From a virus, in UHGV virus genome UHGV-0135379: a stretch of DNA of 44,739 nt; one strand, given 5' to 3'. The translations under genes and the position numbers were made by a program. Of the stretch, positions 1 to 44,739 are shown piece after piece. How positions within the stretch are numbered: position 1 is the first letter of the stretch; the number at the start of each line of letters is the position of its first letter. Below the pieces are notes generated by a model. That model was not told the DNA's origin. It was given only the letters and a program-made list of their open reading frames with translations, and did not search any database.

Positions 1-629
1 AGCTGCTGCTTACGCGCCTGCGCATAAACGAAGCTGTGCATCGCGATAGCGCCAAGCACTTCACCACCGTTACCCATCAGCGCATCGCCCATAGTCTGGG
101 TAGCATCGATGAACGCGCCGGAGTCGAAGCCCAGAGTAGCGGACACGTCAATAACCATGTCGTTCTGCTCGTGGTACGCATCGGTAGCCGCTACGTTATC
201 ATTGTACAGACCGAGCGCGGTAGCAATAAGACGGCGTTGTGCCTGACGCTGCCAGAAGTTATCCAGACGGGAAGCCACGGATTGCAGCGGATTCTGGCTG
301 GTCAGTTCTACCGTCAGGTCAGCCTGACCAAAACCTTCGTTCAGGTAAGCTACGCGAACATCCATCTCACCGGTTTGCACGTTACGCGGGGTGGCGACGT
401 CCTGATATACGTCGTTCGAGTAGTTCGGCTCGATAGAGGTATCAATAGCTTTCCAGTACGGCAGGACCGCTTTGTTGGACGGGCCGTTTGCGATAGCGGC
501 GGCATACGGAGTCGAGGTAAGGATACCGGACTGGAAGAACGCGGTTTTCTCTACCGGGTCCTCTGTCATGTAGGACAGGATTACCGATTCTTTACCAGTT
601 ACGATGTCGCCGATAGTAGTAATTGCCAT
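1..629 (-). CDS. Major capsid protein, N-terminal part (gene runs off the window start and continues in frame at 44319-44739)
   Basis: ATG at 629 overlaps scaffold stop (TAATG), RBS GAGGA upstream; frame open to position 1; follows scaffold gene. Confidence 0.7.
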   Translation of the reverse strand, partial: MAITTIGDIVTGKESVILSYMTEDPVEKTAFFQSGILTSTPYAAAIANGPSNKAVLPYWKAIDTSIEPNYSNDVYQDVATPRNVQTGEMDVRVAYLNEGFGQADLTVELTSQNPLQSVASRLDNFWQRQAQRRLIATALGLYNDNVAATDAYHEQNDMVIDVSATLGFDSGAFIDATQTMGDALMGNGGEVLGAIAMHSFVYAQARKQQ

Positions 630-1333
630 TATTTTTTCCTCAGGGCTTTAAGTTGCCGTTCAAATTCGGCAGGGTTCGATTCGTACAGAGCGATACGCTC
701 CGCTTCACTCATGTCTTTAAACGCTGGTGCGGCCCCGCCGCCTTTGCTACCGGAAGCCCCGCCGCCGGAAGCTGCATTTGCTTTAATCAAATGTGAAAAC
801 GCTTTGTGTTCTCGCAAGTATTTGCGGAACTGTTCCGGGTCAGTCGTGATTACGTTACCGTCTGCACCAACAAACTTAGTAACCACATCATCGCCTTCGA
901 ACTCAGTCTTAACGAACGGCGCAAGAATGTCCACTGCTTCTGGGGTAATAAAGTCACCCGCGAAAGAGCCTAGCACCGCTTTACGTTCGCTGCCGAGGAT
1001 ACGCTCTGCCATTCTGGAGATGCGACCGTCTTTCTCGGCTAACACCGGGTCATACTGGCTACGAATCGTCTTTTCGAACTCATCCATCTTACCAGCGGCT
1101 TTTAACGCCTCCTGGTGCGCGCGCTGCCGTTCTTCTTCGGCCTCTTTTGCTTTGCGAGCGGCTTCTTTCTTCTCCGCCAACAATGCTTCCTGATTAGCCT
1201 TAAGCCCGGCAACTTCTTTCTCAATCAGCGCCTGAACTTCTTCAGCAGTGAACATTTTCGGCGCATCACCGCCACCAGCTTTATCTTCTGCCCCAGCTTC
1301 TTCCTGGAACGGATAACGTAAAAAACGATTCAT
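629..1333 (-). CDS. Capsid scaffolding protein (234 aa from ATG at 1333; track ORF extends to a TTG at 1387)
   Basis: Ala/Glu/Lys-rich coiled-coil-like composition, lies between portal-side genes and capsid gene, stop overlaps capsid start. Confidence 0.65.
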   Translation of the reverse strand: MNRFLRYPFQEEAGAEDKAGGGDAPKMFTAEEVQALIEKEVAGLKANQEALLAEKKEAARKAKEAEEERQRAHQEALKAAGKMDEFEKTIRSQYDPVLAEKDGRISRMAERILGSERKAVLGSFAGDFITPEAVDILAPFVKTEFEGDDVVTKFVGADGNVITTDPEQFRKYLREHKAFSHLIKANAASGGGASGSKGGGAAPAFKDMSEAERIALYESNPAEFERQLKALRKK

Positions 1334-1415
1334 AGTCAGTATGTCCCCTGGACGTTGGAACCCGGGCCACCCGGATTTACATGTCAAGAATAAATTATTC
1401 CAACATGCAAGGCAA

Positions 1416-1679
1416 CTATTCCAGAATATTCCTCACGTAATCCTGCAACATGAACACTTTCAGCCGCAGCTGCCGTACGCATTCAGCGTTCTGAACGTCG
1501 ATAGCTAAATCCTCGTCAGCGTCGCTACTCGGCGGTGCCAGCTTGCACGGAGGCTGCATCATCGTCGTATCCGGGGATGGAATTGGCGTTTGCGACGGCG
1601 CGGGATTTGAGCAGGACGCGAGCATCATCGAAAGTGCACACGCTGCGACCAGGCGTTTTAATGTACTTAACGACTTCAC
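1416..1679 (-). CDS. o-spanin (Rz1-like outer-membrane lipoprotein), GTG start
   Basis: Signal peptide with lipobox LASC, Pro-rich mature part, starts inside the i-spanin ORF in another frame. Confidence 0.6.
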   Translation of the reverse strand: MKSLSTLKRLVAACALSMMLASCSNPAPSQTPIPSPDTTMMQPPCKLAPPSSDADEDLAIDVQNAECVRQLRLKVFMLQDYVRNILE

Positions 1680-1911
1680 GGGTGATTACCTCGGTTTCGG
1701 TCTTGCCTTTTGAGTCGGCGGCGGCGGCCTTTGATTCGTCCTGCTGCTGCCGTTGTGTTTTCTTCGCTAACTCAGCCTGCGCTTTCTGCTGTTGCTGCGA
1801 AACGAGATTCGCCCGGCCTTCGCTCCAGCCGCTGCGATACTGGTAAATGCCGTGGGCGTAAGCCAGGATGATGAAACATGCTCCCGCTACGACAGTTGCT
1901 TTAAGATTCAT
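1525..1911 (-). CDS. i-spanin (Rz-like)
   Basis: N-terminal TM helix then charged Gln/Ala/Lys-rich periplasmic region; ATG with AGGGGA RBS; embeds o-spanin start. Confidence 0.65.
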   Translation of the reverse strand: MNLKATVVAGACFIILAYAHGIYQYRSGWSEGRANLVSQQQQKAQAELAKKTQRQQQDESKAAAADSKGKTETEVITREVVKYIKTPGRSVCTFDDARVLLKSRAVANANSIPGYDDDAASVQAGTAE

Positions 1912-2011
1912 GTTTCCCCTTTCTCGATAAGTAAAGCCCTGCCTTAAAGCAGGGCGCTAGTCCTTATCATTTAAACATAGAAACGGCGTAATCTCAGTAA
2001 ACCCGTTACTT

Positions 2012-2164
2012 TTTACACAAGCAATAGAGTATGGCCCTTCCGAACGCGTCAGCGTAACTACACTCAGGACTTACGTCCCGCTCCGTTACCTGCCCGCGCC
2101 GCGGTCGCTTGTTCATACTTCACAAGCTCAGGTGGAGCTTAGCACATTTTTGGTGAAAAGTCAA
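2012..2164 (+). repeat. Copy A of a ~150-bp non-coding element (perfect 51-bp core at 2099-2149)
   Basis: About 85% identity to 14230-14376 with a perfectly conserved core; no ORF; followed by an AT-rich tract. Confidence 0.8.
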
Positions 2165-2230
2165 CTATTCGAATAGTTTATTCCAACATTTACAATTGAG
2201 TGGAATAACCGGAATACATAAACAAATAGT

Positions 2231-2259
2231 TTGCGCACCCCAATATAATAGGGTACTAT
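2231..2259 (+). promoter_or_regulatory. Promoter TTGCGC-N17-TACTAT carrying palindrome AATAG-GGTA-CTATT (2247-2260); drives lipoprotein moron
   Basis: Near-identical 30-bp element also at 4374-4402; 17-bp spacer; about 30 nt upstream of ATG 2287. Confidence 0.6.
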
Positions 2260-2286
2260 TCATTCTATCGAACCGGGGAGGCCGTC

Positions 2287-2388
2287 ATGTTAGTCGTTAT
2301 TTCAGTAGTAATTGCAGTTGATGCGGTGATGTTTCTTTGGGCTTGTAGCGGTATTGGTGACATTGACACGGGTAATGGTGAACTATGA
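2287..2388 (+). CDS. Small hydrophobic peptide (33 aa), first gene of the lipoprotein moron
   Basis: ATG with GGGGAGG RBS directly downstream of promoter 2231-2259; stop overlaps next start (ATGA). Confidence 0.4.
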   Translation: MLVVISVVIAVDAVMFLWACSGIGDIDTGNGEL

Positions 2389-2729
2389 AATATATTAAAT
2401 TAGCAGTAGCAGGTGTTGTAGCCGTTTGTTTGAGTGGTTGTGTAAGGTCGTTGCCAGACCCGGCTTTACAGGTTTATCAGGCAGGGGATACAACGGCAAC
2501 ATGTAATCAGTTACTATCGAGAATCGCCACGACAAAACAAGCTCAAGCCAACGCTACGCACCGTGTTAATAAGCAAATAGGTACTAACGTTGTACTCGGT
2601 GTTACAGGCGCATTCCTGATTGTTCCGCTGTTCTTTATGGACACAGGCGCTGGGCCTTCTATGGACGAGATGACAGCCGGTAATCGTCTGTCGCAGTTAC
2701 AACAAACATACGACGAGAAATGCAAATGA
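2385..2729 (+). CDS. Lipoprotein of unknown function (114 aa); moron, candidate superinfection-exclusion protein
   Basis: Signal peptide with lipobox LSGC; plus-strand gene inside minus-strand late region; AT-rich. Confidence 0.7.
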   Translation: MKYIKLAVAGVVAVCLSGCVRSLPDPALQVYQAGDTTATCNQLLSRIATTKQAQANATHRVNKQIGTNVVLGVTGAFLIVPLFFMDTGAGPSMDEMTAGNRLSQLQQTYDEKCK

Positions 2730-2790
2730 CAAATAGTGTGATGTTTTATGTTGTTTTGTGGGTATCGGCTGCGGTTATCACCGCGATGTT

Positions 2791-2820
2791 CATATAAAAA
2801 TAAAGCCCCTTTCGGGGCCT
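2791..2820 (-). terminator. Rho-independent terminator after the Ig-like gene
   Basis: GC hairpin (GCCCC-TTTC-GGGGC) followed by a T-run on the minus strand. Confidence 0.55.
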
Positions 2821-2824
2821 CTTA

Positions 2825-3283
2825 TCATTCGGGCTTAATAACCTTCGCCGCTTTACTGAAGGCCTCTACGCCATCGGCATCGGTAACTTTAACGAAGTAT
2901 TCACCCACCGCGTTAACCGTCAGAGACAGAGCCTCTGCAGGGGCGTTTACCACTTCCTTACCGTCTTTGTACCAGGTCAGCGCGTATGGTGCTTTACCGG
3001 CCTTAACTTCGACAGTGATAGTCGCGCTGCCGTCTGTCAGTTCTGTGTCTTTCGGTTGTACAGAGAGATACACATCGCCTGCGTCCGCCAGATACGGAAT
3101 CTCATAGAGCATACCGGCCGCAGGCAGCGCAATGCCGGTTTTATCCGCAAACGGCATGTCGTCTACCGGTGTACCTAGTACACTTTCATCTTCAATAAAC
3201 ACCACGTTCTCACCAGAGCCAGACACGCGGGCGTACTGGACTACGCGACGCGACGGTACATCAGTTACTTTGAAAAAGCCCAT
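2825..3283 (-). CDS. Ig-like (Big-type) domain protein, probable virion accessory or decoration protein
   Basis: C-terminal Ig-like segment paralogous to 43598-43948 (shared APY..WYKD motif); ATG with AAAGGGGA RBS; terminator follows. Confidence 0.6.
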   Translation of the reverse strand: MGFFKVTDVPSRRVVQYARVSGSGENVVFIEDESVLGTPVDDMPFADKTGIALPAAGMLYEIPYLADAGDVYLSVQPKDTELTDGSATITVEVKAGKAPYALTWYKDGKEVVNAPAEALSLTVNAVGEYFVKVTDADGVEAFSKAAKVIKPE

Positions 3284-3285
3284 CG

Positions 3286-4329
3286 TTATTCCCCTTTCAG
3301 ATAATCAGCAACACGTTTATCGAGTTCCGCCATCTGCTTAAGCGTCAGCGGATTCCCGAAACCATCTACAGATATTACGCGAAACTCTTCCGGCGATATA
3401 CCGCTGTTGCGGAAAATCTTACCTCGCACCGGGCCTAGAGCCTGGTCCTGAAACCATGCAGGTTGTTGTTTCAGGAACTCGTAGTAAGTGGTGTCCGCGC
3501 TTACCTGAGTACCGCCGTCCGCACCCTTAGCCGCACGTTTCGCACCTTTATCCAGGAAGTCGAACTCTGAACTGATTACAGGCGCAGTGGTGCTTCGGCA
3601 ATTCGGGTGTGCTGGGGGCATTGGCCCTTTACCGATTTCCCACGTCATCCCGTCTCTGGCTCTGCAAATAGTACTGGTGCGGCTGTCCAGCGTTGACACC
3701 CACTCGTACTTCTCGATGATGTCGTCGTTCTGGCGGTACGTCTCGTTACGTGCTTCGTTGGACACGTGAGACAGCGCGGTGCGGATTACTGTGGCTGCGT
3801 TACGTTCAGAGATGTCTGCCAGTCCGCCAGCGCCTACGACATTTTTAACAATCTGCCGTGTTGTCTGGCCTTGCACAAAACCCATCTTAACGCCGGTTAC
3901 AAGGCGAGAGACTTCTGTTTCACCCCAGCCGTCCATCAGCTTGGTGAAGTCTACTGGTTTGTCGCTTAGCGATAATGGTTGAAACTCCGCAGCAGCCCAC
4001 ACCTGCTCGGCGGTAGGTGTGATAAATTCTGCATTAACGTTAGTTGTCAGCGTTTTTACGTTCCACTCAGCCTCATATGTCGCCAGTTCCTTAAGGTCTT
4101 CTGTCAGCTTTGTTTGCCAGTCAACTGTAAGTCCTGCCAGTGCTTCTTCGAGGTCGCGTAACATTTTATTCAGTCGCGCGGTGCTGCGACCGTCGTCACC
4201 GAATAACAGCACCTGCCGTTTGATTTCGTCCCGCATTTCCTGAATAAACGGTGCAAGGTCTTTCACTTCTCCGGAAGCGGTTCGTTGCAGCCATATCTGG
4301 TGGCTGATTAAGGATGTAAGTAAGCTCAT
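3286..4329 (-). CDS. Head morphogenesis protein (phage Mu F-like / SPP1 gp7-like minor head protein)
   Basis: Conserved STLDSRTSTICRARDG-type motif; downstream of portal; ATG at 4329 with AGGAGGG RBS (track ORF extends to a TTG at 4386). Confidence 0.8.
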   Translation of the reverse strand: MSLLTSLISHQIWLQRTASGEVKDLAPFIQEMRDEIKRQVLLFGDDGRSTARLNKMLRDLEEALAGLTVDWQTKLTEDLKELATYEAEWNVKTLTTNVNAEFITPTAEQVWAAAEFQPLSLSDKPVDFTKLMDGWGETEVSRLVTGVKMGFVQGQTTRQIVKNVVGAGGLADISERNAATVIRTALSHVSNEARNETYRQNDDIIEKYEWVSTLDSRTSTICRARDGMTWEIGKGPMPPAHPNCRSTTAPVISSEFDFLDKGAKRAAKGADGGTQVSADTTYYEFLKQQPAWFQDQALGPVRGKIFRNSGISPEEFRVISVDGFGNPLTLKQMAELDKRVADYLKGE

Positions 4330-4373
4330 AAGCCCTCCTGTAGTATCGACAGTGTAACGCATAAAAATAATAT

Positions 4374-4402
4374 TTGCAGACACCAATATAATAGGGTACT
4401 AT
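4374..4402 (+). promoter_or_regulatory. Promoter TTGCAG-N17-TACTAT with AATAG-N4-CTATT box (4390-4403); drives the 63-aa moron
   Basis: Shares a 21-bp identical core with 2242-2262; correct spacing to ATG 4431. Confidence 0.6.
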
Positions 4403-4430
4403 TCAGTTATCGGAACGAGGAGATACATAA

Positions 4431-4622
4431 ATGTTATATTCTAAAGAATGGTATGAAATCATGGAATTATTCGAGAAGAACTGCAAGGGGCGCTTCCGCT
4501 TCGATCGTGAAACAAAAGAAATGTGGAAAATTGGTGCATACTATGAGAACGGTGAATGCAACGAATGGTTTAAAATGTATCTCGCGGGGTATATGGCGGG
4601 GCGAGCAGCGTACCTTAACTAA
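4431..4622 (+). CDS. Hypothetical 63-aa protein; moron with its own promoter and terminator
   Basis: ATG with GAGGAG RBS, promoter 4374-4402 upstream, hairpin plus T-run downstream; AT-rich; inserted between portal and head gene. Confidence 0.6.
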   Translation: MLYSKEWYEIMELFEKNCKGRFRFDRETKEMWKIGAYYENGECNEWFKMYLAGYMAGRAAYLN

Positions 4623-4627
4623 AAACT

Positions 4628-4652
4628 AAGGCCCCGTTATGGGGCCTTTTCT
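4628..4652. terminator. Bidirectional terminator between the 63-aa moron and the portal gene
   Basis: Hairpin AAGGCCCC-GTTA-TGGGGCCTT flanked by T-runs on both strands. Confidence 0.6.
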
Positions 4653-6125
4653 TCACTCCTGTTGTTGCCGCGCCGACTGCGGAATTTCTCCCGCTACCTG
4701 AGCAACAGAACCCAACGGCAGAGGTGCGTCTTCAATAGCGTTCTGAATGTCCTCATCTGTCCAGTCAGTCACACCTGCCTTGCGCAACGCAGCATAGTAA
4801 GCGGTGGCGGGTAGCAGGCCAGCGTTAATATCCGCCATCCACTGAGCGCGGTCCTGAGCTGTCATAGGTTGCAGGAAGAATTCCATATTCAGCTTGAACT
4901 CAATCTCAGTATCTTCACTAAGCCCAAGCATACCCGCAACCCAGCGCAACGCATCGGTATACGCCATGCTTACATTACGTGCTATTGTTGCCATGACTGA
5001 CGTGTCGGCGCCGCGTTGCAGGCGGGCCGATTCCGCGGTGATTTGCTGCGTCGGGGTGATAAGCTGCGCGCCAATCTGGATGGCCTGATTCTCTTTATCC
5101 CGCATATTCTGTTTGGCGAGGTTAGTTTCCGCCGCCTGAACCAGAAACGCATTTCCGCCGGAGCCGATGTTGTGGCCTGAACGCGACCCCATGCGTATGC
5201 CGTGTGGGTTGGCTTCTTTCCACTGCTCCATGCTCATGTTCTCGCCGGGGGCAATGAACAGTGTCGGTTGACCTACTATAAAGCTGGCCTCTTCCACATC
5301 GGCCGAATTTCTGAAGTGTCCTATATTTAGCTCAGCTAACGGCAGTAAAGGCGCATCGTCTATAGTGGCGTCGTTGTTGCTTGCGCCAATGAACGTGAAC
5401 GGGATTTTACCGCGCAACTGTTCGCCGAGTTCCGGGAAGATTTCGATTACTTCATCCTGTGCGCCACCTTCGGCATCGAAGCGGTAGATGCGCTGGCGGT
5501 AGCGACCGTCAATCAGGTCAAGGACGCGGTATTGCTCGCCGAATTTTGTTTCAAACTCAGCGCCTGGTTCCGAGTATTCCCATGCCTCACGCAATACAAC
5601 CATCGTCACGCGGTTCACTGAACCGATGCGGGTGAGTCTCCAGTTGATAATGTTCTCCGCGGTATAGAATGCGATTACCGGGTTTAATAATCCCGCGTTC
5701 TGCTCTGCCGCCGTTGCTGCGGCTGTTTCCGGGGCGTCCACCAGCAACCCGCCACGGCCTATCGAGTTAATCTCCATCAGCGTATCCTGCGCGTGCTGCC
5801 ACAGCCCGACACCTGAACCGTCAGCGTTGTGCAACAGGTACTCAAGTTCAGGCGGGATAATCTGCTCAGGGTCTTTGCGCATCACTGACCCCGTCATCCC
5901 CGCCAGCGTGCGTTTGGTGAAATTGTAGCAGATAGCGCCGTTCTCGTATTCTTCCTGTCGCTGTGCTGCGTAGGTCTGGTCAGGCTCGTTCTTCCCGACG
6001 TTGCGCAGATAGCGGATAAGGTCGCCTTCAAGAGCGTGGCGTACCTTCTGCCATTTATCGAAGTGATGCAGCCATTCCCGGTGTTTTGTCTTAACACCCT
6101 GATTCTGACCGTTCATAGTTAACAT
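4653..6125 (-). CDS. Portal protein
   Basis: 490 aa, directly downstream of terminase large subunit; ATG with AGAGGA RBS. Confidence 0.8.
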   Translation of the reverse strand: MLTMNGQNQGVKTKHREWLHHFDKWQKVRHALEGDLIRYLRNVGKNEPDQTYAAQRQEEYENGAICYNFTKRTLAGMTGSVMRKDPEQIIPPELEYLLHNADGSGVGLWQHAQDTLMEINSIGRGGLLVDAPETAAATAAEQNAGLLNPVIAFYTAENIINWRLTRIGSVNRVTMVVLREAWEYSEPGAEFETKFGEQYRVLDLIDGRYRQRIYRFDAEGGAQDEVIEIFPELGEQLRGKIPFTFIGASNNDATIDDAPLLPLAELNIGHFRNSADVEEASFIVGQPTLFIAPGENMSMEQWKEANPHGIRMGSRSGHNIGSGGNAFLVQAAETNLAKQNMRDKENQAIQIGAQLITPTQQITAESARLQRGADTSVMATIARNVSMAYTDALRWVAGMLGLSEDTEIEFKLNMEFFLQPMTAQDRAQWMADINAGLLPATAYYAALRKAGVTDWTDEDIQNAIEDAPLPLGSVAQVAGEIPQSARQQQE

Positions 6126-6137
6126 TGAATAATCCTC

Positions 6138-7409
6138 TTAAAGTGCGAAAGTCACCGGGACGTTAATAACTGGTTTGCGAATCGGCATTTCATACGCGAT
6201 AGGGTATGTGGTTCCATCATTCTGGTGGTCCACACCGCCTGATTTATCCGGTTCGCCGTTCTTGTCGTAAGCCTGTTGCTCCAGGCATCGTGCGGTAACA
6301 GGGCAAGCCTGTTCATTAATCATGACCATACCAGATTCAAGCGCCTTATTCATCGCCGCTACGCGGTCTTTAACCGGTGGGTTTGTCGATTTAGCGCGCA
6401 CTTCGAAGCCGGCCTGCTGTAACTGGGCAATATCAGATGTGCTGGCGTTGTTACTTTTACGGTTTTTACCGCTTGCGTCGGGGTACATAACGATATAGTG
6501 GCCATTACTTTTCCAGCGCTCTGTTACGGCTCTCACCACATCGGGCGTATCGAACATATCCACCAACTCGGCGACTGCATGCCAGACTTTGCCACGTTGC
6601 ACGTAAACTGTACTAGCCATGTGGCCTACGTTAAAGTCCTGCCCGATATACAGAGTCTCGCCTGGTTTTATTGTTTCGCGGCTGCTGTTTTTCCTGCGGC
6701 CATAGGCGTAATAGACAGTCCCCGCCGTCAGGTTGACGAACTCGCCGTTGATGTAGGCGTCAATCAACTGACCTGGGTATGTGTCGCGTAACGACTGCAC
6801 ATAATCTTCTGGCAGGAACGGGTTAGACAGGGTGGACGCCTGAATCATCTCGTAGCCTGGATTCTTTTTGACTACCCAGCGGTCATGTACGAAACGGAAT
6901 CCTTCCGGGGTAGTGAACACGGAAACGGTATTAGCAGGTTTCGGTGTAATAGGTTTATATGTCCGCGGCAACTGGCGGTTACGGGCGATGACTTTGTTCC
7001 ACGCGTGCTCGGCGTGCTCCATGTTAAGGGTGTCCAACTCGTCGATTTTCGCACGAAACGATTCGTAGCCAACGATTCGTGCTGGATTATCAAGTGTACG
7101 CAGAACAAAATCCCCAAATTGTCCGGAAGACGTATAGATTATGTTGTCAGACTTGTTGTATTTGTACCGGATACCCCAGTCGGTGAGCTTTTCTTCCATA
7201 CGCGGTGCAAGGATGAGGCGCACCAGGTCATAAGTCGGCTCATACATGGCGATGATAGAATCGCTACCACCTTCCATGCTGTCGAGTAGTGCAGAGTTGC
7301 ACATAACTTCGGATTTACCCGTACCGAAGCCAGCTACGAATGCCGGAAACTTGCAATGCATACCGAGAAACGCGCCTTGCGGCTCCGTTGCCGTGATATT
7401 AACGTTCAC
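6138..7409 (-). CDS. Terminase large subunit (GTG start at 7409; alternative ATG at 7361)
   Basis: Walker A FVAGFGTGKS, ATPase then nuclease-like C-terminal half; AAGGTGG RBS before the GTG. Confidence 0.85.
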   Translation of the reverse strand: MNVNITATEPQGAFLGMHCKFPAFVAGFGTGKSEVMCNSALLDSMEGGSDSIIAMYEPTYDLVRLILAPRMEEKLTDWGIRYKYNKSDNIIYTSSGQFGDFVLRTLDNPARIVGYESFRAKIDELDTLNMEHAEHAWNKVIARNRQLPRTYKPITPKPANTVSVFTTPEGFRFVHDRWVVKKNPGYEMIQASTLSNPFLPEDYVQSLRDTYPGQLIDAYINGEFVNLTAGTVYYAYGRRKNSSRETIKPGETLYIGQDFNVGHMASTVYVQRGKVWHAVAELVDMFDTPDVVRAVTERWKSNGHYIVMYPDASGKNRKSNNASTSDIAQLQQAGFEVRAKSTNPPVKDRVAAMNKALESGMVMINEQACPVTARCLEQQAYDKNGEPDKSGGVDHQNDGTTYPIAYEMPIRKPVINVPVTFAL

Positions 7410-7908
7410 CGGACACCACCTTAATTGTTACTTCGCTGATTGGATCGTCGCGTACTTCTTCGGCGACAACTGTTTTATTCAGGCCCAGTTTCGCGGCAGC
7501 AAACGTAGCAGAGATGCCCGCGGCCCCCGTTTCAGTGAAGTATGCCTCTTCCAGCGCCTGTGCTGTCTCCCAGGCTTCTGCAAATGCGGGAATCTCACGC
7601 AGCCAAAGCTTAATAATCGGGATAGTGACTCCGATGTGTAAGGCGAAGCGGGCCAGTGACGGTGGTTTATCCTGAATCAGCGGGCGTTCGTCACCCTTAG
7701 ACGTAGGCACAAGCTCCCACGACGTGCGGTCGAAGAACTCGATTAGTGCATCGCAATAGCCCGGGTCCCACAACGCGGCGGAATTACGGGATGATTGATA
7801 AAGGCTCTGTTTACCGCGCGGTCGTTTACGGCGGCGGTTTGCGCTAACAGCTTCTTCATGTGCAGCTTGTACCACCTCTGGTGATGGCTGCTTAAGTTTC
7901 AGCTTCAT
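7399..7908 (-). CDS. Putative terminase small subunit (169 aa from ATG at 7908)
   Basis: Immediately upstream of and overlapping terL; basic N-terminus; AAGGGGA RBS. Confidence 0.55.
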   Translation of the reverse strand: MKLKLKQPSPEVVQAAHEEAVSANRRRKRPRGKQSLYQSSRNSAALWDPGYCDALIEFFDRTSWELVPTSKGDERPLIQDKPPSLARFALHIGVTIPIIKLWLREIPAFAEAWETAQALEEAYFTETGAAGISATFAAAKLGLNKTVVAEEVRDDPISEVTIKVVSGER

Positions 7909-7999
7909 AGAATCCCCTTGCATATGCGTCTGACCATCAGAGCGCACCAGACGCGCCCTACGCGTCTAAATGGATTATATAAGGGGATTGGGCGGGATG

Positions 8000-8026
8000 T
8001 ACAGAAAAGCCCTCCGTAGAGGGCTT
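8000..8026 (-). terminator. Terminator-like hairpin closing the leftward small-ORF block before terS
   Basis: 8-bp stem AAGCCCTC/GAGGGCTT followed by TTTTCT on the minus strand. Confidence 0.5.
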
Positions 8027-8035
8027 GTGGGTTGG

Positions 8036-8191
8036 TTATTCTGTTATATCGCCGCCGTCTACCAGTGCGATTGGTATTCTCACTTCACCGTTGAATGTTT
8101 CGGCATACCAGAACTTTTCACACTGCGTTACGCTGAAAACATCGAGTTCTGACGTAGCCCCTGTTTTCCAGTAGATAGTTAACTTTTTCAT
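8036..8191 (-). CDS. Hypothetical protein (51 aa)
   Basis: ATG with AAAGAGGAGAG RBS, start overlaps upstream stop (ATGA); hairpin terminator follows. Confidence 0.45.
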   Translation of the reverse strand: MKKLTIYWKTGATSELDVFSVTQCEKFWYAETFNGEVRIPIALVDGGDITE

Positions 8192-8424
8192 TCTCCACTC
8201 TCCTCTTTAGCAATACGTTGCTCAGTCTTTGTGATACCGCGGCGCGTGAATAACACCGGGCTTGTCTTAACGTGCGTCATAAGGCGGTTATTATAAATTA
8301 CATGGCGCTCGCATTTCACGTCTTTGCTGTACTTCGCAATCGTCATTTCGTTGAGGCCTGTTTGTCGGCACGTCTCCGCCATCGTGCCAAATTCTTCAAT
8401 CAGGTTCGGAATGCTGGTAATCAT
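8188..8424 (-). CDS. Hypothetical protein (78 aa from ATG at 8424)
   Basis: Track ORF 8188-8448; internal ATG overlaps the stop of the upstream small ORF (ATGA). Confidence 0.5.
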   Translation of the reverse strand: MITSIPNLIEEFGTMAETCRQTGLNEMTIAKYSKDVKCERHVIYNNRLMTHVKTSPVLFTRRGITKTEQRIAKEESGE

Positions 8425-8591
8425 CCTAAGAAATTCCTCGTCGTCCACATCGCATTCGGATATTTGTTATCGCGGTCCTGTACTACGGCAATCATGTTAC
8501 CGCGTTGTACCAGGCAGAAGTGCCGCTGCTGCTCGCCGTTGTAGCGACGCCAGATTGCTTCTTCGATTGCCGCGTTGATGTCGCTGAACAT
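8421..8591 (-). CDS. Hypothetical protein (56 aa)
   Basis: ATG ORF translationally coupled to 8188-8424; weak RBS. Confidence 0.35.
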   Translation of the reverse strand: MFSDINAAIEEAIWRRYNGEQQRHFCLVQRGNMIAVVQDRDNKYPNAMWTTRNFLG

Positions 8592-8678
8592 TAGTATCTA
8601 CCCCACACAAAACCAACCAATACGCCGATAAAATAGCTTGCCACTACAAGACCAATAACCGCCTCAAGACTCATACCC

Positions 8679-8861
8679 TCACCCCACTATCTCATCACCG
8701 AGCCACGCCGTTTCTCGTATATCATCGACCACACAGGCAGCATGCTCACGGCTAATTGCAAAAATGTAGAAGCTGAACTTCTTCCCGTCGGCGTCGATGT
8801 GGTTAACCGAGTATGGTTTCCACAGGACGCCATCAATAACTACTGGCTTAGGCAACTCCAT
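8679..8861 (-). CDS. Hypothetical protein (start uncertain; track ORF extends to 8945)
   Basis: Open frame; several candidate ATGs (8861, 8912, 8927), none with a strong RBS. Confidence 0.3.
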   Translation of the reverse strand: MELPKPVVIDGVLWKPYSVNHIDADGKKFSFYIFAISREHAACVVDDIRETAWLGDEIVG

Positions 8862-9087
8862 ACGCTTTACCGCACTTAATGCATGTGGCGCGATGTAACC
8901 CACCAACCACATGTAGGTAGTAGTCATGCGCACAAGGCTTTTCACCCTCTTTCAACTTATCAAGTAATAACTTAAACGCCTCCAGTTGAAACTCACCGTT
9001 AATTGACAGTTGCCCGCCTAACGTCTGTTTCTCTGACTCAAGGACCAGAATACGACGCTCAAGTGACGCGATTGTGATTTTAGGCAT
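8848..9087 (-). CDS. Hypothetical Cys/His-containing protein (79 aa)
   Basis: ATG overlaps upstream stop (TAATG); C..H...C..C spacing suggests a small zinc-binding fold. Confidence 0.5.
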   Translation of the reverse strand: MPKITIASLERRILVLESEKQTLGGQLSINGEFQLEAFKLLLDKLKEGEKPCAHDYYLHVVGGLHRATCIKCGKAYGVA

Positions 9088-9311
9088 TATTCGGCTCCCT
9101 CATAAAAATCGCCATTTCGGTAATCCCCATCGAAATCGTCAGAAATAGCGCGCCCCTTGTTCAGGTTGAAGCGGTTAATCAGCTCACGGCGGCGTTCCAT
9201 AAGATTATCCACCTGCCGTAAGTGGTGTTCGATGTGGGCGTCAATCCACGCTATTTCAGATTCACCGGTCGCGGATTCGACGCATGCTTTTTCATATTCG
9301 TTATTAGTCAT
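9087..9311 (-). CDS. Hypothetical acidic protein (74 aa)
   Basis: ATG overlaps upstream stop (ATGA). Confidence 0.5.
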   Translation of the reverse strand: MTNNEYEKACVESATGESEIAWIDAHIEHHLRQVDNLMERRRELINRFNLNKGRAISDDFDGDYRNGDFYEGAE

Positions 9312-9466
9312 ACTTTACGCTCTCCCCACATGCGATTGAGATACTTGTTCTTGTCCGGCCCAGGGAAACTGTTACGTTTCATCAGTTCCTCGCGTGTCGG
9401 GAACGGGGTGTGGCTGACTTTACGGCCTACCCGTAGTGGTTGGCTTACTTGACCTTGTTCGCTCAT
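9308..9466 (-). CDS. Hypothetical protein (52 aa)
   Basis: ATG with GGGAG RBS; stop overlaps next start. Confidence 0.45.
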   Translation of the reverse strand: MSEQGQVSQPLRVGRKVSHTPFPTREELMKRNSFPGPDKNKYLNRMWGERKV

Positions 9467-9660
9467 TCTACAATCTCCCATTTAACGCCGTGGAAGCCAT
9501 CACCTTCATCGTTACCAAAGTCTATGAAAATACAGCAGTCGTCGTCGGAGTCTATATAACCGAAACCAGTAGCTGTCGGGTTGTACACATCGTACACTTT
9601 ACCCTCTGTCACATAGTCAAGGGCGGCTAACCAGAGAATTTTAGCGGCTTTAACTTTCAT
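9463..9660 (-). CDS. Hypothetical acidic protein (65 aa)
   Basis: ATG overlaps upstream stop (ATGA). Confidence 0.5.
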   Translation of the reverse strand: MKVKAAKILWLAALDYVTEGKVYDVYNPTATGFGYIDSDDDCCIFIDFGNDEGDGFHGVKWEIVE

Positions 9661-9806
9661 TTCTTCTCTCCTGCATAAGCTGCTTTAAGTGTCTGCAGCG
9701 CAGCGAACCAGAACGCGTCCGCTGGAATGCTGTTGCTCAGGTTACTAACTGCGATGCGCGCCATCAGTTGCGCGTCTTTGAATGCTTCGATATCTGTGAT
9801 TTTCAT
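9657..9806 (-). CDS. Hypothetical protein (49 aa)
   Basis: ATG overlaps stop of 9806-10006 (TAATG); stop overlaps next start. Confidence 0.4.
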   Translation of the reverse strand: MKITDIEAFKDAQLMARIAVSNLSNSIPADAFWFAALQTLKAAYAGEKK

Positions 9807-10006
9807 TAGTTATTCTCCAGTATTTCTAACGCTTTCACGAGGTAACGTTTACGTAAAACATCAGTCTGCGCGCTATTAGCCCTGCGTATGTAGCCCGCAG
9901 CAGCCCTCATCTGTAGTTTTTCCACCGAACCATTCCCTATTATAGCTGATGCGATACATTTAACTTCGAGTTCTTCGGTTATTTCTATCGTCGATACGTT
10001 GCCCAT
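9806..10006 (-). CDS. Hypothetical protein (66 aa) sharing a C-terminal domain with 12123-12737
   Basis: ATG with GGAGTAGAGAGAA RBS just downstream of promoter 10041-10069; shared motif GYIRRANSA.TD.LR..YL.KALE.L. Confidence 0.55.
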   Translation of the reverse strand: MGNVSTIEITEELEVKCIASAIIGNGSVEKLQMRAAAGYIRRANSAQTDVLRKRYLVKALEILENN

Positions 10007-10040
10007 TTCTCTCTACTCCGTTCTCGTTGTCGATGAAGTA

Positions 10041-10069
10041 AATATAATAGGGTCGAGGATAATAGTCAA
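10041..10069 (-). promoter_or_regulatory. Promoter TTGACT-N17-TATATT on the minus strand, upstream of 9806-10006
   Basis: 5/6 and 5/6 matches to sigma70 hexamers, 17-bp spacer, right after the lysis-operon terminator; carries only a half-box (CCCTATTATATT). Confidence 0.55.
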
Positions 10070-10090
10070 CTAGTCATCACAGAAAATAGA

Positions 10091-10123
10091 TAAAAAAAAT
10101 CCCGGCTGGGTCAGGGCCAGGAT
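10091..10123 (-). terminator. Rho-independent terminator after the endolysin gene
   Basis: Hairpin followed by a T8 run on the minus strand. Confidence 0.6.
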
Positions 10124-10187
10124 AAAACTGGAGAGCAGAGGGATGGAGCAGGAGGTGATTTAAGTATCGTCGGATTAGTCTTATGTG

Positions 10188-10673
10188 TCAACCTTTCACC
10201 GCGCGCCCGATAGCCTCAGCCTCCTGCCACGGTTTACCGTCGAACAGCGCCAGACGACCGGCGGTACGACGACGCAGTCCAAGTATCGGTTTGCCGTTCT
10301 GGTTGATGAACAGCGCCAGCTTAGCCCGCAGAGTCGTGACGTCACCAGAACGCAGCGCCTTACCTGTGCCCGTGGTAGCGGCAATCACGCCAGCGCCTGC
10401 GTTGTAGACCAGGTCACACACAGCGTCGAACTGTGCCTGTGTCAGTGAATGGTGCGCTGCCGCATCAACCGCAGCTACGGCTTTAGCCATATCGCGATTA
10501 AGTAACAGGAGGCCTTGTCCTGGAGTGATGGTCTGCCCCGCCTTAACATGCGGGCCATAGCTTCCATACCCAATAGTCAGGTACTTCTCATTCGGTGTAG
10601 CGCGATACGCGGTTCCGCGGAATCCCTCGAACGCGGCGGTGAATTTGATGCCATTGTTGCTAATGTTTCTCAT
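10188..10673 (-). CDS. Endolysin (T4/P22-type lysozyme-like muramidase)
   Basis: N-terminal ISNNGI..FEGFRG..Y motif typical of phage lysozymes; ATG overlaps HNH stop; terminator follows. Confidence 0.85.
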   Translation of the reverse strand: MRNISNNGIKFTAAFEGFRGTAYRATPNEKYLTIGYGSYGPHVKAGQTITPGQGLLLLNRDMAKAVAAVDAAAHHSLTQAQFDAVCDLVYNAGAGVIAATTGTGKALRSGDVTTLRAKLALFINQNGKPILGLRRRTAGRLALFDGKPWQEAEAIGRAVKG

Positions 10674-11203
10674 AAAGCACCTTCCCGTAATTTATGGTTC
10701 GCGAAAACCCCGTGTATCTTCTCTCTAGCTTCTTCGGCAACTAGCGCGGCTAGTTCTAGGTCCGCAAAGTATCCGTAAAAATACTTAATCTTATGTATTT
10801 TTAATTGAACGTACCATCCTCCTTGTTGCTTCTGCCACATAACGTTCTTAATACCGGATTTGCTGTCCTTTCTTGGCCCTTTGTTGCATCCGTTTTCGGA
10901 TTTGTTGGCTTCACGTAAATTACAGAATCTATTATCACGACCATCGCCGTTTATGTGGTCTATTAGGGAGTTGGGCCATTCCCCTGTCATGTATAGCCAA
11001 GCGAGACGATGCGCCAAGTACCGCTTCCCACCGAAGGCTATGGAGCGATAGCCTGCACAATGGTTGGCGCCAGCCTCACTTCCCGCCCGAGCATTGTGCA
11101 CACGTGTAGCTTTCCATGTAAAAACTCCGGTATCGGGGTCGTAGTGTAAAACCTCGCGCAGCTTATCTGCGGTAAGTCCATTATCTGAAATGTTTCGAGA
11201 CAC
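10670..11203 (-). CDS. HNH homing-type endonuclease (GTG start)
   Basis: LHYDPDTGVFTWK N-terminus and H-N-H/Cys cluster (DHINGDGRDNRFCNL); sits between holin genes and endolysin. Confidence 0.8.
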   Translation of the reverse strand: MSRNISDNGLTADKLREVLHYDPDTGVFTWKATRVHNARAGSEAGANHCAGYRSIAFGGKRYLAHRLAWLYMTGEWPNSLIDHINGDGRDNRFCNLREANKSENGCNKGPRKDSKSGIKNVMWQKQQGGWYVQLKIHKIKYFYGYFADLELAALVAEEAREKIHGVFANHKLREGAL

Positions 11204-11453
11204 GCTTATGTCCTCCGTATGACAGCCACGACTGACGAATCTGTCGCAGCGCTACCAGGGTAATTAATGTCTCAGGCAGCGTCGGTGACATGCTGCCCTG
11301 TAACAGGTGGATACAACCGGCGGCGCAGACAATAGCAGTGAGGATATACAGCACACGACCAAACAGGCCATCATCTACGCTGGGGTGGTATACGTTAAAC
11401 AGCGATGTGCTCCCGATTGCGAGCATACCACCAAACCAGAATAACTCATTCAT
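11181..11453 (-). CDS. Two-TM membrane protein (90 aa from ATG at 11453), possible holin partner or antiholin
   Basis: Two hydrophobic helices; ATG overlaps holin stop (ATGAATGA); track ORF extends to 11546. Confidence 0.45.
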   Translation of the reverse strand: MNELFWFGGMLAIGSTSLFNVYHPSVDDGLFGRVLYILTAIVCAAGCIHLLQGSMSPTLPETLITLVALRQIRQSWLSYGGHKRVSKHFR

Positions 11454-11754
11454 TACCACCTCCGCGACGTGCGATGTATTCTCCGGCGACAATGCCAGAG
11501 AGACGGGAATAAATTGGCATCCAGAGAATAGCAATGATGAATCCAAGGCCCGCTATTTCGCGTTCACCTGCGATACCGAACCATTGAGCGGCGAGAGGCG
11601 CACCGAATACGGCGCACGCAAAGCCAGTGGCGAGAAAACAGAGAGCATCGACAGGGCCGGTAATAGTGGCTTTGTGTTGCCGTAAGCCTATTACCCCACC
11701 AGCTAGTGCGGCAGCGAGAAGCCACCCCGTCACTGTTTCAGTAAATTTATCCAA
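11446..11754 (-). CDS. Putative holin (TTG start with GGAGGA RBS)
   Basis: About three predicted TM helices and a charged C-terminus, 102 aa, upstream of endolysin. Confidence 0.55.
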   Translation of the reverse strand: MDKFTETVTGWLLAAALAGGVIGLRQHKATITGPVDALCFLATGFACAVFGAPLAAQWFGIAGEREIAGLGFIIAILWMPIYSRLSGIVAGEYIARRGGGNE

Positions 11755-11829
11755 GATGAATCCTCCAGGTGCGTATTAAGTATGCAGTAACTGGAGGATA
11801 GCACGGTTAGGAATTATCTTAATAACGGT

Positions 11830-12123
11830 TTATTTATGACGCCAGATGTATTGTCGTCTCTGCGGTTTAGTCGGAATATCATCGTATCCGAGCGATTTCC
11901 AGTAATTAAATAACCGATTAGCGATAGCTGCGCGTTCCTGTGTTTTAAACTCTCCTAGATTCACGGCCTTTCCGTTCTGGAATCCACAGGCGCGGACCGC
12001 TTTGCGCCTGGCCTGAATCTCGGGGTACAGCGCGTTACGGCGGCGCTTGTGTATACGTGTCTTCGCTCTCGGTGACAGCGGCGCAAGGCCGCTTCGTTTC
12101 AGGATGTCAGTTGCAAGAGACAT
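11830..12123 (-). CDS. Hypothetical basic protein (97 aa)
   Basis: ATG overlapping upstream stop (TGATG); Arg/Lys-rich. Confidence 0.5.
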   Translation of the reverse strand: MSLATDILKRSGLAPLSPRAKTRIHKRRRNALYPEIQARRKAVRACGFQNGKAVNLGEFKTQERAAIANRLFNYWKSLGYDDIPTKPQRRQYIWRHK

Positions 12124-12737
12124 CACTCCACCCCCTCCACATGTGTAACTGACCCACAGTTATCACAGACTACAGTGTTGCCGTAGTAAGTTCCGCAGTG
12201 AGCCGGAATGCACGAGCATACAGGTAGTTGAGCGTCTTCCTTTCGGCAACCGGATTGTTCTGGCGCATCCTTACATCCGAGTTCCTCAAGTGCTTTGCTA
12301 AGGTATTGGCGGCGCAGGGTGTCAGTCATTGCACTATTTGCCCGCCGGATGTACCCAATCGCGCCTTTAGGGTCCAGGTCAACGATTGAACGAAGACACA
12401 TAACCTCGTTATATAAACTATCTAGCGCGAGCGTCAACTCCTTAATCTGCACAGACTCGTCACCAGTGGCCTTAGCCAGTCGTTTTACCAGGTCCCCGAC
12501 TTGCGCTTGAAAGCGCAACGCATCATTGCGATACGCGGACAATTGCCCGGTCAGATGTGATATATGGTCGGATTTCTTAATGTTGTCTTCCTGCAACTCC
12601 GCCACCAGCGCCGACGCATCACGTAACTGATTCTTAAGTGACAGCACCTCATGTGCCAGGTCTTCGCACCGGTTGTTATTTACCTGCTGCCGTAGCTGGT
12701 CAATCAGGTACTCGAATACTTCGTTTTTGTTACTCAT
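12123..12737 (-). CDS. Coiled-coil protein (204 aa) with C-terminal domain paralogous to 9806-10006 plus a Cys-rich tail
   Basis: ATG at 12737 with GAGGAG RBS; track ORF extends to a TTG at 12794. Confidence 0.55.
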   Translation of the reverse strand: MSNKNEVFEYLIDQLRQQVNNNRCEDLAHEVLSLKNQLRDASALVAELQEDNIKKSDHISHLTGQLSAYRNDALRFQAQVGDLVKRLAKATGDESVQIKELTLALDSLYNEVMCLRSIVDLDPKGAIGYIRRANSAMTDTLRRQYLSKALEELGCKDAPEQSGCRKEDAQLPVCSCIPAHCGTYYGNTVVCDNCGSVTHVEGVE

Positions 12738-12858
12738 CTTCTGGCTCCTCAACACCTGCAGTGTAGGCACGTTTGAGGTCCCCGTCACAAACAACGACCC
12801 AACCGTGTGTGGCGTAAATCTCTGTTAATTTAGTTACGTCTAAAATTTCGTATTTCAT
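12730..12858 (-). CDS. Hypothetical protein (42 aa), first ORF after promoter 12890-12918
   Basis: ATG with AGAGGAGAGA RBS; end overlaps next start. Confidence 0.4.
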   Translation of the reverse strand: MKYEILDVTKLTEIYATHGWVVVCDGDLKRAYTAGVEEPEDE

Positions 12859-12889
12859 CTTCTGTCTCTCCTCTTGTTTGTGTAAATGA

Positions 12890-12918
12890 ATAGTAGCCTA
12901 TTCTATCTTAGTGTGCAA
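12890..12918 (-). promoter_or_regulatory. Promoter TTGCAC-N17-TACTAT (minus strand) with AATAG-N4-CTATT box (12889-12902)
   Basis: Same architecture as the moron promoters; followed by strong RBS and ATG at 12858. Confidence 0.6.
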
Positions 12919-12998
12919 GTAAATTTTATTGGTGTTTGTATTGTTGCATCTCCTGCAATAGTCGCTTCGATTGTTGCGTTTGGTGAAATAGAACAAAA

Positions 12999-13032
12999 AT
13001 GAGAAAAATGATACGCTGCTGTGTAGCAGCGT
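12999..13032 (-). terminator. Rho-independent terminator after gene 13066-13251
   Basis: Perfect 8-bp stem ACGCTGCT/AGCAGCGT followed by a T-rich run on the minus strand. Confidence 0.6.
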
Positions 13033-13065
13033 AAGTCACTCAGTAAAATCCCAAACTATTGAACA

Positions 13066-13251
13066 TCACACCTCCGGCGGCTCAGGTAACGGCATCCAGT
13101 GCGTTATATCACCGTGATATAAACTCTTTGCGGGCCCCCAGTAGCCATCTGAATTAACACGCATAACCTCACAGCCAACAAAACAATCAGTTACAAGAAC
13201 GTATTCATAAGGCTCCGGCATCCGCTCACTACACTTAATCCACTTGCTCAT
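13066..13251 (-). CDS. Hypothetical Cys-containing protein (61 aa)
   Basis: ATG overlaps upstream stop (ATGA); hairpin terminator downstream. Confidence 0.5.
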   Translation of the reverse strand: MSKWIKCSERMPEPYEYVLVTDCFVGCEVMRVNSDGYWGPAKSLYHGDITHWMPLPEPPEV

Positions 13252-13409
13252 AAATCGCCTCTCTTCTCAAATGCGCCAGCCATTACATTCGCACCAGCTT
13301 TCCACGCCCGCCACGCGAGACGCGTCTTAACGTTCAGGTACTCTTTCTTCGAACCCTTGTTAACCGGCAGACCCTCTACGACTGCCCACCGTTCGAATGC
13401 TTCTCTCAT
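13248..13409 (-). CDS. Hypothetical protein (53 aa)
   Basis: ATG with GAGGA RBS; translationally coupled to 13066-13251. Confidence 0.4.
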   Translation of the reverse strand: MREAFERWAVVEGLPVNKGSKKEYLNVKTRLAWRAWKAGANVMAGAFEKRGDL

Positions 13410-13412
13410 AAC

Positions 13413-13604
13413 TTAGTCCTCTAGAACTTCGCATTCACAGGAGTGCACAACCACATATCCGGCGTCACATTCGATAATGAACATATCGGAACCGGCCCGG
13501 GAAACCTCAAACACATCACCAAGGGCGACTCCCCAGTAACTAAGCGACAAATCGTCGCCATCGCGCGGGTCCACATAATCAACATCAGTTATACGAATTC
13601 TCAT
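13413..13604 (-). CDS. Hypothetical acidic protein (63 aa from ATG at 13604)
   Basis: ATG with GGGAGG RBS overlapping upstream stop (TAATG); track ORF starts at a TTG at 13613. Confidence 0.5.
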   Translation of the reverse strand: MRIRITDVDYVDPRDGDDLSLSYWGVALGDVFEVSRAGSDMFIIECDAGYVVVHSCECEVLED

Positions 13605-13819
13605 TAACGGCAACCTCCCTCAGAGTCGTCGGCACAAGCATCATTATTCGATGCCGGTTCTAGTAAAACGGTAACGCCACTTGCCTTCGTCAGAATGATA
13701 TAAACCGTCTGCAAATGTACGTACTGTTTTAACCAGGGACCTATTTCGGATTCACTGTTGAATTCTTTACTGGCTACAGTTTGTTTTGTCTCTTTCGATT
13801 TAATCTCCACCTTAATCAT
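13604..13819 (-). CDS. Hypothetical protein (71 aa)
   Basis: ATG with AAGGGG RBS, overlaps upstream stop. Confidence 0.5.
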   Translation of the reverse strand: MIKVEIKSKETKQTVASKEFNSESEIGPWLKQYVHLQTVYIILTKASGVTVLLEPASNNDACADDSEGGCR

Positions 13820-14004
13820 CACTTCGCCCCTTTGAATTTAAAATTGTTGCCGATGAGTGTTAAATTATCTCTGAAAGCGTAACCATGTTTCTTTCGTACA
13901 AGACCCCATACGTCTACAGCGGTACTATATTCATCCTCATTCTTGGTAACTATTACGTACTGTCCGCCGCGTTTTGTTTTAACCAACCGACCCTTCTTAA
14001 ACAT
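13819..14004 (-). CDS. Hypothetical basic protein (61 aa), first gene of the leftward early unit
   Basis: ATG at 14004 at good spacing from AGAGGAG; directly downstream of promoter 14039-14067. Confidence 0.5.
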   Translation of the reverse strand: MFKKGRLVKTKRGGQYVIVTKNEDEYSTAVDVWGLVRKKHGYAFRDNLTLIGNNFKFKGAK

Positions 14005-14038
14005 AACCATCACTCCTCTGTCTCGTTCCGATAAGTGA

Positions 14039-14067
14039 ATAGTATCCTATTATGTTGGGGTGTGCAA
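14039..14067 (-). promoter_or_regulatory. Leftward early promoter TTGCAC-N17-TACTAT with AATAG-N4-CTATT box (14038-14051)
   Basis: Near-identical to the element at 2231-2262 in reverse orientation; upstream of gene 13819-14004. Confidence 0.6.
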
Positions 14068-14229
14068 GATAATAGTTACGTTGCCGTTGTGATTCTTTTG
14101 TTTCTTTAAAGAGTACGCAACGCAGCGGGTGGGCTTTAGCCCACCCCAGCGGAGTGAAGTACTCTCTACCTTGCTTACGGCAACTATAGAAACTTTTAAT
14201 TATTAGTGACTTGGGCTATTTAGACGGGA

Positions 14230-14376
14230 TTTACAATAGATTATGGCCCTTCCGAATGCCGGCAGCGACACTACACTCAGTGCTGACGCACCGCTCCGTT
14301 TCCTGCCGCACCGCGGTCGCTTGTTCATACTTCACAAGCTCAGGTGGAGCTTAGCACATTTCTTAGTAAAAGTCAA
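14230..14376 (+). repeat. Copy B of the ~150-bp non-coding element (perfect 51-bp core at 14311-14361)
   Basis: Same orientation as copy A; lies in the 470-bp divergent early intergenic region. Confidence 0.8.
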
Positions 14377-14423
14377 TACCATTAGCATCTTTTGTATATT
14401 AGTAACTTTGTGTGGTGTTTTGG

Positions 14424-14452
14424 TTGCTTTTACATTCACGCTATCCTATACT
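14424..14452 (+). promoter_or_regulatory. Candidate rightward early promoter TTGCTT-N17-TATACT
   Basis: AT-rich region, 17-bp spacer, about 30 nt upstream of ATG 14484; no palindromic box. Confidence 0.4.
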
Positions 14453-14483
14453 CGTTTTCACCAAACAAACAGGAGATATAAAA

Positions 14484-14666
14484 ATGCAGCATTACATGAC
14501 ACAGAATGAAGTGGCTGAACGTATCGGGGTGACACGTCAAACAATTAATAACTGGTTGCGCAGCGGTAAATTCCCTGATTGCTGTATTAAGGTTATGGGT
14601 CGCCGTTTACCAGGAACATTTGACCGTAATAAAGTTGAAGCATGGATTAAGGAGAACGTGAAATGA
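14484..14666 (+). CDS. Small HTH DNA-binding protein (AlpA/excisionase-like fold), 60 aa
   Basis: Motif RIGVTRQTINNW; ATG with AGGAGA RBS; first gene of the rightward replication block. Confidence 0.6.
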   Translation: MQHYMTQNEVAERIGVTRQTINNWLRSGKFPDCCIKVMGRRLPGTFDRNKVEAWIKENVK

Positions 14667-14875
14667 TTGGGCGTATGGGTTGTTACTTTGAAAACTGTAA
14701 AGTTAAATACCGGTTTAAGTTTGCGCCGGAAATTACTGACAGCGGATTCTATGCGGAAATATGTAAGCCTAATCATTTGTTGGAACCGACACGCATTATT
14801 AAGATGCCAATCGAGGCTTTAAGTAAGTGTCGTTTCTACGCTTCGGAGCGTGCGTGGATTGCGGGCGTTAAGTAA
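14663..14875 (+). CDS. Hypothetical protein (70 aa)
   Basis: ATG overlapping upstream stop (ATGA). Confidence 0.5.
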   Translation: MIGRMGCYFENCKVKYRFKFAPEITDSGFYAEICKPNHLLEPTRIIKMPIEALSKCRFYASERAWIAGVK

Positions 14876-14943
14876 AAGAAACCCCAACGCCAGAACGTCG
14901 GGGCTAAAGTACAAATCATCAAAGTAAGCATAAGGATTATACA

Positions 14944-15072
14944 ATGACAAAGTTAATAGTTCCACAGCTACGCCGCCAGAAACACGGCGCTGACTTCTTC
15001 GCACCGGTAAAGATGAACCGCGCAATGCGCCGTATGCAGGAAGCCTTAGAACGTGCGGAGAAAAAGAAATGA
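14944..15072 (+). CDS. Hypothetical basic protein (42 aa)
   Basis: ATG with AAGGA RBS; stop overlaps primase-helicase start (ATGA). Confidence 0.4.
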   Translation: MTKLIVPQLRRQKHGADFFAPVKMNRAMRRMQEALERAEKKK

Positions 15073-17321
15073 ATATTGTTTTTGCAACGCTGCGCAACAC
15101 ATTCGATAAAAACCCTGTAGCGCGTGAGATGCCGCTCGAGCAGTTTGTGGAGTATGTCTGCGATACATCGAAGCGTTTATCCGTGGATCCGTCGTGGTCT
15201 AAGGAAGAGTACGACGCTGCCAAGATTAAGCAGAAAGCTATTGCGCCTGTTGGGGGTCGCCGTAAAAACGCTATCCTGGAAGACAGTGTGGTTAAGTTCG
15301 ATTTTGACCATCTCAACCGTACTCAGTACCGCGACCTTACCCGCAAATTCAAGAACGCACCGTTCTTCAATATTCTGCATACAACGGCATCGCATCAGCA
15401 TGTGTGTAAAAACGGTGATTACGCCTTCCGCGTTCTGGTTCCGGCTCGCACGCCGTTTAACTCTAACGACGCGTGGATGGTCCAACGGGCTATTTGTGCA
15501 GAGTTAGAAATAGATGAAGCCTTGCGTGACCACTGCACGGAAGACGGCAACCGCCTTATCTATCTGCCACATAGAGAGTCAAAGATAACGGTTACAGAAG
15601 GGCGTGTTATCCGTGCCGAGCGGTACATCAAGAAAGCCGAAGAGATGGGGTTGAGTAAACGTGAAGTTAAGACACTTGCCGCCGATGAGTATGGGCTTAA
15701 CGCTGATATAGCGCATTTCTGCGAAGCCGAGCTTGGCCTTGACGCTTTATCTTCCGGGCGCGGGTACGAAGTCCCATGCCCTAACGAACATCTGCATACA
15801 GGCAAAGGCTCCACAAGCATCATGCTTGATGGTAAAGAAGTGCGCTTTGTGTGCCAGCATACAAACAACGGCGCTTGCACCGAGCTTAACCGCCGACAGC
15901 ATTTGGCCCTGCGTATGTGCGGCCTGCCAGACGAGCTTAACGTAGACAAGCAACCTATCAGTATTAACAGCATTCGTGCGGCTCTGCCTGATTTACCGGA
16001 TGAAGAGATTGAAGAACTGCACCGCACAGAGAACGAGGAGCCTGTAACTTGCACGCTGGAAGACCTTGAAGAAGAGGACGAGTTACCAGAACCGGTAAAG
16101 GCTGATTTCGTCGTTGAGGGGTACATGCCGTCGGATTGTATCTGGGATATTGTCGGGGAATCCGGCACGTACAAATCATTCTATACGCTGGGGATGATGT
16201 ACCTGAGCGCCGCCGGGTACCGGTTTGCGGGGGCTGACACCCAACGTTGCCACCATTTCTATATTGACGGCGAGGGTGGTGCAGCTACACGAACACGTAT
16301 TGATGCACTCGCGGCTAAATATGGCGAGGAAGGTAAAGATTATGTACATGTCATCGATATGGGCGAAATACTCGCTACGCATGGTGATAAAAAAATTCCA
16401 GCTCTAATCCGCAGGATGCGCGAAACCGCAGGGGATGAACCTATTGGCATGGTTGCCTTCGACACCCTTAACCAGACGCTGGCCCTGACGATTGATAAGT
16501 TCGACGAGAACAGTTCATCAACGGCAATCGGTATGGGTAAAGTTATCGCCATCCTGAAAGAAGTGCGCGATGCAACTAAAGCCGCTGTCGGTGTCGTTCA
16601 CCATACTCCGAAGGGCGGAAAGAAAGCCCGCGGCAGTGGAGCATTGTATGCGGGTGTCGACGTGGAACTGACAATCGAACGCGCTACCGACCGTCAGATA
16701 AACGTATACCACTCTAAATTTAAGCACGGTCCGCAACAGAAGACGGTTGGCATGGTACTGGAGTCTGTACAGTTCCGTGAAGCACCGCCGCCGAAAGAGT
16801 ACCGCGCGGTTGAGTTCCTCGGTAGCACAGAGGAATACGGCACAATAGTAAACCTCGACCTGCCTGAGCCGCACAAGGCGCTTGTATTGATGCCGTGGGG
16901 CTTCGAGCCATTCAAGACCGACGAGGAGAAAGAGAGGGAAGAAGGGTTAACTAACGAAGGTAAACAAAATGTACGTAAAACCATAGAGAACGCCGTCAAC
17001 AGTTCCGAGGCCACGATACTCGCGGCGTTTGAACTGGCGGAGGGGACCTACAACGGCAACGAGGGCATCACGGTATCCGCAGCGAATAAGCTCGCGCAGT
17101 CTGACCCCAACGCAAAGGCGTTTAACTCCAAAGAAGCCATAGAACGCGGGAAGATTAAGAAAATGGTTGAGGCTGGGTATCTTGTTCCGGGTACTGACGA
17201 AAACAATCAGATAATCCCAGGCCGTTACAGACTGAACACCATGATAACAGATAACAAGATTCCGAAGACAATATACGAGCCGAATGAAATGCTGACAGTG
17301 ACCGAGGAGGATTTGGAATGA
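15069..17321 (+). CDS. DNA primase-polymerase (AEP-type) fused to a RecA/DnaB-like replicative helicase
   Basis: N-terminal DxD and sxH motifs (FDFDHL, ILHTTASH) plus Cys/His zinc cluster; C-terminal Walker A (GESGTYKS) and Walker B (VAFDTL). Confidence 0.8.
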   Translation: MNIVFATLRNTFDKNPVAREMPLEQFVEYVCDTSKRLSVDPSWSKEEYDAAKIKQKAIAPVGGRRKNAILEDSVVKFDFDHLNRTQYRDLTRKFKNAPFFNILHTTASHQHVCKNGDYAFRVLVPARTPFNSNDAWMVQRAICAELEIDEALRDHCTEDGNRLIYLPHRESKITVTEGRVIRAERYIKKAEEMGLSKREVKTLAADEYGLNADIAHFCEAELGLDALSSGRGYEVPCPNEHLHTGKGSTSIMLDGKEVRFVCQHTNNGACTELNRRQHLALRMCGLPDELNVDKQPISINSIRAALPDLPDEEIEELHRTENEEPVTCTLEDLEEEDELPEPVKADFVVEGYMPSDCIWDIVGESGTYKSFYTLGMMYLSAAGYRFAGADTQRCHHFYIDGEGGAATRTRIDALAAKYGEEGKDYVHVIDMGEILATHGDKKIPALIRRMRETAGDEPIGMVAFDTLNQTLALTIDKFDENSSSTAIGMGKVIAILKEVRDATKAAVGVVHHTPKGGKKARGSGALYAGVDVELTIERATDRQINVYHSKFKHGPQQKTVGMVLESVQFREAPPPKEYRAVEFLGSTEEYGTIVNLDLPEPHKALVLMPWGFEPFKTDEEKEREEGLTNEGKQNVRKTIENAVNSSEATILAAFELAEGTYNGNEGITVSAANKLAQSDPNAKAFNSKEAIERGKIKKMVEAGYLVPGTDENNQIIPGRYRLNTMITDNKIPKTIYEPNEMLTVTEEDLE

Positions 17322-17632
17322 ATATTTACGATTTTATAGATAACCCGTTTAAAGCAGTGAAGGCAGGATACCGCCCGTCATACCTGACATGTGTTTCCGC
17401 TGTAAGCAACAACTGGTGGACTTTTTGTGTGTATGCAGCGGGGATTTTTGCGGAGTTTAAAGACATTTTAGACATGACGCTGGCAGAGATTATAAAGTGC
17501 CTTTTCAAATTAATTATATCGATAACTATTGTTATAAGTTTTCCTGTAAGTGCGTGGTTTCTCGCCTGGATTCAGTACCTGAACGTGCAACACACTATTA
17601 AGAATTTGGAAGAACTCGATAAGTTGCTATAA
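17318..17632 (+). CDS. AT-rich membrane protein of unknown function (104 aa)
   Basis: ATG overlapping upstream stop; hydrophobic helices; markedly lower GC than flanks. Confidence 0.55.
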   Translation: MNIYDFIDNPFKAVKAGYRPSYLTCVSAVSNNWWTFCVYAAGIFAEFKDILDMTLAEIIKCLFKLIISITIVISFPVSAWFLAWIQYLNVQHTIKNLEELDKLL

Positions 17633-17656
17633 AAAGAAAGGGGCTTTAAGCCCCTT
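17630..17656 (-). terminator. Terminator hairpin overlapping the end of the Cro-like regulator gene
   Basis: Stem AGGGGCTT/AAGCCCCT followed by TCTTTTT on the minus strand; no T-run on the plus strand. Confidence 0.5.
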
Positions 17657-17861
17657 CACCTAACGCCAGCCACTTGGCGTCTACTTCCAGAACTTCCGCC
17701 AGTTTGAACAGCGTTGCCGGGCGGACGTCCTGAGTTACTCCAAGTGCCAGTTGGTTAATCGCGCCCTGGGAAACGCCGGTCAGGGCCGCCAAACGGCGCT
17801 GGGAGATGCCGAGTTCTTTACGGCGTTGTTCTACACGGATACCTAGTTCAGATGGTTGCAT
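17646..17861 (-). CDS. XRE-family HTH regulator (Cro/CI-like, 71 aa)
   Basis: Motif QRRLAALTGVSQGAINQL; transcribed divergently from the rightward genes across an operator-bearing promoter region. Confidence 0.8.
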   Translation of the reverse strand: MQPSELGIRVEQRRKELGISQRRLAALTGVSQGAINQLALGVTQDVRPATLFKLAEVLEVDAKWLALGEGA

Positions 17862-17891
17862 GTCAATTACTCCTTAGTCAGTTGATATGTG

Positions 17892-17905
17892 AATAGTACC
17901 ATATT
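17892..17905. promoter_or_regulatory. Degenerate operator copy (AATAG-TACC-ATATT) next to the start of the Cro-like regulator gene
   Basis: One intact half-site; lies 30 nt from the regulator ATG at 17861 and 30 nt from the operator at 17936-17949. Confidence 0.4.
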
Positions 17906-17925
17906 AATTATTTTAGAAAAGCCCA

Positions 17926-17954
17926 TTGACATGTGAATAGTTCGCTATTATAGT
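17926..17954 (+). promoter_or_regulatory. Strong rightward promoter TTGACA-N17-TATAGT with AATAG-TTCG-CTATT operator in the spacer
   Basis: Consensus -35, 17-bp spacer, 5/6 -10; divergent to the regulator gene; RBS and ATG 17983 downstream. Confidence 0.7.
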
Positions 17955-17982
17955 TAGCCCATACCAAACGAGAGGGGCGGAT

Positions 17983-18210
17983 ATGAACACAATAACGGGA
18001 GCCATAGCTAAAGGTTTTCTAGCAATTTTCGGAGAATCGCAGGAAGTGTGCACAAAACATAAATTTGTACTTTCTTGCGTAGTCGGGGACGAGTTTGATG
18101 GGTTCGATAAACTTGTTGTCTGCGACCATTGCGGGCAAGAAGCTATACAACACTCAAACGGTAAATTTGAATTAATAGACGATAGCCTTACAGAAGGCGA
18201 CGGCGAGTAA
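17983..18210 (+). CDS. Cys-rich small protein (75 aa), first gene after the strong rightward promoter
   Basis: ATG with GAGAGGGG RBS; C..C...C..H..C spacing suggests a zinc-binding fold. Confidence 0.55.
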   Translation: MNTITGAIAKGFLAIFGESQEVCTKHKFVLSCVVGDEFDGFDKLVVCDHCGQEAIQHSNGKFELIDDSLTEGDGE

Positions 18211-18234
18211 CCCAAATAAACAGGAGAATAAATA

Positions 18235-18759
18235 ATGTTAGAGAAATTCTTAGTATTACTGGAACGTTTCGTAGTTGCGCACGAACTGATTGCCGCGAAC
18301 AGTGCACGCCGTACTGAACTGCCGAAGGCTATCACTGCGCAATATGGTAAAGACGTCGACAGTGGTGTTGCAGAAACTGCAACAATCACGCCTACTGTTG
18401 TAAAAGAAGAAACAAAAGAAATCCCGGTTGAAGGTGAAGACGTAGTTGACACCAAACCGGCAGAAGAAGAAGAAGAGAAGCCTAAACGCAAGCCGCGTAA
18501 AGCTAAAGTCGAGGAACCTACGCCAGAGCCGGAAGAAGAGAAAGAAGAAGTCGATTACAAGTCTCTGCGTGACCAGATTCAGGCCATCGACGATGCAATT
18601 AATGAAGGTCCTAGCGATGCCGCGTGCGATGATTCTGATGAACTGCTGGAAGAGTTCACAGGTAAGAAGATGAAGATTGCCGCGATTAAAGACGAAGACC
18701 TGGTTGAGTACCTGGAACGCCTGACAGCAATCAAGAACAAGTATTTCGAAGAAGAATAA
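18235..18759 (+). CDS. Highly acidic early protein (174 aa)
   Basis: ATG with AGGAGA RBS; long Glu/Asp-rich segments. Confidence 0.6.
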   Translation: MLEKFLVLLERFVVAHELIAANSARRTELPKAITAQYGKDVDSGVAETATITPTVVKEETKEIPVEGEDVVDTKPAEEEEEKPKRKPRKAKVEEPTPEPEEEKEEVDYKSLRDQIQAIDDAINEGPSDAACDDSDELLEEFTGKKMKIAAIKDEDLVEYLERLTAIKNKYFEEE

Positions 18760-18802
18760 CTATCTCGCGGCCTTCGGGCCGCTTTAACTGAGGGTCGGAA
18801 TT

Positions 18803-19075
18803 ATGATTTACCAACTCTACCGAGCCGTCGACAGGCGGGATAACACAGAGGCGCTATGGCTATTGCGTGCTCCGTCCGGTGCGCACCAGATGGAAGAGAT
18901 GGCGTACTTAGGAAAAGTACCACGGCCTAAAGATATAGGCCGTCACGTGTCACAGATTAAGCGCACAACTTTCGCCAAGCCTGACTTTTATGTCTTCGAG
19001 TCGATGTATGGGTGGGCTATGCACTGCGAACATAAGACCCGGCATTTAATTGACCAGTGGGAGGTAAGGGTATGA
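18803..19075 (+). CDS. Hypothetical protein (90 aa)
   Basis: ATG with GAGGG RBS. Confidence 0.5.
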   Translation: MIYQLYRAVDRRDNTEALWLLRAPSGAHQMEEMAYLGKVPRPKDIGRHVSQIKRTTFAKPDFYVFESMYGWAMHCEHKTRHLIDQWEVRV

Positions 19076-19230
19076 CGAACCGTAAAGCGCGACTTCTATT
19101 TGTTAGACGTCACCTGCCTTTTCGAGTGAGTAACTCAACTTGGCTGGTCATCTTCAACCGTAGTGGCGACACGTGCGCCTACAAACGAAAAACGCGTAAA
19201 GCTAAATGGGGCGGGAGTTTAAGAGCATGA
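19072..19230 (+). CDS. Hypothetical basic protein (52 aa)
   Basis: ATG with GGAGGT RBS; coupled at both ends by ATGA overlaps. Confidence 0.4.
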   Translation: MTNRKARLLFVRRHLPFRVSNSTWLVIFNRSGDTCAYKRKTRKAKWGGSLRA

Positions 19231-20492
19231 AACTAAAAGAACGCAGCGGCAACAACGACGTGCACGCCTTACTGTCGCCGTCAGGCGCTAAGAAATGGCT
19301 TAGTTGCGCGGCATCACTGGCCTGTGAGAAGGATATCCCTAACACGTCAGGAAAAGCCGCGGTATTAGGCACAGCAATGCACACCATCGCAGAGATGCAC
19401 CTCAACCAGTACATCAAAGGCACTGCGCTGCCGTTAGAACGTGAAGTCGGTGCTTATGTGCTGGATGAGGGCAAAGGCCAGATTAAGGCGCTAATCAGTC
19501 CGATGAAAGGCGCGGTGCTGATTACGGCTGACATGATTGAGCAAGTGCGCAAGTACACAGACTACTGCAAAGCGATTATAGACGTCGCGACTTACGCCAA
19601 GCTGGAAATGCGCGTCAACCTTACTGAGGTATTGCATCCTGGCTACATTCATAGCCCTAACGGACGGCAAGAAGAAATACAAACCTTCGGAACCGCGGAC
19701 CTTGTTGCCGTACAGGAACTGGCTAACACTGACGAGCACATGCTTATCATTGGCGACCTGAAAACCGGGCGGCATCGTGTCGAAGCGAAAGAAAACAAGC
19801 AGCTTATGCTTTACGCTCTCGGTGTTTATCGCCGGCTCAAGAGACGTTATAACATAACAACGGTTCGTCTGGTAATCTTCCAGCCGTATGCCGGAGGTGC
19901 GTCGGAGTGGGATATCTCGGTTGAAGGTATGGAACTGTTCGCTAAGTTCGCACAGAAACGCGCGCTGTTAGCCCTTGATGCTTATTCCCGTGGCAAGAAG
20001 AACCTTAAAGCGTCGGACTTCAAGCCGTCGGTAGATGGTTGTCAGTGGTGTCGTTTCTCGGAACAGTGCGCAGCTCGTACAAAAACCGTTAACGCGGTAC
20101 TGGCGGAAGAACTTGAGGACGACTGTGCGCTGGAACTTACGCCAGAGCAACTCGTCGCTGAGTATGAGAAGCTGCCGTTGTTGCGCCAGCACATCGACAA
20201 GGTTGAGAAAGCGATGGCTGCTGCTTTGCATTCAGGTAAGAAAGTGCCAGGATACAAACTGGTTGAAGGTCGCCCCGGTAATCGTGCGTGGAAAGATACC
20301 GACGCAGTATTCGAGAAGTACGGTACTATGCTGCAAAAGGTAGTTCTTATGACACCGACCGAAGCGGTTAAAATTGTACCGGAAGAAGAACTGAAAGACT
20401 TCATTACCCGTAAGCCCGGTGCGCCATGCGTCGCAACGGCGGATGACAAACGTCCTGAGTGGAATCAAGTTACAGAGGAGGATTTAGAATGA
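19227..20492 (+). CDS. PD-(D/E)XK family exonuclease with C-terminal Cys cluster (RecB/Cas4-like)
   Basis: Motifs IGDLKTG and QLMLYA, Cys cluster CQWCRFSEQC; ATG at 19227 with GGGAG RBS (track ORF starts at 19206). Confidence 0.7.
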   Translation: MKLKERSGNNDVHALLSPSGAKKWLSCAASLACEKDIPNTSGKAAVLGTAMHTIAEMHLNQYIKGTALPLEREVGAYVLDEGKGQIKALISPMKGAVLITADMIEQVRKYTDYCKAIIDVATYAKLEMRVNLTEVLHPGYIHSPNGRQEEIQTFGTADLVAVQELANTDEHMLIIGDLKTGRHRVEAKENKQLMLYALGVYRRLKRRYNITTVRLVIFQPYAGGASEWDISVEGMELFAKFAQKRALLALDAYSRGKKNLKASDFKPSVDGCQWCRFSEQCAARTKTVNAVLAEELEDDCALELTPEQLVAEYEKLPLLRQHIDKVEKAMAAALHSGKKVPGYKLVEGRPGNRAWKDTDAVFEKYGTMLQKVVLMTPTEAVKIVPEEELKDFITRKPGAPCVATADDKRPEWNQVTEEDLE

Positions 20493-20692
20493 TTCAAGTA
20501 AATGAAATGCCGACTGATAAAGATTTTTTGATGGTATGGCGCTGGGATGGGTATCTACACTCGGAATCGTTCACGTTCTTGAACGGTACCATGATGCGAT
20601 ACGACCCTGTAGAGGATGAGTTCGAACCGGCCAATATGCTTAATTTCGAGAACATAATCCCTATTGCAAAATTTTATTTGACACATGAATAG
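20489..20692 (+). CDS. Hypothetical protein (67 aa)
   Basis: ATG overlapping exonuclease stop, GAGGAGGA RBS embedded in the exonuclease C-terminal codons. Confidence 0.5.
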   Translation: MIQVNEMPTDKDFLMVWRWDGYLHSESFTFLNGTMMRYDPVEDEFEPANMLNFENIIPIAKFYLTHE

Positions 20693-20706
20693 TTAGCTAT
20701 TATAGT
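20678..20706 (+). promoter_or_regulatory. Promoter TTGACA-N17-TATAGT with AATAG-TTAG-CTATT operator; upstream of SSB-like and DNA polymerase genes
   Basis: Near-identical architecture to 17926-17954; overlaps the stop of gene 20489-20692. Confidence 0.65.
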
Positions 20707-20764
20707 TCTAATCACTGGCCGGGCAGATCCCGGAGTAAACTGAAACTGAAAAGCGAGAAATCAA

Positions 20765-21394
20765 ATGGGACTGAAATTAAATCTGCGTAAAGTAAACACT
20801 GCCTGGGTTAACGTATTCGAACGCGAAAAAGACCGTGAAAACGACGATGGCTCAATCACTAAAGGTCAGTACAGCGCTACTATTATCCTGCCGTCCGACC
20901 ACGCGCAAATCGACGCGCTCTACGACACCGTTTACGCGGTAGTCGAAGAAGCGTTAGGCGCCGCCGCTGCCGAGAAATGGATGAAGTCCAACTACGGCGA
21001 AGGTAAGCACATGGATAAATGTGCGATTAAAGACATTGCCGAGCGCGACAATCCGTTCGAAGACTTCCCGGAAGGCTTCTACTTCAAAGCGAAGGCACAG
21101 AAACAGCCACTGATTGTAACCTCTAAAAAAGGTGAGACTCAGGTAGAGCAGGACTTCAATGTAGACGGCGAACAGATTGAAGGTGAACAGGTTTACAGTG
21201 GCTGCGTTGCTAACGTAAGCGTAGAAATCTGGTTCAGTCAGAAATACAAAGTTCTCGGTGTTAACCTGTTGGCAATTAAGTACGTTGGAGAAGGTAAAGC
21301 GTTCGGCGGTTCTAAAGTCGCCGCGAGCGTCAATGACCTGGAAGACGACGAAGAGGATGAAGCACCACGCCGCGAACGTCGTCGCCGTGGTTAA
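20765..21394 (+). CDS. Putative ssDNA-binding protein (T7 gp2.5-like)
   Basis: Similar size and acidic C-terminal region (DLEDDEEDEA); sits just upstream of DNA polymerase; terminator follows. Confidence 0.5.
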   Translation: MGLKLNLRKVNTAWVNVFEREKDRENDDGSITKGQYSATIILPSDHAQIDALYDTVYAVVEEALGAAAAEKWMKSNYGEGKHMDKCAIKDIAERDNPFEDFPEGFYFKAKAQKQPLIVTSKKGETQVEQDFNVDGEQIEGEQVYSGCVANVSVEIWFSQKYKVLGVNLLAIKYVGEGKAFGGSKVAASVNDLEDDEEDEAPRRERRRRG

Positions 21395-21413
21395 TATCTG
21401 AATCTGTTTAACT

Positions 21414-21437
21414 AAGGCCCTTCATTGGGCCTTTTTA
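21414..21437 (+). terminator. Rho-independent terminator after the SSB-like gene
   Basis: Hairpin AAGGCCC-TTCATT-GGGCCTT followed by TTTTT. Confidence 0.6.
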
Positions 21438-21453
21438 CTAAGGGTCGAAAATA

Positions 21454-23625
21454 ATGAGTTACCTGTTCTTAGACTTTGAAACATTCTCCGAAGCCGATTT
21501 AAAGAAAGTCGGCTCCTACGCTTACGCCGAACACCCGTCAACCGAAGTGCTAATCTGCACATATGCCTTTGATGACGAGCCTGTACAGGTATGGGATTGC
21601 ACCGACGGCAGCGACATGCCGGGAGATTTGCACCGCGCCTTGCGCCGCCTGGTTAAGCCAAACAGCCGCACCAAGATGGTGTGGCACAACGGCTCAATGT
21701 TCGATAGGCTCATCATGAAGCACTGCTGGGGTTTTGATATTCCCGTAAGCAACACCATTGATACGATGATTTGGGCGTTTCGTCACGCGCTGCCAGGTTC
21801 ACTGGATGCCTTGTGCGAAGTGTTGGGCGTATCCGCCGACAACGCGAAAGATAAACGCGGCAAGGCGCTGATTCAGCGTTTCTCTAAACCGACACCGAAG
21901 AACTACAAAATCAGACGCTATACCGCAGAAACACACCCGGACGAGTGGGCGCTGTTCATCAAGTACGCCGTGAGCGACATCACCGCGATGCGTGAAGTCT
22001 TCCATAAGCTGCCACGTTGGGGTAACTCCGAGTTCGAAGACCGTGTACTGGAACTTGACCAGTTAATAAATGACCGCGGGTTTAAGGTTGACGTTGCACT
22101 GGCAGAAGCCGCGATTGAAGCCGTGGAGAAGCACAAGGCGCAGTTACAGGAAGAAGCCCAACGAAAATACGGTGGCTCTCTTACTGGTAAGGACTTCCTG
22201 CCGATTCTGCGTGAACTTGCGCCAGCGCACCGTATCCACAACGCGCAGAAGTCAACGCTTAACGACCTGCTGGCGGATGAGGATTTACCCGACGACGCCC
22301 GCACAATTATAGAAATGCGCCTCGGGGCCGCGTCCACTGCGTCAACGAAATATAACCCGCTGCTGTTGGGTCGCTCGTCGGACGACCGCCGCCGTGGTTG
22401 CATCCAGTACGGTGGGGCCAAGCGTACGTTACGGTTCGCAGGTAAAGGCTTCCAACCACAGAACCTGGCGCGCGGGTACTATCACGATGATGAACTGGAT
22501 AAGGGCATTTCAGCGCTACTTAAGGGTCGTGCGCATCGCCGTTTCGACGTAGCCAAGCTAACGGCGTCGACGGTTCGTAGCTGTATTATCCCGGAAGCAG
22601 GGCATAAGTTTGTCGTAGCCGATTACTCTAACGTTGAAGGCCGTGGTTTGGCGTGGCTGGCTGGCGAAGACGATTTAATAGAAGTATTTGTAAACGGGGT
22701 TGATGTGTATAAGAAACTCGCATCAACCGTGTTCAACGTTAGTTATGACGACGTAACAAAGGACCAAAGACAAATAGCCAAAGCAATGGTTCTCGGACTG
22801 GGTTACGCGGGGGGTGTAGGGGCTTTCGTCACGTTTGCTAAAAACTTAGGGCTTGATTTGAACGATATGGCCCGTACTTTAGACGGGACTTTCCCTGACC
22901 ATATCTGGGCCGCTACCGCACGAGGATATGAATGGGCGCGTATTCAGGAAGCCAAGCGACCGCCACGTCCTGGTGAAAAAGATGACCGACCATCATATAT
23001 TCTTGATAAGAAAGTTTGGCGCACCTGTGACGCTTTAAAGCGCATGTACCGGGAAGCTAACCCAGCAATAGTCCAATTCTGGCGCGATATTGAAGATGCA
23101 GCTATGGCGGCTATCCGCAATCCGGGTAAAGAGTTCACCGCAGGGCCGCGCGGGGTTAAGTTTTCGCGTAACGTAGAGACAGATAACAACGGCAACAAAG
23201 TCGCTGGTTGGTGGTTGCGTATGACGCTGCCGTCGGGTCGTGTTATGTCTTATCCAGGCGTCGGGTTAAGCGTATCAAAAGAGACAGACGAAGACGGGAA
23301 GGTGTCTACTAACGTGCGCATCAAGTACCAGGGCGAAAATCAGCTAACCCGACAGTGGGGGTTCCAGTACACATATTCCGGTAAACTCGTGGAAAACTGT
23401 ACGCAGGCGCTGTGCCGTGATTTGCTGGCTAATGCACTGCTGAACGTAGAAGCAAACGGCTACCCTATTGTACTTCATGTACACGATGAACTGGTATGTG
23501 AAACTCCAGATACGCCGGAATACAACGTAGCTGAACTGGAGAAATTAATGTGTGCGTTGCCAGAGTGGGCAGAGGGCTTCCCTCTTGTAGCAGAAGGTAG
23601 CGAAATGTACAGATACGCCAAGTAG
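21454..23625 (+). CDS. Family A DNA polymerase with 3'-5' exonuclease domain
   Basis: Exo I motif FLDFETFS; polymerase motif B (K...YG) and motif C (VHDE). Confidence 0.9.
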   Translation: MSYLFLDFETFSEADLKKVGSYAYAEHPSTEVLICTYAFDDEPVQVWDCTDGSDMPGDLHRALRRLVKPNSRTKMVWHNGSMFDRLIMKHCWGFDIPVSNTIDTMIWAFRHALPGSLDALCEVLGVSADNAKDKRGKALIQRFSKPTPKNYKIRRYTAETHPDEWALFIKYAVSDITAMREVFHKLPRWGNSEFEDRVLELDQLINDRGFKVDVALAEAAIEAVEKHKAQLQEEAQRKYGGSLTGKDFLPILRELAPAHRIHNAQKSTLNDLLADEDLPDDARTIIEMRLGAASTASTKYNPLLLGRSSDDRRRGCIQYGGAKRTLRFAGKGFQPQNLARGYYHDDELDKGISALLKGRAHRRFDVAKLTASTVRSCIIPEAGHKFVVADYSNVEGRGLAWLAGEDDLIEVFVNGVDVYKKLASTVFNVSYDDVTKDQRQIAKAMVLGLGYAGGVGAFVTFAKNLGLDLNDMARTLDGTFPDHIWAATARGYEWARIQEAKRPPRPGEKDDRPSYILDKKVWRTCDALKRMYREANPAIVQFWRDIEDAAMAAIRNPGKEFTAGPRGVKFSRNVETDNNGNKVAGWWLRMTLPSGRVMSYPGVGLSVSKETDEDGKVSTNVRIKYQGENQLTRQWGFQYTYSGKLVENCTQALCRDLLANALLNVEANGYPIVLHVHDELVCETPDTPEYNVAELEKLMCALPEWAEGFPLVAEGSEMYRYAK

Positions 23626-23659
23626 TAGATTTAGGAAATACGTTGTAGAAAATGTAAAT

Positions 23660-23692
23660 ACCGATATAGTGGCTATGTCGGTATTTTTTTTT
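23660..23692 (+). terminator. Rho-independent terminator after the DNA polymerase gene
   Basis: About 10-bp stem followed by a T9 run. Confidence 0.65.
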
Positions 23693-23702
23693 GGAGTTAT
23701 TA

Positions 23703-24398
23703 ATGAAAAAGTGTTCAAGATGCGGCGAAGATAAACCGGCGACTACAGAGTATTTTTCAAAGTCAACGCGCCTCGGGCTGCAACGCTGGTGTAAAGAGTG
23801 TGTAAATGCTAACAGGAAGGAAAAGTATGACGAAAAACTTAAATTACAAGGTAAATCCAGACGAGAAAGCCCTTGGTATGTTTTCACTGGGAAGCCTGTT
23901 AAATGCAGAAAGTGTGGGGAGGTAAAACCTTTAACAGAGGAAAACTTCAGGAAAGGAAATAAAAGTAATGGCTCTCATATCAGGAAAGATTGCCGGGAGT
24001 GTCTCAACAAGCAACGCAGGGAACTGGTGAATAAGGACCAAAGGACGCGGGCGTACGCGCTTTTGTTAGGATACAAAAGAGCAGATTCAGGAAAAGGGCT
24101 TATCTGCGATTTAACACTGGAAAGCGTTATTAAACTAATATCACAGCCATGCCATTATTGCGGAAGCACTACAAAAGTCGGGGTAGACCGCATAGATAAT
24201 ACAAGCGGGCACATAGTATCTAACTGCGTTTCTTGTTGTCAGACATGTAATCTTACCAGAGGACACCGGTTTACATTCATTGAAATGGTTACGGAGATAG
24301 GTCCCGCCATTAAAAGAATAAAAGCGGCGAGAGAAGTTTCACATATACCGTCTTTTCCTAATAGGTGGCCTGAAGGAGAATGTAGAGATGCCAAGTAA
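23703..24398 (+). CDS. HNH endonuclease with N-terminal zinc-ribbon repeats
   Basis: Repeated C..C pairs and HNH-like core VDRIDNTSGH...NCVSCCQTCN; AT-rich; ATG with GGAG RBS (track ORF starts at a TTG at 23691). Confidence 0.7.
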   Translation: MKKCSRCGEDKPATTEYFSKSTRLGLQRWCKECVNANRKEKYDEKLKLQGKSRRESPWYVFTGKPVKCRKCGEVKPLTEENFRKGNKSNGSHIRKDCRECLNKQRRELVNKDQRTRAYALLLGYKRADSGKGLICDLTLESVIKLISQPCHYCGSTTKVGVDRIDNTSGHIVSNCVSCCQTCNLTRGHRFTFIEMVTEIGPAIKRIKAAREVSHIPSFPNRWPEGECRDAK

Positions 24399-24519
24399 AC
24401 TAAGTATCGCGGTGCTGGCGGGATTCGCCGCTGGTGTCTACTGTCACGAGGGTCAATACGGCATGATGGTCGCCGTATTGGGTATGCTAGTAGCAATTTA
24501 TTTGTGGGTGCTGGAATGA
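24388..24519 (+). CDS. Small hydrophobic peptide (43 aa)
   Basis: ATG with GAAGGAGAA RBS; coupled to the next ORF. Confidence 0.35.
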   Translation: MPSKLSIAVLAGFAAGVYCHEGQYGMMVAVLGMLVAIYLWVLE

Positions 24520-24605
24520 AAATTTACTGGTTATACGAAGAAGACTGCCGAATCTGTCCGCGCTGCGGGATTGAGCATACGAAACGTGAGGGGTGCGTAT
24601 TATGA
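24516..24605 (+). CDS. Tiny Cys-rich peptide (29 aa)
   Basis: ATGA coupling at both ends; C..C....C..C spacing. Confidence 0.25.
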   Translation: MKIYWLYEEDCRICPRCGIEHTKREGCVL

Positions 24606-24754
24606 CAATGTTAGTATTCTGGACCATAGTAACCATGCTCGCACTGTTACTCGGCGCGGGAATAGCTGCGATGTTCTGTTACGGCCTGTTCTTTAAGTTT
24701 GTTGGCGTTGCCGTTCTCGGAGGAGCGTTTATAACCTGGGTTCTGCGCTCATGA
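24602..24754 (+). CDS. Small membrane peptide (50 aa)
   Basis: Two hydrophobic helices; coupled to the VRR-NUC start. Confidence 0.35.
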   Translation: MTMLVFWTIVTMLALLLGAGIAAMFCYGLFFKFVGVAVLGGAFITWVLRS

Positions 24755-25035
24755 CCCCGGAAGGCAAGATTCAGAAATACGCAAAAGAGCGATTCGAGGC
24801 CATTGGTGGCCTCGTTCGTAAACTTTCCTACGAGGGGCGCTCCGGTGCTCCTGACCTGCTGGTAATTCTCCCCGGCGGCATCGTCTGGTTCGTCGAGGTT
24901 AAGAAAGACGAAAATACGAAGCCAGACCCACACCAGTTACGTGAGCATGAGCGGATGCGTAAACGCGGTGCAAATGTTTTTGTCGTCGGTTCGTTTAAAC
25001 AGGTTGACGACCTAATAGCGAACTATTATAGTTAG
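24751..25035 (+). CDS. VRR-NUC domain nuclease
   Basis: PD-(D/E)XK-type core GAPDLLVIL...FVEVK; 94 aa. Confidence 0.75.
   Translation: MTPEGKIQKYAKERFEAIGGLVRKLSYEGRSGAPDLLVILPGGIVWFVEVKKDENTKPDPHQLREHERMRKRGANVFVVGSFKQVDDLIANYYS
25004..25032 (+). promoter_or_regulatory. Promoter TTGACG-N17-TATAGT with AATAG-CGAA-CTATT operator; upstream of 25066 and the SNF2 helicase
   Basis: Same architecture as 17926 and 20678; overlaps the last codons of the VRR-NUC gene. Confidence 0.6.
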
Positions 25036-25065
25036 CCTTACACCAACAATATAAGGAATTGAGAA

Positions 25066-25260
25066 ATGAAACACGAATATGACCGCAAACCAGCACGTGA
25101 CATCGTACCGGGTGACATGATTTTCAGCGTTAAGACCCGTCGGCCTGTTGCCGTTGATACTGTGTTTGTAGAGTCGAACGGTAAACTGGTTATCGAGGAC
25201 GTAACAGGTAACGTTACGGCGTTCGGGCGCAAAGAGCTGGTGCTCTACGTTAAGGGTTGA
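25066..25260 (+). CDS. Hypothetical protein (64 aa)
   Basis: ATG with AAGGA RBS after promoter 25004-25032. Confidence 0.5.
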   Translation: MKHEYDRKPARDIVPGDMIFSVKTRRPVAVDTVFVESNGKLVIEDVTGNVTAFGRKELVLYVKG

Positions 25261-25262
25261 GT

Positions 25263-26687
25263 ATGTCTAAATTTATCCGTCGAGAGTACCAGAAGCTCAT
25301 GACCTCGTTCATGCTGCAACACCCGCGCTGTAATATCTGGTGCGGAATGGGGGGAGGTAAAACCTCCTCCACTATGTGGGTGCTCAACCGCCTGTTCCGC
25401 AACGGGCAGCTTACAGAAGAGGACCGCGTGTTAATCCTCGCCCCGTTGCGCGTTGCGTCCGGTACATGGCCTGCAGAACAAGAGAAATGGAAATTCCCTT
25501 GTCTGCGCGTCGTAGATGCAACCGGTTCAGAAAAGCGCCGCATCGCAGCGCTGGAGTCTGATGCTAACGTGGTGTGCACTAACTACGAAGTTATCGAGTG
25601 GCTGATTGACTACTACGGCAAAGACGACTGGCCTTTTACCGTTATCGTTGCCGATGAAAGCACGAAGCTTAAATCGTTCCGCAGCCGTTCAGGTGGTAGC
25701 AAGAGGGCGAAGGCGCTTAGCAAGGTTGCGTTCGGCAAGGTTAAGCGTTTCATCAACCTTACGGGTACACCATCACCAAACGGCCTCAAAGACCTGTGGG
25801 GGCAGAACTGGTTTATCGACGCTGGCGAGCGCCTCGGTTCTTCGTACACAGCGTTCACTGACCGCTGGTTTAACTCGGTACAGAAAGGCAAATCGGCTAT
25901 GGCACGTGAATATCACGCACGCCCGGGTGCAGATAATGAGATTCATCAGAAGATGAAAGACATCAGCCTGACCATAGACCCCGCCGAATGGTTCGGTTGT
26001 GAAGCGCCGATTATTGTACCGGTCGAAATCGACCTGCCGAAGAAAGCGCGTCAGGCGTACATTGATATGGAGGAGAAGTTATTTGCGGAACTGGAGAGCG
26101 GGGAAGTTGAAGCGGCTAACGCCGCGGCGAAGACGTCGAAGTGCTTGCAAATTGCATCCGGTGCTGTGTATGTGTCAGGACCAGACGGCGAAGCGACCAA
26201 AGACTGGGAGAAAGTGCACGACACGAAACTGGATGCGCTTGAGTCAATTGTCGAGGAGTTACAGGGCGCGCCGCTGCTTGTAGCCTATCAGTTTAAGCAC
26301 GAACTGGAGCGCATCCTTAAGCGATTCCCGCAGGCGCAGGCATTTGCTAAAGGCGCTAAAGGTAATAAGCAGATGGAAGCGTGGAACCGCGGGGAAATCG
26401 AAATCTTATGCGTGCATCCAGCGTCAGCCGGTCATGGTTTGAATTTACAGGACGGCGGGCATCATCTGGCATTCATCTCGCAAGGCTGGAACCTTGAGCA
26501 CTATTTGCAGGTTGTTGAGCGCATAGGCCCAGTCCGCCAGAAACAGGCGGGTCACGAGCGCCCGGTGTTCCTTTATCACATCGTTGCTAAAGACACTCTG
26601 GACGAGGTTGTCGCCGCGCGTACCGACGAGAAGAAATCGGTACAGGAAGAGTTGCTTAATTACATGAAGAGACGAGGTAAGAAATGA
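25263..26687 (+). CDS. SNF2-family (DEAD/DEAH-like) helicase
   Basis: Motifs MGGGKT, ADESTKLK, NLTGTP; ATG at 25263 (track ORF starts at a TTG at 25257). Confidence 0.85.
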   Translation: MSKFIRREYQKLMTSFMLQHPRCNIWCGMGGGKTSSTMWVLNRLFRNGQLTEEDRVLILAPLRVASGTWPAEQEKWKFPCLRVVDATGSEKRRIAALESDANVVCTNYEVIEWLIDYYGKDDWPFTVIVADESTKLKSFRSRSGGSKRAKALSKVAFGKVKRFINLTGTPSPNGLKDLWGQNWFIDAGERLGSSYTAFTDRWFNSVQKGKSAMAREYHARPGADNEIHQKMKDISLTIDPAEWFGCEAPIIVPVEIDLPKKARQAYIDMEEKLFAELESGEVEAANAAAKTSKCLQIASGAVYVSGPDGEATKDWEKVHDTKLDALESIVEELQGAPLLVAYQFKHELERILKRFPQAQAFAKGAKGNKQMEAWNRGEIEILCVHPASAGHGLNLQDGGHHLAFISQGWNLEHYLQVVERIGPVRQKQAGHERPVFLYHIVAKDTLDEVVAARTDEKKSVQEELLNYMKRRGKK

Positions 26688-27199
26688 TGGATTTCGAAGA
26701 GTTTCTACTTAAAGCTCATCTGCTGGCGCGTGGGTTTGACGCTGACCGTCTCCAGGTAGTCTTAGCCCCTGGAGTAGCTACGTTTTACCTGTGGGGGTTT
26801 GACGGTAGGCTTCGCGGATACCAGCATTACAAACCACATGCCGAAAAGAACTGTAAAAACCCTAAAGACGCGCGGTACTTTACCAGAACAACAAGGCCGT
26901 GTTTATGGGGGCTTGAGTATTTGCCGGAAAGCGGGGTGGTATTTGTTACCGAAAGCATATTCAAAGCCGTAGCCTTGATGAATTGCGGGTTCAATGCTGT
27001 AAGCGCACTGGGGTCAAATATATCAACAGACCTACGGCAGCAAATGTCACTTTTGCCGTATGACTGGGTGTGCGCTGGCGACAATGATAAAGCTGGATTA
27101 AAGTTCAGCAAAACATTCACCAGAGGATTTGTATCTAACGACCTTGATGAACTTTGTGAAGAAGAAATAACGTATCTTGCGAGGAAATTTACCAGATGA
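26684..27199 (+). CDS. TOPRIM-domain protein (primase-like)
   Basis: Conserved Glu (VFVTES) and DxD (AGDND) typical of TOPRIM. Confidence 0.5.
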   Translation: MMDFEEFLLKAHLLARGFDADRLQVVLAPGVATFYLWGFDGRLRGYQHYKPHAEKNCKNPKDARYFTRTTRPCLWGLEYLPESGVVFVTESIFKAVALMNCGFNAVSALGSNISTDLRQQMSLLPYDWVCAGDNDKAGLKFSKTFTRGFVSNDLDELCEEEITYLARKFTR

Positions 27200-27333
27200 A
27201 CATCATAGCCCCAATTCCGGCATTGCAAAAACGTATCAAGGAACTCGAAGAAGAGGTTCTGCGGCTACGTCAGCAAAGAGACGCCGCTAATGCGCAACTG
27301 GCGTTTGTACTGGAGAAGTTATCAGAAGAGTAG
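27196..27333 (+). CDS. Hypothetical coiled-coil peptide (45 aa)
   Basis: ATGA-coupled to the TOPRIM gene; terminator follows. Confidence 0.4.
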   Translation: MNIIAPIPALQKRIKELEEEVLRLRQQRDAANAQLAFVLEKLSEE

Positions 27334-27337
27334 AGAA

Positions 27338-27366
27338 AAGGCCCCGTTTGGGGCCTTAGTTTTAAG
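27338..27366. terminator. Bidirectional terminator between the replication block and the tailspike gene
   Basis: Hairpin AAGGCCCC-GTTT-GGGGCCTT with T-rich flanks on both strands; convergent genes. Confidence 0.6.
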
Positions 27367-29347
27367 CCAACGACATTCGGGAGTTAGCGAAAGCTAAAGC
27401 CTGAGCCTGCGTCGTAAACTCAGCGATGAAGAAGTCACTAAATCTGATAACAGCACCTGAACCTCCCCCAGTAGAGACGTACAGACCTACAGTACCGTTA
27501 GCGGAAGCTTTACCCACCCCAAATGTGCTAATCCACTCACCAGACTTAGTATAAACGCTACCCATAGTAATACCTAACGTTATACTCACATCTGCTGTTC
27601 CTGATTGGAGGCGAGAGTTGACGCCCCACACGTACCATCTACCGGATGTAAGTGTCGTTCTTGACGCTACCATTTCATATAAACCGGACCCAGGGAATGA
27701 AAATTCGGTACATGTAGCGGCGTGAAGTCCGTCAGATACAGTCGAACCGTTAACGGTACCGCTACCAGAAAAATTATGGCTACCTGAGTCAAATGTGATA
27801 GCTTTTAACTTATTCCCCGTCGGCGTATTAAACACTCGTCCCCTTGTTAAATTTCCTCGTAGAGACAAGTTTGTAGTGGCTATCGTTGCGGATTGCGACG
27901 CGACAGACTCTACAATAACGTCCTTTCCAGAGCTGCCGTTTAAATACACGTCGTGGGCTACGATGGTGCTTTGTGCATCCACTACAATATCCTGATTACC
28001 ATCGGCGTTGTCAAAACGGCAACCATAAGTTACTAAGTTGGAGTTGGATAGCTCGATGTTGTTGAGATAAGAATACTCAGCAAAGAATATCGCGGTGTCT
28101 ACCAACTTGAGAACTCGCGGTTTTTGCGCCACGCCGTCTACCTGAACAGCCGATGATGTTGCAATCGCTTCCGTCCATACATTGGATACCCCGCATGGAG
28201 ATGTAGGGCAGTCACCTGATTTGCTTTTTAAATATATCCCGCCGCCTCCGGAAGCCTCAATAATGGAGTCTTTAAGCCACCATCCGCCTATCCCGCCGTT
28301 ATCGACAGTGCCGTTTAGGTAGACGGCATAGGTGGAGATGCCGTCGAAGTGGATATTGTAGAGGGTATCGGCCCCGCAATGCATCTCTGAGCCACTAATC
28401 GCGTAATACCCCCAATCACACGTAGATACCCCAATATTTCTCCATGTATTACCGATGTTCCCGGAAGGCTTCTGAATGGCCTTGTTGATGTTGTGGATGT
28501 ATAAATCACTAAAATTATGACGTCCGGAATATTGGTCTGACGGGTCAAAACTAATACCTACGGCCCCAGTTGTACCTGTACCATCTACGGCAAAACCACC
28601 GCTGTGTCGAAACTGCCAGTGCGGGGTGGATAAATTAACCTGTACAGTATTTGCATAGTTTGCCGATGGTTTTAATATTGCAGCACCACCTACACCTTTT
28701 ATCTGCTTACTACCCAGAGTGATTGCTTCTGTATACTCACCCGGAGAAACAATTAAGTCGTTTTTAGTTAACGACGCATCTACCGCGGCTTGAAGGGTAG
28801 AAAAGTCGCCAGAATGCTTAATATCATTGTTACGTGCAAGCAAACTCCTTTCGCCACTGCCTATGTTCTTGGCACCTTCCGCGTCAGATAATGTTTCAAC
28901 GGTGTTACCGTTGGAAAAAGACACCAGTGAAGCCCCTAAACCGGCGGTACTTGACGCCAAATCATTACGCAAATTTGGGTCTGTCTGCGGCTTCCAGTTA
29001 GCGTTACCGACTGGATTAAAACTCGCGGGAACAACAACCGGCAACGTACCCGCATATGAGTACCACGTCTTGCTTACGGGGTCATACACCACTTTGTCGC
29101 GGTCATTAACTGTTAACGTACCGCCGGTGGAAAAGTCCCACGATACGGGAGAAAAACCGGCATCACGCAACACAGCAGGAAGCGTCTTCTGGGTCTGCCC
29201 GGTAACAGGGTTGGTCGCGTAATCAATATCGGCGCCACCAGCAACCCCGCCGGATTTACCGGTGATAACCTCGGCTTCAAAAATTTGGTGTTTCTTGGCG
29301 GTTTGTAAATCCGCCAGGCTTAAAACGTCACCGCATCCGCTTGACAT
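27362..29347 (-). CDS. Tailspike or tail fibre with right-handed beta-helix (depolymerase-like) domain
   Basis: 661 aa, last gene of the tail operon; Gly/Ser/Asn-rich repeats; ATG with AAAGAGGA RBS. Confidence 0.7.
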   Translation of the reverse strand: MSSGCGDVLSLADLQTAKKHQIFEAEVITGKSGGVAGGADIDYATNPVTGQTQKTLPAVLRDAGFSPVSWDFSTGGTLTVNDRDKVVYDPVSKTWYSYAGTLPVVVPASFNPVGNANWKPQTDPNLRNDLASSTAGLGASLVSFSNGNTVETLSDAEGAKNIGSGERSLLARNNDIKHSGDFSTLQAAVDASLTKNDLIVSPGEYTEAITLGSKQIKGVGGAAILKPSANYANTVQVNLSTPHWQFRHSGGFAVDGTGTTGAVGISFDPSDQYSGRHNFSDLYIHNINKAIQKPSGNIGNTWRNIGVSTCDWGYYAISGSEMHCGADTLYNIHFDGISTYAVYLNGTVDNGGIGGWWLKDSIIEASGGGGIYLKSKSGDCPTSPCGVSNVWTEAIATSSAVQVDGVAQKPRVLKLVDTAIFFAEYSYLNNIELSNSNLVTYGCRFDNADGNQDIVVDAQSTIVAHDVYLNGSSGKDVIVESVASQSATIATTNLSLRGNLTRGRVFNTPTGNKLKAITFDSGSHNFSGSGTVNGSTVSDGLHAATCTEFSFPGSGLYEMVASRTTLTSGRWYVWGVNSRLQSGTADVSITLGITMGSVYTKSGEWISTFGVGKASANGTVGLYVSTGGGSGAVIRFSDFFIAEFTTQAQALAFANSRMSLA

Positions 29348-29359
29348 ATAGAGTCCTCT

Positions 29360-31927
29360 TTAATTAAAACCATTGCTGAATCCGTCGGAGAAACCGCTGC
29401 CGTATGGCGCGACGCCGTCGTATTTATAGAATCCGTCATCATAGTTGTAGCCCGTAATCTTGACCGTGCGGTCGTCGCCGGGGTCGATTGAAGAAACAAC
29501 TATCTTCTGAGCATTATGCCTTGCTTCGTTGCCGAATGAAAACTCAGTTTTTAGCGCACTATTCCCCGTGTAGATTGCCTCCTCCGGCGCGGAGAGCATA
29601 ATCACTTCGCGGTCGTGGCTTCCTTTGATAACAGAAATACTCTGCACAGAGCCGTCGCGCTTCTTAAGAATGATGGAATGGTCATCACCAGGAGTAAACG
29701 TAACAGGCTGAGACAGCGTCAGCGTAAGGCCATTGACGGCAACAACATAACCATCCTGCGGCGCGATACGCGAGCCTTTAACCACACTGATTACGCCGCC
29801 GGGAGTAGCGAGAGCGCCTTCTTCGGTAGCTTCGAACTCTACGACAACTTTACTTAACGTGTTGCGCTGGTAGCGACGCCACGCCAGCCAGTACGCTTGC
29901 TGATAGTTACGTACACCCTTCGATTCGTACTCCTCGGTGTTCGCGCCGAGTTCTTCCGGGATATAAATCGTCTCCTGTACGTTTGTATCCGGGTCAATGT
30001 ACGAGAACGACAGGCTATCGTAGGTTGTCGAATCGTTGAACGTGCGCGTCCATTTCTCCGTACCGGTCGTTTTGCTGCGGTGGGTGAAAACCATCTCAGG
30101 CCCCGCAACAGGACGGTCGAATCGCAGCATAATATCAGCACCTTTACGGTATGCCGTACAAAACACGGCTTCCGCGATGGTCTGAACGATGTCTTGCATG
30201 GTTGTGTCGTAGTCGTCGAATGTGTAGCAGAACTGCCCGGCTAATTCACTGTCAAAATACGACTCAATTTCTTCCTGCACGGCAAGTAACTTGTCCATAT
30301 TTGCCGTTGTCAGTTCCAGATTACCCACCACAGGGTCACGCGCCAGCCTGATTAGCGACTGCACGGCCTGAGTGTTCGGTGTCATTACCGTATCGAATAC
30401 GCCGTTACCTAAGTATTTGTAGCACATCTCGGTTGCAATCATGCGCAGTTCCGGTTCGGACACCTCGGCTGCACGTGGGGTTTGTTTACGGGCGCAGTGT
30501 ACGGTAGTACGGTTGCCGTAGTGGGGGGTTGTGTCCAGCGACTGCCCATACAGATTAGTGAAAGTAACCTCGTCGCTAACAGTACCTTCAAAATCTTTAT
30601 CGGTGTCCGAAACACGACGCATACGGGCGCGGAATCTGGAAGCAGTTGGTAAACTTCCGTAAAGAGTAATCCCTGTGTAATCCGTGTTCCGGCCTGTTAC
30701 GGTTCCTCGTACGGTAAATATGTCACCTACAGGCTGTTTCAATTCATCTACCATCTGGTATTGCAGTTCGACTGTCACTGAAGCGCGGTTATAGTCGCCG
30801 TTGTATTTGTACATGCCGTTGCTGGCAGCCACATTGGCTACAACACGGTCGACGGTTCCGCGGGTGATGTACGCCCATTCAGAGAGGGAAGCCGCGTAAG
30901 TATCCGCCGGGCCTATAAGATGGTTGCCCTCTTCACCTATAAACCATACAGATGTTCCTAGCTGGTTCCATATTGATTGATTTGTACTGACGTCCACAAT
31001 AAGGGTCGTTTCACTAACAGAAAGAACCGTGTACCTCCCGTCCAGGTTAACCTCATTACCCAAAGACCCTGGGGTTGTATCTGCATATACGTTATCGAAG
31101 TATGCCAGGTCCCCGACCGCCAAAAACTCATCGAAACCAGCGTCATCGCCTACTACAACGCCGGTTGTTCCCTGCCGCTGGACAGTGTAGTCCTGCACGT
31201 CTATAGCGATATCATTAGGGGCGGGAAGAACAGCGCCATCGACATCGGCGTTTTTAAATGTAACGTACAATTTCTGGTCTATAGGGGCGCCGATATGCAA
31301 TTGTGGTGTGCTGGTGTTATTCGGCGAAGTGTAAGGAGAATACACCGTCACCGACGAGCCAGTTATCTCGCTGATTCGGGTATCTGCCTCAGTTACACCG
31401 TCTTCCTCAATATGCAGATACCCTCGACCGGCGTCATAGTACGCATATTCAATAAGCGCCCCCGTGGCGTTAAACACCTTATACGTCTGCATCAGGTCAT
31501 TGGGTATAGTCTGCACTGTCCCGCAGATGTCATAAGAACGTTCATAAGGACGTGGCTTGTTCGAGCGGTCAGTAAGACTGTTGTTAGGCGACGTAGCCTG
31601 ATTGTTGGTAGCGGAATAATTAGCGTTAGCTGCTGTGTTTAGCCCGAACAATTTGGCGATTGGCTTAAGGATGAAACTGAATACACTCCCGATGGCGTCG
31701 CCAATGCCGCCGCCAGCGCCCTCTATAATGTGGTACACGGCGTCCTCGTCTTTGAGCGCGTCGAAGTCGTCTGTAACATCAGTATCATCACCAATCTCGC
31801 CAAGATAGACGCGTACCGGAACGCCGTCCGGGATACGGTTAACGACAAACTCCATCGGCATCCCGACGTGTTTTGTACGGTTGAAAGCGCCATCAGCGTT
31901 TCGCGTGTAGTGCAGGATTATCGCCAA
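29360..31927 (-). CDS. Central tail tip / host-specificity protein (lambda J-like)
   Basis: 855 aa, follows K- and L-like genes; TTG start with GGAG RBS (alternative ATGs at 31861 and 31855). Confidence 0.7.
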   Translation of the reverse strand: MAIILHYTRNADGAFNRTKHVGMPMEFVVNRIPDGVPVRVYLGEIGDDTDVTDDFDALKDEDAVYHIIEGAGGGIGDAIGSVFSFILKPIAKLFGLNTAANANYSATNNQATSPNNSLTDRSNKPRPYERSYDICGTVQTIPNDLMQTYKVFNATGALIEYAYYDAGRGYLHIEEDGVTEADTRISEITGSSVTVYSPYTSPNNTSTPQLHIGAPIDQKLYVTFKNADVDGAVLPAPNDIAIDVQDYTVQRQGTTGVVVGDDAGFDEFLAVGDLAYFDNVYADTTPGSLGNEVNLDGRYTVLSVSETTLIVDVSTNQSIWNQLGTSVWFIGEEGNHLIGPADTYAASLSEWAYITRGTVDRVVANVAASNGMYKYNGDYNRASVTVELQYQMVDELKQPVGDIFTVRGTVTGRNTDYTGITLYGSLPTASRFRARMRRVSDTDKDFEGTVSDEVTFTNLYGQSLDTTPHYGNRTTVHCARKQTPRAAEVSEPELRMIATEMCYKYLGNGVFDTVMTPNTQAVQSLIRLARDPVVGNLELTTANMDKLLAVQEEIESYFDSELAGQFCYTFDDYDTTMQDIVQTIAEAVFCTAYRKGADIMLRFDRPVAGPEMVFTHRSKTTGTEKWTRTFNDSTTYDSLSFSYIDPDTNVQETIYIPEELGANTEEYESKGVRNYQQAYWLAWRRYQRNTLSKVVVEFEATEEGALATPGGVISVVKGSRIAPQDGYVVAVNGLTLTLSQPVTFTPGDDHSIILKKRDGSVQSISVIKGSHDREVIMLSAPEEAIYTGNSALKTEFSFGNEARHNAQKIVVSSIDPGDDRTVKITGYNYDDGFYKYDGVAPYGSGFSDGFSNGFN

Positions 31928-32283
31928 AATTCAATCTCCGTGTACGTGTCTCTGAGATCCGCCAGCCTGTCAAGCCGTACCTGACGGGAAGCAAGCTCGC
32001 AATGGCTCACCATCCCGTCGAAGTAAACTCCTGCGTGCCACACGATACGACCGCCGCGGCGATACCCCATAAGCACCGCACAGAAGTTTTCAGGCTTATC
32101 AATTTTTGTAAGCCCCTTCGTGTTGCGATGCCCTTCGTCAAACGCTTCGTTAATCGCCGTTGGGCTTGCAACGTCGAACGCTGGGGTTTCTAACCCGGCA
32201 TCCGCGCGGACAATGCGCACGTGATGCCAGCAATTACGTTTGCGAAAGTCGTAAGGTATTCCCGTGTAGTCGTTAATATTCAT
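31918..32283 (-). CDS. Tail assembly protein with NlpC/P60-like fold (lambda K-like)
   Basis: Cys/His catalytic-type residues (NCWHH...H); position in tail tip cluster. Confidence 0.6.
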   Translation of the reverse strand: MNINDYTGIPYDFRKRNCWHHVRIVRADAGLETPAFDVASPTAINEAFDEGHRNTKGLTKIDKPENFCAVLMGYRRGGRIVWHAGVYFDGMVSHCELASRQVRLDRLADLRDTYTEIEFWR

Positions 32284-32795
32284 GTAGTCAACAGGCCGCG
32301 TAATAACGGTATCTCTTTAGGTGTCATCAGTATACCAGTGCTTCGTTGGTTCAGCATAGGTGTACCGACATCCGCAGAGAACTCGCCCTTCTCCTGGTTG
32401 ATGGCCTGTAACTCGTACACGACAGGGCCATCCGCCGGGTAAGACAGGTCGGTGCTGACGTAACGGCGGAAGACGAACTTCGGCAACTCGGTATTGCTCA
32501 TCGGGATTTTATCCATCTCATCGTCAAGTTGATTGAGAATATCCGGTAAAGTAAATGTCGTCGTCTGGTCCATATCACTGTTGTTAGCCGCACCCGACGC
32601 TTCCATAGGAGTAGGTTCGAACGTGATTGTTTCTCCCGTCTCCAGCGTTGCCGTAAGTTCCTGTAGCCCGCGCACAAGATAGTACGTCTTTGACAGCAAC
32701 GGGTGGCTGATTTGCAACGTGATGTAGTCCATCTCGCCGTCGGGATTTGAGGCCAGCTTACGGCGATAGGCAGCTTCTACTGATTCCTGGCTCAT
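32280..32795 (-). CDS. Minor tail protein (lambda L-like)
   Basis: 171 aa, position between distal tail protein and K-like gene. Confidence 0.55.
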   Translation of the reverse strand: MSQESVEAAYRRKLASNPDGEMDYITLQISHPLLSKTYYLVRGLQELTATLETGETITFEPTPMEASGAANNSDMDQTTTFTLPDILNQLDDEMDKIPMSNTELPKFVFRRYVSTDLSYPADGPVVYELQAINQEKGEFSADVGTPMLNQRSTGILMTPKEIPLLRGLLTT

Positions 32796-32798
32796 AAA

Positions 32799-34196
32799 TT
32801 AACCGTCCACATTAAAATCAATACGAGTGATGTATTTACTACCCCACGCCGAATCCGCTTGGGGTATGGAGGCGTAACCGTCAACAGCCTGAACGTTTAT
32901 CACGGAGCCGTCGGAGTAGGTAATGTCAATGCTTGTCGCACCATTCATGGTTACTTTTGCTGATGCCGTCGTTCGGGTTACCGGTGACGATTCGGTTACT
33001 ATTGGCGACGTGGCAAAAGGTGATTTTTCTATTTGCATCGCGCACACTAATATCCCACTAACCCCGTCACCGACAAATGAACCAACGGCGGAGTTGTTGT
33101 ACACCCATGACGCTAAAAGCAGAGAAGATGCGCCGCCCTGGCGTATAGCTACCGTTTCTGTAAATCGATACCAACCATCGCCAAGCTCTGCTATATCGCT
33201 GCCGGGGGCGCCAGCGTAAATAACCCCTGTCGATAAGTTAGCAACACAATCCGCGATAAACCCAGCATCATCAGCGGCGCGAAGTCTCGCATAATTATAA
33301 CCATATGCCTTAGCAACGTAACTGAGAGTGTATACATCACCCTCCGCAAAAGCGGAAGACACCGATTGATATGCGAGATGGCTGTCGTTTGTCTGGGTCG
33401 GGACTAGTGAGAACGTACCGCCGTTTAGAAATCCGTCAACTGCGTCCGACACTGTTGCTCTAGTTTTAGCCCACGATGCGTCAGATAATTTCGACGATTT
33501 AATCAGGATATTGCTGGATGTGGATTCTGGCGGCACACGCCCGACCGCAACACCATCAATGAACGTAAGAGGCCATTCATTGGCGGCGGACTGCACAAGA
33601 TTGCCATTTCGGTTGATGTAGTAAACCTGTGGCCCATCGTAAACAATGCGGCTATCAAGAGTCGACGCCAGAAGGTTAATCGGTGGATACCCGGCAGGCA
33701 CTTCATTGCTCCAGATGCGCGGGAACGTAGTTTCGTAGTTCGCGTATATTTTCAGGAAACTACCCAGACAATCCCCGTAACAACCGTACAAATCTGGAAG
33801 ATTGTTAATCAGGCACTGGTTCTCGAGGTCCTGGAACGGTGATTTCTCAGCGGTTGCCGTGAAAGTAATCGTCCAGTTAATCCCGTCTTCAGTGGACTCC
33901 GCAATGGTGGACGTGATTGTCACCTGGTAGTCCTCAATACCCATGCCGAAGTCGTGCGCCATCCAGAAACTCGACGCACCACCGTCGACTTTCTCAAGGA
34001 ACGACAGAAACGCCTGCCGACCCAGCGCCGATGTAATCAGGGTTACGCTTACCGGGAACACGTCATAATACGTGTCACGGCCCTGACGCACCCCGCCACC
34101 GGCTAAATCTACGCTCCAGACGTTGTTACGTCTGGTCATTGAGTAGCCTTTCGACACCACCGGCTTAAGGCTACGTGGGAAATATAATTCGGTCAT
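32799..34196 (-). CDS. Distal tail / minor tail protein
   Basis: 465 aa, immediately after tape measure; start overlaps tape measure stop (TAATG). Confidence 0.5.
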   Translation of the reverse strand: MTELYFPRSLKPVVSKGYSMTRRNNVWSVDLAGGGVRQGRDTYYDVFPVSVTLITSALGRQAFLSFLEKVDGGASSFWMAHDFGMGIEDYQVTITSTIAESTEDGINWTITFTATAEKSPFQDLENQCLINNLPDLYGCYGDCLGSFLKIYANYETTFPRIWSNEVPAGYPPINLLASTLDSRIVYDGPQVYYINRNGNLVQSAANEWPLTFIDGVAVGRVPPESTSSNILIKSSKLSDASWAKTRATVSDAVDGFLNGGTFSLVPTQTNDSHLAYQSVSSAFAEGDVYTLSYVAKAYGYNYARLRAADDAGFIADCVANLSTGVIYAGAPGSDIAELGDGWYRFTETVAIRQGGASSLLLASWVYNNSAVGSFVGDGVSGILVCAMQIEKSPFATSPIVTESSPVTRTTASAKVTMNGATSIDITYSDGSVINVQAVDGYASIPQADSAWGSKYITRIDFNVDG

Positions 34197-36535
34197 TATT
34201 TGAACCCCGGCGCATTTCTTGTGGCCTTGCGGGCCTTGCTAATCTTACTGTTACTGTTCTGCAAAGAGGCAGCCACTTGCTCCTCGATGATGATACGCAA
34301 ACGGCCTTCATCATCTTGCTCAGTGGATACGTTGCCTATTTGAGAACTCGTGTTATTTACGATAGTAACATTAGATGGGCCGGAAGAAGACCCGTTTTGA
34401 CCCATAATTTCTTTCATCTGCTGCGCGGTGCGCACACGTGATGCACCAGCCGGCATGATAACTTCTGGTTTACCGCGCTCGGCGATGGTGGAAGCCTGTC
34501 CCGCAGATAACTGACCGCCCTGTTCACGCGCGGACCTGATAGCGGAAACCTGAGCCATACCTGCACCAACGGCAGCGGCAGCGGCTACAGGGGCCAGGAA
34601 CGGACCAACTACAGGGATAGCCGCCGTGGACTTGTAAGCCTCGATAGCTGCGGTGTACGTGGCTATGGTGGCCTGTACGATAGCGAATGCCTTATACGCA
34701 CCAGAAGCCTCGCCCAACGCAGACCCGATGTTTGACGCCATGTTACCGAAGGCGGTTGCCGTTGCGTCGGCTCGCTTGGTTGCGTACTGCTCGTTGATGG
34801 CGTTAAGCGCGGCCTGATACTGCTTCTCGCTAATAAGACCCTGTTCACGGTACTTATCGGCTACTGCCAGTTTCTGCTGTTCCTGAATATCCAGAAGCTC
34901 AAGCTCGGTGGCGTTCTGACCCATAATCTGAGCCATGAAATCCTCGCCTTTCTGCTGATTCTCCTGGGCCTCCTTCCTTTTCTTATCCAGTTCTTCCTGG
35001 CGGGCCTGTTCCGCGGATAACATAATCTGCGTCTTGGCGTTTTCGTACTGTTGGTCGCTAAGAAGCTTATTGCTATAGAAGTCCTGCAACTTAGACAGTT
35101 GCTCTTCCTGGTTAGCTTCTATTTTCTGAAATACGTCATCATTAAGATGGATTGACTGATAGTAGAAGTCTTCCGCCGCTTTTTTCTGGCGCTCGAACGC
35201 GTCCGCCGCTTTCTTAGCGGCTTTTGCGGCTGACCCGTCATCGTCAGAACCGCCGCCAGTTCCGGTTACCTTAAATTTGTTTAACCCCTCAGCTTTTGCG
35301 GACTCCTTATCGATGTCATACGCCGCGCGTTTTAACGCTACAATATCCTGTTGAGCTTCTACCTGTTCGCGGAAACTTTTACGCGTAACGTCGGTGACAT
35401 CGCGCTGGGTATCCAAAGCCAGGCCAAGCTGGAAGTTGATATTTTTAGCTACGTCTACTGATTCCCCGGGGGTAAAAGCGGCTCGTACAAGACGGCCCGC
35501 GTCCTGCGCGCCTTTAACCATATCTTCAAAGAATCTCTCCATCGCGGTGAACTCTTCCGCGATGAAGTCAAGCGCATCGGCGGCGGATTCAGCGATGGTA
35601 GTAGCCGTTTGTTCTCCGCTATCCGTAATACTCTTGCTGCTGAAATCCCACAGTTCATTAAGCCCGTTGATGGCATCGCCAACAAAGCCAAACGCAGCGT
35701 CGAATGACATCTCGATAGCGCTTCCTACTTCCGACGCGATGTTCCCCCACATCTGCATTTCAGCGGCTAATTCACCGGAAGCAACAGACGCGTTTAATTC
35801 CTGAATCAAGTCATCGATATACCTGATAGGTTCAGCAAGTGCGCCAACATCAAGACTGGTGGCAAGCGTCATTTTTAGCTGCGACCATGAGTCACTGGCA
35901 CTCGCGATAGCGCCGTTAAGGGTGTTGGCCTGGTCAGCCATAGCCCCCGCAAAATTTACGTTACCAATGTTAAGTAAATACTGCTCAATATCGGCAGCGC
36001 TTTTCTTAACTACGGTTGTCGTTCCCTGGAACGTAAACTCTACGTCGGTTTTGTTCTGCTTGGCTTTGATGCCGAATTCTTTGAGGCGTTCGAACTCAAA
36101 CGTACTGGCGTCGGCTACCGCCTCAATCATCTGATTAAGGTCCTTACCCATAGCCGATGCGGTATTGCCGTAGGACCGCAACGCCTCCTCGGATGGGGTA
36201 AGGCCAAGGGCCACCAGCTTACGGAAGCCTTCCACCGCCTGCTCCAGTCCGTATGGGGTGTCGCGTGCAAAATCTTGCAGGATACTTAGCGCCTGTTTAG
36301 CACCTTGGGTACTTCCGGTTAAGGTCTTCAAACTGGCGGACATCTTGTCCAGTTGCCGCTGTGAGTCAACTAGTTCTTGGGCGGCTTTATACGCGGTAGC
36401 CGCTACGATAGAAGCGAGGCCTGCTACGGCGGCCCCCGCTACTTTTGCGGACTTTGAAAGATTATCAAGACGGTCTGATGTGGCTTTCGCGCCTTGCTCT
36501 GATACTTTTACGACTAAACTAGCTACATCAGCCAT
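34196..36535 (-). CDS. Tail tape measure protein
   Basis: 779 aa, Ala/Gln/Glu-rich helical composition, follows G/GT chaperones. Confidence 0.85.
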   Translation of the reverse strand: MADVASLVVKVSEQGAKATSDRLDNLSKSAKVAGAAVAGLASIVAATAYKAAQELVDSQRQLDKMSASLKTLTGSTQGAKQALSILQDFARDTPYGLEQAVEGFRKLVALGLTPSEEALRSYGNTASAMGKDLNQMIEAVADASTFEFERLKEFGIKAKQNKTDVEFTFQGTTTVVKKSAADIEQYLLNIGNVNFAGAMADQANTLNGAIASASDSWSQLKMTLATSLDVGALAEPIRYIDDLIQELNASVASGELAAEMQMWGNIASEVGSAIEMSFDAAFGFVGDAINGLNELWDFSSKSITDSGEQTATTIAESAADALDFIAEEFTAMERFFEDMVKGAQDAGRLVRAAFTPGESVDVAKNINFQLGLALDTQRDVTDVTRKSFREQVEAQQDIVALKRAAYDIDKESAKAEGLNKFKVTGTGGGSDDDGSAAKAAKKAADAFERQKKAAEDFYYQSIHLNDDVFQKIEANQEEQLSKLQDFYSNKLLSDQQYENAKTQIMLSAEQARQEELDKKRKEAQENQQKGEDFMAQIMGQNATELELLDIQEQQKLAVADKYREQGLISEKQYQAALNAINEQYATKRADATATAFGNMASNIGSALGEASGAYKAFAIVQATIATYTAAIEAYKSTAAIPVVGPFLAPVAAAAAVGAGMAQVSAIRSAREQGGQLSAGQASTIAERGKPEVIMPAGASRVRTAQQMKEIMGQNGSSSGPSNVTIVNNTSSQIGNVSTEQDDEGRLRIIIEEQVAASLQNSNSKISKARKATRNAPGFK

Positions 36536-36887
36536 CGTTTCTACCCTCGAAAATAGCGTCTAAGCTCATGATGATGTCAGATTCGAACATCCCTATATTC
36601 TGGCCTGAAACGGTGCTGTACGCCACTAAATCTGACCATCGTAATTGCTCGCGCGGGTACATCTTGATGCCGTCGTCGTCCACTCGGCGGGTGAATTTAA
36701 TTTCCCTGTACTTCTCAAATGTGGTTAGTAGTTCAGGGGGGCATTCCGGCCCAGTGGCCTGCGTTGCGTCCGGCGCGTCTTGCATAACCCCCATAGCAAT
36801 TAGCGCGGCTTTATGCCCATCGGCGATACTGTCAAATTCCCGCCGTTTGTGGCGGGTTATGAAGTTCCAACGGGCGAACTGGAGCAA
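36528..36887 (-). CDS. Tail assembly chaperone T segment (-1 frame relative to G; probably expressed as a G-T fusion)
   Basis: -1 frame ORF overlapping the last codons of G, no ATG of its own (TTG only), overlaps tape measure start. Confidence 0.5.
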   Translation of the reverse strand: MLQFARWNFITRHKRREFDSIADGHKAALIAMGVMQDAPDATQATGPECPPELLTTFEKYREIKFTRRVDDDGIKMYPREQLRWSDLVAYSTVSGQNIGMFESDIIMSLDAIFEGRNDG

Positions 36888-36892
36888 CGCGT

Positions 36893-37309
36893 CTACTTTT
36901 CCTGTAGCTGGTGCAGTTGTTCGTTATGAAACACAACAACAAGTTCCGCGAGTCGTTTATATTGCGTCAGGAGTGTGTTCAGATTCTCTTTATTGAATTC
37001 GTCGTCAAGGCTCCACCCGTTAACCAATTCAACCGCTAACTGACGGTTAAGGTCCGTCGCCGCGTCTTCCATCTTCAGGTTGTATTCAGAGAAATCTTTC
37101 ATCTCTTCGCACTTATCACGAAGCGGTTTTAATTTCCCTAACACTGCCCGGTATGCAAGGGTGAACGCGCGCATAGCCTTAACGGCAACGTCTGCCTCAG
37201 GAGAAACAACATTAAGCCATTCCCCGGAATCGGTACCGTCTTTTAATGGTATCGGCATACGTGCACCCTTTTCAGCTTCAGCTTCGTAATAAAAATCAGA
37301 AAGTTTCAT
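36893..37309 (-). CDS. Tail assembly chaperone (lambda G-like)
   Basis: 138 aa acidic protein between major tail and tape measure genes; ATG with AAGGA RBS. Confidence 0.6.
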   Translation of the reverse strand: MKLSDFYYEAEAEKGARMPIPLKDGTDSGEWLNVVSPEADVAVKAMRAFTLAYRAVLGKLKPLRDKCEEMKDFSEYNLKMEDAATDLNRQLAVELVNGWSLDDEFNKENLNTLLTQYKRLAELVVVFHNEQLHQLQEK

Positions 37310-37416
37310 TCTTTAATCCTTTGGTTAAGAGGTTACTGGTTAAAGGAAATGCGCCAGACGGGAACCACCCGCTTTTCGTGTGCGACACTAGGCGCAAAAT
37401 TATTCTAACATACTAC

Positions 37417-37445
37417 TTGCACACCCTGATATAATAGCGTACTAT
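37417..37445 (+). promoter_or_regulatory. Promoter TTGCAC-N17-TACTAT with AATAG-CGTA-CTATT box (37433-37446); drives the 4-gene plus-strand island
   Basis: Same architecture as the moron and leftward early promoters; about 40 nt upstream of ATG 37488. Confidence 0.6.
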
Positions 37446-37487
37446 TCACTTACACCAACGATGTTATCTCAAATCAGGAGTTATGTT

Positions 37488-37679
37488 ATGACCGGTATCG
37501 CTATGTTCTTTTTAATTATTGTTGTAGGCGTTTATTTTATCCCGTTTTTTGTGGCCCATATGCGAAACCATAAAGCAAAGCTAGCGATATTCATGGCTAA
37601 CTTATTTCTCGGGTGGGTTCTGTTGCCGTGGGTATTCATTTTAATCTGGGCTTGTAACTCGAACGTGAAAGAGAAGTAG
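37488..37679 (+). CDS. Small 2-TM membrane protein resembling superinfection-immunity (Imm-type) proteins
   Basis: 63 aa from ATG at 37488 (AGGAG RBS); motif FIPFFVAHMRNH...LGW...ILIWAC; AT-rich; track ORF starts at 37461. Confidence 0.55.
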   Translation: MTGIAMFFLIIVVGVYFIPFFVAHMRNHKAKLAIFMANLFLGWVLLPWVFILIWACNSNVKEK

Positions 37680-37717
37680 GCTACTATAAGACAAATCCTA
37701 AACACGAGGAAGTAAGC

Positions 37718-38848
37718 ATGGCCCGGAAGAAAATAACCGACGAACAGTTACAGGAAGAATTGAACGCCGGAATGAAGAATGTAGACATCGCCCGTAAATA
37801 CGGCATCTCAGACCGCGTAATTCGTATCCGTAAAGCGAAGCTGGCTAAGAAAGGTGTAGGTCACGGACGTGATGTTAGCCACCTTGTCCCGGACGGCTAT
37901 AAGATTAAAGGAACGTCGTCACTGGTGGATGAGTTCGGCAACACTAAGTTGCAATGGGTTAAGACCGACACTGACGCCGAACGTCAGGTTGAATTGATGA
38001 AAGCCGTGATCGAAGGCATGAAATCGGAGATTACGCCCGTTGCACCTGTTAAAGCCGTTCGTGCCAAACGGGACGATAAGCTGCTCAATCTTTACACTGT
38101 ATCCGATTTCCATCTCGGTATGCTGGCCTGGGCCGACGAGAGCGGCGACGACTGGGACATGAAGATTGCGGAAGACCTGTTCTCTCGTTGGTTCGATGCA
38201 GCATTCCAGAAAGCACCGGATGCCGGTACTGGGGTTATCAATCTTCTTGGCGACTTAGCGCACTTCGATAGTCTTGATGCCGTTACGCCCGCAAGCGGTC
38301 ATGTCCTTGACGCTGACACGCGCTATCAGAAACTGGTCCGTTACATGATTCGTATGGTCCGCCGTGTCGTTGATATGGCGTTGGTTAAGCATAAAAATGT
38401 TCGCTTGCTTATCGTGCAAGGGAATCACGACGAATCGGGTATGATTTGGTTGGCTGAGATGTTCAGTACGCTGTACGACAATGAGCCGCGCGTGTTCGTC
38501 GATACGTCGCCGGATGTTTACAAGATGGTGCAACACGGCAAAACGACGCTGTTCTTCCATCACGGGCATAAAGCACGATTCGACGCTATCGAACCGGTTA
38601 TGATTGCCAAGTTCCGTAAAGCGTTCGGCGAGAGTGTTTACAGCTACGCCCACGTAGGCCATCTGCACCACCAGAAGATTGTAGAAAGCCGTAACATGAT
38701 TGTTGAGCAACACCGCACCTTAGCGGCTAAAGACGCCTACGCCTCTCGCGGCGGATGGATGTCGGGCCGCAGTGCAAATGTAATTACTTATAGCGCCGAA
38801 TATGGCGAGGTCGCACGTTTAACTATTTCACCGGAGATGCTGGGATGA
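37718..38848 (+). CDS. Calcineurin-like metallophosphoesterase with N-terminal HTH-like domain
   Basis: Motifs DFHLG, GDLAHFD, QGNHDE, HHGH, GHLHH; ATG with GAGGAAG RBS. Confidence 0.75.
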   Translation: MARKKITDEQLQEELNAGMKNVDIARKYGISDRVIRIRKAKLAKKGVGHGRDVSHLVPDGYKIKGTSSLVDEFGNTKLQWVKTDTDAERQVELMKAVIEGMKSEITPVAPVKAVRAKRDDKLLNLYTVSDFHLGMLAWADESGDDWDMKIAEDLFSRWFDAAFQKAPDAGTGVINLLGDLAHFDSLDAVTPASGHVLDADTRYQKLVRYMIRMVRRVVDMALVKHKNVRLLIVQGNHDESGMIWLAEMFSTLYDNEPRVFVDTSPDVYKMVQHGKTTLFFHHGHKARFDAIEPVMIAKFRKAFGESVYSYAHVGHLHHQKIVESRNMIVEQHRTLAAKDAYASRGGWMSGRSANVITYSAEYGEVARLTISPEMLG

Positions 38849-39333
38849 AAGATATTGTAATTTTCGATTTAGACGGGACATTGGCCGACGGTACCCATCG
38901 CTTACACCTGTTACCAAAAGATAACTACGGAGAAACGTGGGCGTGGAAGCCATTTAACATGGCCTGCAAAGATGACGCTCCGATATACGACAATATCCAT
39001 TTGTGTAGCGTACTGTGGCATTCCGGACTTACTATAATTATCCTTACCGGGCGAAGTGATGACGCTGAGGAGGAGACTCGCGAATGGTTACGAGAGAATA
39101 ACGTTAGGTTTGACACGCTAATCATGCGCAGCAAACACGACAACAGAAAAGACATCGTAATTAAAGAAGAGGTGTTGCGTGCTTTCGGACTGGAAAGAAT
39201 CTTGTGTGCGTTCGACGACTCTCCAGCGGTAATAAAGCATTTCCGTGACCTCGGCATAACCGCACACGCAGTTACCGAATACGACTGTAACGGGAACTCT
39301 ACACACTTAAAACCACACGGGAGCGATAAATAA
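38845..39333 (+). CDS. HAD-superfamily phosphatase resembling the 3'-phosphatase domain of T4 polynucleotide kinase-phosphatase
   Basis: HAD motifs FDLDGTL, ILTGRS, RKDIVIKEE, FDDSP in the same order and spacing as remembered for T4 Pnkp. Confidence 0.75.
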   Translation: MKDIVIFDLDGTLADGTHRLHLLPKDNYGETWAWKPFNMACKDDAPIYDNIHLCSVLWHSGLTIIILTGRSDDAEEETREWLRENNVRFDTLIMRSKHDNRKDIVIKEEVLRAFGLERILCAFDDSPAVIKHFRDLGITAHAVTEYDCNGNSTHLKPHGSDK

Positions 39334-39887
39334 TGGCTAAGGTAATTATTCTTAATGGCCCTGCGGGTTGCGGGAAAGACACGCTTGCTATGGCGCTGGT
39401 AGAAATGGGCTTTGCGAAAGGAACTACCAGTTTCAAGAATCCAATGTTCAATATTGCTTTGGCAGCGTTAGGCCAGGATGCTTACCACGAATTTCTCGAC
39501 GGCTACGACGACCGGGCGCGGAAAGAAAAACCCGAGGGTTTTCTTAATGGGTTGTCCCGCCGCCGGTTAATGATTGCCATTTCTGAGCAATTCATTAAAC
39601 CGGTATTCGGCGATGATTATTTCGGTAAGTATCTTGCTGAAAACTTGCCTGACGGCGACGAAGTTTTTGTAGTGTCCGATGGTGGATTCGCCAGTGAAGT
39701 TGCCCCTATCGTCGCCGCGGGGCATGACGTGCGAATCGTCCGCCTCCATCGTGACGGCTATACGTTCATCTGCGATAGCCGTGGCTATCTGTACGATGTT
39801 AGTGGTGTAAAAGATTACGACACCTACATCATACCGGGTGACGTTAAATCGAACGTTATAGACATTGCTTTAAAATTAGGTTTGTAA
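39333..39887 (+). CDS. P-loop kinase resembling T4 gp1 deoxynucleoside monophosphate kinase
   Basis: Walker A GPAGCGKDT and RRRLM motif; ATG overlaps HAD gene stop (TAATG); terminator follows. Confidence 0.7.
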   Translation: MAKVIILNGPAGCGKDTLAMALVEMGFAKGTTSFKNPMFNIALAALGQDAYHEFLDGYDDRARKEKPEGFLNGLSRRRLMIAISEQFIKPVFGDDYFGKYLAENLPDGDEVFVVSDGGFASEVAPIVAAGHDVRIVRLHRDGYTFICDSRGYLYDVSGVKDYDTYIIPGDVKSNVIDIALKLGL

Positions 39888-39918
39888 GAAAAAGGCCCCG
39901 AAAGGGGCCTTAGTTTTA
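39886..39918. terminator. Bidirectional terminator between the plus-strand island and the major tail gene
   Basis: Hairpin AAGGCCCC-GAAA-GGGGCCTT, T-runs on both strands; convergent genes. Confidence 0.65.
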
Positions 39919-41082
39919 TGCGTAGGTGATACGTTGAATTACGATAGACGACTGGTACTGATTGCCGGTAGCCTGGCCTTCAATGGACTGAGTGATTGAC
40001 TCAGGCCCACCAATCTCAGGTGTAACCGCCGTAAGCTCTGCACGTTTCAAACTGAAAGACATAGCCCCGTTTACCCCTGCCAGAATAGAGTTAATCTCTA
40101 CCTGCTGCTCGTTGATAAACTTCTGAATCATCGTCATGTCGTACAGCTTGCCAGAGATAGAGAATGTGTTAGCTGCGCGTCCACGTTCGACGAACGCCAC
40201 GCTACTGTTACCGAGTTCGAACTGCGCGGAAGCTCCGTTGTCGTTGGTGATGGTGAGAGTATCGCAACGCAACGGCGTGGAGCCATCGAACACCGACACA
40301 TCTACCGACGAGAACGGCTCATCGGTGAACGTAACCTGAGAGAAATCAGAGCCAGACGGCGGCGCGGTAAGAATCTCCTGACTCAGGCCGATGAACGGGA
40401 AGCTGCCGGTGACCATGGCGTTAACCGCCTGCTCTACGGTAAAGCCAGAGATTTCCACACCTTTGGTCAGCATGTACGCGTCCGGGTTACCACACTGGCC
40501 CTTGAACCACGTCAGGATGGAGAACGTCTTACACGCGTTACCGGTTTCCAGCTTGTCGCCAGTTTTTGCGTCAGTGGTTACTGTCTCTGCTGTCAGCGTG
40601 TGCTGAATACCTGCGCCCGTAACTACCAGAGCGGAAACCGCGGTCACGATAAACGGTTTTGCGTTGTCGCCGGTTAAGTCGGTGAACGCAATAAGGTCGC
40701 CAACTTCTACACCGTCAGTAATGAAGCTACCGGCAGCGCGGGTGAATGTTTTACCTGCTGGGGCGACCGTAATTTCGGCGCCAGTAATCTCTACCCCAGC
40801 TTGCCACGTAGAAGTCATCGCTCCCGCAAGGAAATCATCCTGGCTACGAGAGCTAAGTTCGATGGCGTACTCCCCGCTAACCTGTTTGTTACCGGTTCGG
40901 ATGGATGTAGTTTCACGGCTGCCGTCTAGTTCGTTGGAAGTCAGCGCATCGCGGGTTACGGCAGGAACACCGCCAGTGTTACGCAACGGCGACCAGACAG
41001 GGTTAGCCGGTGTTACGCCCGGGGTAGTTTCCGCCACATAGAATTGCGCGGTATTCGCGCCCTTAAAAGGAGTTGTAGCCAT
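39916..41082 (-). CDS. Major tail protein (tube), probable
   Basis: 388 aa from ATG at 41082 (AAGAGG RBS); last large gene before the G/GT chaperones; terminator hairpin after stop. Confidence 0.55.
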   Translation of the reverse strand: MATTPFKGANTAQFYVAETTPGVTPANPVWSPLRNTGGVPAVTRDALTSNELDGSRETTSIRTGNKQVSGEYAIELSSRSQDDFLAGAMTSTWQAGVEITGAEITVAPAGKTFTRAAGSFITDGVEVGDLIAFTDLTGDNAKPFIVTAVSALVVTGAGIQHTLTAETVTTDAKTGDKLETGNACKTFSILTWFKGQCGNPDAYMLTKGVEISGFTVEQAVNAMVTGSFPFIGLSQEILTAPPSGSDFSQVTFTDEPFSSVDVSVFDGSTPLRCDTLTITNDNGASAQFELGNSSVAFVERGRAANTFSISGKLYDMTMIQKFINEQQVEINSILAGVNGAMSFSLKRAELTAVTPEIGGPESITQSIEGQATGNQYQSSIVIQRITYA

Positions 41083-41084
41083 AT

Positions 41085-41501
41085 TCACAGCCTCTTGGTG
41101 AATGCAATAAAGTTAATTGACAATGGTCGTTTGGCCCATCCGTTTTCTACAATCAGCGGCCCCAGGCTAACCGATTGAACCTCGGCGCAGATGTCGTTAC
41201 GCGAAAATGCCTTACCTGATTTAAACGCCGTGTTAAGTAAGTCTGCCATTTTATTGATTGGCGCGCTACCTTTCACCGATGCGTAGTTAATGTCTATCTG
41301 ATAGACACCGGCGCGTTGTTCCGTGAAGAATAAGTCAGCCTGCTCGGTATCCGCCAGCAACATGTAACTTGCCAGATACGGCGTATCTGTTGACGTCGGC
41401 GCGTAGATGTTTTCAAGCGCTACCTTGATGCCGTTGGTGGTTCCGAAGGCTACCAGCGGCACATCAAACGCTTTTGTTAAGTCCTCAAAGTAGCCCATCA
41501 T
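41085..41501 (-). CDS. Putative tail terminator / tail completion protein
   Basis: 138 aa, immediately upstream of major tail gene; overlapping start and stop. Confidence 0.4.
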   Translation of the reverse strand: MMGYFEDLTKAFDVPLVAFGTTNGIKVALENIYAPTSTDTPYLASYMLLADTEQADLFFTEQRAGVYQIDINYASVKGSAPINKMADLLNTAFKSGKAFSRNDICAEVQSVSLGPLIVENGWAKRPLSINFIAFTKRL

Positions 41502-41893
41502 CTCACCTTGCTAGCTTCTTCGTTAATGAGTTGCTGGAAGCGGGACACGTTAGTCCTGACGAATCCTTGCGGGGCCTGTTGCGACCAGCCATACTCCAGC
41601 CGTTGTGCATACGGCAGGTTATTTGTCAGCGTGAACTCATGCCAGTCGGTGGCTTTCAGCACGAAACTTGTAGCGTTTCCGGTTGCTGTGTTTCCTGATT
41701 TATCCGTAGCATCCGTAATCCCGGAAGCAGGAGTACCGCCAGATGCCATCCAGTTCATGCGAAACCGACCAGTATCTACCGGACTCGCCTTTATAATAGC
41801 GGAAAACAGCTTGATAGACACCTGACGCATCACCTTCTCAGGGTTCTTCTTCGCCTTTTCCACGAACTTAGAGACGTCCAGCGCGAAACTCAT
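41498..41893 (-). CDS. HK97 gp10-like tail component
   Basis: Motifs SPVDTGRFR and YAQRLEYG typical of the gp10 family. Confidence 0.55.
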   Translation of the reverse strand: MSFALDVSKFVEKAKKNPEKVMRQVSIKLFSAIIKASPVDTGRFRMNWMASGGTPASGITDATDKSGNTATGNATSFVLKATDWHEFTLTNNLPYAQRLEYGWSQQAPQGFVRTNVSRFQQLINEEASKVR

Positions 41894-42249
41894 TTTCTCA
41901 CCTGAATAAAGTAGGACACAACATCATCGTTAACCACCTTCTTCTCAATGGCTACGACGGACCATTGCTCGCCGCCGAATTGCACTTTGTCTTCCATCTT
42001 AGGAACGACGCTGTAATCGGCTTTAACAATCATGTCACCAGCCTGAATCGTCGTACCGTTCACCAGACCCGCATTAACAGGAACCGGAACGGCCTTCAAC
42101 GGCAACACTTCATCCGCAGACCAGACGTACTCACCGAGAACTTCATCCCACACTTTCGAGCCAGCGCGAATCAGAGATACCGTGCTACCGAATTTGGTTA
42201 ACAGGCGTGTACCTACGCCTTGCATACGTTTACTGAAAGCTGTGCTCAT
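41890..42249 (-). CDS. Putative head closure / head-tail joining protein (119 aa from ATG at 42249)
   Basis: GGAGG RBS before the ATG at 42249; track ORF extends to another ATG at 42303 without RBS. Confidence 0.4.
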   Translation of the reverse strand: MSTAFSKRMQGVGTRLLTKFGSTVSLIRAGSKVWDEVLGEYVWSADEVLPLKAVPVPVNAGLVNGTTIQAGDMIVKADYSVVPKMEDKVQFGGEQWSVVAIEKKVVNDDVVSYFIQVRK

Positions 42250-42863
42250 CAGGCGGCCTCCAGTCTCGAGATAACCAGTAGCGCGGATGGTGCTGTACCC
42301 CATGCGGTTACGGTAGCCGCTTGCGGGTATACGCCGCCGAAGTTGCTTCCGGCGCTATCCCGCATAATCTGAACGGCAAAAGTCTGGCCTGCTGTTGGGT
42401 TAATAACAACGCGAGATTCAATCGGGATTGTGGTGTCCGCGCTTACCAGTTTCGTGGCGGCTGGTGAGCCGTACTGAGCGCCGTTTACTAAAATACGTGA
42501 TAGCAGGATTGACGTTCCGCTGGCACCTGTGCGGCCTGCCTGTAACTTGATGCGAACGGCGTAGTTACCGGCGGTGTTGAATGTAACCAGCCCCGCAGCA
42601 TTAATCATTACCGGGTCGGATGCACTACCCTGAGCTGCACCGAAAGTTAACTGCAATGCCGTATCTACCGCGGTAGGCGCTTGGGTTACCGTAGACGCGG
42701 CACGGAGAACTTCAACCTCTTTAACACCTGGAGTGGCGTAAATAGGTGAGTCAGCCATCTGTGTCATTACCTCGCGCAACGCTGCTGGGGTAATAAGCCC
42801 GGTAGTGTTATCGGGGGGGTTTGCGCCGATAAGAGTAAACATCTCTGATTTAGTCTTCGCCAT
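42249..42863 (-). CDS. Structural protein of unknown function (204 aa)
   Basis: In head-tail joining cluster; Ala/Thr/Gly-rich. Confidence 0.4.
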   Translation of the reverse strand: MAKTKSEMFTLIGANPPDNTTGLITPAALREVMTQMADSPIYATPGVKEVEVLRAASTVTQAPTAVDTALQLTFGAAQGSASDPVMINAAGLVTFNTAGNYAVRIKLQAGRTGASGTSILLSRILVNGAQYGSPAATKLVSADTTIPIESRVVINPTAGQTFAVQIMRDSAGSNFGGVYPQAATVTAWGTAPSALLVISRLEAA

Positions 42864-42865
42864 TT

Positions 42866-43378
42866 TTAACCCCGGTACACATTAAATGAGAAGCCGTTGT
42901 TAAGACCACCACACAGTAACGGGCGTAAGGCGTCGTCAGCGGCGGTAATCGCGGTTGTGGCCCCGCTGTTGCCGTTGTTGAAGTAGGTAACTGTTACCGC
43001 ACCCTCTACACGCTCGGTCTGCACGGAACGTCCATCGGAGTTAGCCCGAACATCAGTGCCCGCTCCATACGTAACAGCGGCGATTACCTGCGCCCGGATT
43101 AACTGCGGTGGGATAACATTATCAGCTACGGTGAAGCCGTTTAGTGTTGTTCCCGTACGCGGGTACGCCAGGGACTGCTCGGCGGACACACGGCGGCCGC
43201 ACATCTGCGGTTCTGCAAGCCCGACATAAGTAGCGCCGTTGCGCAAGGCTACTTCGGTGGCAGTATCGTCTTCCGGTAGCTCCAGGCCATAATTAGCCGC
43301 TAACGCGCGGGCGTCAGCCAGACTAACGTAACTGTCAGCGTTAGGTACTATCGACCCATCTTCCACGATTAGCGGCAT
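42866..43378 (-). CDS. Putative head-tail connector/adaptor (gp6-like)
   Basis: N-terminus LADARALAANYG...EDD resembles head-tail adaptor proteins; ATG with AGAGGA RBS. Confidence 0.45.
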   Translation of the reverse strand: MPLIVEDGSIVPNADSYVSLADARALAANYGLELPEDDTATEVALRNGATYVGLAEPQMCGRRVSAEQSLAYPRTGTTLNGFTVADNVIPPQLIRAQVIAAVTYGAGTDVRANSDGRSVQTERVEGAVTVTYFNNGNSGATTAITAADDALRPLLCGGLNNGFSFNVYRG

Positions 43379-43381
43379 AAA

Positions 43382-43561
43382 TTATTCCTCTGACTTACGG
43401 CGACGTCGCTTAGTACCACCACCGTTGTTGTGCGCTTCTTCGTTGTCCGGTTGTGTTGCAACCAGTTCTTCCGCTTCTACCGCACCGCGAACAGGCATCA
43501 CCTGACCGTCAACAACATCAACGTGGGTGTACTTTTCGCGGATTACATAATTATCTGCCAT
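43382..43561 (-). CDS. Hypothetical small protein with basic C-terminus (59 aa)
   Basis: ATG ORF just under the 60-aa track cutoff; AAGGAAAGG RBS. Confidence 0.35.
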   Translation of the reverse strand: MADNYVIREKYTHVDVVDGQVMPVRGAVEAEELVATQPDNEEAHNNGGGTKRRRRKSEE

Positions 43562-43597
43562 GACCTTTCCTTATTACGGCCCCGAAGGGCCGTTGTA

Positions 43598-43948
43598 TTA
43601 AGACACAGTTGCTACAGTGCTGCTGGAGATAATATTACCATACACATCGTGAACAACCACTTTATACGTACCGGAATCGGTAGTAGCGAGCGAAGTTTTC
43701 TCGTAGGTGGCGGCGGTAGCGCCTGGGATAGCGTTGTTATCTTTGTACCACTGGTATGTGTACGGGGCCAGACCGCCAGTTACGGCTACGGTAAGAGTCA
43801 TCGTCTGCCCCGTAGACTTGGTAGTGGTAGCGGCAAGTGCGGTAGAAAAAGATGCGGGCGAGATATTCGCCATATCGATTTCAACCTGACCATCGGCAGG
43901 AGAATCATCAGAAACACCAGTAATACGACGTTTGATTACATCAACCAT
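43598..43948 (-). CDS. Ig-like (Big-type) domain protein, candidate capsid decoration or surface protein
   Basis: Paralogous to the Ig-like part of 2825-3283; ATG with AAGGAG RBS. Confidence 0.6.
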   Translation of the reverse strand: MVDVIKRRITGVSDDSPADGQVEIDMANISPASFSTALAATTTKSTGQTMTLTVAVTGGLAPYTYQWYKDNNAIPGATAATYEKTSLATTDSGTYKVVVHDVYGNIISSSTVATVS

Positions 43949-43960
43949 TTTTAAGCTCCT

Positions 43961-44259
43961 TTAGCTTACAGTTCCTGCATTTTTAAGCGCAGTCAACAGA
44001 TTTGCTACGGTAGTGCGCAGCGCGGTTACATCAGTTCGAAGTTTGTTGTACTCGGCTACAAGGGCATCGAACTCGGTCTTAGTCGGGTCCGCAGCGGACT
44101 GCGACCCGGCGGCAGCGGTAATGGCCGCGGGGCGGCTACAGTAGCTGACTTTTTAACCCCACCAACTACGCTGGTAGTAGCCGGCGTTACTGGGATGTCA
44201 AAGTCGCCGAAGTCGACATTCTGAAGGCTGCGAGGCAAGCCTTTTCCGGTCTTAGCCAT
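43961..44259 (-). CDS. Small capsid-proximal protein needing a -1 shift at an A5 run (about 44150-44154) to join its two halves
   Basis: ATG at 44259 with AAGAGG RBS; frame 1 ends in Pro/Arg-rich junk at 44056, while the -1 frame continues as an amphipathic-helix peptide to a stop just before the next RBS. Confidence 0.4.
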
Positions 44260-44269
44260 AATTTACCTC

Positions 44270-44302
44270 TTAGTAAATGAAAAGAGGGACCGAAGTCCCT
44301 CT
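44270..44302 (-). terminator. Terminator or attenuator hairpin immediately after the major capsid gene
   Basis: 7-bp GC stem followed by TTTTCATTT on the minus strand. Confidence 0.5.
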
Positions 44303-44318
44303 CGATTATATCTTAACC

Positions 44319-44739
44319 TTAAGCCCCGACACCAGTTACCAGGAAGGCAATCGGTACATGCTTACGGTCAACCACACGGTTCCAGTTGGAAGCGTTCGCC
44401 AGGTCCTGCCAGGAAGCAGAGCGGGCGATAGTCTCGGTGCCGTTGCCGGTGATTACAGTGCTGGTGAAACTGTAACCAAACGGATGCAGCAACCAGGTCT
44501 TACGGGTCCACAGGGTTTCGACACCACCACCGTTACCGCGAGACGCTTCGCGCTCGTATTCCAGCGGGTTTGACGGAGAACCTTCGCCGTAACCGATAGC
44601 ACCGTTGCCGAAGATGATGGAGATGAACTTACGGCTGTTGTCAGTTCCGACTACGGTCATGCTGTCGTCAACAATCACACGATAGCCCTGGTAGGTGGCG
44701 AACATGGTGTTGTTGTCAGCGTCGCGAATGAAGTCGATA
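44319..44739 (-). CDS. Major capsid protein, C-terminal part (continues in frame from the window start)
   Basis: Frame open to the last base of the window; positions 2,1 plus 44739 form one codon (CTT) linking both parts into a 349-aa protein. Confidence 0.7.
   Translation of the reverse strand, partial: IDFIRDADNNTMFATYQGYRVIVDDSMTVVGTDNSRKFISIIFGNGAIGYGEGSPSNPLEYEREASRGNGGGVETLWTRKTWLLHPFGYSFTSTVITGNGTETIARSASWQDLANASNWNRVVDRKHVPIAFLVTGVGA

Follow-up and report, generated by a model that had tools for sequence, protein, structure and literature searches.

The window, that is, the whole stretch of 44,739 nucleotides that was analysed, was a complete genome of Kagunavirus (Guernseyvirinae), a phage of E. 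coli. An XRE/Cro-type regulator gene (HTH_3) was located on the minus strand at 17646–17861, with its ATG start at 17861 and a deduced product of 71 amino acids. The product, hereafter XRE, scored 49.7 bits with Pfam HTH_3 (PF01381; cut-off 23, E 3.9e-13) over residues 11–65, and matches to HTH_19 and HTH_31 were also obtained. The nearest solved structures by sequence (phmmer) were 434 Cro (E 8.5e-6) and the N-terminal domain of the 434 repressor (E 1.1e-5). XRE showed 39% identity with 434 Cro in the structural alignment, and the Gln that opens the recognition helix was conserved between XRE and 434 Cro and repressor. The AF2 model (pLDDT 81) had helices at residues 5–17, 21–28, 32–39, and 48–68, the C-terminal helix with low confidence, and displayed a compact all-alpha five-helix fold. 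Foldseek analysis of the model gave TM values of 0.6–0.7 to HipB, 434 Cro, P22 c2, SinR, and C-proteins; the predicted fold thus matched that of XRE-type dimeric repressors, which was counted in favor of a 434 Cro-like protein. XRE consisted of the HTH domain only, with neither a C-terminal oligomerization domain nor an S24 self-cleavage domain.

The regulator gene was divergent from a strong rightward promoter, as the initial annotation had described. This promoter, P_R (17926–17954, plus strand), was the top site within 17300–18300 and was composed of TTGACA (17926–17931) and TATAGT (17949–17954) separated by 17 bp, with 11 of 12 matches; both hexamers were nearly invariant among relatives. 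A promoter-like site on the minus strand, P_L (17910–17937), consisted of TTCACA (17937–17932) and TAAAAT (17915–17910) separated by 16 bp with 10/12 matches, and presumably serves the regulator gene. In addition, a weak tandem copy of P_R (TTGATA-18-AATTAT, 17882–17911, plus strand, 9/12 matches) was present as a direct repeat, and its -10 overlapped that of P_L. The repeated segments, 17882–17906 and 17926–17950, were 25 nt in length, 84% identical, and 44 nt apart.

Two candidate operators were contained in these repeats, and the only two exact occurrences of the 11-mer ATGTGAATAGT in the 44.7-kb window were at this locus. O1 was a perfect 14-bp palindrome, AATAGTTCGCTATT, in the P_R spacer (17936–17949), with its center at about -18.5 of P_R and about -39.5 of P_L; the -35 of P_L overlapped its left edge. 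O2, a weak predicted operator with the sequence AATAGTACCATATT (17892–17905), was carried by the weak P_R copy and differed from the palindrome by one mismatch in its right arm (ATATT). It was located 31 nt from the regulator ATG and at about +4.5 of the predicted P_L start, in agreement with the earlier report of a weaker operator adjoining the start of the regulator. The center-to-center spacing of O1 and O2 was 44 bp, and there were two sites only, not three adjacent ones.

The intergenic region was compared among 36 unique sequences, 35 of which were derived from 37 relatives and one from the window. No variation was found at the 20 positions of the O1 and O2 arms, whereas 4 of 8 central positions and 43 of 93 positions elsewhere were variable (Fisher p = 2e-5). 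The central 4 nt of O1 took at least six different forms among relatives, and the one-base asymmetry of O2 was fixed in 37/37 relatives.

Downstream of the regulator gene, a G+C-rich hairpin resembling an intrinsic terminator (17637–17657; inverted repeat of 9+9 nt, 100% complementary) was bidirectional and common to the regulator gene and the convergent primase operon. This hairpin and P_L were missing from the description in the initial annotation. On the other side, the first gene of the P_R operon (17983–18210, plus strand, 75 aa) belonged to phrog_32657, a function-unknown PHROG. It was accessory, being present in 5 of 37 relatives and absent from 32, and the next gene followed P_R directly in roughly two thirds of the relatives. 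That gene (18235–18759, plus strand, 174 aa; phrog_3127, function-unknown) was conserved, occupied the first or second position in the operon, and was found in 37/37 relatives. The 75-aa product was considered as a second regulator opposite XRE and was rejected, having no Pfam match and no PDB sequence match and being accessory. No restriction-modification (R-M) genes flanked the locus. The divergent geometry of the proposed lambda-like Cro/CI switch stands, but the locus is not a Cro/CI pair; it has a single regulator, an accessory first rightward gene, and two operators 44 bp apart.

Occurrence of the palindrome in the genome

The candidate operator was not local to the regulator locus but genome-wide. 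When all 5-mer arms with gaps of 0–8 were counted, AATAG-N4-CTATT was the top over-represented gapped palindrome in the genome, with eight exact copies against a maximum of 2–3 in 40 Markov simulations used as the null. With up to one mismatch, 11 sites were found against 1.1 expected, namely the eight exact copies, O2, and two doubtful one-mismatch sites. Seven of the eight exact copies fell in non-coding DNA, which makes up about 7% of the genome, and all eight were placed at fixed registers within -35/-10 pairs, i.e., in promoter cores. The same operator-bearing promoter families were recovered independently by a repeat search. The two copies noted initially were thus both at the locus but were an undercount, since the palindrome occurs in seven more promoters.

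Two classes of promoter were distinguished by the register of the palindrome, which lay in the spacer in class A and over the -10 in class B. Besides P_R, class A included the promoter TTGACA-17-TATAGT with AATAGTTAGCTATT (20688–20701), ahead of the genes for SSB (DUF2815) and DNA polymerase, and TTGACG-17-TATAGT with AATAGCGAACTATT (25014–25027), ahead of g56, an SNF2 helicase gene, and a toprim gene. In class B, AATAGCGTACTATT (37433–37446) was found with TTGCAC-17-TACTAT ahead of the genes for superinfection immunity, exonuclease, PNK, and dNMP kinase, in the divergent gap shared with the tail operon. Two class B promoters were leftward, one with AATAGTATCCTATT (14038–14051) ahead of g73–g76 and the other with AATAGTAGCCTATT (12889–12902) ahead of the cluster of g02–g06, holin, HNH, and endolysin genes. 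The remaining two were rightward and carried the same sequence, AATAGGGTACTATT. One (2247–2260) was ahead of the genes for a 33-aa peptide and a 114-aa lipoprotein, a unit (2287–2729) antisense to late genes, and the other (4390–4403) was ahead of a 63-aa gene (4431–4622) between the portal and minor head genes. Taken together, palindrome-bearing promoters head three replication modules, the lysis cassette, the superinfection-immunity/nucleotide-kinase unit, g73–g76, and two moron-like units. No copy of the palindrome was present in the promoters that serve the primase operon, terminase-portal unit, and head-tail unit.

For class B, TTGCAC-17-TACTAT gave a consistent register. The alternative assignment with TATAAT as the -10 was rejected, as no -35 was found at 16–18 bp and TGn was present in only 1/5. 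Because the right arm in class B coincides with the predicted -10 (TACTAT), part of the conservation could reflect promoter function. Leader elements were also examined: a possible conserved motif, AYACCAAMS, showed no enrichment (4 occurrences, 2.9 expected), and no Rfam family matched a repeated 150-nt leader element. Host regulator sites were considered and rejected, as the CRP half-site TGTGA in O1 and O2 lacked a second half and the motif differed between two Salmonella phage genera.

Conservation of the regulator and the candidate operators in three genera

The XRE gene and the candidate operators were conserved in Kagunavirus, Jerseyvirus, and Cornellvirus, with sites kept at 5–8 promoters. 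In all three genera, the sole location with two sites was beside the XRE gene. The spacing of O1 and O2 was 44 bp in Kagunavirus, 55 bp in Jerseyvirus, and 63–64 bp in Cornellvirus, corresponding to 4.2, 5.2, and 6.0 helical turns, respectively. Jerseyvirus retained AATAG-N4-CTATT at orthologous promoters. In Cornellvirus, every site read ATTAG-N4-GTAWT, indicating a concerted shift, and its XRE shared 40% identity and differed in the recognition helix. Since Cornellvirus and Jerseyvirus infect the same host species and yet have different motifs, the binding factor appears to be phage-encoded. Within Kagunavirus, the recognition helix and the operator were both invariant, except for one G33S allele with unchanged sites. 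The recognition helix of Jerseyvirus was QSLITH, as opposed to QGAINQ in Kagunavirus, although the core motif was the same; covariation between protein and site was consequently only partial.

This mismatch between helix and motif leaves some room for the view that the palindrome is the operator of another factor, be it a phage protein (NinH, the HTH_17 protein, or one lacking annotation) or a host protein, and that XRE has other or merely local targets. NinH, another small DNA-binding protein, was shared by all three genera, as XRE was. The HTH_17 protein (14484–14666) is encoded by the first gene of a palindrome-free promoter and could therefore be made first; however, it was absent from Cornellvirus, in which the motif persists, and was judged an unlikely binder of the palindrome. 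A host factor is at odds with the divergence of the Jerseyvirus and Cornellvirus motifs described above. Moreover, tandem sites were found at the XRE gene only, and a 14-bp palindrome with a 5+4+5 layout suits a dimer of the 434 Cro type. We therefore regard a different binding factor as unlikely.

It is also conceivable that there is no repressor and that the palindrome is intrinsic to the promoters, either through copying of an ancestral cassette or as back-to-back -10-like hexamers for divergent transcription. The promoters do fall into sequence families, 5/8 sites are flanked by divergently oriented genes, and the flanks, including those of class B, form -10-like hexamers (TATTAT, TACTAT, or TATAAT) on both strands. 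Nevertheless, the palindrome took two or three registers relative to the -35 (+4 and +10, and +7 in Jerseyvirus), and the promoters at 20688 and 25014, which are unidirectional and do not use the left arm as a promoter element, carried it intact. The arms were invariant, whereas the center and the bases adjoining the -35 varied. O2 was retained though not in a good promoter, and all sites of Cornellvirus had changed in concert. These observations make a purely promoter-intrinsic origin quite unlikely.

Lifestyle of the phages and maintenance of the gene

The initial annotation had reported no integrase or partition genes, and this was borne out. No integrase, recombinase, ParA/B, or protelomerase was found among the real ORFs of at least 150 aa scanned against Pfam; the tape-measure, capsid, and endolysin genes were instead named only by their identity to genes annotated in fEg-Eco06. 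No integrase, recombinase, or partition genes were listed in the annotations of three related genomes either. An excisionase-integrase pair had also been described as absent, which holds for the integrase; an excisionase-like gene (HTH_17/phrog_66, 14484–14666) was nevertheless present alone. A homologue of the ORF at 8685–8864 has been labelled "RNA polymerase inhibitor (Gp2-like)"; this label was not adopted, as the sequence matched no PDB chain, T7 Gp2 included.

An integrase or stable lysogens had been named as the observation that would overturn a lytic role, and searches for them were negative with one exception. Among 5,426 complete E. coli genomes, none carried DNA related to the window, and no close XRE homologue was found in 185,579 species-representative genomes in a search of limited sensitivity. 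No temperate relative was found in these two genome sets. The exception was a single record among the 72,556 plasmids of PLSDB, CP088689.1 ("plasmid pC16EC0033-2"), which is circular, 44,086 bp long, and derived from an E. coli isolate from blood. This record was a complete Kagunavirus genome with an XRE identical to that of the window and the same operator set, and on its account a carrier state retains a small probability.

On this basis, XRE might be a true immunity repressor that silences most of the genome while the phage persists in episomal form, neither integrated nor partitioned (carrier state or pseudolysogeny). The operators in most non-structural promoters resemble the dispersed-operator design of P1 and L5, and CP088689.1, labelled as a plasmid, would be an example. 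Contamination or lytic carry-over would, however, explain a single record, and no Salmonella plasmid match was found for Jerseyvirus. The lack of genes for integration, partition, or telomere resolution in the Pfam scans, the lack of the operator in the primase, terminase, and head-tail promoters, and the lack of a cooperativity or induction domain in XRE all speak against this reading. Furthermore, these phages are treated as virulent: Jerseyvirus has been called apparently strictly virulent (PMC9409062), and lytic isolates have been reported (PMC5217580, PMC12919940). An immunity repressor is thus very unlikely.

The gene was not a decaying remnant, because its dN/dS was about 0.05 across 34 alleles. 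Although the absence of an integrase and the excisionase-like gene without a partner (PMC9409062) would fit a functionless relic of a temperate ancestor, as had been suggested initially, this is extremely improbable: it is already contradicted by the selection data, by the presence of the gene in 537 phage records, and by invariant operators kept together with the gene in three genera.

Proposed function of XRE and comparison with known systems

Most likely, the Cro-like gene acts as a genome-wide brake on transcription rather than as a lysogeny switch, because the palindrome of O1 and O2 also sits inside seven other promoters. A role in the lytic cycle, as first proposed, is likewise the most likely reading. 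In more specific terms, we lean, on sequence grounds, toward XRE being an autoregulated, 434 Cro-like homodimeric repressor that times the lytic cycle through the AATAG-N4-CTATT promoters. The homodimer would occupy the 14-bp palindrome in a 5+4+5 layout like that of the 434 operators. The strong O1 in the P_R spacer touches the -35 of P_L, and the weaker O2 would lie over the start of the P_L transcript. From this placement, we infer that binding of XRE represses and that, as its level rises, P_R would be shut first and the synthesis of XRE itself thereafter. Accumulating XRE would turn down a defined set of sigma-70 promoters used by the host RNA polymerase, and thereby impose a delay or brake. 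XRE would thus be a negative regulator in an obligately lytic siphovirus and not one half of a lysis-lysogeny switch. As a separate observation, a brake on the promoter of the lysis cassette has no obvious logic, which counts against a braking role.

In the literature searched, no description of regulation in Kagunavirus or Jerseyvirus was found, and some papers deny any Cro-type gene in these phages (PMC5217580). In an RNA-seq study of a Kagunavirus with a coarse time course, a "Helix-turn-helix" gene, K1B4_008, was among only four early genes (PMC12645636). Judging from gene order, K1B4_008 is probably the 71-aa XRE gene of the window.

XRE resembles 434 Cro in length (71 aa), in fold class (HTH_3), in being matched best to it among PDB sequences, and in operator layout. 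Operators of phage 434 are 14 bp long, with two 5-bp arms flanking four variable central bases. However, the half-site here is AATAG instead of ACAAG, no CI partner, three-operator array, or prophage state accompanies it, and the sites are spread across eight promoters instead of two operator regions. Compared with CI/Cro of lambda (OR1–3, PRM/PR), the likeness lies in divergent promoters that share operator DNA, with one site in the core of the rightward promoter, and in a weaker site that would limit the synthesis of the regulator itself. The position of O1 at about -39.5 of P_L is also near that from which CI activates PRM. Unlike lambda, the present locus has one regulator, two sites 44 bp apart, and an accessory first rightward gene, and it lacks an S24 or oligomerization domain, an integrase, and cII/cIII.

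In R-M systems, C-proteins achieve concentration-dependent timing through two sites at their own promoter, one strong and one weak; their C-boxes are adjacent and serve a single R-M promoter. C.AhdI, C.BclI, and C.Esp1396I are small XRE dimers with TM of about 0.62–0.65 to the XRE model. Here, by contrast, the sites are 44 bp apart, no R-M system is present, and seven additional promoters are predicted targets.

The C1 repressor of P1 and gp71 of mycobacteriophage L5 each act on many scattered sites ("stoperators" in L5), which are asymmetric and belong to temperate phages; those of L5 lie within transcribed DNA and act in an orientation-dependent manner. The predicted small repressor here likewise has many operator copies throughout the genome and many transcription units under them, whereas its sites are palindromic and in promoter cores, and no prophage state is known. 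A stable prophage, as in the P1 C1 and L5 systems, was not found, CP088689.1 being the sole hint.

Virulent derivatives of temperate dairy phages, such as those of the S. thermophilus Sfi19 type, also keep Cro-like genes; they arose by recent deletions and have temperate sisters. Retention of a Cro-type regulator in an integrase-less phage is common to both cases. In the present case, however, the gene is retained across an entire subfamily (three genera) and is under strong purifying selection, with multi-promoter operators conserved alongside it.

Kagunavirus and Jerseyvirus phages are common candidates for therapy and biocontrol, and one Kagunavirus serves as a synthetic-biology chassis (PMC11990801). 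When the safety of these phages is judged, a gene annotated as a "repressor" should not by itself be taken as evidence of temperate potential; the plasmid-like record CP088689.1 nevertheless merits a check, and it would be an example, in a clinical E. coli assembly, if the carrier-state reading were true. If instead XRE acts as the proposed repressor of the lytic cycle, its gene, deleted or supplied in trans, would offer a simple engineering handle for timing or conditional replication, together with a compact and portable set of repressor, operator, and promoter from a lytic phage dependent on the host RNA polymerase. One 71-aa protein and one 14-bp site would then account for how at least eight transcription units are controlled.

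The regulator locus and its genome

Megablast placed the region among Escherichia phages of the genus Kagunavirus (Guernseyvirinae), with vB_EcoM_SHAK7858 as the top match (98.4%). Mapping of the 76 annotated proteins of the Kagunavirus fEg-Eco06 onto the window indicated a complete circularly permuted genome, about 93% coding, with the major capsid gene divided between its two ends. An HNH_3 endonuclease gene is inserted between the holin and endolysin genes (10670-11203, minus strand), and an endonuclease VII/HNH-like gene lies 3' of the DNA polymerase gene (23691-24398, plus strand), a position occupied in fEg-Eco06 by two small hypothetical genes. The cytosine methyltransferase gene of fEg-Eco06 had no counterpart in the window. 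The fEg-Eco06 homologue of 8685-8864 (minus strand) is annotated "RNA polymerase inhibitor, similar to 2LMC_A" (T7 Gp2); the product of the window's gene matched no PDB chain by sequence, and the annotation is unsupported at the sequence level.

The 71-aa regulator is encoded at 17646-17861 on the minus strand and gave a Pfam HTH_3 match well over the threshold; GenBank labels for this gene vary among transcriptional repressor, Cro, DicA, and hypothetical. The regulator gene and the primase operon that converges on it both end at a G+C-rich hairpin (17637-17657). In the 121-nt gap between the regulator and the next gene, a search for promoter-like sites found a near-consensus rightward site, P_R (TTGACA at 17926, 17-nt spacer, TATAGT at 17954), and a leftward site, P_L (TTCACA at 17937, 16-nt spacer, TAAAAT at 17910), and the gap also holds a weak tandem rightward site (TTGATA at 17882, 18-nt spacer, AATTAT). 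The two putative operators lie within the copies of a direct repeat of 25 nt (17882-17906 and 17926-17950, 84% identical): O1 is a perfect 14-bp palindrome, AATAGTTCGCTATT, at 17936-17949, and O2, AATAGTACCATATT, at 17892-17905, is a 14-bp palindrome with one mismatch. The XRE-type gene, the strong rightward promoter, and the two operator copies described in the initial annotation were all present, confirming the observation, and its interpretation was partly supported, as described below. A perfect 9-nt inverted repeat, CATGTCAAT/ATTGACATG (17859-17867 and 17925-17933), links the region of the regulator start codon with the P_R -35; it is kept in most, not all, Kagunavirus relatives and may be due to chance.

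A genome-wide palindrome and two promoter classes

The palindrome is not confined to the two copies first noticed, as seven further exact sites occur elsewhere in the genome. Allowing at most one mismatch, AATAG-N4-CTATT was found at 11 sites in the window against 1.1 expected. In a census of all 5-mer gapped palindromes with gaps of 0-8, conducted with no prior choice of motif, it ranked first with eight exact copies; no palindrome exceeded three copies in 40 Markov simulations. Seven of the eight exact sites lie in non-coding gaps and one in the final bases of a gene. They sort into two promoter families, which were also recovered by an independent repeat search. In class A (17936, 20688, and 25014), TTGACA, 4 nt, the palindrome, and ATAGT follow one another, so that the palindrome falls within the spacer, centred near -18.5. 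In class B (2247, 4390, 12889, 14038, and 37433), TTGCAC is followed by 10 nt and the palindrome, whose centre is near -12.5 and whose right arm forms part of the TACTAT -10. Three replication modules are each headed by a class A promoter. Class B heads five units: the g73-g76 unit; the lysis cassette; a unit for superinfection immunity, an exonuclease, and a kinase; and two small opposite-strand units, one encoding a lipoprotein and the other a 63-aa protein. The palindrome was absent from the promoter-like sites of the primase operon, the terminase-portal unit, and the head-tail unit, and from the TTGACT-type sites at 10061, 2156, and 14376.

The two small units (2287-2729 and 4431-4622, both plus strand) look like morons, each opposing the strand of the late structural genes under its own operator-bearing class B promoter. 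The former encodes a 33-aa hydrophobic peptide and a 114-aa lipoprotein with the lipobox LSGC (phrog_13472); the 63-aa product of the latter, encoded between the portal and minor head genes, belongs to no family. In the divergent gaps at 37433-37446, 2247-2260, and 14038-14051, the palindrome is flanked on both strands by -10-like hexamers (for example, TTGGTG-16-TATTAT leftward at 37433), and hence one operator could control two back-to-back promoters, that of the tail operon included.

Selection on the palindrome was examined in 36 unique intergenic versions (the window and 35 from 37 related loci). The arms of O1 and O2 (20 positions) were invariant, whereas 4 of 8 positions varied in the centres and 43 of 93 in the rest of the intergenic region (p = 2e-5 against the arms), and the O1 centre alone took at least six different forms. 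The one asymmetric base of O2 was fixed in 37 of 37 relatives, as would be expected of a deliberately weaker site. Furthermore, the palindrome register differs between the two classes, and the palindrome is intact also in unidirectional promoters, in which one of its arms plays no part in promoter function. These results are evidence that the palindrome is a selected, putative protein-binding site.

Separately, an element of about 145 nt occurs twice on the minus strand (2022-2164 and 14234-14376; about 88% identity overall, 92% in the two best ungapped blocks). In each copy, a TTGACT-17-TAAGCT promoter-like site opens into a conserved leader some 120 nt long. One copy precedes the spanin, scaffold, and capsid operon, and the 36-aa ORF annotated inside this copy (2006-2116) is probably not coding; the other lies in the gap of 470 nt that precedes the primase operon. 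Between the copies, one hairpin differs by two compensatory pairs (CGGGAC/GUCCUG in place of CGGUGC/GCACUG); the folding z-score was -1.9, and no Rfam match was obtained. The element was found in Kagunaviruses (one copy in fEg-Eco06) and was absent from Jersey and Shemara. It may act in cis as a leader RNA, with antitermination as one candidate role. The Rfam int-alpA RNA (RF02996) matched 37334-37398 on the minus strand (36.6 bits; gathering threshold, 35.8), in the leader of the tail-assembly and tape-measure operon.

The candidate palindrome-binding protein

Tandem palindrome sites occur only beside the XRE gene, and this arrangement is repeated in Jerseyvirus and Cornellvirus, whose XRE proteins are 48% and 40% identical to that of the window. 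The O1-O2 spacings in Kagunavirus, Jerseyvirus, and Cornellvirus (44, 55, and 63-64 bp, respectively) are near whole helical turns. Orthologous Jerseyvirus promoters retain AATAG-N4-CTATT; Cornellvirus has no such site even allowing one mismatch, and bears ATTAG-N4-GTAWT at five promoters (null about 0.6). Since Jerseyvirus and Cornellvirus have Salmonella enterica as a common host, this concerted change of the motif suggests that the binding factor is encoded by the phage.

Of the small DNA-binding proteins, XRE and NinH occur in each of the three genera; Cornellvirus lacks the HTH_17 protein. This HTH_17 protein, a 60-aa product of the gene opening the primase operon (14484-14666, plus strand), belongs to phrog_66, "excisionase and transcriptional regulator", in a genome with no integrase; it is 82% identical in Jerseyvirus, where its counterpart has been described as an orphan TorI-like RDF (PMC9409062), and absent from the Cornellvirus Shemara.

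The nearest solved relatives of the XRE protein by sequence were 434 Cro (71 aa) and the DNA-binding domain of the 434 repressor, and its predicted fold agrees with this relationship. The operators of 434 are likewise 14 bp long with a 4-bp centre that is not contacted, matching the 5+4+5 layout of the palindrome. In 434, the recognition helix opens with a Gln that reads position 1, and sequence alignment indicated that this Gln is conserved in the XRE protein. The recognition helix of the Jerseyvirus protein differs, with the core site unchanged. Taken together, these comparisons provide good circumstantial evidence, not proof, that the XRE protein binds the palindrome.

In an unrelated viral contig (L038), a distant homologue of XRE (38% identity) has four or five GATATCTGT-like repeats around TTGACA upstream of it (2340-2440), a different putative operator set at the corresponding position upstream of the gene. 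In Cornellvirus (Shemara and VSiP) and Scappvirus (comparison records L042, 35330-38169, L043, and L044), the XRE and primase genes share a strand, with XRE upstream, whereas XRE is convergent with the primase operon in Kagunavirus and Jerseyvirus, indicating that the primase module was inverted relative to the switch.

Lysogeny and the proposed mode of action

The reported lack of integrase and partition genes held. Pfam scans of real ORFs of at least 150 aa found no integrase, serine recombinase, ParA/B, or protelomerase, and none is annotated in fEg-Eco06, Shemara, or pC16EC0033-2; the tape-measure, capsid, and endolysin genes, outside these scans, were assigned from their 92-99% identity with annotated homologues. 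No match to about 31 kb of the genome was obtained in 5,426 complete E. coli genomes, and the XRE protein had no close relative in species-representative bacterial genomes. By tblastn, regulator homologues were found in 537 phage records, about 117 at ≥90% identity and the remainder mostly Salmonella phages at about 48%. The only PLSDB match was CP088689.1, the 44,086-bp circular "plasmid" pC16EC0033-2, deposited as an E. coli plasmid from a blood isolate in Korea; positions 1-44086 are a whole Kagunavirus genome, with XRE and HTH_17 proteins identical to those of the window, a 99.7% identical primase, and the same operators. A Jerseyvirus query matched no Salmonella plasmid. The record represents either lytic phage carry-over or a carrier state, and it leaves a small probability that the regulator is an immunity repressor.

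The Cro/CI-like switch of the initial annotation retains its divergent arrangement and operator copies, but not a Cro/CI pair: the regulator has no C-terminal domain, and no domain is recognisable in the product of the first rightward gene (17983-18210), which is accessory, being present in only 5 of 37 relatives. In about two-thirds of relatives P_R runs directly into a homologue of the next gene, and in a few a different small gene comes first. A decaying remnant of a temperate ancestor was contradicted by a regulator pairwise dN/dS of about 0.05 across 34 distinct alleles.

The regulator would instead act as a Cro-type repressor. On infection, host RNA polymerase would fire the strong promoters, P_R and P_L included, and the XRE protein would accumulate. 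The perfect sites would be filled first, shutting the class A replication promoters and occluding the class B -10; later, O2, at about +4.5 of the regulator's own transcript, would be filled and limit the regulator level. The whole-turn spacing in three genera weakly hints at cooperative binding at O1 and O2. O1 lies at about -39.5 of P_L, a geometry that would allow P_L to be activated transiently, as lambda PRM and C-protein promoters are, although this is speculative. Coarse RNA-seq of a Kagunavirus placed a "Helix-turn-helix" gene, probably this regulator by gene order, among only four early genes (PMC12645636).

In the literature searched, we found neither the palindrome set nor the function of the regulator described. 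The regulator and operator claims are open to direct test. As a part, the object is of a known kind, namely a Cro-type repressor with putative palindromic operators; its configuration is unusual, with one regulator alone in a phage subfamily that is obligately lytic and the operator within about eight promoters.

Follow-up and report, generated by a model that had tools for sequence, protein, structure and literature searches.

Repeated palindromes in a Kagunavirus genome

The divergent control region at 17862-17982, between the gene for a small Cro-like protein and a rightward operon, contains two copies of a palindrome, AATAG-N4-CTATT (the 'box'), that recurs across the genome. What is this element for, and which protein, if any, does it serve? 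The window, that is, the whole 44,739-nt stretch of DNA analysed here, is a complete Kagunavirus genome (Guernseyvirinae), that of a virulent siphovirus and coliphage. It holds eight exact copies of the 14-bp palindrome against 0.04 expected from dinucleotide shuffles, none of which reached eight. In an unbiased count of every 5-mer/N0-8/inverted-5-mer in the window, the box ranks first with its eight copies, and the runners-up are GC-rich terminator stems with three copies each. AATAG-N4-CTATT is the only over-represented palindrome in the window.

The first-pass annotation had placed exact copies at 2247, 4390, 12889, 14038, 17936, 20688, 25014 and 37433, and all eight coordinates are correct; the degenerate copy that it reported at 17892 is also real (AATAGTACCATATT, one mismatch). 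Allowing up to one mismatch gives 11 sites against 1.1 expected, with one-mismatch boxes at 17892, 10061 and 2156. The motif scan of the genome and its relatives that had been suggested as a check finds the box enriched in the window and an operator family in related genera. Counting the flanking base on each side, the extended site is 16 bp. Rfam and tRNA scans for an RNA element containing the box found nothing at the boxes, and a reading of TGAATA as an ARG-box for ArgR was rejected, the match being to half of that site only.

The box overlaps predicted promoters in several geometries

All eight exact boxes fall within predicted promoters of the sigma70 type, identified by their consensus matches, and the overlap of the box with the consensus -35 and -10 hexamers is exact. 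Downstream of every box promoter there is a ribosome-binding site and a start codon, with the gene in the right orientation. The class A promoters, TTGC(A/G)(C/G)-N17-TACTAT, comprise those at 2247, 4390 and 37433 on the plus strand and at 12889 and 14038 on the minus strand; here the box occupies -19 to -6 and covers the -10. In the class B promoters, TTGAC(A/G)-N17-TATAGT (17936, 20688 and 25014, all on the plus strand), it occupies -25 to -12, from the spacer to the edge of the -10. Both architectures had been described before and are confirmed, with exact hexamer coordinates, but the description of them as the two fixed arrangements is too narrow. At 10061 the -35 itself, TTGACT, lies within the box (TTGACT-N17-TATATT, leftward), and relatives show a fourth geometry, in which the box begins 7 nt past the -35, as well as a promoter-less copy adjoining a terminator hairpin. 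The box centre is at about -12.5, -18.5 or -33.5 in the window and at about -15.5 in Jersey, and the box is found in both orientations relative to transcription.

The class A -35 sequence had been given as TTGCAC, which holds at 37417, 12918 and 14067 but not at 2231 (TTGCGC) or 4374 (TTGCAG). An identical segment is indeed common to the latter two promoters, and it is 23 nt long (2240-2262 = 4383-4405) rather than 21. The class A promoters share similarity over about 46 nt, from the -35 into the 5' leader, and this suggests duplication. Read backwards they resemble class B, and the idea that they are bidirectional was rejected on poor matches at the -35 positions.

Class B promoters match the sigma70 consensus at 10-11 of 12 positions. 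Intergenic matches to the consensus at 10 or more of the 12 positions comprise all three class B promoters, the promoter at 10061 and TTCACA-N16-TAAAAT, a leftward site overlapping the box at 17936; the remaining sites with such scores are inside ORFs, and the five class A promoters score under the threshold of the promoter scanner. Nearly all strong predicted promoters of the host type, in this phage as in its relatives, contain the palindrome. Variable box geometry combined with near-consensus promoters fits occlusion of polymerase and does not fit its recruitment; overlap that varies between the -10, the spacer and the -35 would be better explained by a steric repressor than by an activator.

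Individual sites

The perfect box in the divergent control region, AATAGTTCGCTATT (17936-17949, plus strand), lies in the spacer of a class B promoter, TTGACA(17926-31)-N17-TATAGT(17949-54), predicted to drive the rightward operon that runs from 17983 to the exonuclease gene. On the left its edge overlaps what may be the -35 of a leftward promoter for the Cro-like gene (TTCACA, 17937-32). The half-sites of this box do not vary among 26 distinct orthologues, but the N4 does, as do the bases from the -35 to the box. The imperfect box, AATATGGTACTATT in the direction of the gene (17892-17905, minus strand), is at the promoter of the Cro-like gene, and its imperfect half, AATAT, is the same in 21 distinct orthologues; in Jersey the equivalent box reads ATTACTGTACTATT. 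The imperfect box is likely to be a weak autoregulatory operator of the Cro-like gene.

Two further class B promoters on the plus strand precede replication genes. The perfect box at 20688-20701, in TTGACA(20678-83)-N17-TATAGT(20701-06), is upstream of the genes for SSB and DNA polymerase, and that at 25014-25027, in TTGACG(25004-09)-N17-TATAGT(25027-32), is upstream of a gene for a 64-aa protein, the helicase and the primase. In relatives the 25014 box has nine different N4 centres, with half-site changes in 3 of 25 sequences.

On the minus strand, the perfect box at 14038-14051 covers the -10 of a class A promoter, TTGCAC(14067-62)-N17-TACTAT(14044-39), which is predicted to drive early small genes leftward and whose half-sites are invariant in 25 distinct orthologues. 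The perfect box at 12889-12902 is placed in the same way over the -10 of TTGCAC(12918-13)-N17-TACTAT(12895-90). The one-mismatch box at 10061-10074, ACTAGTTGACTATT when read leftward, contains the -35 of TTGACT(10069-64)-N17-TATATT(10046-41) and is found just past a terminator, upstream of small genes, NinH and terminase. The site is conserved across 26 distinct orthologues; its Jersey orthologue falls in an annotated promoter, and its Cornellvirus orthologues read AATAGTTGCATAAT.

The remaining perfect boxes are on the plus strand, each over the -10 of a class A promoter. That at 2247-2260, in TTGCGC(2231-36)-N17-TACTAT(2254-59), belongs to the predicted promoter of a plus-strand accessory island within the minus-strand structural region; that at 4390-4403, in TTGCAG(4374-79)-N17-TACTAT(4397-4402), to the predicted promoter of a 63-aa accessory gene (4431-4622); and that at 37433-37446, in TTGCAC(37417-22)-N17-TACTAT(37440-45), to the predicted promoter of an island encoding a superinfection-immunity-like protein, a repair exonuclease, PNK and a dNMP kinase. 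A one-mismatch match at 2156-2169 on the minus strand (AATAGTTGACTTTT, leftward) lies over the -35 of TTGACT-N17-TAAGCT, at the end of a duplicated 150-bp segment, the second copy of which (around 14368) has no box-like left half; its membership of the regulon is doubtful. The promoter of the helicase-primase operon, TTGCTT(14424-29)-N17-TATACT(14447-52), has no box.

Half-sites are conserved beyond the needs of the promoter

Orthologous promoters were gathered by similarity of their flanks, not by the box, giving 20-26 distinct copies per promoter. Across these, variation is found in 10 of 1360 cells of the half-site columns (0.7%), in 57 of 544 of the central N4 (10.5%), with 29 different N4 sequences seen, and in 455 of 3808 of the box flanks (11.9%). 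One-base indels between the -35 and the box leave the distance from the box to the -10 unchanged. The half-sites of class B lie in the promoter spacer, whose sequence sigma70 does not recognise. The pattern of substitution indicates selection on the half-sites over and above the requirements of sigma70.

A family of putative operators across genera

The half-site differs by genus: it is G/T-AATAG in Kagunavirus, T-AATAG in Jerseyvirus and T-A[T/A]TA[G/C] in Cornellvirus. The outer T of Jerseyvirus is found in 30 of 30 contexts, whereas most Kagunavirus boxes are asymmetric at this base, with G on one side and T on the other, an asymmetry that is not obviously explained by a symmetric homodimer. 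Between genera the outer base has changed in parallel at orthologous sites. Dhillonvirus has no box family (0 sites against 1.8 expected).

In Cornellvirus the exact box is absent, and a search there for a different exact palindrome or repeated word found none, but the orthologous promoters hold relics of the box. A relaxed pattern, AWTAN-N4-NTAWT, chosen post hoc after these relic sites had been viewed, is enriched in three Cornellvirus genomes (10 against 1.9 expected, 9 against 2.1 and 8 against 2.0). The post-hoc choice is partly offset by three controls. No enrichment appears in Cornellvirus when any other half-site position is relaxed instead; in the 3.9 kb of intergenic DNA of SE1 there are 8 relaxed sites against 0.56 expected, a number reached in 0 of 300 simulations; and unrelated contigs show no enrichment of the relaxed pattern.

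A 434 Cro homologue as the candidate repressor

The gene at 17646-17861 on the minus strand encodes a 71-aa Cro-like protein of the Pfam HTH_3 family (residues 11-65; E 3.9e-13 at 49.7 bits, where the curated cut-off is 23). Among solved structures it is closest to 434 Cro and the 434 repressor (E 5e-6 to 1e-5); in a phmmer search of the PDB, 434 Cro gave E 8.5e-6, the N-terminal domain of the 434 repressor E 1.1e-5 and P22 C2 E 5e-3. In 434, Gln28 and Gln33 read A1 and the A4-T pair. In the alignment the Cro-like protein keeps Gln at both equivalent positions, and positions 1 and 4 of the box are both A.

The Cro-like gene is present in Kagunavirus, Jerseyvirus and Cornellvirus and absent from Dhillonvirus, a comparison of four lineages that comprises very few independent events. 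In all three genera that have it, the gene adjoins a divergent promoter region with a good box, and in Kagunavirus and Jerseyvirus an imperfect box is on its own promoter. A few other small genes of unknown function are distributed in the same way, for example 18235-18759 and the NinH-like 8188-8448; judged from gene content, the only regulator distributed like the box family is the 71-aa Cro-like protein. The recognition helices of the Kagunavirus, Jerseyvirus and Cornellvirus proteins are VSQGAINQLA, VSQSLITHLA and VTQSAISHLC. Those of Kagunavirus and Jersey share only 6 of 10 residues, though the AATAG core is common to both. No partner CI or integrase is annotated in the closest relatives, Jersey, SE1 or VSiA, and no lysogeny genes were reported for Golestan (PMC7203180); on this gene content the protein appears to act like a Cro, outside any immunity switch.

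We consider it reasonably probable that the box is the operator of a phage-encoded repressor, which would most probably be this 434 Cro homologue. That the Cro-like protein binds the box as a dimer and represses has indirect support from the distribution of gene and box and from their parallel variation; the binding, the repression and the timing are all inferred. The first-pass annotation had proposed a single factor co-regulating early, replication and accessory genes. Selection on the half-sites, the variable geometry and the co-distribution of the Cro-like gene support such a factor, but its reach is not complete, as the box-less helicase-primase promoter (14424-14452) shows. Of its two candidates, the 71-aa Cro-like protein is favoured over the HTH_17 protein encoded at 14484, which is missing from the operator-bearing Cornellvirus.

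In the mechanism that we propose, host sigma70 RNA polymerase would first fire from the strong, near-consensus early and middle promoters. The Cro-like protein would then be produced from the divergent control region (17862-17982) and accumulate, and its dimer would occupy each 14-bp site with one helix-turn-helix per AATAG half-site. Polymerase would be excluded because the site overlaps the -10, the spacer to the -10 edge or the -35, and expression of the early leftward genes, of most replication genes and of all three accessory islands would be turned down jointly. The weaker conserved site at the promoter of the Cro-like gene would allow a delayed self-limitation.

Other readings of the box

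The binder could be some other protein, either an unrecognised DNA-binding protein of the phage or a host factor common to Escherichia coli and Salmonella, which we regard as unlikely. Most early genes are unannotated, and small unknown genes distributed like the box family do exist (18235-18759, 9087-9311, 9308-9481, 9657-9806 and the NinH-like 8188-8448). The NinH-like protein, however, is conserved at about 69% equally in all three genera and does not track the operator variants. Against a host factor, the half-site differs between Jerseyvirus and Cornellvirus, both of which infect Salmonella, and we know of no E. coli regulator with the box consensus. The Cro-like protein, moreover, already fits by type, geometry, position and variation.

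A second candidate within the phage is the 60-aa HTH_17 protein (14484-14666, plus strand), the product of the first gene of the box-less helicase-primase operon; that it is the repressor that binds the box is improbable. Its Pfam HTH_17 assignment and its PHROG label, 'excisionase and transcriptional regulator', mark it as a DNA-binding protein, it would be made from a promoter that escapes control by the box, and it is 80% identical between Kagunavirus and Jerseyvirus, both of which have the AATAG core. The one published RNA-seq series on a Kagunavirus, that of K1B4, resolves coarse classes only, and there the HTH_17 gene, unlike the Cro-like gene, is probably among the earliest-peaking if the gene numbers have been mapped correctly. 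A structure model and fold search give a minimal MerR/excisionase-type winged helix; relatives with this fold bind direct and inverted repeats, and one member of the class, RacA, recognises an inverted repeat of 14 bp. A dimerisation helix is missing from the model, however, and the sequence has no significant match to solved structures. P2 Cox (4lhf) is among the structural matches, and with P2 Cox and 186 Apl, which are excisionase-type proteins and repressors of early promoters as well, the protein shares both fold class and PHROG label. The sites of those proteins are direct repeats one helical turn apart (PMC7498355), whereas the box is an inverted repeat, and the phage here has no integration module.

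Comparison between genera also counts against the HTH_17 protein. Its gene is absent from Cornellvirus and Dhillonvirus: tblastn of three Cornellvirus genomes found no orthologue (E>1), and these genomes keep variant operators in orthologous promoters. As Cornellvirus lacks the gene and retains an operator variant, the protein is not needed, and despite its 80% conservation it was rejected as the binder on this evidence. Within Kagunavirus its putative recognition helix varies (VTRQTINNW, VTRRTLNNW, VSTMTLNRW and VSPMTLNRW), yet the extended box consensus is unchanged across these variants, and Kagunaviruses with a Jersey-like helix retain the Kagunavirus G/T flank. Co-variation of HTH_17 and box was sought in 39 IMG/VR loci, which are all close Kagunaviruses with the same box, and a large protein search with HTH_17 returned only relatives of 68-98% identity.

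More improbable again is a positive role, in which the box loads an activator at the promoter, or a processive antiterminator of the lambda Q or AlpA type that would read through into late genes. The lambda Q binding element is located between the -35 and the -10, and the class B box resembles it in position. The binding elements of lambda Q and of Pseudomonas AlpA likewise lie inside a sigma70 promoter, and a small AlpA-like HTH gene is present here, its HTH_17 product being of the AlpA/excisionase type. Intrinsic terminators divide the gene blocks downstream of box promoters, as at 21410-21436 (SSB/polymerase) and 13012-13033 (after the early leftward genes), and separate late promoters are not obvious in the promoter scan. 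The known elements, however, combine one fixed geometry with a promoter-proximal pause, whereas the geometry here varies by 6 to 21 bp. With three to four box distances, and a 6-bp shift that would place the box on roughly the opposite face of the helix, a defined contact with polymerase would be hard to maintain. The near-consensus promoters need no activator, the class A box covers the -10 hexamer itself, and read-through would be harmful at the accessory islands, which end at terminators shielding opposing late genes. Cornellvirus, moreover, retains the sites without an AlpA-like protein.

That there is no dedicated factor, and that the similarity reflects duplicated promoter cassettes plus the sequence needs of sigma70, is very improbable. 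The 46-nt similarity of the class A promoters does suggest duplication, and the right half-site reaches the -10 in class B and overlaps it in class A. Sigma70 nevertheless makes no base-specific contact with the left half-site of either class or with most of the class B right half-site, and these bases are about 15-fold less variable than adjacent spacer bases. Polymerase would also leave unexplained the dyad symmetry. The box is common, moreover, to two unrelated promoter classes and a -35-overlapping class, and the outer base has changed in parallel at orthologous sites between genera.

The element has been met before as a promoter motif. In the Kagunavirus fBC-Eco01, PHIRE returned seven sites with the consensus tgAATAGTa-ccTATTat-T, which equals the extended box, and the report on that phage read them as promoters of a phage RNA polymerase (PMC9825357); seven PHIRE 'promoters' were reported for Golestan (PMC7203180). 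Of the sigma70-like promoters annotated in the GenBank record of Jersey, four overlap boxes, three of them exact and one with a single mismatch. These reports treat the element as a promoter consensus and do not mention the dyad, an operator role, a regulator or the variants between genera. A promoter for a phage-encoded RNA polymerase scarcely merits consideration, since this reading is contradicted by gene content (no such gene is annotated in the relatives inspected, and the large ORFs of the window are all taken by replication and structural genes) and since canonical sigma70 hexamers (-35 and -10, spaced by 17 bp) flank the palindrome, which occurs in both orientations relative to transcription.

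Comparison with known Cro systems

The closest known repressor of this type is 434 Cro. The 434 operators (OR1-3 and OL1-3; ACAA-N6-TTGT) are 14 bp long, with conserved outer bases and a free centre. The boxes resemble them in being 14-bp dyads of this design that overlap the predicted promoters they would control, and in forming graded sites in a divergent control region beside the regulator gene; the regulator, like 434 Cro and cI, is a single-domain HTH_3 protein, of 71 aa, with detectable similarity to both 434 proteins. Unlike 434, the phage here is strictly lytic, with no partner CI, integrase or lysogeny module; its operators are dispersed over at least 9-11 promoters rather than gathered in two clusters; its half-site, AATAG, is conserved over five bases plus the flanking base; and the Cro-like protein has a two-residue insertion after the recognition helix.

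The proposed circuit also resembles that of lambda and P22 Cro, small early repressors that during lytic growth lower transcription from the early promoters PL and PR through operators inside these host-type promoters and act more weakly on their own expression. It differs from theirs in that the regulon would include replication-gene promoters and accessory ('moron') islands, and lambda Cro itself has a fold different from the 434 Cro type found here.

Implications for the Guernseyvirinae

The distribution, conservation and parallel variation of the sites point to a real and conserved Cro-type operator regulon, and the switch itself is of an ordinary kind. The operator reading would correct the literature, where a 2023 paper presented the motif as a 'phage RNA polymerase promoter'. 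Kagunaviruses and Jerseyviruses encode no RNA polymerase or sigma factor, and a repressor model addresses how the timing of their expression could be set. Both rank with the phages most frequently put forward for therapy and for biocontrol in food.

A bolder view, which we hold only tentatively, is that one 71-aa Cro homologue is the master timer across a subfamily of virulent siphoviruses, shutting off early, replication and accessory promoters through about ten dispersed operators, and that regulator and operator have co-diversified into pairs, at least three in number, each specific to one genus and without cross-reaction to the others. The G/T asymmetry of the Kagunavirus boxes would then reflect unequal half-site affinities or a second partner, such as the HTH_17 protein.

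If the Cro-type reading is true, one small repressor and some ten operators would control most early and middle transcription, and the circuit seems to include the inserted accessory genes as well. The system could then supply tools for phage engineering and synthetic biology: compact promoters that are both strong and repressible and, possibly, three repressor/operator variants from nature.

Genome context and the palindromic box

At 44.7 kb, the window covers the complete genome of a virulent, K1G/Jersey-like siphovirus of the genus Kagunavirus (Guernseyvirinae). An 8-kb stretch compared shows 95.6% identity with Escherichia phage SHAK7858 and about 90% with Golestan, BASEL phages Bas70-76 and others. 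For SHAK7858 (OR594183.1), the nearest relative, GenBank gives the classification Autographiviridae; Kayfunavirus and the name 'vB_EcoM', despite this identity to a Kagunavirus siphovirus, and the annotation of that record lacks the Cro-like gene discussed below, a short opposite-strand ORF being called there instead. A leftward block (minus strand) starting at 14013 carries small early genes and the lysis, terminase and head genes, the rightward replication block occupies 14484-27333 (plus strand), tail genes run leftward in the window gene order, and three short plus-strand islands lie within the structural regions.

The first-pass annotation had described a 14-bp palindrome, AATAG-N4-CTATT (the box), in promoter-like elements of two fixed architectures. 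This observation is confirmed, the promoters themselves being putative and predicted from consensus. All eight exact copies were recovered (0.04 expected from shuffles). In an unbiased count of every 5-mer/gap/inverted 5-mer in the window, with no prior choice, the box tops all palindromes with 8 copies, the next being terminator stems with 3. Allowing one mismatch gives 11 sites against 1.1 expected, adding 10061, 2156 and the degenerate copy at 17892 that had already been noticed. Both architectures are exact when read toward the downstream gene. Class A, TTGC(A/G)(C/G)-N17-TACTAT with the box from -19 to -6, is found at 2247, 4390 and 37433 (plus strand) and at 12889 and 14038 (minus strand); class B, TTGAC(A/G)-N17-TATAGT with the box from -25 to -12, is found at 17936, 20688 and 25014. 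At 10061 the box, centred at about -33.5, contains the -35 hexamer TTGACT. The promoters at 2247 and 4390 have a common segment of 23 nt, where 21 nt was first described. The intergenic promoter-scan matches of at least 10/12 were the three class-B promoters, the 10061 site and a leftward TTCACA-N16-TAAAAT overlapping the 17936 box; the remaining matches at this level all lay within ORFs, and the five class-A promoters scored under the threshold.

The motif itself is already published. In the Kagunavirus fBC-Eco01 (2023), seven PHIRE matches have the consensus 'tgAATAGTa-ccTATTat-T', an extended box, which was credited to a phage-encoded RNA polymerase (PMC9825357); the Golestan paper also gives seven PHIRE promoters (PMC7203180). 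No RNA polymerase gene was found in the window or annotated relatives. In the literature searched, with subscription journals outside its scope, no paper was found to remark on the motif's dyad symmetry, to describe genus variants, or to propose a regulator or a role as operator.

Selection on the half-sites

In 39 IMG/VR loci and in GenBank relatives, orthologous promoter regions were identified by flank similarity, the box being excluded from the selection. Across seven promoters, 10 of 1360 half-site cells (0.7%) depart from the majority base, compared with 57 of 544 N4 cells (10.5%) and 455 of 3808 flank cells (11.9%), a contrast of about 15-fold for which the Fisher p values (1e-22 and 2e-49) are overstated because the cells are phylogenetically dependent. 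At the 17936 promoter, both half-sites are kept in 26 distinct sequences, in which the centre is TTCG, TTCA, TTAG, CTCG, TTTG or CTAG and substitutions and 1-nt indels occur between the -35 and the box. The 25014 promoter has nine different centres among its orthologues. Class-B half-sites fall in the promoter spacer, where sigma70 makes no base-specific contacts. Constraint on half-sites in a spacer that sigma70 does not read argues for a source other than sigma70, and their dyad symmetry suggests a DNA-binding protein that acts as a dimer.

Proposed repression and the scope of the regulon

The box lies, depending on the promoter, over the -10, in the spacer beside the -10, over the -35 or, additionally in Jersey and Cornellvirus, 7 nt past the -35. 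Steric repressors have variable geometry, always overlapping the polymerase footprint; a single fixed geometry is expected of Q- or AlpA-type loading sites and of class I/II activator sites. The box promoters, being close to consensus, should need no help to fire. Taken together, variable geometry, overlap of the polymerase footprint and near-consensus promoters lead us to infer, from anatomy, that the box is a repressor operator, and it is likely that some phage-encoded repressor binds it.

Downstream of box promoters are the leftward early genes (14038 and 12889, with 10061 a weaker case), the exonuclease-containing operon (17936), the genes for SSB and DNA polymerase (20688), those for helicase and primase (25014) and the three plus-strand islands (2247, 4390 and 37433). 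No boxed promoter was found upstream of the structural genes in the window, and the conserved promoter of the HTH_17/helicase-primase operon, TTGCTT-N17-TATACT (14424-14452), is without a box. A terminator-like hairpin and T-run (GGCCCTTCATTGGGCCTTTTT) lies at 21410-21436 between the SSB and DNA polymerase genes, so polymerase expression from the 20688 promoter would need read-through. Many Kagunaviruses (e.g. loci L008, L019 and L034) have an additional perfect box, AATAGTAACCTATT, with no -35 element, placed between a gene end and a terminator hairpin (window counterpart 13012-13033); the promoter-less copy in the window, at 13046-13060, is degenerate (AATCCCAAACTATT). The promoter-less box is possibly a roadblock or a decaying site.

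Other repeats and RNA-like elements

Abutting the 37433 box, in the leader of the leftward tail operon, is an Rfam match to int-alpA RNA (RF02996; 37334-37398, minus strand; 36.6 bits against a gathering score of 35.8, E 4.7e-4). No match at gathering level was found in Jersey, SE1 or VSiA, so this one, just above the threshold, may be a chance match.

A segment of about 150 bp occurs twice, at 2022-2169 and 14234-14380 (minus strand), with 81-92% identity. Each copy follows a TTGACT-N17-TAAGCT promoter-like site on the minus strand, both fold stably (-44 and -40 kcal/mol), and one hairpin has compensatory changes between them (GGGAC...GUCCU vs GGUGC...GCACU), as would be expected of a duplicated gene for a small structured RNA. 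Neither copy matches an Rfam family or is a tRNA, and one copy is present in 18 related loci.

The 9-mer AACGGCAAC/GTTGCCGTT occurs 13 times in the window (e.g. 652, 2492, 13606, 14080, 17052, 23188, 42098 and 42968) against about 0.3 expected, with no strand bias or coding-strand link; the top 9-mers of Jersey, Cornellvirus and Dhillonvirus are related words (ACGGCAGC and similar).

Candidate regulators and a putative Cornellvirus operator

Two binders had been proposed from the sequence: the 60-aa product of 14484-14666 (plus strand), with an HTH_17 domain, and the 71-aa Cro-like product of 17646-17861 (minus strand), with an HTH_3 domain. The HTH_17 protein is modelled as a minimal MerR/excisionase-type winged helix, nearest to BldC, RacA, RdfS, Pukovnik Xis, lambda gpNu1 and P2 Cox. 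It was suspected first, because its distribution matches that of the exact box. Jersey has seven copies at promoter positions, 4 of them exact and 3 near, three promoters annotated in its GenBank record overlapping exact boxes, and an HTH_17 protein of 80% identity; genome searches of the Cornellviruses SE1, GRNsp27 and VSiA found no exact box, and no HTH_17 orthologue was found in Cornellvirus. The Cro-like protein is found in all three genera, at only 41-49% identity.

The HTH_17 candidacy is disfavoured by a probable variant operator in Cornellvirus, a genus without the gene. Orthologous promoters there keep the -35, -10 and flanks, with e.g. ATTAG-TTTA-GTATT and ATTAGTGTCGTAAT at the box position. 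The relaxed palindrome AWTAN-N4-NTAWT, chosen after these relic sites were seen, occurs 10 times in SE1 (1.9 expected), 9 times in VSiA (2.1) and 8 times in GRNsp27 (2.0); other half-site relaxations (WATA, AAWA, AATW) and strict AATA give background counts in Cornellvirus, and unrelated contigs have no excess of the relaxed palindrome. The intergenic DNA of SE1, 3.9 kb in all, wholly contains 8 relaxed sites, where a model trained on that DNA predicts 0.56; this many arose in 0 of 300 simulations. The commonest half-sites are TATTAG, TAATAC and TAATAG. Such enriched, promoter-located half-sites without an HTH_17 gene argue that Cornellvirus carries a variant of the operator. The G/T flank of the Kagunavirus box, moreover, is unaffected by HTH_17 helix variants, including one common with Jersey.

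The Dhillonvirus Over9000 has the replication module in common and lacks the Cro-like gene; it has zero relaxed sites (1.8 expected). Its own word, ATTGGTTGC(A), occurs about 13 times, clustered in the early region near the helicase-primase operon (e.g. 36739, 39556-40047), and may play the part of the box in this lineage; that operon is headed by a different HTH protein, gp50. In Cornellvirus (L003 4112-7002; L046 34354-37005) the helicase-primase module has the opposite orientation to that in Kagunavirus and Jerseyvirus, and because of this the Cro-like gene heads the operon, in the place of HTH_17 in the other two genera.

The Cro-like protein as the probable repressor

Among the non-structural genes compared, no recognisable sequence-specific regulator apart from the Cro-like gene is shared by the three genera with a box and missing from Dhillonvirus, a comparison of four lineages only, with very few independent contrasts. 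Its recognition helix, VSQGAINQLA, is invariant within Kagunavirus (33 loci) and is VSQSLITHLA in Jersey and VTQSAISHLC in Cornellvirus. The base just outside the Kagunavirus box is in most cases G at one end and T at the other; in Jerseyvirus it is T at both ends in all 30 distinct contexts, which extends the palindrome to a perfect 16-mer, TAATAG-N4-CTATTA. The nearest solved relatives are phage 434 Cro, also of 71 aa, and the 434 repressor DNA-binding domain. These 434 proteins bind as dimers to 14-bp operators (ACAA-N6-TTGT) with conserved outer bases and a sequence-free centre, a layout like that of the box. In the alignment with them, Gln is kept where 434 has Gln28 and Gln33. These two residues recognise A1 and the A4-T pair in 434, and positions 1 and 4 of the box are likewise A, the first of them without exception across the three genera.

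Against the Cro-like protein, the Kagunavirus and Jersey helices are alike at 6 of 10 residues while the AATAG core is identical, and a symmetric homodimer does not explain the G/T outer-base asymmetry of Kagunavirus. A coarse RNA-seq series on Kagunavirus K1B4 places HTH gene 008 among four early-peaking genes and gene 004 as 'middle'; by gene order these are probably the HTH_17 and Cro-like genes respectively, which would also count against it. On balance, we somewhat favour the Cro-like protein as the binder, with the box as its repressor operator.

This protein, of the same HTH family as 434 Cro, would work on its operators in a similar way. The arrangement differs from the lambdoid immunity switch, since there is no CI and no integrase here. 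Beside the Cro-like gene is a divergent control region (17862-17982), in which the rightward promoter carries a perfect box and the gene's own predicted promoter a conserved, imperfect one (17892; AATATGGTACTATT, Jersey equivalent ATTACTGTACTATT), a pairing that would be the usual signature of delayed self-repression.

Follow-up and report, generated by a model that had tools for sequence, protein, structure and literature searches.

[quoted passage not shown]

How did a nuclease gene come to lie between the DNA polymerase (pol) gene and the small ORF behind it in a coliphage genome, and what might its product do there? The window, that is the whole stretch of 44,739 nt analysed here, represents a Kagunavirus-like coliphage (Guernseyvirinae); the genome is complete and circularly permuted, and it aligns over its full length with phage Bas76 at about 85–98% identity with mosaic gaps. 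The gene (23703–24398, plus strand) encodes a putative PacI-like His-Me finger endonuclease of 231 aa in a reading frame that is open from 23691. ATG 23703 is taken as the real start because GGAG (23693–23696) stands six nt upstream of it and the N-terminus of the family, M-K-x-C, begins there. Lying between pol and the small ORF, the gene has an RBS of its own and forms an independent ORF outside any intron or intein and at the edge of conserved genes. A possible involvement of an intron or intein was ruled out, since the Rfam search of the window gave no intron and the pol and helicase genes have the same lengths as those of relatives; therefore, the nuclease traffic in this genome is one of free-standing genes only. 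As the preliminary description had stated, the gene after the polymerase is AT-rich: the GC profile gave 43.0% for the nuclease gene, with 50.2% as the mean of the window and an sd of 3.2% over equal-size windows; the gene ranks among the lowest 2.5% of these, and its GC3 is 40% compared with 56% in the polymerase gene. The segment 23591–24286, at 41.4% GC, is the joint lowest equal-size window in the genome. Five other patches of the window are also at 41–43% GC, so that the composition by itself is suggestive and not decisive.

The region examined matches 444 Guernseyvirinae records, and 218 records have an uninterrupted junction between pol and the small ORF. In a tblastn search covering about 450 related phages, matches of at least 99% amino acid identity to the nuclease were found in four phages only (KMB35, Bas72, Bas73 and Bas74), and the next matches are at most 50% identical and all belong to other genera. 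The comparison with relatives that the preliminary description had proposed thus shows the gene to be missing from about 99% of them and not strictly conserved. In Bas76, ST20, Shashou and K1H, the pol gene overlaps a conserved 43-aa ORF by 11 nt, without any spacer; the Bas76 junction lies at about 27,560–27,700 of PQ850632.1. In the window, it is the end of the nuclease gene, with its stop, that shares 11 nt with this small ORF (24388–24519, plus strand).

The cassette is therefore an insertion relative to hundreds of relatives, and two copies of the pol 3' end, which form an imperfect repeat, flank it. The left copy of the repeat (23593–23625, plus strand) is the functional pol 3' end, consisting of the last 10 codons and the stop (EGSEMYRYAK-stop); it keeps pol intact (AEGSEMYRYAK-stop) but no longer contains the internal ATG. 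The right copy (24372–24398, plus strand) is a decayed relic of the pol 3' end with 6 nt deleted, which forms the last nine codons and the stop of the nuclease gene (PEGECRDAK-stop) and also supplies the RBS (AAGGAG) and the ATG (24388) of the small ORF. Owing to this duplication of the overlap, both overlapping genes were spared, the left copy serving the pol ORF and the right copy the RBS and ATG of the small ORF. Moreover, the alignment with empty genomes places GCCAAGTAAACT (24390–24401) opposite their pol stop region, and the stop of the nuclease ORF is therefore their pol stop codon, in the same frame. Residues 219–231 of the nuclease, a disordered tail, are read from the pol-end relic; homologous nucleases in other phages end in FPNRYDTGETK-stop, and since their ends differ, the tail must have been acquired at this site. 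The locus offers a clean natural case of a free-standing nuclease gene that entered two overlapping essential genes and broke neither of them, the overlap having been duplicated.

The segment that behaves as a mobile unit is larger than the gene. It covers 23578–24401 (plus strand) and comprises the pol 3' end, a spacer, a hairpin, the nuclease gene and the pol-end relic. These 824 bp differ from KMB35, Bas72, Bas73 and Bas74 at 0–3 positions (at least 99.6% identity), whereas the flanks are 77–90% identical to those of the same carriers; over the 100–200 bp on each side, 12–23% of the positions differ, mostly third codon positions. With a background divergence of about 12%, chance or purifying selection is excluded as the cause of the block; vertical inheritance under strong purifying selection was ruled out specifically, since synonymous sites within the block are identical and neighbouring codons differ at third positions. 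Thus, the cassette has recently passed between kagunaviruses, whose diverged backgrounds hold it as an almost identical block. Abutting it on the left is a patch of 178 bp in the 3' coding part of the polymerase gene (23400–23577, plus strand), which is foreign to the Bas76-like backbone and is a putative co-conversion tract. The window has 2 mismatches to Bas76 in 22600–23399 and then 31, mostly at third codon positions, in 23400–23577; to the right of the cassette, there are again only 2 in 24402–24595. No phage in the database matches the patch above 86.6%, and it is unlike all four carriers; XY2 and the known carriers were ruled out as its donor by comparison. The simplest reading would be a single gene-conversion event that brought the cassette, together with about 180 bp of the pol gene of an unsampled donor, into a Bas76-like genome. 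KMB35 resembles Bas76 as far as the very edge of the cassette and the window does not, so that the tract lengths vary between events. The identity block and the flanking patch prove recent recombination, and not that a nuclease-made break was its driver. Phage recombination boundaries at which nuclease genes lie are a known pattern (PMC10448857, PMC2988022), and what can be seen here are the identity cliffs and co-conversion patches that a nuclease gene leaves in small siphophage genomes. Furthermore, Bas76 (empty) and Bas72–74 (carriers), as an isogenic-like pair, are a ready experimental system for the study of homing in a non-T4 coliphage.

Homologues of the nuclease also lie directly 3' of a family-A polA, in the replication module, in Dhillonvirus and in three metagenomic phages (L013, L014 and L017). 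The amino acid identity is 49% to the Dhillonvirus homologues (for example JLBYU60) and 60–64% to those of the three metagenomic phages. In Dhillonvirus, the homologue occupies the equivalent site in 26 of 158 records, so the gene is polymorphic at one fixed site there, just as it is in the Guernseyvirinae with four carriers against 218 intact junctions. The nuclease genes of the three metagenomic phages are about 10–13 GC points under their own polymerase genes, and that of Dhillonvirus JLBYU60 just 2 points. In the metagenomic lineages, the identities to the window's proteins are similar for the nuclease (60–64%) and the polymerase (57–63%), which is also compatible with a long vertical co-inheritance of the two genes there and was counted against a homing cassette.

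The same junction has been entered by other nucleases. Unrelated HNH_3 genes stand there in XY2, VIPECOMC04, VIPECOTPH05A and Salmonella phage vB_STM-ZS. A gene of this kind is also present elsewhere in the window (10670–11203, minus strand; Pfam HNH_3, E = 2.5e-14); comparison of its product with the PacI-like nuclease gave no detectable sequence similarity, in agreement with the earlier remark that the two are unrelated. Both nuclease genes are insertions relative to Bas76, the closest empty genome, with which the window is nearly isogenic. The HNH_3/AP2-type genes (PF13392; 10670–11203, XY2 gp22 and Shashou gp40) are likewise free-standing and variably present, and those of XY2-type phages share the junction 3' of pol with the PacI-like gene; unlike it, they have a canonical D-H base and an AP2 DNA-binding module and are without zinc ribbons. 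In addition, the pol-end allele of the cassette, GGTAGCGAAATGTACAGATAyGC (SEMYRYAK), is also that of XY2, and the XY2-type HNH_3 carriers have it. The allele was not found in the empty genomes of the phage collection, where the best contiguous match is 89.8%. Substitutions that are confined to nuclease carriers and lie beside the insertion site have the appearance of a cleavage-resistant target variant, and the distribution of the allele suggests that one nuclease gene may have replaced another at a site that was already immunised. The pol end may thus be a shared landing pad, at which unrelated nuclease genes swap and inherit the pre-immunised allele.

Considering the nuclease fold and the intact invariant residues described below, the fidelity to one site, the fact that the junction was invaded more than once and the pol allele that goes with the nucleases, we think that the locus is probably a free-standing homing endonuclease cassette of the PacI-like type lodged after pol, for which we infer both the cleavage and the target site. 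The signs of recent spread with co-conversion of a flank (the 824-bp block and the abutting 178-bp patch) fit the pattern of such elements. During co-infection, the protein would cut nuclease-less genomes at or near the junction of the pol 3' end and the small ORF; the break would be repaired from the carrier genome, whereby the cassette and flanks of variable length would be copied (gene conversion, marker exclusion); and carriers would be immune, because the insert splits the site and the adjacent pol codons carry the diverged allele. The preliminary description had spoken of active intron/homing-type traffic. Of this, the traffic of free-standing nucleases stands (four carriers against 218 empty junctions, an 824-bp block, and both nuclease genes inserted), and the intron has to be given up, as the window has neither intron nor intein.

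A different account of the same observations is that the gene is a mobile accessory gene. Ordinary homologous recombination alone would spread it, and it would be retained for some benefit to fitness beyond its own propagation, such as the breakdown of DNA of the host or of competing phages, the exclusion of superinfecting phages or action against a host defence. The identity cliff and the mosaic flanks show recombination only, and Kagunavirus genomes are mosaic in general. Moreover, the PHROG neighbour family of the zinc-ribbon part is 'Lar-like restriction alleviation', and PacI itself is a restriction enzyme. However, the strict placement after polA in four phage lineages is expected of homing driven by a target site, the repeated invasion of this junction by unrelated HNH genes is what homing predicts, neither being likely for a free accessory gene, and the pol-end allele linked to the nuclease fits target immunity; the low frequency of the gene (about 1% of Guernseyvirinae and 16% of Dhillonvirus records) also speaks against such a function. 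We therefore regard the accessory-gene account as unlikely, and a homing cassette as the better explanation.

As a homing cassette, the locus has its nearest counterparts in the T-even phages, where segA-G, mobA-E and hef/segH are also intergenic nuclease genes adjoining a conserved essential gene, are likewise patchy among close relatives with signatures of co-conversion and marker exclusion, and likewise replace one another at one locus (PMC2790892, PMC2988022). The differences are that the Seg proteins are GIY-YIG enzymes and the Mob proteins canonical HNH enzymes with D-H, whereas the present nuclease is PacI-like with D-R, and that the T-even hosts are large myoviruses in which cleavage sites and homing have been determined by experiment for several of the genes, while here both are proposed from the sequence. 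A second parallel comes from the lactococcal Skunavirus phages, whose PacI-like HNH genes are classed as variable free-standing genes in a Microb Genom 2025 article (PMC12724721). These genes are rare, have one insertion location and were classed by profile, and we liken them to the present gene by description; unlike the gene at the pol junction, they belong to phages of a different host phylum and lie in the morphogenesis module at site H1. The one published test of a PacI-like phage HNH, H1-93, comes from the same article, where the passage on plaquing names two other enzymes, which are I-HmuI-like, as reducing it (PMC12724721); we counted this against the homing reading. Since PacI-like free-standing phage HNH genes (PMC12724721) and nucleases at recombination boundaries (PMC10448857, PMC2988022) have been published, the class to which the cassette would belong is already known.

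Between the pol stop and the nuclease gene, the cassette contains two further elements. A junction motif of 36 nt (23613–23648, plus strand) is made up of the last pol codons, TAG TAG and ATTTAGGAAATACGTTGTAG, and is a candidate promoter, operator or binding site. Each of the three metagenomic phages matches the motif at 86% identity, the figure for the adjacent coding sequence being 60–68%, and the motif occurs once in the window. Behind it, directly upstream of the nuclease RBS, is an intrinsic-terminator-like hairpin with a 14-bp stem and a 3-nt loop (to 23686) followed by a T9 run (23656–23692, plus strand); the folding energy of 23656–23686 is -17.7 kcal/mol with a z score of -4.7. A hairpin with a different stem sequence is found at the same place in L013, L014 and L017. 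RNAalifold gave a hairpin in each of the four lineages, with the window in a different alignment register and with weak covariation counts. The preliminary description took this structure for the polymerase terminator; the hairpin and the T9 run do exist, but they belong to the cassette. Relatives without the gene have no spacer after pol, which runs 11 nt into the next ORF, so that the hairpin is a part of the insert and not an ancestral pol terminator. The scan for sigma-70 promoters found none on the plus strand for the nuclease gene above background, and TTGTAG-16-TATAGT, spotted by eye and overlapping the hairpin, was weak and unconvincing as a promoter. The cassette may thus carry its own conserved cis-element, formed by the 36-nt motif with its repeat spaced by about 20 nt and then the hairpin, and this could be an operator of the enzyme or an insulating promoter/terminator unit. 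In T-even phages, hairpins upstream of free-standing nuclease genes are thought to limit expression (mobE). We counted it against the homing-cassette reading that so strong a hairpin of the terminator type stands within an operon.

By its sequence, the product is a protein with three predicted zinc sites, in which tandem ribbons precede a PacI-like beta-beta-alpha-metal core. Zinc ribbon 1 (C4, C7, C30 and C33; 23712–23801, plus strand) is followed by a helix and is confined to the longer members of the family. Zinc ribbon 2 (C68, C71, C97 and C100; 23904–24002, plus strand), whose cysteines are conserved in at least 90% of the family, has homology both to the first ribbon and to the Cys4 motif at the N-terminus of PacI. 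The repeated zinc-ribbon pairs of cysteines noticed earlier are indeed two homologous CxxC...CxxC units, residues 3–43 and 67–109, with 44% identity over 41 aa (E = 2e-9). The core with its putative zinc site (24150–24260, plus strand) has the pattern C150-x2-C153 ... D162 R163 ... H170 ... N174 ... C179-x2-C182-N183, with the strand motif V-D-R-I-D. The AF2 model (pLDDT 91.4) has strands at 159–163 and 175–179 and a helix at 180–186, and together with the Foldseek matches it gives the beta-beta-alpha-metal fold of the His-Me superfamily. The metal ligands expected of this fold, an Asp and an Asn or His on the helix, are found as D162 and N183, which are invariant and align with the Asp and the Asn of PacI. 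In contrast, the catalytic His that ends strand beta-1 in the canonical 'D-H' is R163 here and an Arg in all 47 family members aligned. The 'HNH core' of the preliminary description is therefore valid at the level of the His-Me/HNH superfamily and not as a canonical H-N-H, because the first His is replaced in a D-R core of the PacI type that escapes the Pfam HNH models.

In an alignment of 47 family members, C150, C153, D162, R163, N174, C179, C182 and N183 are invariant, and Y152, D165, N166, G169 and H170 are nearly so. R.PacI (PDB 3ldy/3m7k) is the closest solved relative by profile as well as by fold, with the core aligned to its GVDRSDSFEGYSPQN...CFICN by the family profile. In common with PacI, the nuclease has the 'G-V/L-D-R-x-D' strand with an Arg where the canonical His stands, as well as the Asp and Asn metal ligands assigned by the alignment. 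PacI lacks the canonical His, binds its metal by one Asp and one Asn (PMC4081073), and has an omega-loop Tyr that has been placed as base or nucleophile (PMC5714182, PMC4081073). The omega-loop stretch of PacI has a single Tyr, opposite which the phage nuclease has H170 in the alignment (G-H and not G-Y); an Arg follows the Asp in both enzymes (R163). The position of H170 is a His in over 90% of the family members sampled and a Tyr in one of them (P0090). These alignments point to an active site of the PacI type with a relocated His: D162 and N183 would bind the metal, H170 in the omega loop would be the general base, and R163 would stand in the canonical place of the His. Since the canonical general-base His is missing, activity would rest on H170 as its putative substitute. 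The two enzymes share about 19% sequence identity and differ in that PacI has one zinc ribbon and the phage nuclease two in tandem, plus a longer helical linker; moreover, PacI is a chromosomal, homodimeric cutter of an 8-bp palindrome, whereas the nuclease belongs to a phage-borne mobile cassette. The enzyme may thus be a distinct catalytic variant with an omega-loop His as base and with tandem ribbons that read a long asymmetric site. If it is such a long-site cutter built of modular zinc ribbons, it would be of interest to enzyme engineers. That all three proposals hold together, namely the landing pad, the cassette-borne cis-element and the tandem-ribbon variant with an omega-loop His, we put forward as a tentative and rather doubtful combination.

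The replacement of the canonical catalytic His by Arg could also mean that the protein is what remains of a homing endonuclease, in decay or without catalytic activity, which now only binds DNA and is a hitch-hiker or possibly a regulator acting through the upstream motif. The C-terminal tail, predicted to be disordered and arisen by read-through into the pol relic, would agree with this, as would the conserved non-coding motif of 36 nt upstream and the remnant nuclease ORFs nearby in relatives. It is, however, very unlikely, since D-R does not vary in this family of over 15,000 clusters and is also found in the active PacI, all family-invariant residues and all 12 zinc cysteines are intact in the nuclease, the ORF is full length and 99–100% conserved among the carriers, and the model is confident throughout residues 1–218.

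The family is large. A word-indexed search for homologues gave just 5 matches, and an exhaustive search was required, which gave 15,719 cluster representatives at E ≤ 1e-3; the cluster P0001, which holds metagenomic carriers, has 57 members. The Pfam scan of the protein and the 47 relatives gave only sub-threshold cysteine-rich noise and no HNH or Endonuclease_7 match; for PF02945 (Endonuclease_7) in particular, there was nothing at E ≤ 1 for the protein and nothing in the 47 family members. Thus, the labels 'HNH (Pfam)' and 'endonuclease VII' were dropped as family assignments. The search of the PDB with the single sequence gave marginal matches (PacI at E = 0.14), and a family profile was needed to reach significance; with this profile, hmmsearch against solved structures placed PacI best at E = 9.9e-13. 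Foldseek of the AF2 model against the PDB also had PacI as its sole significant match (E = 4.5e-5, probability 1.00, TM-score of 0.55 normalised to the target), the others being Gme HNH, Cas9 HNH and Hpy99I. The similarity to the PacI-like group covers the zinc motif and the core in both searches. The two Cys4 sites of that group correspond in sequence to the conserved C68/C71/C97/C100 and C150/C153/C179/C182, and the third, C4/C7/C30/C33, is extra. On these results, it is very improbable, even slightly more so than a dead remnant, that the protein is a structure-specific recombination or repair nuclease of the replication module (a resolvase of the endonuclease VII type), as PHROGs placement in phrog_1035 'endonuclease VII' (E = 1.3e-29), the annotation in Bas72–74 and the position among pol, VRR-NUC and helicase genes might suggest, because no Pfam Endonuclease_7 or HNH model matches, T4 endonuclease VII is absent from the PDB matches by profile and by fold, Hpy99I as the only structure of the Endonuclease_7 family among them is non-significant (E = 0.26) with PacI best, the strand reads V-D-R-I-D in place of H-x-D-H, the PHROG label alone names endonuclease VII, a VRR-NUC resolvase is already present (24751–25035), and about 99% of the close relatives replicate without the gene. 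The PacI group is His-Me finger group 20 of Jablonska et al. 2017, which is mostly viral and includes giant-virus members (PMC5714182), and the structure matches among viral proteins, which comprise many phage and giant-virus proteins, agree with this 'predominantly viral' character (PMC5714182). A PacI-like family of more than 15,000 sequence clusters thus escapes the Pfam HNH models, and its members are mislabelled in phage records as 'endonuclease VII' or 'restriction endonuclease', those of the BASEL phages Bas72–74 among them.

[quoted passage not shown] Three distant phage lineages, whose proteins are only about 60% identical, share this stretch with 86% conservation, and it contains a repeat, GTAGATTyrG, with a spacing of about 20 nt. 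Moreover, the end of the polymerase gene is present as an allele encoding SEMYRYAK (window 23593-23625), which is also found in phage XY2 (915-947 of its locus, L010). This allele was seen only where the junction is occupied by a nuclease gene, either the PacI-like gene or an unrelated HNH_3 gene, and it is absent from all empty genomes of the phage collection.

The nuclease clade is carried by four other lineages. In three of them, represented by the metagenomic contigs L013, L014 and L017, the GC content of the nuclease gene is 10-13 points lower than that of the adjoining polymerase gene, despite similar divergence of the nucleases and the polymerases (57-64% at the amino acid level). For the fourth, Dhillonvirus JLBYU60, the difference amounts to only 2 points.

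The second nuclease gene of the window, located on the minus strand at 10670-11203 (Pfam HNH_3, E=2.5e-14), is likewise an insertion when the genome is compared with the near-isogenic phage Bas76. It separates the endolysin gene from the holin gene; in Bas76, these two genes overlap. In relatives, the module equivalent to that of the PacI-like gene also holds other mobile elements. In Shashou (L005), there are an HNH_3-AP2 gene (1730-2221) upstream of the VRR-NUC gene and, in the region from 2801 onwards, an intein within the helicase, and at the same place as this HNH_3-AP2 gene, KMB35 and Bas72 (L006/L007) have a 99-nt ORF annotated as HNH (3814-3912), which is probably a remnant. Furthermore, the polymerases in several Jerseyvirus records contain an intein.

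Gene content also differs between the window and its relatives. The DNA (cytosine) methyltransferase gene, located between a 64-aa ORF and the SNF2 helicase gene in Bas72-76, KMB35 and K1H, is absent from the window (25245-25280). Immediately 3' of the helicase gene there is a Toprim_2-like ORF of 171 aa (26684-27199, + strand), the counterpart of which is missing in Bas76. The Rfam scan of the window gave no family other than int-alpA RNA, a marginal match at 37334-37398 (- strand; 36.6 bits, gathering score 35.8). In addition, two ORFs at 38845-39887 (+ strand) have no equivalent in Bas76: one encodes a protein of 184 aa, which has an N-terminus resembling a P-loop and no match in the Pfam search, and the other a HAD/PNKP-phosphatase-like protein of 162 aa (E=3e-20).

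Follow-up and report, generated by a model that had tools for sequence, protein, structure and literature searches.

In bacteriophage T7, genes 5.3-5.9 and an HNH gene adjoin the DNA polymerase gene, and gp5.5, gp5.7 and gp5.9 are host-takeover proteins. A comparable layout is found in the virus genome UHGV-0135379, the whole 44,739-nt stretch of which was analysed and is referred to here as the window. It holds three micro-ORFs of 43, 29 and 50 codons (ORFs A, B and C). As in T7, a family A polymerase gene is followed immediately, within one operon, by small ORFs that are in part dispensable and by an HNH gene of the homing type. In contrast to the soluble T7 proteins, A and C are predicted to be membrane peptides, and the analogy is one of layout only.

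Described small membrane peptides include the Imm-type superinfection immunity proteins of T4, the type I toxins Hok and TisB, and the small holins. ORFs A and C resemble these in size (43-50 aa), hydrophobicity, Gly/Ala motifs and accessory distribution, but differ in having no sequence similarity to them, in lying outside the lysis cassette and in having no evident antisense RNA. The archaeal CPxCG micro-proteins are zinc-finger micro-proteins comparable to ORF B. Set against the CPxCG zinc-ribbon/rubredoxin-like knuckles of ribosomal protein S27ae, RPA12/RpoM, Nop10 and the 3-hydroxyanthranilate dioxygenase site, ORF B is alike in its knuckle, its tiny size and its hydrophilicity but lacks the second CxxC; the remaining ligands would be H21 and either C11 or C27. 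Closest of all are the existing families phrog_10404, phrog_38225 and phrog_14925, to which no function is assigned and from which A, B and C, respectively, differ in nothing essential, an HNH gene being interposed between polA and A in the window, in Bas73 and in one IMG/VR contig.

ORFs A, B and C are chained within the replication module of Guernseyvirinae phages

The region of the window under study matches about 450 (~455) phage records of the Guernseyvirinae, encompassing Kagunavirus (Escherichia) and Jerseyvirus (Salmonella), the best matches being the BASEL isolates Bas73 and Bas74 at about 90% identity. ORFs A, B and C are confined to phages of this subfamily. The window itself is of Kagunavirus type, and the three ORFs belong to an extended replication/recombination module whose genes all run along the + strand, in the order DUF2800/PD-(D/E)XK nuclease, Enc34-type ssDNA-binding protein, family A DNA polymerase, HNH, A, B, C, VRR-NUC, a 64-aa ORF, helicase and Toprim protein. 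Annotated relatives carry A, B and C in the same order, with the same overlaps and neighbours and at 82-97% amino-acid identity, under the label of hypothetical proteins (Bas73_0041/0040/0039, UTI89UKE1_051/050/049 and phiWAO78-1 gp46/45/43 for A/B/C). Matches to the PHROG profiles are full-length for A (E 1.4e-30, residues 1-43 of 43) and C (E 4.9e-33, 1-50 of 50), and cover profile positions 5-32 of 36 for B (E 2.7e-21). Elsewhere in the window (37461-37679), a homolog of the superinfection immunity family Imm_superinfect (PF14373) was detected with an E-value of 1.6e-13. The features of the interval are as follows.

23611-23625, + strand: 3' end of polA, AGATACGCCAAGTAG, encoding R-Y-A-K-stop
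23656-23686, + strand: terminator-like 14-bp hairpin and T9 run with which the inserted HNH cassette opens, also present in Bas73
23703-24398, + strand: HNH / endonuclease VII-like homing endonuclease gene (PHROG 1035, E 4.5e-30), equivalent to Bas73_0042 in Bas73
24373-24378, + strand: Shine-Dalgarno sequence AAGGAG, 9 nt before ORF A
24384-24398, + strand: near-duplicate of the polA 3' end, AGAGATGCCAAGTAA, 12/15 identical to 23611-23625
24388-24519, + strand: ORF A, 43 aa, MPSKLSIAVLAGFAAGVYCHEGQYGMMVAVLGMLVAIYLWVLE, predicted accessory membrane micro-protein, phrog_10404
24516-24605, + strand: ORF B, 29 aa, MKIYWLYEEDCRICPRCGIEHTKREGCVL, core Cys/His micro-protein, phrog_38225
24588-24593, + strand: Shine-Dalgarno sequence GAGGGG, 8 nt before ORF C and within ORF B codons E25-G26
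24602-24754, + strand: ORF C, 50 aa, MTMLVFWTIVTMLALLLGAGIAAMFCYGLFFKFVGVAVLGGAFITWVLRS, accessory and very hydrophobic, phrog_14925
24751-25035, + strand: VRR-NUC nuclease gene (Holliday-junction-resolvase type), last link of the ATGA chain

The original prediction described three ORFs of 43, 29 and 50 aa chained by ATGA overlaps, and both the coordinates and the overlaps were borne out, with the C/VRR-NUC junction built in like manner (A/B, 24516-24519; B/C, 24602-24605; C/VRR-NUC, 24751-24754). At the upstream end, the ATG of ORF A is contained in the end of the HNH gene, 11 nt inside. The ribosome-binding or coupling signals that had been ascribed to the three ORFs are likewise present and conserved in relatives: A and C have Shine-Dalgarno sequences of their own, and B, with only a weak GGGTG, would rely on its overlap with A. 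The VRR-NUC gene also has a weak Shine-Dalgarno sequence. In all relatives a GGAG or GAGG motif is found at equal distance before ORF A, the Shine-Dalgarno signals and ATGA overlaps are maintained, and the start codons are ATG, with GTG as the sole, occasional replacement. No Rfam RNA family matched the interval, and neither a convincing antisense promoter nor a separate promoter was evident in it.

Upon 200 dinucleotide-preserving shuffles of the window, a four-ORF ATGA chain such as that formed by A, B, C and VRR-NUC was never obtained (0/200), and three-ORF chains arose in 31. The real genome has five ATGA chains of at least three ORFs. Chaining alone is thus weak evidence, since three-link chains are common in shuffled sequence and the five chains of the genome reflect a general style; the decisive evidence that A, B and C are micro-genes is evolutionary.

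Rearrangements of the slot between the polymerase and VRR-NUC genes rebuild the overlaps

The comparison set was made up of 18 annotated relatives and 37 IMG/VR contigs, with 56 related sequences in all. The slot had one fixed order in 56/56 sequences, namely polA, (HNH), (A), B, (X), (C or HNH), VRR-NUC, in which optional elements are given in parentheses and X is a 64-aa ORF of the slot that is absent from this window. Presence and absence of A, X and C were seen in all combinations, indicating that the three are independent accessory cassettes.

The trio had been placed between the HNH and VRR-NUC genes by the original prediction. This is true of the window, but an HNH gene precedes A in only 3 of the 56 sequences (this window, Bas73 and one IMG/VR contig); it is a rare insertion, and the native upstream neighbour of A is the DNA polymerase gene. 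The inserted cassette starts with the hairpin and T-run just after polA and ends with a 12-of-15 copy of the last five codons of polA, and the 3' end of the HNH gene recreates the ATG of ORF A overlapping the upstream stop. In relatives devoid of this HNH gene, the ATG of ORF A overlaps the 3' end of polA itself, as seen at the junctions of UTI89UKE1 and phiWAO78-1; in the window, that ATG has been lost from polA through a TAT to TAC change.

Other rearrangements affect the downstream ORFs. Jerseyviruses missing A have a B product reading MLSKLII-YYFREEDCRIC..., in which the first seven codons of A are fused in frame to codon 4 of B. A deletion between copies of an 8-nt repeat (TGATTATC) accounts for this fusion, which leaves B with a start codon overlapping the polA stop. 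Where C is absent, either B ends in ...EGCIDEYA and overlaps VRR-NUC, or a T7 gp3.8-like HNH gene follows; in phage Jersey, a 43-aa stub of the latter gene is found at the B/VRR junction. ORFs A, B and C showed no similarity to either HNH gene. That every rearrangement restores the overlaps provides the best indirect evidence that coupled translation matters at this locus.

ORFs A and C encode accessory hydrophobic peptides

Among the about 455 related records, 224 had ORF A and 121 had ORF C, the former being absent from about half, and the latter from about three quarters, of the related phages. The hydrophobic character that had been noted for two of the three peptides was confirmed for A and C (GRAVY scores of 1.23 and 1.79, respectively), C scoring higher than any other of the window's 213 ATG-ORFs of 25-80 aa. 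Uncharged runs span 15 and 19 residues in A, and 31 and 16 residues in C. ORF A consists of hydrophobic segments (residues 5-19 and 24-42) around a conserved polar loop, Y18-x-H20-E21-G-Q-Y24. In ORF C, conserved positions include G18-A-G20, F25-C-Y27 and G35/L39-G40, with Gly/Ala packing motifs, and small-xxx-small motifs occur in both peptides (AGFAAG in A; GAGIAA and GVAVLGG in C). We consider A and C to be probable membrane peptides on these grounds, of ambiguous topology given that the first segment of A is just 15 residues long and that C was modelled as a single 48-residue helix (pLDDT 91), a model uninformative for fold searches.

Frameshifted or truncated variants of both genes exist, including independent frameshift alleles of A in assemblies and a 25-aa deletion variant of C in phage HSE2. 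Paralogy of the two peptides was rejected for want of support in a profile-profile comparison, which returned a probability of 0.5%, an E-value of 0.12 and five matched columns; the idea had come from chimera P0099, joining A(1-15) to C(24-50), and from common AG[FI]AA / VAVLG / WVL motifs.

The suggestion that small membrane peptides of this kind could be toxic host-targeting factors could apply to A and C only, B not being a membrane peptide. Stated in full, A and C would either disturb the inner membrane, by depolarising it or making it permeable, or act as inhibitors of a host membrane protein, which is a specific version of the broader reading of A and C as accessory membrane peptides. 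Their small size, extreme hydrophobicity and small-xxx-small motifs are in line with such activity; so is their patchy, accessory distribution, reminiscent of host-interaction 'moron' genes, and the independent frameshift alleles of A fit a gene that is dispensable or costly. Searches of Pfam, PHROGs, NCBIfam and PADLOC, however, revealed no homology of A or C to toxin, holin, superinfection-immunity or defence families, and no match to the Imm-type family PF14373 was obtained. With regard to holins, both genes lie in the replication operon rather than in the lysis cassette, and holin families in Pfam, PHROGs and NCBIfam gave no match. With regard to type I toxins, A and C are indeed small hydrophobic peptides, but neither family homology nor a cis-antisense RNA regulator was found. 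Nor was the tight regulation usual for toxic peptides seen, A and C being, on the predicted scheme, constitutively coupled to translation of the polymerase. Toxicity of A and C is regarded as unlikely.

ORF B is the constant gene of the slot

ORF B was found in 445 of the about 455 related phage records and in 56/56 of the sequences examined. Of 60 evenly spaced records sampled, 50 were annotated, and about 21-23 of these had no CDS over ORF B. Its product is a soluble peptide and the sole universally conserved member of the trio. It is hydrophilic and contains four cysteines and one histidine arranged as C11-x2-C14-x2-C17-x3-H21-x5-C27, placing five potential ligands within 17 residues. The original prediction had rightly singled out a cysteine-patterned peptide but misread its spacing, which is C11-x2-C14-x2-C17-x9-C27 with H21, not C..C....C..C. 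Seventeen residues of B are invariant (I3, Y4, E8, E9, D10, R12, I13, C14, R16, C17, I19, H21, T22, K23, R24, E25 and G26), the invariance of C14, C17 and H21 having been scored in the BLAST-retrieved set. C14 and C17 belong to a CPxCG knuckle (I-C-P-R-C-G). Some genomes have R, Y or F in place of C11; in others, C27 has changed to R or been lost to a frameshift. That C11 and C27 were never both lost was considered as a sign of ligand redundancy and set aside, the observation having no statistical power (expected joint loss of about 0.1 in 56).

Two known folds were considered for this pattern and rejected. A retroviral-type CCHC zinc knuckle (C-x2-C-x4-H-x4-C) has different spacing from the x3/x5 seen here, and no zf-CCHC match was returned even at E<=10. 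A zinc ribbon or rubredoxin-like domain would call for a second CxxC, whereas B has a single CPxCG knuckle, and matches in PDB and Pfam were insignificant. None of the Pfam zinc-finger models reached threshold on B. Similarity of B to proteins outside its family was confined to CPxCG metal knuckles, over 6-14 residues and with E-values of 0.2-4.6 (PDB). Used as a query, the 41-aa mechanical ORF that contains B returned 13 close relatives only, and a full HMMER search of 1.84 billion representatives returned B's own family and five Cys-repeat proteins in which several short segments matched. The AlphaFold (AF2) model of B had a pLDDT of 54 and was unusable for fold searches. On balance, the arrangement of conserved ligands inclines us slightly towards a peptide that binds a metal. 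What links B to polA or to VRR-NUC is gene order.

The three ORFs evolve under purifying selection in the called frame

In the BLAST-retrieved set, pN/pS ratios in the called frame were 0.26 for A, 0.19 for B and 0.21 for C. In the enlarged set, they were 0.25 for A, 0.23 for C and 0.11 for B, this last value being biased downward by a retrieval pattern that fixed part of the B sequence; for peptides as hydrophobic as A and C, compositional constraint may contribute to the low ratios. The same calculation applied to the flanking genes yielded 0.18 for the C-terminus of polA and 0.18 for VRR-NUC. The other two + frames, in contrast, gave ratios of 0.77-2.35, and the minus-strand frames either contained stops in nearly all sequences or gave ratios of 2.3-2.5, whereby coding on the minus strand was discarded. 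No in-frame stop was present in 43 (A), 56 (B) and 23 (C) loci. Variable alignment columns clustered at third codon positions (5/7/22 for B), and peptide lengths did not vary among 69 protein clusters for A and 100 for C, on contigs of 41-45 kb. ORF B shares the frame of polA/HNH, which in many genomes continues without a stop across A; the possibility that B is joined to polA/HNH by read-through or frameshifting was nonetheless rejected, as this frame has stops in several relatives and a pN/pS of ~2.

Frame-specific purifying selection together with the lack of stops indicates that ORFs A, B and C are genuine genes, and we regard it as very probable, from these substitution patterns, that all three are under selection. 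Conservation of the frames in relatives, which the original prediction had itself named as a check, was thus upheld across the 56 sequences, with starts, Shine-Dalgarno signals and overlaps preserved. So was its claim that micro-genes had slipped below an ORF-length cutoff, their frames being conserved under selection comparable to that on polA and VRR-NUC. A published RNA-seq study of a Kagunavirus annotated 57 genes and did not resolve the scale of the micro-ORFs (PMC12645636). Our search of the literature retrieved no functional or expression data for ORFs A, B and C.

The selection data bear on the idea that the micro-ORFs are pure translational relays from polA to VRR-NUC, their peptides being inert. 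The ATGA chain does run unbroken from polA/HNH to VRR-NUC, whose own Shine-Dalgarno sequence is weak; overlaps are rebuilt after every rearrangement; and ATGA chains (five of at least three ORFs) are the general style of this genome. Yet a relay predicts a pN/pS near 1, as opposed to the observed 0.11-0.25 (the lower bound being the downward-biased value for B), which equals that of the flanking enzymes, and it leaves the 17 invariant residues of B unaccounted for. Furthermore, B is joined directly to VRR-NUC in some relatives; A and C are then unneeded as relays and yet are conserved where present. We find this explanation very improbable. More improbable still is an arrangement like that of phi29 p1/p16.7, in which A, C or both would tether the replication machinery to the membrane and B would serve as an adaptor binding DNA or protein. 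The genes do lie within the replication operon, presumably co-translated with polA, and the trio does combine membrane peptides with a putative metal-binding peptide, but the phages that lack A (about half) or C (about three quarters) still replicate, the occurrence of A, B and C in all combinations speaks against an obligate complex, and family searches uncovered no sequence relationship to the phi29 proteins. Finally, the ORFs might be decaying vestiges of homing endonucleases or other larger genes, or might have arisen by chance in DNA whose conservation has some other cause, for instance a homing site or an RNA element. This would agree with a slot that is a homing-endonuclease hotspot, with the HNH stub of Jersey and with the HSE2 variant of C, but is scarcely credible in the face of frame-specific selection, zero stops in the 43, 56 and 23 loci, constant lengths over about 170 protein clusters, the dissimilarity of A, B and C from either HNH gene, the absence of an Rfam match in the interval and a closed minus strand. 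Each of these alternatives loses ground either to the selection data or to the fact that A and C are dispensable.

Discussion

The reading that we favour, with moderate confidence as a whole, is that of three coding micro-genes, translationally coupled, of which B is a core metal-binding peptide and A and C are accessory membrane peptides. Ribosomes ending the upstream cistron, natively polA and here the HNH gene, would re-initiate at the overlapping stop/start sites and pass from A to B, C and VRR-NUC, aided by Shine-Dalgarno sequences embedded in the preceding codons. The product of B would be a soluble peptide that most likely folds round one metal ion, probably Zn2+, with the invariant C14, C17 and H21 and either C11 or C27 as likely ligands; its role would probably be that of a small cofactor or modulator in the polymerase/VRR-NUC module, with which it would constantly be co-translated. 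ORFs A and C, in turn, may be seen as unrelated, individually dispensable inner-membrane micro-proteins, carried as accessory cassettes in a hotspot of recombination and homing endonucleases. They would most likely modulate a function of the host membrane (takeover, exclusion or counter-defence) and act outside of the replication machinery; toxicity is one possibility beside exclusion and counter-defence. Any specific function proposed for A, B or C is doubtful at best. A bolder version, according to which B is a so far unrecognised universal core gene of the Guernseyvirinae, its 29-residue metal-binding product serving either the family A DNA polymerase or the VRR-NUC resolvase as an obligatory accessory factor, while A and C form a novel type of mobile cassette for membrane micro-proteins and travel with homing endonucleases in the same hotspot, is a long shot.

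The phage group is well sampled, and much of this picture is familiar, including the families themselves, phage membrane micro-proteins, Cys-rich micro-proteins, coupled operons and homing-endonuclease hotspots; it opens no long-standing question and would not surprise a phage genomicist. Modestly new are the standing of B as a universal element of the slot that annotation often misses, and the finding that rearrangements always rebuild the overlaps.

For this phage group, the results mean that ORFs of less than 50 codons are real genes, the smallest of which, B, is the most conserved and yet often goes unannotated. This is of relevance to annotation pipelines and to phage engineering, in which Kagunavirus phages (CM001 and the BASEL isolates Bas70-76) serve as compact chassis (PMC11990801). 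Should B prove to be an obligatory cofactor, it would rank among the smallest cofactors known to be dedicated to replication or recombination. With a core micro-gene set amid optional micro-gene and homing-endonuclease cassettes, and with overlaps that are always rebuilt, the locus amounts to a natural experiment in which translational coupling and phage micro-protein function can conveniently be studied.

Junctions of the HNH cassette with polA and A

Within the window, the last five codons of polA (23611-23625) are matched at 12 of 15 positions by the end of the HNH cassette (24384-24398), the insertion that separates polA from the hydrophobic accessory peptide gene A. Because the cassette thus ends in a near-copy of the polA 3′ end, the overlapping ATG of ORF A is recreated at its downstream junction. 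At the end of polA itself, the original ATG has been mutated (TAT>TAC) and the stop codon is TAG rather than TAA. Directly 3′ of polA, the cassette begins with the following element, which also occurs in the close relative Bas73:

23656-23686, + strand, terminator-like strong hairpin with a 14-bp stem and a T9 tail

Possible roles of this hairpin are to attenuate transcription that continues past it, towards the HNH gene and the micro-ORFs, or to restrict expression of the HNH gene.

Genes occupying the B/VRR-NUC interval in related phages

A T7 gp3.8-like HNH homing endonuclease gene was found at the junction between B, the Cys/His core peptide gene, and VRR-NUC only where the genome is devoid of C, the second hydrophobic accessory peptide gene:

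L010, 1415-1906 (also present in L012 and L016)
L011, 1415-1537

In phage Jersey, a 43-aa stub is left of this gene, and in other genomes the same HNH type follows VRR-NUC or lies between polA and A.

Some relatives carry an additional 64-aa ORF, here termed cassette X (MSNKPFSKKL...CAGCTHKG...; L004 and L003, 1415-1609 in each; L007; L014), which is missing from the window. Flanked by B on one side and by either C or VRR-NUC on the other, X experiences very strong purifying selection, its pN/pS being 0.04, and yields a weak match to the A2L zinc-ribbon (E 0.0047).

Variants and annotation of the micro-ORFs

Public assemblies hold variant proteins (P0099, P0168-P0173, P0070 and P0086) that may be natural or assembly-derived, reflecting either alleles or sequencing errors. 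Among them is an A(1-15)-C(24-50) chimera that comes from a 44.8 kb contig and in which B is deleted. B-C fusions also occur, as do several independent frameshifts joining A to the frame of B. In an evenly spaced sample of phage records, about 21-23 of the 50 annotated records carry no CDS over ORF B, its sequence being intact there.

Other features of the window

Two features were identified at and beyond the 3′ end of VRR-NUC:

25004-25032, + strand, promoter-like site TTGACG-17-TATAGT (10/12) at the VRR-NUC 3′ end
25066-25260, + strand, 64-aa ORF (phrog_4879, E 1.7e-44)

In the Jersey record, the equivalent of the former carries a promoter annotation; the latter is kept in all relatives examined, its counterpart being named 'CooT family nickel-binding protein' in one record. 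Elsewhere, an RNA match adjoins an immunity gene:

37334-37398, - strand, int-alpA RNA (Rfam; 36.6 bits, barely above the gathering score of 35.8)
37461-37679, + strand, Imm-type superinfection immunity gene, 72 aa (PF14373, E 1.6e-13)

Finally, three very hydrophobic ATG-initiated ORFs of 25-33 aa (GRAVY 1.4-1.6) were noted:

2287-2388, + strand
2720-2797, + strand
8591-8674, - strand

These might be further membrane micro-genes.

Follow-up and report, generated by a model that had tools for sequence, protein, structure and literature searches.

The window, the whole 44,739-nt stretch of viral DNA analysed here (UHGV virus genome UHGV-0135379), contains a tail module on the minus strand in which the genes lie in the order tail tube, G, T (in the -1 frame) and tape measure, with tail assembly chaperone (TAC) families on both halves of the G-T pair. 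Upstream of G, the gene for the tail tube (major tail) protein occupies 41088-39916 (Pfam Phage_tube_2, E=3e-38), and the tape measure protein gene 36535-34196 (ORF list; PHROG 1538, E=2.8e-205). G runs from 37309 to 36893 and encodes a tail assembly chaperone of 138 amino acids (15.9 kDa) followed by a TAG stop codon; it is present in the ORF list and matches Pfam PF08748 Phage_TAC_4 at 32.8 bits (cut-off 21.1), as well as PHROG 15027 and PHROG 313 'tail assembly chaperone'. The T frame is open for 131 codons, from 36923 to 36528, and its translation matches Pfam PF23812 Phage_TAC_18 at 66.7 bits (cut-off 27, E=2e-18) and PHROG 4557 (E=5e-62). By these matches T is clearly coding, beyond chance. 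PHROG 15027 is a tail assembly chaperone family of 259 positions, of which G covers 1-138 and T covers 136-259. Since this family spans both G and T, fused proteins joined at the lysine must already be among deposited sequences. Sequence searches of the PDB with G and with the T profile gave no match, nor did NCBIfam.

The final codons of G are CAG (36904-36902), GAA (36901-36899) and AAG (36898-36896), followed by TAG (36895-36893); in the T frame the same region reads AAA (36899-36897), GTA (36896-36894), GAC, GCG and TTG (36887-36885). The slip site, G_GAA_AAG, is at 36896..36902 on the minus strand, with the core tetramer A_AAG at 36899-36896. The G stop (36893..36895) lies directly 3' of the slip codon and overlaps the T-frame valine codon GTA. 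Five nucleotides 3' of AAG is the hexamer GCG TTG (36885..36890), which specifies Ala-Leu in the T frame, and a possible local RNA domain, which is clade-specific (36803..36890), begins 2 nt after the G stop. The T frame is closed upstream by TAA at 36926-36924 and ends with TGA at 36530-36528; as part of a fusion, T would comprise 36528..36899. The tape measure ATG at 36535 sits within the end of T, and the overlap is ATGGCTGA (36528-36535, minus strand). A scan for promoters and terminators near the G-T junction revealed nothing relevant.

The coordinates given for G, T and the slip site in the original prediction all hold on re-checking. T had been placed in the -1 frame, open back to 36923 and overlapping the end of G, and this overlap of 31 nt is confirmed. 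T had also been described as lacking an ATG; neither ATG nor GTG occurs before T codon 42, and TTG 36887 is the sole start-like codon.

Between the tube gene and G, an opposite-strand block of four genes (37461-39887, plus strand) splits the tail module. These genes encode a small superinfection-immunity-like membrane protein, a metallophosphoesterase/exonuclease, a polynucleotide-kinase-like protein and an ATP-binding protein. The layout of the block is identical in annotated relatives.

Conservation of the junction

The window belongs to a Kagunavirus-like siphophage, and the region is 98% identical to that of Escherichia phage Golestan. Matches were obtained to 454 phage records, every one of them from E. 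coli or Salmonella phages in the Guernseyvirinae (Kagunavirus, Jerseyvirus). Loci were gathered from IMG/VR, GenBank and Logan by G- and T-based scans, and the G-T junction could be placed in 183 of those fetched (some sharing contigs); they comprise 89 distinct 180-nt contexts, with 40 haplotypes at the junction. The divergence covered extends down to 42% identity to the window for G and 43% for T.

The original prediction had proposed a comparison of slip sites in relatives, and A_AAG was found at the end of G in every one. In all 183 loci and 40 haplotypes G ends NNA AAG and T follows in the -1 frame, without exception. The penultimate G codon is GAA in most haplotypes and otherwise GCA, GTA, TCA, GGA or AAA, always ending in A. 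At the homologous position one lineage (L083, L086) has GCA AAA AAG TAG, which contains the canonical heptamer A_AAA_AAG, the dnaX/IS911 site, and another (L045) has CAG GGA AAG TAG, which contains the canonical heptamer G_GGA_AAG, the site of lambda. TAG or TAA directly follows AAG in 39 of the 40 haplotypes. The exception, L164 (IMGVR_UViG_2162886012_000023, junction near 1501), reads AAC GCA AAG TTA TAG, with the stop one codon later and a GTT valine codon; it provides a natural test case for contact between the stop and the slip codon.

Several lineages have a -1 frame that extends just 4-5 codons upstream of the slip site before it closes, which confines the shift to A_AAG; a shift elsewhere in the overlap was rejected on these grounds. 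Conservation of the T protein, as judged by tblastn and by protein alignment of relatives, begins at the slip-site lysine (residue K1), with the motif K-V-x-A-L-Y-x-F-A-x-W ... F-D-S-I-A-D-G-H. When the predicted 260-aa fusion was used as a protein query, five proteins were returned, including three distant G homologues, and the contigs that encode these three carry the junction TCG GAA AAG TAG. When genome contigs were scanned with the T alignment as a profile, a single locus came up, which is probably a contaminant; as these are virulent phages, prophage relatives are not to be expected. That locus (L103, NZ_JACVEL010000023.1) is a Jerseyvirus-like G/T/tape-measure locus with a T 85% identical, on a 13-kb scaffold of the Bacteroidota assembly 'Taishania pollutisoli', and is most likely enterobacterial phage contamination of that assembly.

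Some records have irregularities of their own. In L039 / L114 (IMGVR_UViG_638275545_000001) the G ORF ends after 37 codons and T is intact; the interruption probably reflects an indel or a sequencing error in the record. A 165-aa 'hypothetical protein' on a 1.7-kb JGI contig (P0005) has the N-terminus of the exonuclease (window 37718 ORF) fused to the C-terminal part of T, and looks like a chimeric assembly. Other Kagunaviruses (K1G, K1ind1, fFiEco02, Bas71) match positions 36400-37400 (minus strand) at 78-95% over the first 110-250 nt only, a stretch that consists of the intergenic region upstream of G and, in the longer matches, the first G codons. Beyond it, their G and T proteins are 47-55% identical to those of the window. 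Exchange of the chaperone/tape-measure module is suggested by this pattern, its breakpoint lying close to where G starts.

The terminal lysine codon of G is AAG in all 75 unique relatives; the other lysine codons of G are AAA and AAG in a ratio of 511 : 259. Synonymous variation was assessed in 68 representatives less than 97% identical to one another, over 55 well-conserved codon columns. The background synonymous sites are nearly saturated, with a mean observed/expected codon entropy of 0.81. Synonymous variation is absent from just four columns: G138 AAG, T1 AAA (which consists of the same bases), T2 GTA and T4 GCG. At T2 no valine codon other than GTA occurs in the 68 representatives, for an expected codon entropy of 1.94 bits, and T4 is GCG in 67 of them. 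Leucine T5 is only CTG (59) or TTG (9), and nearby alanine and leucine codons vary freely. The result is a conserved island of about 17 nt, A AAG TAR NN GCG YTG, amid otherwise variable sequence, and the arrangement of A_AAG with its stop is retained across the 40 haplotypes while the flanks are saturated with substitutions. Upstream, all 23 haplotypes with GAA have a G immediately before it, contributed by six different codons (CAG, TCG, TTG, CTG, ATG, GCG), and the base 5' of GCA is G, A or C.

The original prediction named independent translation of T from TTG 36887 as the alternative to a frameshift, and the relatives contradict it. T would be made alone by initiation, or by termination-reinitiation, at this codon 8 nt after the G stop, with the purine-rich GGAAAAG serving as a weak Shine-Dalgarno (SD) sequence. 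In favour of this, TTG can serve as a start and has AGGA 12 nt upstream; T is annotated from this TTG, with a ribosome-binding site, in several GenBank records; and the codon at this position is only TTG or CTG, both near-cognate starts, to the exclusion of every other leucine codon. But it is CTG, a very poor initiator, in 55 of the 75 unique relatives, and in these the first in-frame start-like codon falls 10 to >30 codons inside the best-conserved part of T. The GCA AAG and GTA AAG lineages have no SD-like sequence, and an independent start leaves both the invariance of A_AAG and the canonical heptamers at the same spot unexplained. Furthermore, the T domain of lambda functions only within gpGT (PMC5009743). 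Because TTG 36887 is CTG in most lineages, it is to be read as a leucine codon and not as a start. Separate initiation is thus a very improbable source of T, with or without GGAAAAG as an SD sequence, and any contribution from the codon at 36887 is expected to be a minor share.

The same conservation bears on transcript slippage, in which RNA polymerase, slipping on the run of A's, inserts an extra A into some transcripts and normal translation of these yields G-T. This is a known alternative route to such products (PMC5009743). The run here is too short: GGAAAAG has four A's, and the lineages with GCA AAG or GTA AAG have three. Polymerase slippage usually needs 7-9 identical bases. What is conserved, moreover, is the codon phase of A_AAG and its third-position G, features that are relevant to re-pairing of a tRNA but not to slippage of a polymerase, and this route is scarcely credible here.

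RNA structure and other candidate stimulators

There remains the question of what would stimulate a translational shift at A_AAG. A shift that is real and is driven by downstream RNA structure, the stop being adjacent merely because G ends there, finds some encouragement in the window itself. The domain at 36803..36890 starts 5 nt after AAG and has a minimum free energy of -38.1 kcal/mol, with z scores of -2.2 against dinucleotide shuffles and -1.44 against synonymous shuffles. The invariant GCG lies at its 5' edge, and in 86.8% of cells the GCGC that includes it is paired with another GCGC downstream.

Comparison among relatives argues against this explanation. RNAalifold on 24 diverse sequences gave no consensus structure (-0.25 kcal/mol). 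A long-range domain obtained by RNAalifold on six sequences was discarded after it failed in the 24-sequence run, in pair-count controls and by synonymous-shuffle z-scores: 75.9% of cells are paired in the six-sequence structure vs 74.5% in column shuffles, no covariation in it is significant, and its helix 1 has no changes on both sides of a pair. Folding energies compared with synonymous shuffles have a mean z of -0.57, with 4 of 37 below -2, and both arms of the putative helix fall in conserved Ala-Leu motifs. A shift that depends on downstream structure is therefore unlikely as an account of the family, and the fold at 36803..36890 may help frameshifting locally in the window.

Inspection of the upstream 30 nt in the aligned junctions revealed no conserved SD-like stimulator, and no conserved helix accounts for the conservation of the GCG-YTG hexamer. 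With neither a conserved structure nor an SD-like element, the efficiency of the shift would rest on a putative effect of the stop codon together with the local context. The invariant stop and the GCG-YTG hexamer are candidate stimulators. The near-invariance of the stop fits the suggestion in the original prediction that an adjacent stop may stimulate slippage; this invariance is confounded, since G must end there and T needs its valine codon.

Predicted fusion and its annotation

Gene order, domain families and above all the comparison of relatives support the reading put forward in the original prediction, a G/GT tail-chaperone -1 frameshift. We consider it probable, at roughly 0.85, that a programmed -1 shift of tRNA-Lys from AAG to AAA produces a 260-aa G-T fusion. 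A small fraction of the ribosomes on G would step back one base at the last sense codon. Peptidyl- or aminoacyl-tRNA-Lys (anticodon mnm5s2UUU) would leave AAG 36898-36896 and re-pair with AAA 36899-36897, so that base 36896 would be read twice and the next codon would be GUA in place of the UAG stop. Reading would then continue in the T frame to 36528. The predicted product is a 260-aa, 29.8 kDa fusion, ...LQEK-VDALLQFARW..., formed beside abundant 138-aa G, and its sequence at the junction (...L-Q-E-K-V-D-A-L-L-Q-F...) is the same by the P-site and the A-site route. The T domain would be expressed solely as the C-terminal half of this fusion. By analogy with lambda gpG/gpGT, G and G-T may coat the tape measure protein, with the T domain of the rare fusion recruiting the tail tube protein. 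The analysis establishes how the locus is built, which families its proteins belong to and that the signal is conserved; the occurrence of the shift itself, the ribosomal site involved, the contribution of the stop and the proportion of G to GT are inferred.

The minimal -1 site is a Z_ZZN tetramer, and in E. coli A_AAG is by far the best of these; it supports 5.6% frameshifting with the IS3 pseudoknot and about 0.15%, barely above background, with no stimulator (PMC4066793). NNA_AAG is used by IS1222 and is present in B. subtilis cdd, with an efficiency that depends on the 5' codon (PMC5009743). Routes that involve a single tRNA include P-site slippage during the wait for an A-site tRNA, and slippage of A-site tRNA-Lys aided by a wobble-prone 5' tRNA (PMC10861913).

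The signal in the window appears to be the tetramer A_AAG within the near-cognate heptamer G_GAA_AAG. Tandem slippage on a canonical X_XXY_YYZ heptamer does not describe this site, at which GAA->GGA is mismatched at the second codon position (G opposite U), and AAG->AAA re-pairing is fine. tRNA-Glu could nonetheless re-pair from GAA to GGA with the central G.U, and in lineages with C_GCA_AAG or A_GCA_AAG no P-site re-pairing is possible. The codon GCA is read by a wobble-prone cmo5U tRNA, and tRNA-Glu has a restricted-wobble U34. Together with the NNA_AAG rule (PMC5009743), the restricted wobble of tRNA-Glu means that GAA should not favour slippage, which counts against the mechanism. The invariant G 5' of GAA suggests that G_GAA_AAG may act as a near-cognate heptamer; GCA would need no such help.

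The adjacent stop probably provides the pause otherwise supplied by downstream RNA structure. We tentatively propose that a -1 shift coupled to termination may determine the G:GT ratio throughout this group; in such a shift, tRNA-Lys slips on A_AAG in the P site while UAG or UAA occupies the A site. Equally tentative is the idea that such a shift would need no RNA structure and would be tuned by the GCG-YUG hexamer together with the base that precedes the P-site codon. If this is true, the junction would be a natural, essential '-1 shifty stop', with an efficiency that follows release-factor activity and hence host physiology. In the library of papers searched there was no experimental demonstration of the G-T fusion for Guernseyvirinae, nor of an excess of G over it or of a need for both in tail assembly, and no characterisation of the GGAAAAG site.

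G is annotated as a tail assembly chaperone in Golestan, SETP7 and K1ind1, and T has been treated in several ways. The records of Golestan, Schulenburg, fEg-Eco06, SETP7 and Ent3 contain two separate genes with T from TTG, and this two-gene form is the one used throughout the clade to which the window belongs (Golestan, Schulenburg, Shashou, SETP7, Ent3). In the S4lw and SE124 records T is truncated or missing, and in those of K1ind1 and fFiEco02 there is a joined frameshift CDS. The announcement of Shashou states that there is 'no canonical slippery sequence' (PMC6776780). The exact fusion sequence of the window was absent from the protein collection searched. Because the CTG relatives have no early start codon, gene callers leave fragments of 87-119 aa, or no gene, in hundreds of contigs.

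The main value of these findings is for annotation, since T appears in most Kagunavirus and Jerseyvirus records either as a 'hypothetical protein' of its own or in truncated form, and these genera are a large group of therapeutic and biocontrol phages of E. coli and Salmonella. The shared NNA_AAG plus stop signal provides a rule for Guernseyvirinae, by which G-T is annotated as a joined CDS. The relatives also form a natural allelic series at one position, G_GAA_AAG, G_GGA_AAG, A_AAA_AAG, N_GCA_AAG and G_GTA_AAG, with one lineage in which the stop is displaced. This series could reveal the contributions of an adjacent stop and of the P-site codon to -1 slippage that proceeds without RNA structure.

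Comparison with known systems

Annotated G-T fusions are known from the phages K1ind1 (YP_009597303.1) and vB_EcoS_fFiEco02 (QNO11587.1), which belong to the same genus and have a homologous T and a G 55% and 47% identical, respectively. Their junction, ...GAA AAG TAR, is identical to that of the window. The fusions predicted for these two phages with a lysine at the junction equal the deposited YP_009597303.1 and QNO11587.1 residue for residue, which indicates that the frameshift has already been recognised in the genus.

Known A_AAG sites include G_CGA_AAG of IS1222, A_CGA_AAG of B. subtilis cdd, and IS3 (Licznar 2003 and Sharma 2014, as presented in PMC5009743 and PMC4066793). As in these, A_AAG is the sole invariant slippery element of the group, and the 5' codon varies and ends in A. 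The hosts of the group, E. coli or Salmonella, have a single tRNA-Lys (PMC5009743). The difference lies in stimulation: A_AAG/NNA_AAG sites need a pseudoknot, a hairpin or an SD-like sequence to reach a useful efficiency, whereas none is conserved in the window's group and the stop adjoins the slip codon instead. The original prediction was right that CAG-GAA-AAG-TAG is the sole slippery sequence in the overlap and departs from X_XXY_YYZ, but the site is not exotic, as it belongs to this class.

In lambda G is made in about 30:1 excess over G-T, and both are required for tail assembly. The G/GT chaperone family is defined by position, and sequence homology to lambda gpG/gpT is not required; neither G nor T has detectable similarity to the lambda proteins (BLASTP E = 5.1 and 6.4). 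The lambda G/GT frameshift was the subject of Levin, Hendrix & Casjens 1993 and Xu, Hendrix & Duda 2004, 2013 and 2014 (as reported in PMC5009743). Like lambda, the window has two ORFs between the major tail and tape-measure genes, the second in the -1 frame and lacking its own start, and a slip that ends in A_AAG read by tRNA-Lys, with no conserved RNA stimulator. G is also similar in size, 138 aa in the window and 140 aa in lambda. The slip heptamers, G_GAA_AAG in the window and G_GGA_AAG in lambda, where the site was checked directly, are one base apart. In the window the P-site codon GAA would re-pair with GGA through a middle G.U, whereas the match in lambda is full. Five sense codons separate the lambda heptamer from the G stop, which is directly adjacent in the window, and in the layout of the window the tube gene and G are set apart by a block of genes on the opposite strand. 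The G-T shifts of tailed phages are regarded as being of low efficiency and without stimulators (PMC5009743), and the family of the window agrees with this. These comparisons support the view that the site in the window is the G/GT system of long-tailed phages, real but ordinary, and non-canonical only in the narrow X_XXY_YYZ sense.

Follow-up and report, generated by a model that had tools for sequence, protein, structure and literature searches.

A plus-strand gene island in the tail operon of a Kagunavirus-type coliphage: a possible operon for host-DNA breakdown and nucleotide recycling with a superinfection-exclusion gene

Introduction

The window analysed here, a stretch of 44,739 nucleotides of viral DNA (UHGV-0135379), is an essentially complete Kagunavirus (Guernseyvirinae) genome, that of a Kagunavirus-type coliphage. 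Between its tail tube gene and its G/GT tail assembly chaperone genes lie four plus-strand genes, in the opposite orientation to the minus-strand tail genes around them, and the question raised by this locus is what such an island contributes to the phage. The ORF listing places the four reading frames at 37461/37488-37679, 37718-38848, 38845-39333 and 39333-39887. The right flank is the tail tube (major tail) gene (39916-41088, minus strand; PF18906 Phage_tube_2, 3.2e-38). On the left, the G/T region (36528-37309) comprises the minus-strand ORFs of chaperones G (36893-37309) and T (36528-36887); PF08748 and PF23812 are matched by these two ORFs, and both match a single PHROG, phrog_15027, which agrees with expectation for G/GT. 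We give about even odds (probability roughly 0.5) to the reading that the island is a host-DNA breakdown and nucleotide-recycling operon together with a superinfection-exclusion gene.

Transcription signals and base composition

The proposal, made from the sequence of the window alone, that a promoter of its own and a bidirectional terminator delimit the island is borne out. The promoter (37417-37445, plus strand) consists of a -35-like TTGCAC (37417-37422), a quasi-palindromic spacer of 17 nt, ACCCTGATATAATAGCG (37423-37439), and a -10-like TACTAT (37440-37445). It agrees with the sigma-70 consensus at only 7/12 positions and was not picked up by a consensus scan; both hexamers are kept in 16 Kagunavirus/Jerseyvirus loci. 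The element, with its conserved quasi-palindromic spacer, is present in five copies in the window (at least 11/12 identity) as against a mean of 0.17 in shuffled sequence, and the conservation of the hexamers together with this repetition supports a promoter with a possible operator in the spacer. The quasi-palindrome is visible only when the five promoter copies are compared; a search for an operator inverted repeat between 37300 and 37480 with a seed of 6 found none. The RNA fold of a conserved block at 37340-37405 was not significant (z about -1.5 on either strand). The intrinsic terminator (39892-39911), which serves both the island and the tail tube gene converging on it, is formed by the stem AAGGCCCC-GAAA-GGGGCCTT; the hairpin is detected on both strands, with tails of AGTTTTA (plus) and TTTCTT (minus), and the better T-run is that of the minus strand, i.e. 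downstream of the tube gene.

Parts of the island had been called AT-rich. This is true of the first gene (GC 0.40) and the intergenic region (0.40-0.41 for both, against 0.50 for the window, in the lowest 3% of 220-nt windows), and mildly true of the third and fourth genes (0.46 and 0.48), but not of the second (0.51).

The four gene products

The sequence-only reading had identified the products as an Imm-like two-TM protein, an HTH-metallophosphoesterase, a PNKP-type HAD phosphatase and a T4-gp1-like kinase, and profile and fold matches uphold all four assignments. Searches of the four proteins gave no meaningful match to PADLOC defence-system profiles and only generic sub-threshold matches in NCBIfam.

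The first gene (37488-37679, plus strand) encodes an Imm-like superinfection immunity protein of 63 aa with two hydrophobic segments, which matches PF14373 Imm_superinfect (50.8 bits, cutoff 27.9, E 1.6e-13) and phrog_1039 (1.3e-23). The frame is also open from an ATG at 37461, giving 72 aa, but of the two starts it is ATG 37488 that has a Shine-Dalgarno sequence, AGGAG at 37476-37480, 7 nt before it. The product would be an inner-membrane protein of the T4 Imm type, serving to exclude superinfecting phages. It has in common with T4 Imm the PF14373 family and the form of a small two-TM protein, but it is shorter, its function is predicted, and in some relatives an unrelated signal-peptide protein of 108 aa is found in its place.

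The second, core gene (37718-38848, plus strand) encodes a 376-aa protein with a LuxR/GerE-type HTH at residues ~8-45, a beta-hairpin/helix linker at ~60-105 and a metallophosphoesterase (MPE) domain at ~120-376. The five metal-binding motifs (DxH, GDxxH, GNHD, HHGH and GHxH) are invariant in an alignment of 45 sequences with ~40% identity, and together with the MPE sandwich fold they place the protein in the calcineurin-like superfamily. The Pfam gathering thresholds are missed (Metallophos, 21.6 against 27 bits; Metallophos_2, 18.9 against 21.5 bits) because the family is too divergent for those models, and PDB sequence searches with the single sequence and with a profile matched the HTH only, with nothing for the MPE domain. 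A first search for homologues gave near-identical sequences only, and diversity was obtained from a second search seeded with a Rhodobacter phage homologue. The family, phrog_704, was found in 2043 phage records and also occurs in some Autographiviridae; in Drexlerviridae it is persistent, in 508 of 522 genomes (PMC13164509). The polypeptide terminates with the MPE domain, the C-terminal capping domain of Mre11/SbcD being absent, and the annotated genome of a close relative, 96.5% identical across the island region, contains no gene of the Rad50/SbcC type.

The third gene (38845-39333, plus strand), whose start overlaps the MPE stop (ATGA), encodes a stand-alone PNKP-type HAD phosphatase of 162 aa that matches PF25109 HAD_PNKP (73.1 bits, cutoff 27.6, E 3.3e-20) and, in the PDB, Pnkp1 (4xrp, 4e-6) and T4 Pnk (1ltq, 2e-3). 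By hhalign it is much nearer to the PseT phosphatase (T4-like PseT, probability 98.7, E 3e-16) than to T5 Dmp (probability 90.5, E 1.4e-6, over 93 columns of the N-terminal half only); BLASTP against Dmp gave E 5e-4 over 48 residues. The motifs DLDGT, GR, D..R.D...KEE and DD are invariant, T4-like PseT included, with which D8, D10, T12, R70, D103, K107, D124 and D125 are shared. The stand-alone HAD proteins carry an insert of ~17 residues after motif I that is absent in PseT and shared by T5 Dmp, and this feature of the sequence suggests a capped site for small substrates.

The fourth gene (39333-39887, plus strand), whose start overlaps the HAD stop (TAATG), encodes a 184-aa P-loop dNMP kinase of the T4 gp1/phage DNK type (phrog_139, 3e-44), a family with 1019 representatives at E<=1e-30 and an invariant GxGKDT motif (G9-T17). 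The top PDB match of its AF2 model (pLDDT 94.9) by Foldseek is 1DEK, T4 gp1 (E 7e-6, TMq 0.64, probability 1.00), and the first 50 matches do not include T4 Pnk (1LTQ). The hhalign comparisons are non-discriminating, since the P-loop alone was aligned both with the single T4 gp1 sequence (36 columns, probability 58%) and with PseT. Natural fusions of the kinase exist to HAD_PNKP, in which the gene order is kept, and to dUTPase; the latter fusion (P0451) ties the kinase family to free nucleotides. Phage dNMP kinases phosphorylate dAMP, dGMP and dCMP (R1DNK biochemistry), and the DNKs of T5, Klebsiella phage vB_KpnS-VAC2 and KarlJaspers trigger the Kongming system, the reported triggers including the dNMP kinase of a Drexlerviridae phage (bioRxiv 10.1101/2024.12.20.629578). 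Kinases from the phage groups to which these triggers belong share 41-49% identity with the window kinase, and the Drexlerviridae kinases reported as dNMP kinases very probably belong to the same family. As judged from its sequence and modelled fold, the window kinase is a dNMP kinase and not a polynucleotide kinase.

The identity of the kinase bears on an alternative to the recycling operon, namely that the island is an end-healing or repair module. In it, HAD and kinase would work as the two halves of a polynucleotide kinase-phosphatase, encoded separately and in the opposite domain order; the MPE would trim or open damaged ends in the manner of Mre11 or of the MPE domain of bacterial Pnkp; and host LigA or a phage ligase would seal DNA breaks arising from host defences or damage. 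The membership of the HAD protein in PF25109, with Pnkp1 and T4 Pnkp as its best solved relatives and PseT at 98.7 by hhalign, would fit such a module, as would the HAD-kinase fusions, the apparent resemblance of the MPE to Mre11/SbcD, its DNA-binding HTH and a DNA ligase gene that directly follows the trio in phage ECBP5 and comes next to the kinase, downstream of it, in VP-HS15. Its RNA counterparts (T4 Pnkp with Rnl1, Pnkp-Hen1 and Pnkp1-Rnl-Hen1) likewise pair a kinase with a HAD- or MPE-type phosphatase, and Pnkp1 is the closest solved relative of the window HAD, but the island has neither ligase nor Hen1 and its kinase is of the dNMP and not the Pnk type. No ligase adjoins the island in the window, and the annotation of the close relative's genome lists neither an RNA nor a DNA ligase. 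With 1DEK as the nearest kinase fold, the dUTPase fusion, the dNMP kinase activity reported for homologous phage kinases and the HAD insert, which is suggestive but not proof, we regard the end-healing module as unlikely. The more specific idea that kinase and phosphatase heal cleaved RNA is weakened by the gp1 dNMP type of the kinase, the dUTPase fusion and the lack of a ligase in the close relative, and RNA end-healing is unlikely. Nothing was found in support of degradation of signalling nucleotides, which had also been suggested. A role in rescue from dNTP-depletion defences was rejected on established pathway knowledge: a dNMP kinase is unable to restore pools after the action of dGTPase or dCTP deaminase.

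Conservation and exchange of the island genes

The island had been likened in its placement to a moron, that is, to cargo. This description suits the site, but not the core gene. In an unbiased sample, drawn by tube protein, the MPE gene was present in all of the close relatives (33/33), while among more distant relatives the tube-chaperone junction was empty in 17 and held the signal-peptide gene only in 6. Within the close relatives the Imm-like gene is exchanged with that of the signal-peptide protein, and the HAD-kinase pair with a 76-aa gene; the latter was considered as a kinase or HAD remnant and rejected, no similarity being found. The HAD and kinase genes are jointly present or jointly absent in 61 Guernseyvirinae-like loci, and the pair is polymorphic among phages whose MPEs are 95-98% identical. 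The island reads as a separate transcription unit, an operon in which one gene is fixed and two positions are open to exchange.

This strict linkage and polymorphism might reflect an arms race, in which the dNMP kinase is a liability exploited by Kongming-type systems to make dITP and the Dmp-like HAD shields it by removing the precursor dAMP/dIMP. Kongming responds to phage dNMP kinases and is countered by Dmp of T5, a HAD enzyme of the DxDGT type, and Dmps are found together with DNKs (bioRxiv 10.1101/2024.12.20.629578); the window HAD, moreover, shares with Dmp the 'DLDGT-x5-HR' insert and the hhalign match given above. However, the HAD is far nearer to PseT; pairing a dNMP kinase with a general 5'-dNMPase, by translational coupling or by fusion, would set up a futile cycle; and we found no statement in the sources consulted on escape from Kongming by HAD-carrying Drexlerviridae or Kagunavirus phages. 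Such a defence and counter-defence pair seems to us distinctly unlikely.

The order MPE-HAD-kinase recurs across three phage families beside replication, exonuclease, endonuclease and DNA-ligase genes, and in Webervirus and Autographiviridae the trio is an old, widely conserved cassette among genes of replication and DNA metabolism. In ECBP5 it lies downstream of exonuclease and endonuclease VII and upstream of the ligase; in LAh5 and VP-HS15 it is downstream of exonuclease/endonuclease, with an MPE of a different family; and in Webervirus it adjoins replication genes (TSK1 gp52-54). A non-orthologous MPE (phrog_221) occupies the same slot. This, with the order common to three families, argues for a shared pathway and against the view that the MPE acts on the phage's own DNA or gene expression, either as a recombination or replication nuclease (hairpin or end processing, SbcD-like without SbcC) or as an HTH regulator with a small-molecule phosphoesterase, the HAD-kinase pair being a neighbouring nucleotide-supply add-on. 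That view would accommodate the LuxR/GerE-type HTH, the status of the MPE as core gene in several families where HAD and kinase are optional, and its positions, typical of a regulator, directly upstream of the lysis genes in Drexlerviridae and of a ~118-aa gene of unrecognised identity in many environmental loci. Yet the catalytic residues are invariant and the best-characterized phage MPE analogues are host-DNA nucleases, and we think it unlikely.

The arrangement 'DNA repair exonuclease - PNK - dNMP kinase' has been described in Drexlerviridae, with the exonuclease persistent and the next two genes frequent, and these two were proposed to add to the replication module and to improve the supply of nucleotides (PMC13164509, 2026). 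The three genes are homologous to those of the island and in the same order, but they lie on the main strand between the replication genes and the lysis cassette, whereas the island is inverted within the tail operon, begins with the Imm-like gene and has its own promoter and terminator. The island's arrangement, which the sequence-only reading did not recognise as a named system, indeed bears no system name, but it had already been described with this nucleotide-supply reading; each of its four gene families already has annotated members in hundreds of publicly available phage genomes, and it is not a new kind of system.

Proposed function

Our working hypothesis for the recycling operon is that host RNA polymerase initiates at the conserved TTGCAC-N17-TACTAT element and terminates at the hairpin that the island has in common with the tube gene. 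The fixed gene product, a DNA-binding HTH fused to a Mre11/SbcD-like MPE, would be a DNA nuclease, directed most likely against host DNA and possibly also acting on phage replication or recombination intermediates. The translationally coupled HAD-kinase pair would then turn the products of this breakdown into precursors fit for use: the PNKP-type phosphatase would strip 3'-phosphates from ends or nucleotides, or otherwise trim the nucleotide pool, and the gp1-type kinase would convert dNMPs to dNDPs, from which host Ndk would produce dNTPs. In this scheme the substrates of MPE and HAD, the host-DNA target and the timing of expression are inferred. Consistent with this proposal are the fold match of the kinase to gp1, its phrog_139 assignment, its fusion to dUTPase and the reported dNMP activity of phage DNKs; the overlapping codons, joint presence and same-order fusions of HAD and kinase; the intact, invariant MPE active site; the position of the trio beside exonuclease, endonuclease VII, ligase and replication genes; and the nucleotide-supply role proposed independently for the Drexlerviridae genes (PMC13164509). 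Several points tell against it: the SbcC/Rad50 partner is absent, and the HAD is closest to polynucleotide 3'-phosphatase domains, which fit end-healing and salvage equally well. Furthermore, a 3'-phosphatase in dNMP salvage needs 3'-phosphorylated products, and Mre11-type nucleases yield none. Deletion of dnk in phage Rao1, in addition, carried no fitness cost (bioRxiv 10.1101/2024.12.20.629578).

Known systems offer partial parallels. Bacteriophage T5 likewise encodes a protein that binds DNA (A2), a metallophosphatase (A1), a HAD nucleotide phosphatase with the DxDGT motif (Dmp) and a dNMP kinase (Dnk), the first three in its pre-early A2-A1-dmp operon and dnk elsewhere; A1, which resembles double-strand-break-repair and proofreading nucleases, is required for the degradation of host DNA and suffices for it, and the dNMPs released are the substrate of Dmp. 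However, in the window HTH and MPE are one polypeptide and not separate as in A2 and A1, the HAD resembles PseT more than Dmp, and the kinase is co-transcribed with the HAD, whereas that of T5 is temporally separated from Dmp; T5, moreover, discards host nucleotides, whereas T1-like phages reuse theirs. Neither A1 nor A2 gave a significant match to the MPE profile, A1 aligning at motif III only (probability 26%), a further point against the recycling operon, and Pfam found no match in A1, A2 or Dmp. In T4, gp47 (Mre11-like), the PseT phosphatase domain and gp1 have the same three enzyme folds as the island, and gene 1 similarly lies among structural genes. The three T4 genes are dispersed, however, and those of the island clustered; gp47 partners gp46 (Rad50), of which no homologue was found for the island MPE; and the T4 phosphatase is fused to a Pnk-type kinase and acts with RNA ligase 1 in tRNA repair, whereas the window kinase is of the dNMP type. 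A precedent for the MPE is gp48 of mycobacteriophage A10ZJ24, an early MPE with five motifs that is a DNase destroying the host genome (PMC12287305), although it lacks an HTH (motif I begins from residue 10), belongs to another MPE family, comes from a phage of another host phylum and is unlinked to HAD or kinase genes.

We know of no report of host DNA degradation for Kagunavirus or Jerseyvirus, which also counts against the recycling operon. In its favour, T1-like phages break down the DNA of the host and use its nucleotides again (PMC11447400). As a tentative extension, with the odds against it, we suggest that the HTH-MPE (phrog_704) may be the nuclease responsible for destroying the host chromosome in phages of the T1-like and Jersey/Kaguna-like groups, doing in one chain what T5 does with A2 and A1. 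The HAD-kinase cassette would then be a dispensable recycling add-on. Its polymorphism among near-identical phages would persist because the cassette improves dNTP supply but exposes the phage to defences that sense the kinase, Kongming among them, and the HAD might shield the kinase.

As a genome feature the island is otherwise ordinary. If the proposed function is correct, one of the most widespread of the unstudied core genes in T1-like and Jersey-like siphophages and their relatives, which include many therapy candidates, would acquire a testable role in host-DNA breakdown, a process for which the genes responsible in T1 and TLS are stated to be unknown (PMC11447400). Natural near-isogenic phage pairs, carrying either the HAD-kinase pair or the 76-aa gene, would also allow the gain that a phage draws from a dNMP kinase to be weighed by measurement against what the enzyme costs it under kinase-sensing immunity.

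Genomic setting and gene content

The 4.6 kb around the island matches 430 phage records, chiefly from Salmonella Jerseyvirus and Escherichia Kagunavirus, with a nucleotide identity of 99.4% to Escherichia phages BEU33/BEU35 and of 86–96% to many Kagunavirus genomes. As the latter are 41–45 kb each, the window (44.7 kb) is essentially an entire Guernseyvirinae genome. One close relative, vB_EcoM_SHAK7858 (OR594183.1, locus L004 of our comparison), is filed in GenBank under Autographiviridae/Kayfunavirus and its 'M' denotes a myovirus; judged by gene content it is a Kagunavirus siphophage, so the record probably carries a wrong taxonomy.

All four plus-strand ORFs described in the sequence-only reading are present, and its protein calls were accurate: the island is a genuine, clearly bounded feature, and every enzyme motif listed is invariant in the family alignments. 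As claimed, the island is flanked on one side by the tail tube gene (PF18906) and on the other by the two G/GT chaperone halves (PF08748, PF23812), both of which map to phrog_15027 and are followed by the tape measure gene. The first gene (37488–37679) has a start backed by a Shine–Dalgarno sequence, giving the expected 63 aa, and its product matches Imm_superinfect (PF14373) with 50.8 bits, the cutoff being 27.9. The second (37718–38848), the HTH-metallophosphoesterase (MPE), belongs to phrog_704 'DNA repair exonuclease' (3.5e-167), with Pfam Metallophos models matching below threshold only; the third (38845–39333) is HAD_PNKP (PF25109, 73 bits) and the fourth (39333–39887) phrog_139 'dNMP kinase' (3e-44). 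Stop and start codons overlap between MPE and HAD (ATGA) and again between HAD and kinase (TAATG), so these three genes are translationally coupled. The AT-richness ascribed to parts of the island holds for Imm and the intergenic region (GC 0.40 vs 0.50) but not for MPE.

Regulatory sequence

The proposed island promoter, TTGCAC-N17-TACTAT, is weak against the sigma-70 consensus and was missed by a consensus scan; both hexamers are conserved across Kagunavirus and Jerseyvirus. It forms part of an element of ~35 nt, TTGCAC-ACCCCAATATAATAGGG-TACTAT-TCAyTTA, of which the window has five copies and shuffled sequence a mean of 0.17. Besides the island promoter (37417–37445, plus strand) there are plus-strand copies at 2231–2259 and 4374–4402 and minus-strand copies at 14067–14039 and 12918–12890, these four lying upstream of small-ORF clusters, an isolated antisense gene of 63 aa among the head genes and a cluster running into holin/HNH/endolysin. 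Five conserved copies in such positions indicate that this is the phage's own promoter type. The spacer ACCCCAATATAATAGGG is itself conserved and quasi-palindromic (ACCC...GGGT), which suggests a candidate binding site for a common regulator. At the other end of the island, the hairpin at 39892–39911 scores as a terminator on both strands, in agreement with its description as bidirectional.

The lone 63-aa gene (4431–4622, plus strand), with its own promoter copy among minus-strand head/packaging genes, had no matches in a PHROG comparison and is, after the island, the second insertion of moron type. Upstream of the island promoter, a block at 37350–37396 is conserved across Kagunavirus and Jerseyvirus and includes a small hairpin (37378–37388, GTGT-GCG-ACAC) that in Jerseyvirus reads CGGT-GCG-ACCG, i.e. 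with two compensatory pairs; the folding-energy z-score for the block as a whole is only about −1.5. Read by eye, a candidate minus-strand promoter (37431–37458, TTGGTG-N16-TATTAT; TTGACG in Jerseyvirus) overlaps the island promoter back to back, and might allow the chaperone and tape-measure genes to be transcribed anew beyond the strong terminator that follows the tube gene.

The island enzymes

The predicted MPE structure (pLDDT 79.9) comprises an N-terminal three-helix HTH, a beta-hairpin/helix linker holding invariant residues and the MPE domain, and the protein has no capping domain. The HTH finds sequence matches solely among GerE/LuxR/FixJ-type domains. Motif II of the family, GDxxH, is presumably the Mre11 form (GDLFH), which we take as a lead only. 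Structural placement leans towards a nuclease but is not decisive. An MPE with a regulatory role, or one directed at phage DNA, seems to us rather improbable. Family members are present in 2043 records of phages, which include Drexlerviridae, Guernseyvirinae, Casjensviridae-like, Vibrio, Rhodobacter and Campylobacter phages. In many environmental loci (L053, L056, L058, L065, L066, L070, L074 and L075) the MPE stop is overlapped by a gene of ~118 aa with the motif 'LTQWGxW...P.Y.SP...LMRDNV', which may resemble lambdoid Q-type antiterminators. Among Drexlerviridae the MPE is reported as persistent in 508 of 522, directly 5' of the lysis cassette (PMC13164509).

Assignment of the HAD family is secure: the stand-alone family aligns with the T4-like PseT phosphatase domain at 98.7% probability (hhalign, E 3e-16, 132 columns), and Pnkp1 and T4 Pnkp are its closest relatives of solved structure. 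It carries an insert of ~17 residues after motif I ('HRLHLLP...W..FN') that PseT lacks and that is shared by T5 Dmp, a 5'-dNMP phosphatase, which matches the N-terminal half of HAD at 90.5% probability. Judged from sequence, candidate substrates would be polynucleotide 3' ends, 3'-nucleotides or 5'-nucleotides.

The predicted kinase structure, built from a 37-sequence alignment (pLDDT 94.9), has T4 gp1 dNMP kinase as its best solved match (1DEK, E 7e-6, TMq 0.64), followed by adenylate kinases and animal phosphomevalonate kinase; T4 polynucleotide kinase is absent from the best 50 structural matches. Among the longer members of the family (1019 cluster representatives at E<=1e-30) are two metagenomic HAD_PNKP–kinase fusions, P0392 and P0454 (403 and 461 aa), with domains in the gene order found here, and one metagenomic kinase–dUTPase fusion, P0451 (373 aa). 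Healing of DNA ends by a kinase–phosphatase split in two and reversed in order would suit the HAD family, and ligase genes adjoin in podoviruses, but the kinase type and the dUTPase fusion speak against it and we consider it unlikely. The anticodon-nuclease role put forward in the sequence-only reading, RNA repair, is likewise unlikely, since the kinase is not of the Pnk type and the annotation of a close relative lists no ligase. The 83 genes of that well-annotated phage, 96.5% identical over the island region, include no ligase, Rad50/SbcC or further nucleotide-metabolism genes.

According to the Kongming study, phage dNMP kinases phosphorylate dAMP, dGMP and dCMP and set off that defence, those tested including kinases of Klebsiella phage vB_KpnS-VAC2 and Drexlerviridae phage KarlJaspers (bioRxiv 10.1101/2024.12.20.629578). 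Their catalytic Lys15 is present in the window's kinase, which is 41–49% identical to Webervirus and Tempevirinae kinases; the sequences of these related groups make a strong inferential link to the tested enzymes. An arms-race pair of the Kongming type, in which HAD would shield the kinase, is quite improbable in our estimation. Residues 146–147 of the kinase lie in FICDSR, where close relatives have F[DETV]GDSR; a 100% identical protein in phage vB_EcoS-22664BS2 marks this as a natural allele. T4 gene 1 (locus L090:2650–3375) sits among tail-fibre chaperone gene 57A, tail gene 3 and head genes 2 and 4, a classical precedent for an isolated nucleotide-kinase gene within a structural cluster.

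Conservation and exchange

Because the tube–chaperone junctions were picked via the tube protein, the sample is unbiased towards the island. In all 33 loci with a tube identity of at least 88% the MPE lies between tube and chaperone, accompanied by HAD and kinase in 16 and by a 76-aa gene (phrog_2452) in 17, never by both; in the first slot Imm alternates with a 108-aa signal-peptide protein, and either of these combines freely with either content of the second. Among more distant loci, 17 with a tube identity of 67–81% have an empty junction (12–900 bp) and six have the signal-peptide gene alone. The MPE allele of Jerseyvirus jersey is divergent (55% identity) and is accompanied by Imm, the 76-aa gene and genes for an HNH endonuclease and a Rha/Ant protein. 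These patterns show the site to be an insertion hotspot in which the MPE is fixed in Kaguna/Jersey phages and genes on either side are exchangeable; the idea of variable cargo thus stands for the flanking slots but not for the MPE itself.

The 76-aa gene (L085:7128–7358, L022:7128–7358, L001:5682–5912 and 30 other loci), which replaces HAD and kinase, overlaps the MPE stop by ATGA as HAD does; its product aligns with about 70 residues at the C-terminus of several 'ATPase' PHROGs of ~240 aa and showed no similarity when compared with HAD and kinase. The 108-aa protein (phrog_14165; L014:5610–5936, L029:5609–5938, L130–L133), with its N-terminal signal peptide, may be an alternative exclusion factor. 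Jerseyvirus MPE alleles at one site (L001:4001–5155 vs H34–H36) share 89% and 55% identity with the protein of the window, indicating mosaic exchange of the core gene itself.

The order MPE–HAD–kinase recurs in Webervirus, adjoining replication genes, in ECBP5 (Autographiviridae), where endonuclease VII precedes it and DNA ligase follows, and in two further metagenomic lineages. In Ahphunavirus and Kaohsiungvirus a non-orthologous MPE (phrog_221) occupies the same slot, after an exonuclease/endonuclease and before HAD and/or kinase, which argues for a shared pathway.

Proposed role

We propose, with a probability of about 0.5, that Imm would serve in superinfection exclusion, that the MPE would be a DNA-binding nuclease degrading DNA, probably that of the host, and that HAD and kinase would form an optional coupled pair converting the breakdown products to dNDPs, the substrates of MPE and HAD and the target DNA being presumed. 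This reading is suggested by the likeness of the enzyme set to two systems with experimental backing, in T5 and in a mycobacteriophage, and by host-DNA reuse in T1-like phages. The set parallels T5 A2/A1/Dmp plus Dnk: the T5 pre-early operon encodes the DNA-binding A2, A1, a predicted metallophosphatase resembling double-strand-break-repair and proofreading nucleases that is necessary and sufficient for host DNA degradation, and Dmp, which dephosphorylates dNMPs released from host DNA; T5 has Dnk as well. The island MPE is also likened to an early mycobacteriophage MPE, a proven DNase that destroys the host genome (PMC12287305). T1-like phages break down host DNA and reuse its nucleotides by genes stated as unknown (PMC11447400), and we suggest only tentatively that the MPE fills this gap as the host-DNA nuclease of both T1-like and Jersey-like phages.

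All four components of the island come from established families with annotations in hundreds of genomes, and the exonuclease–PNK–dNMP kinase arrangement is already in print with a nucleotide-supply interpretation (PMC13164509). What is added here is a coupled trio kept across phage families, including a non-orthologous MPE in the same slot, together with natural HAD–kinase and kinase–dUTPase fusions, the parallel with T5 A2/A1/Dmp, a two-slot polymorphism flanking a fixed MPE, and a five-copy promoter family.
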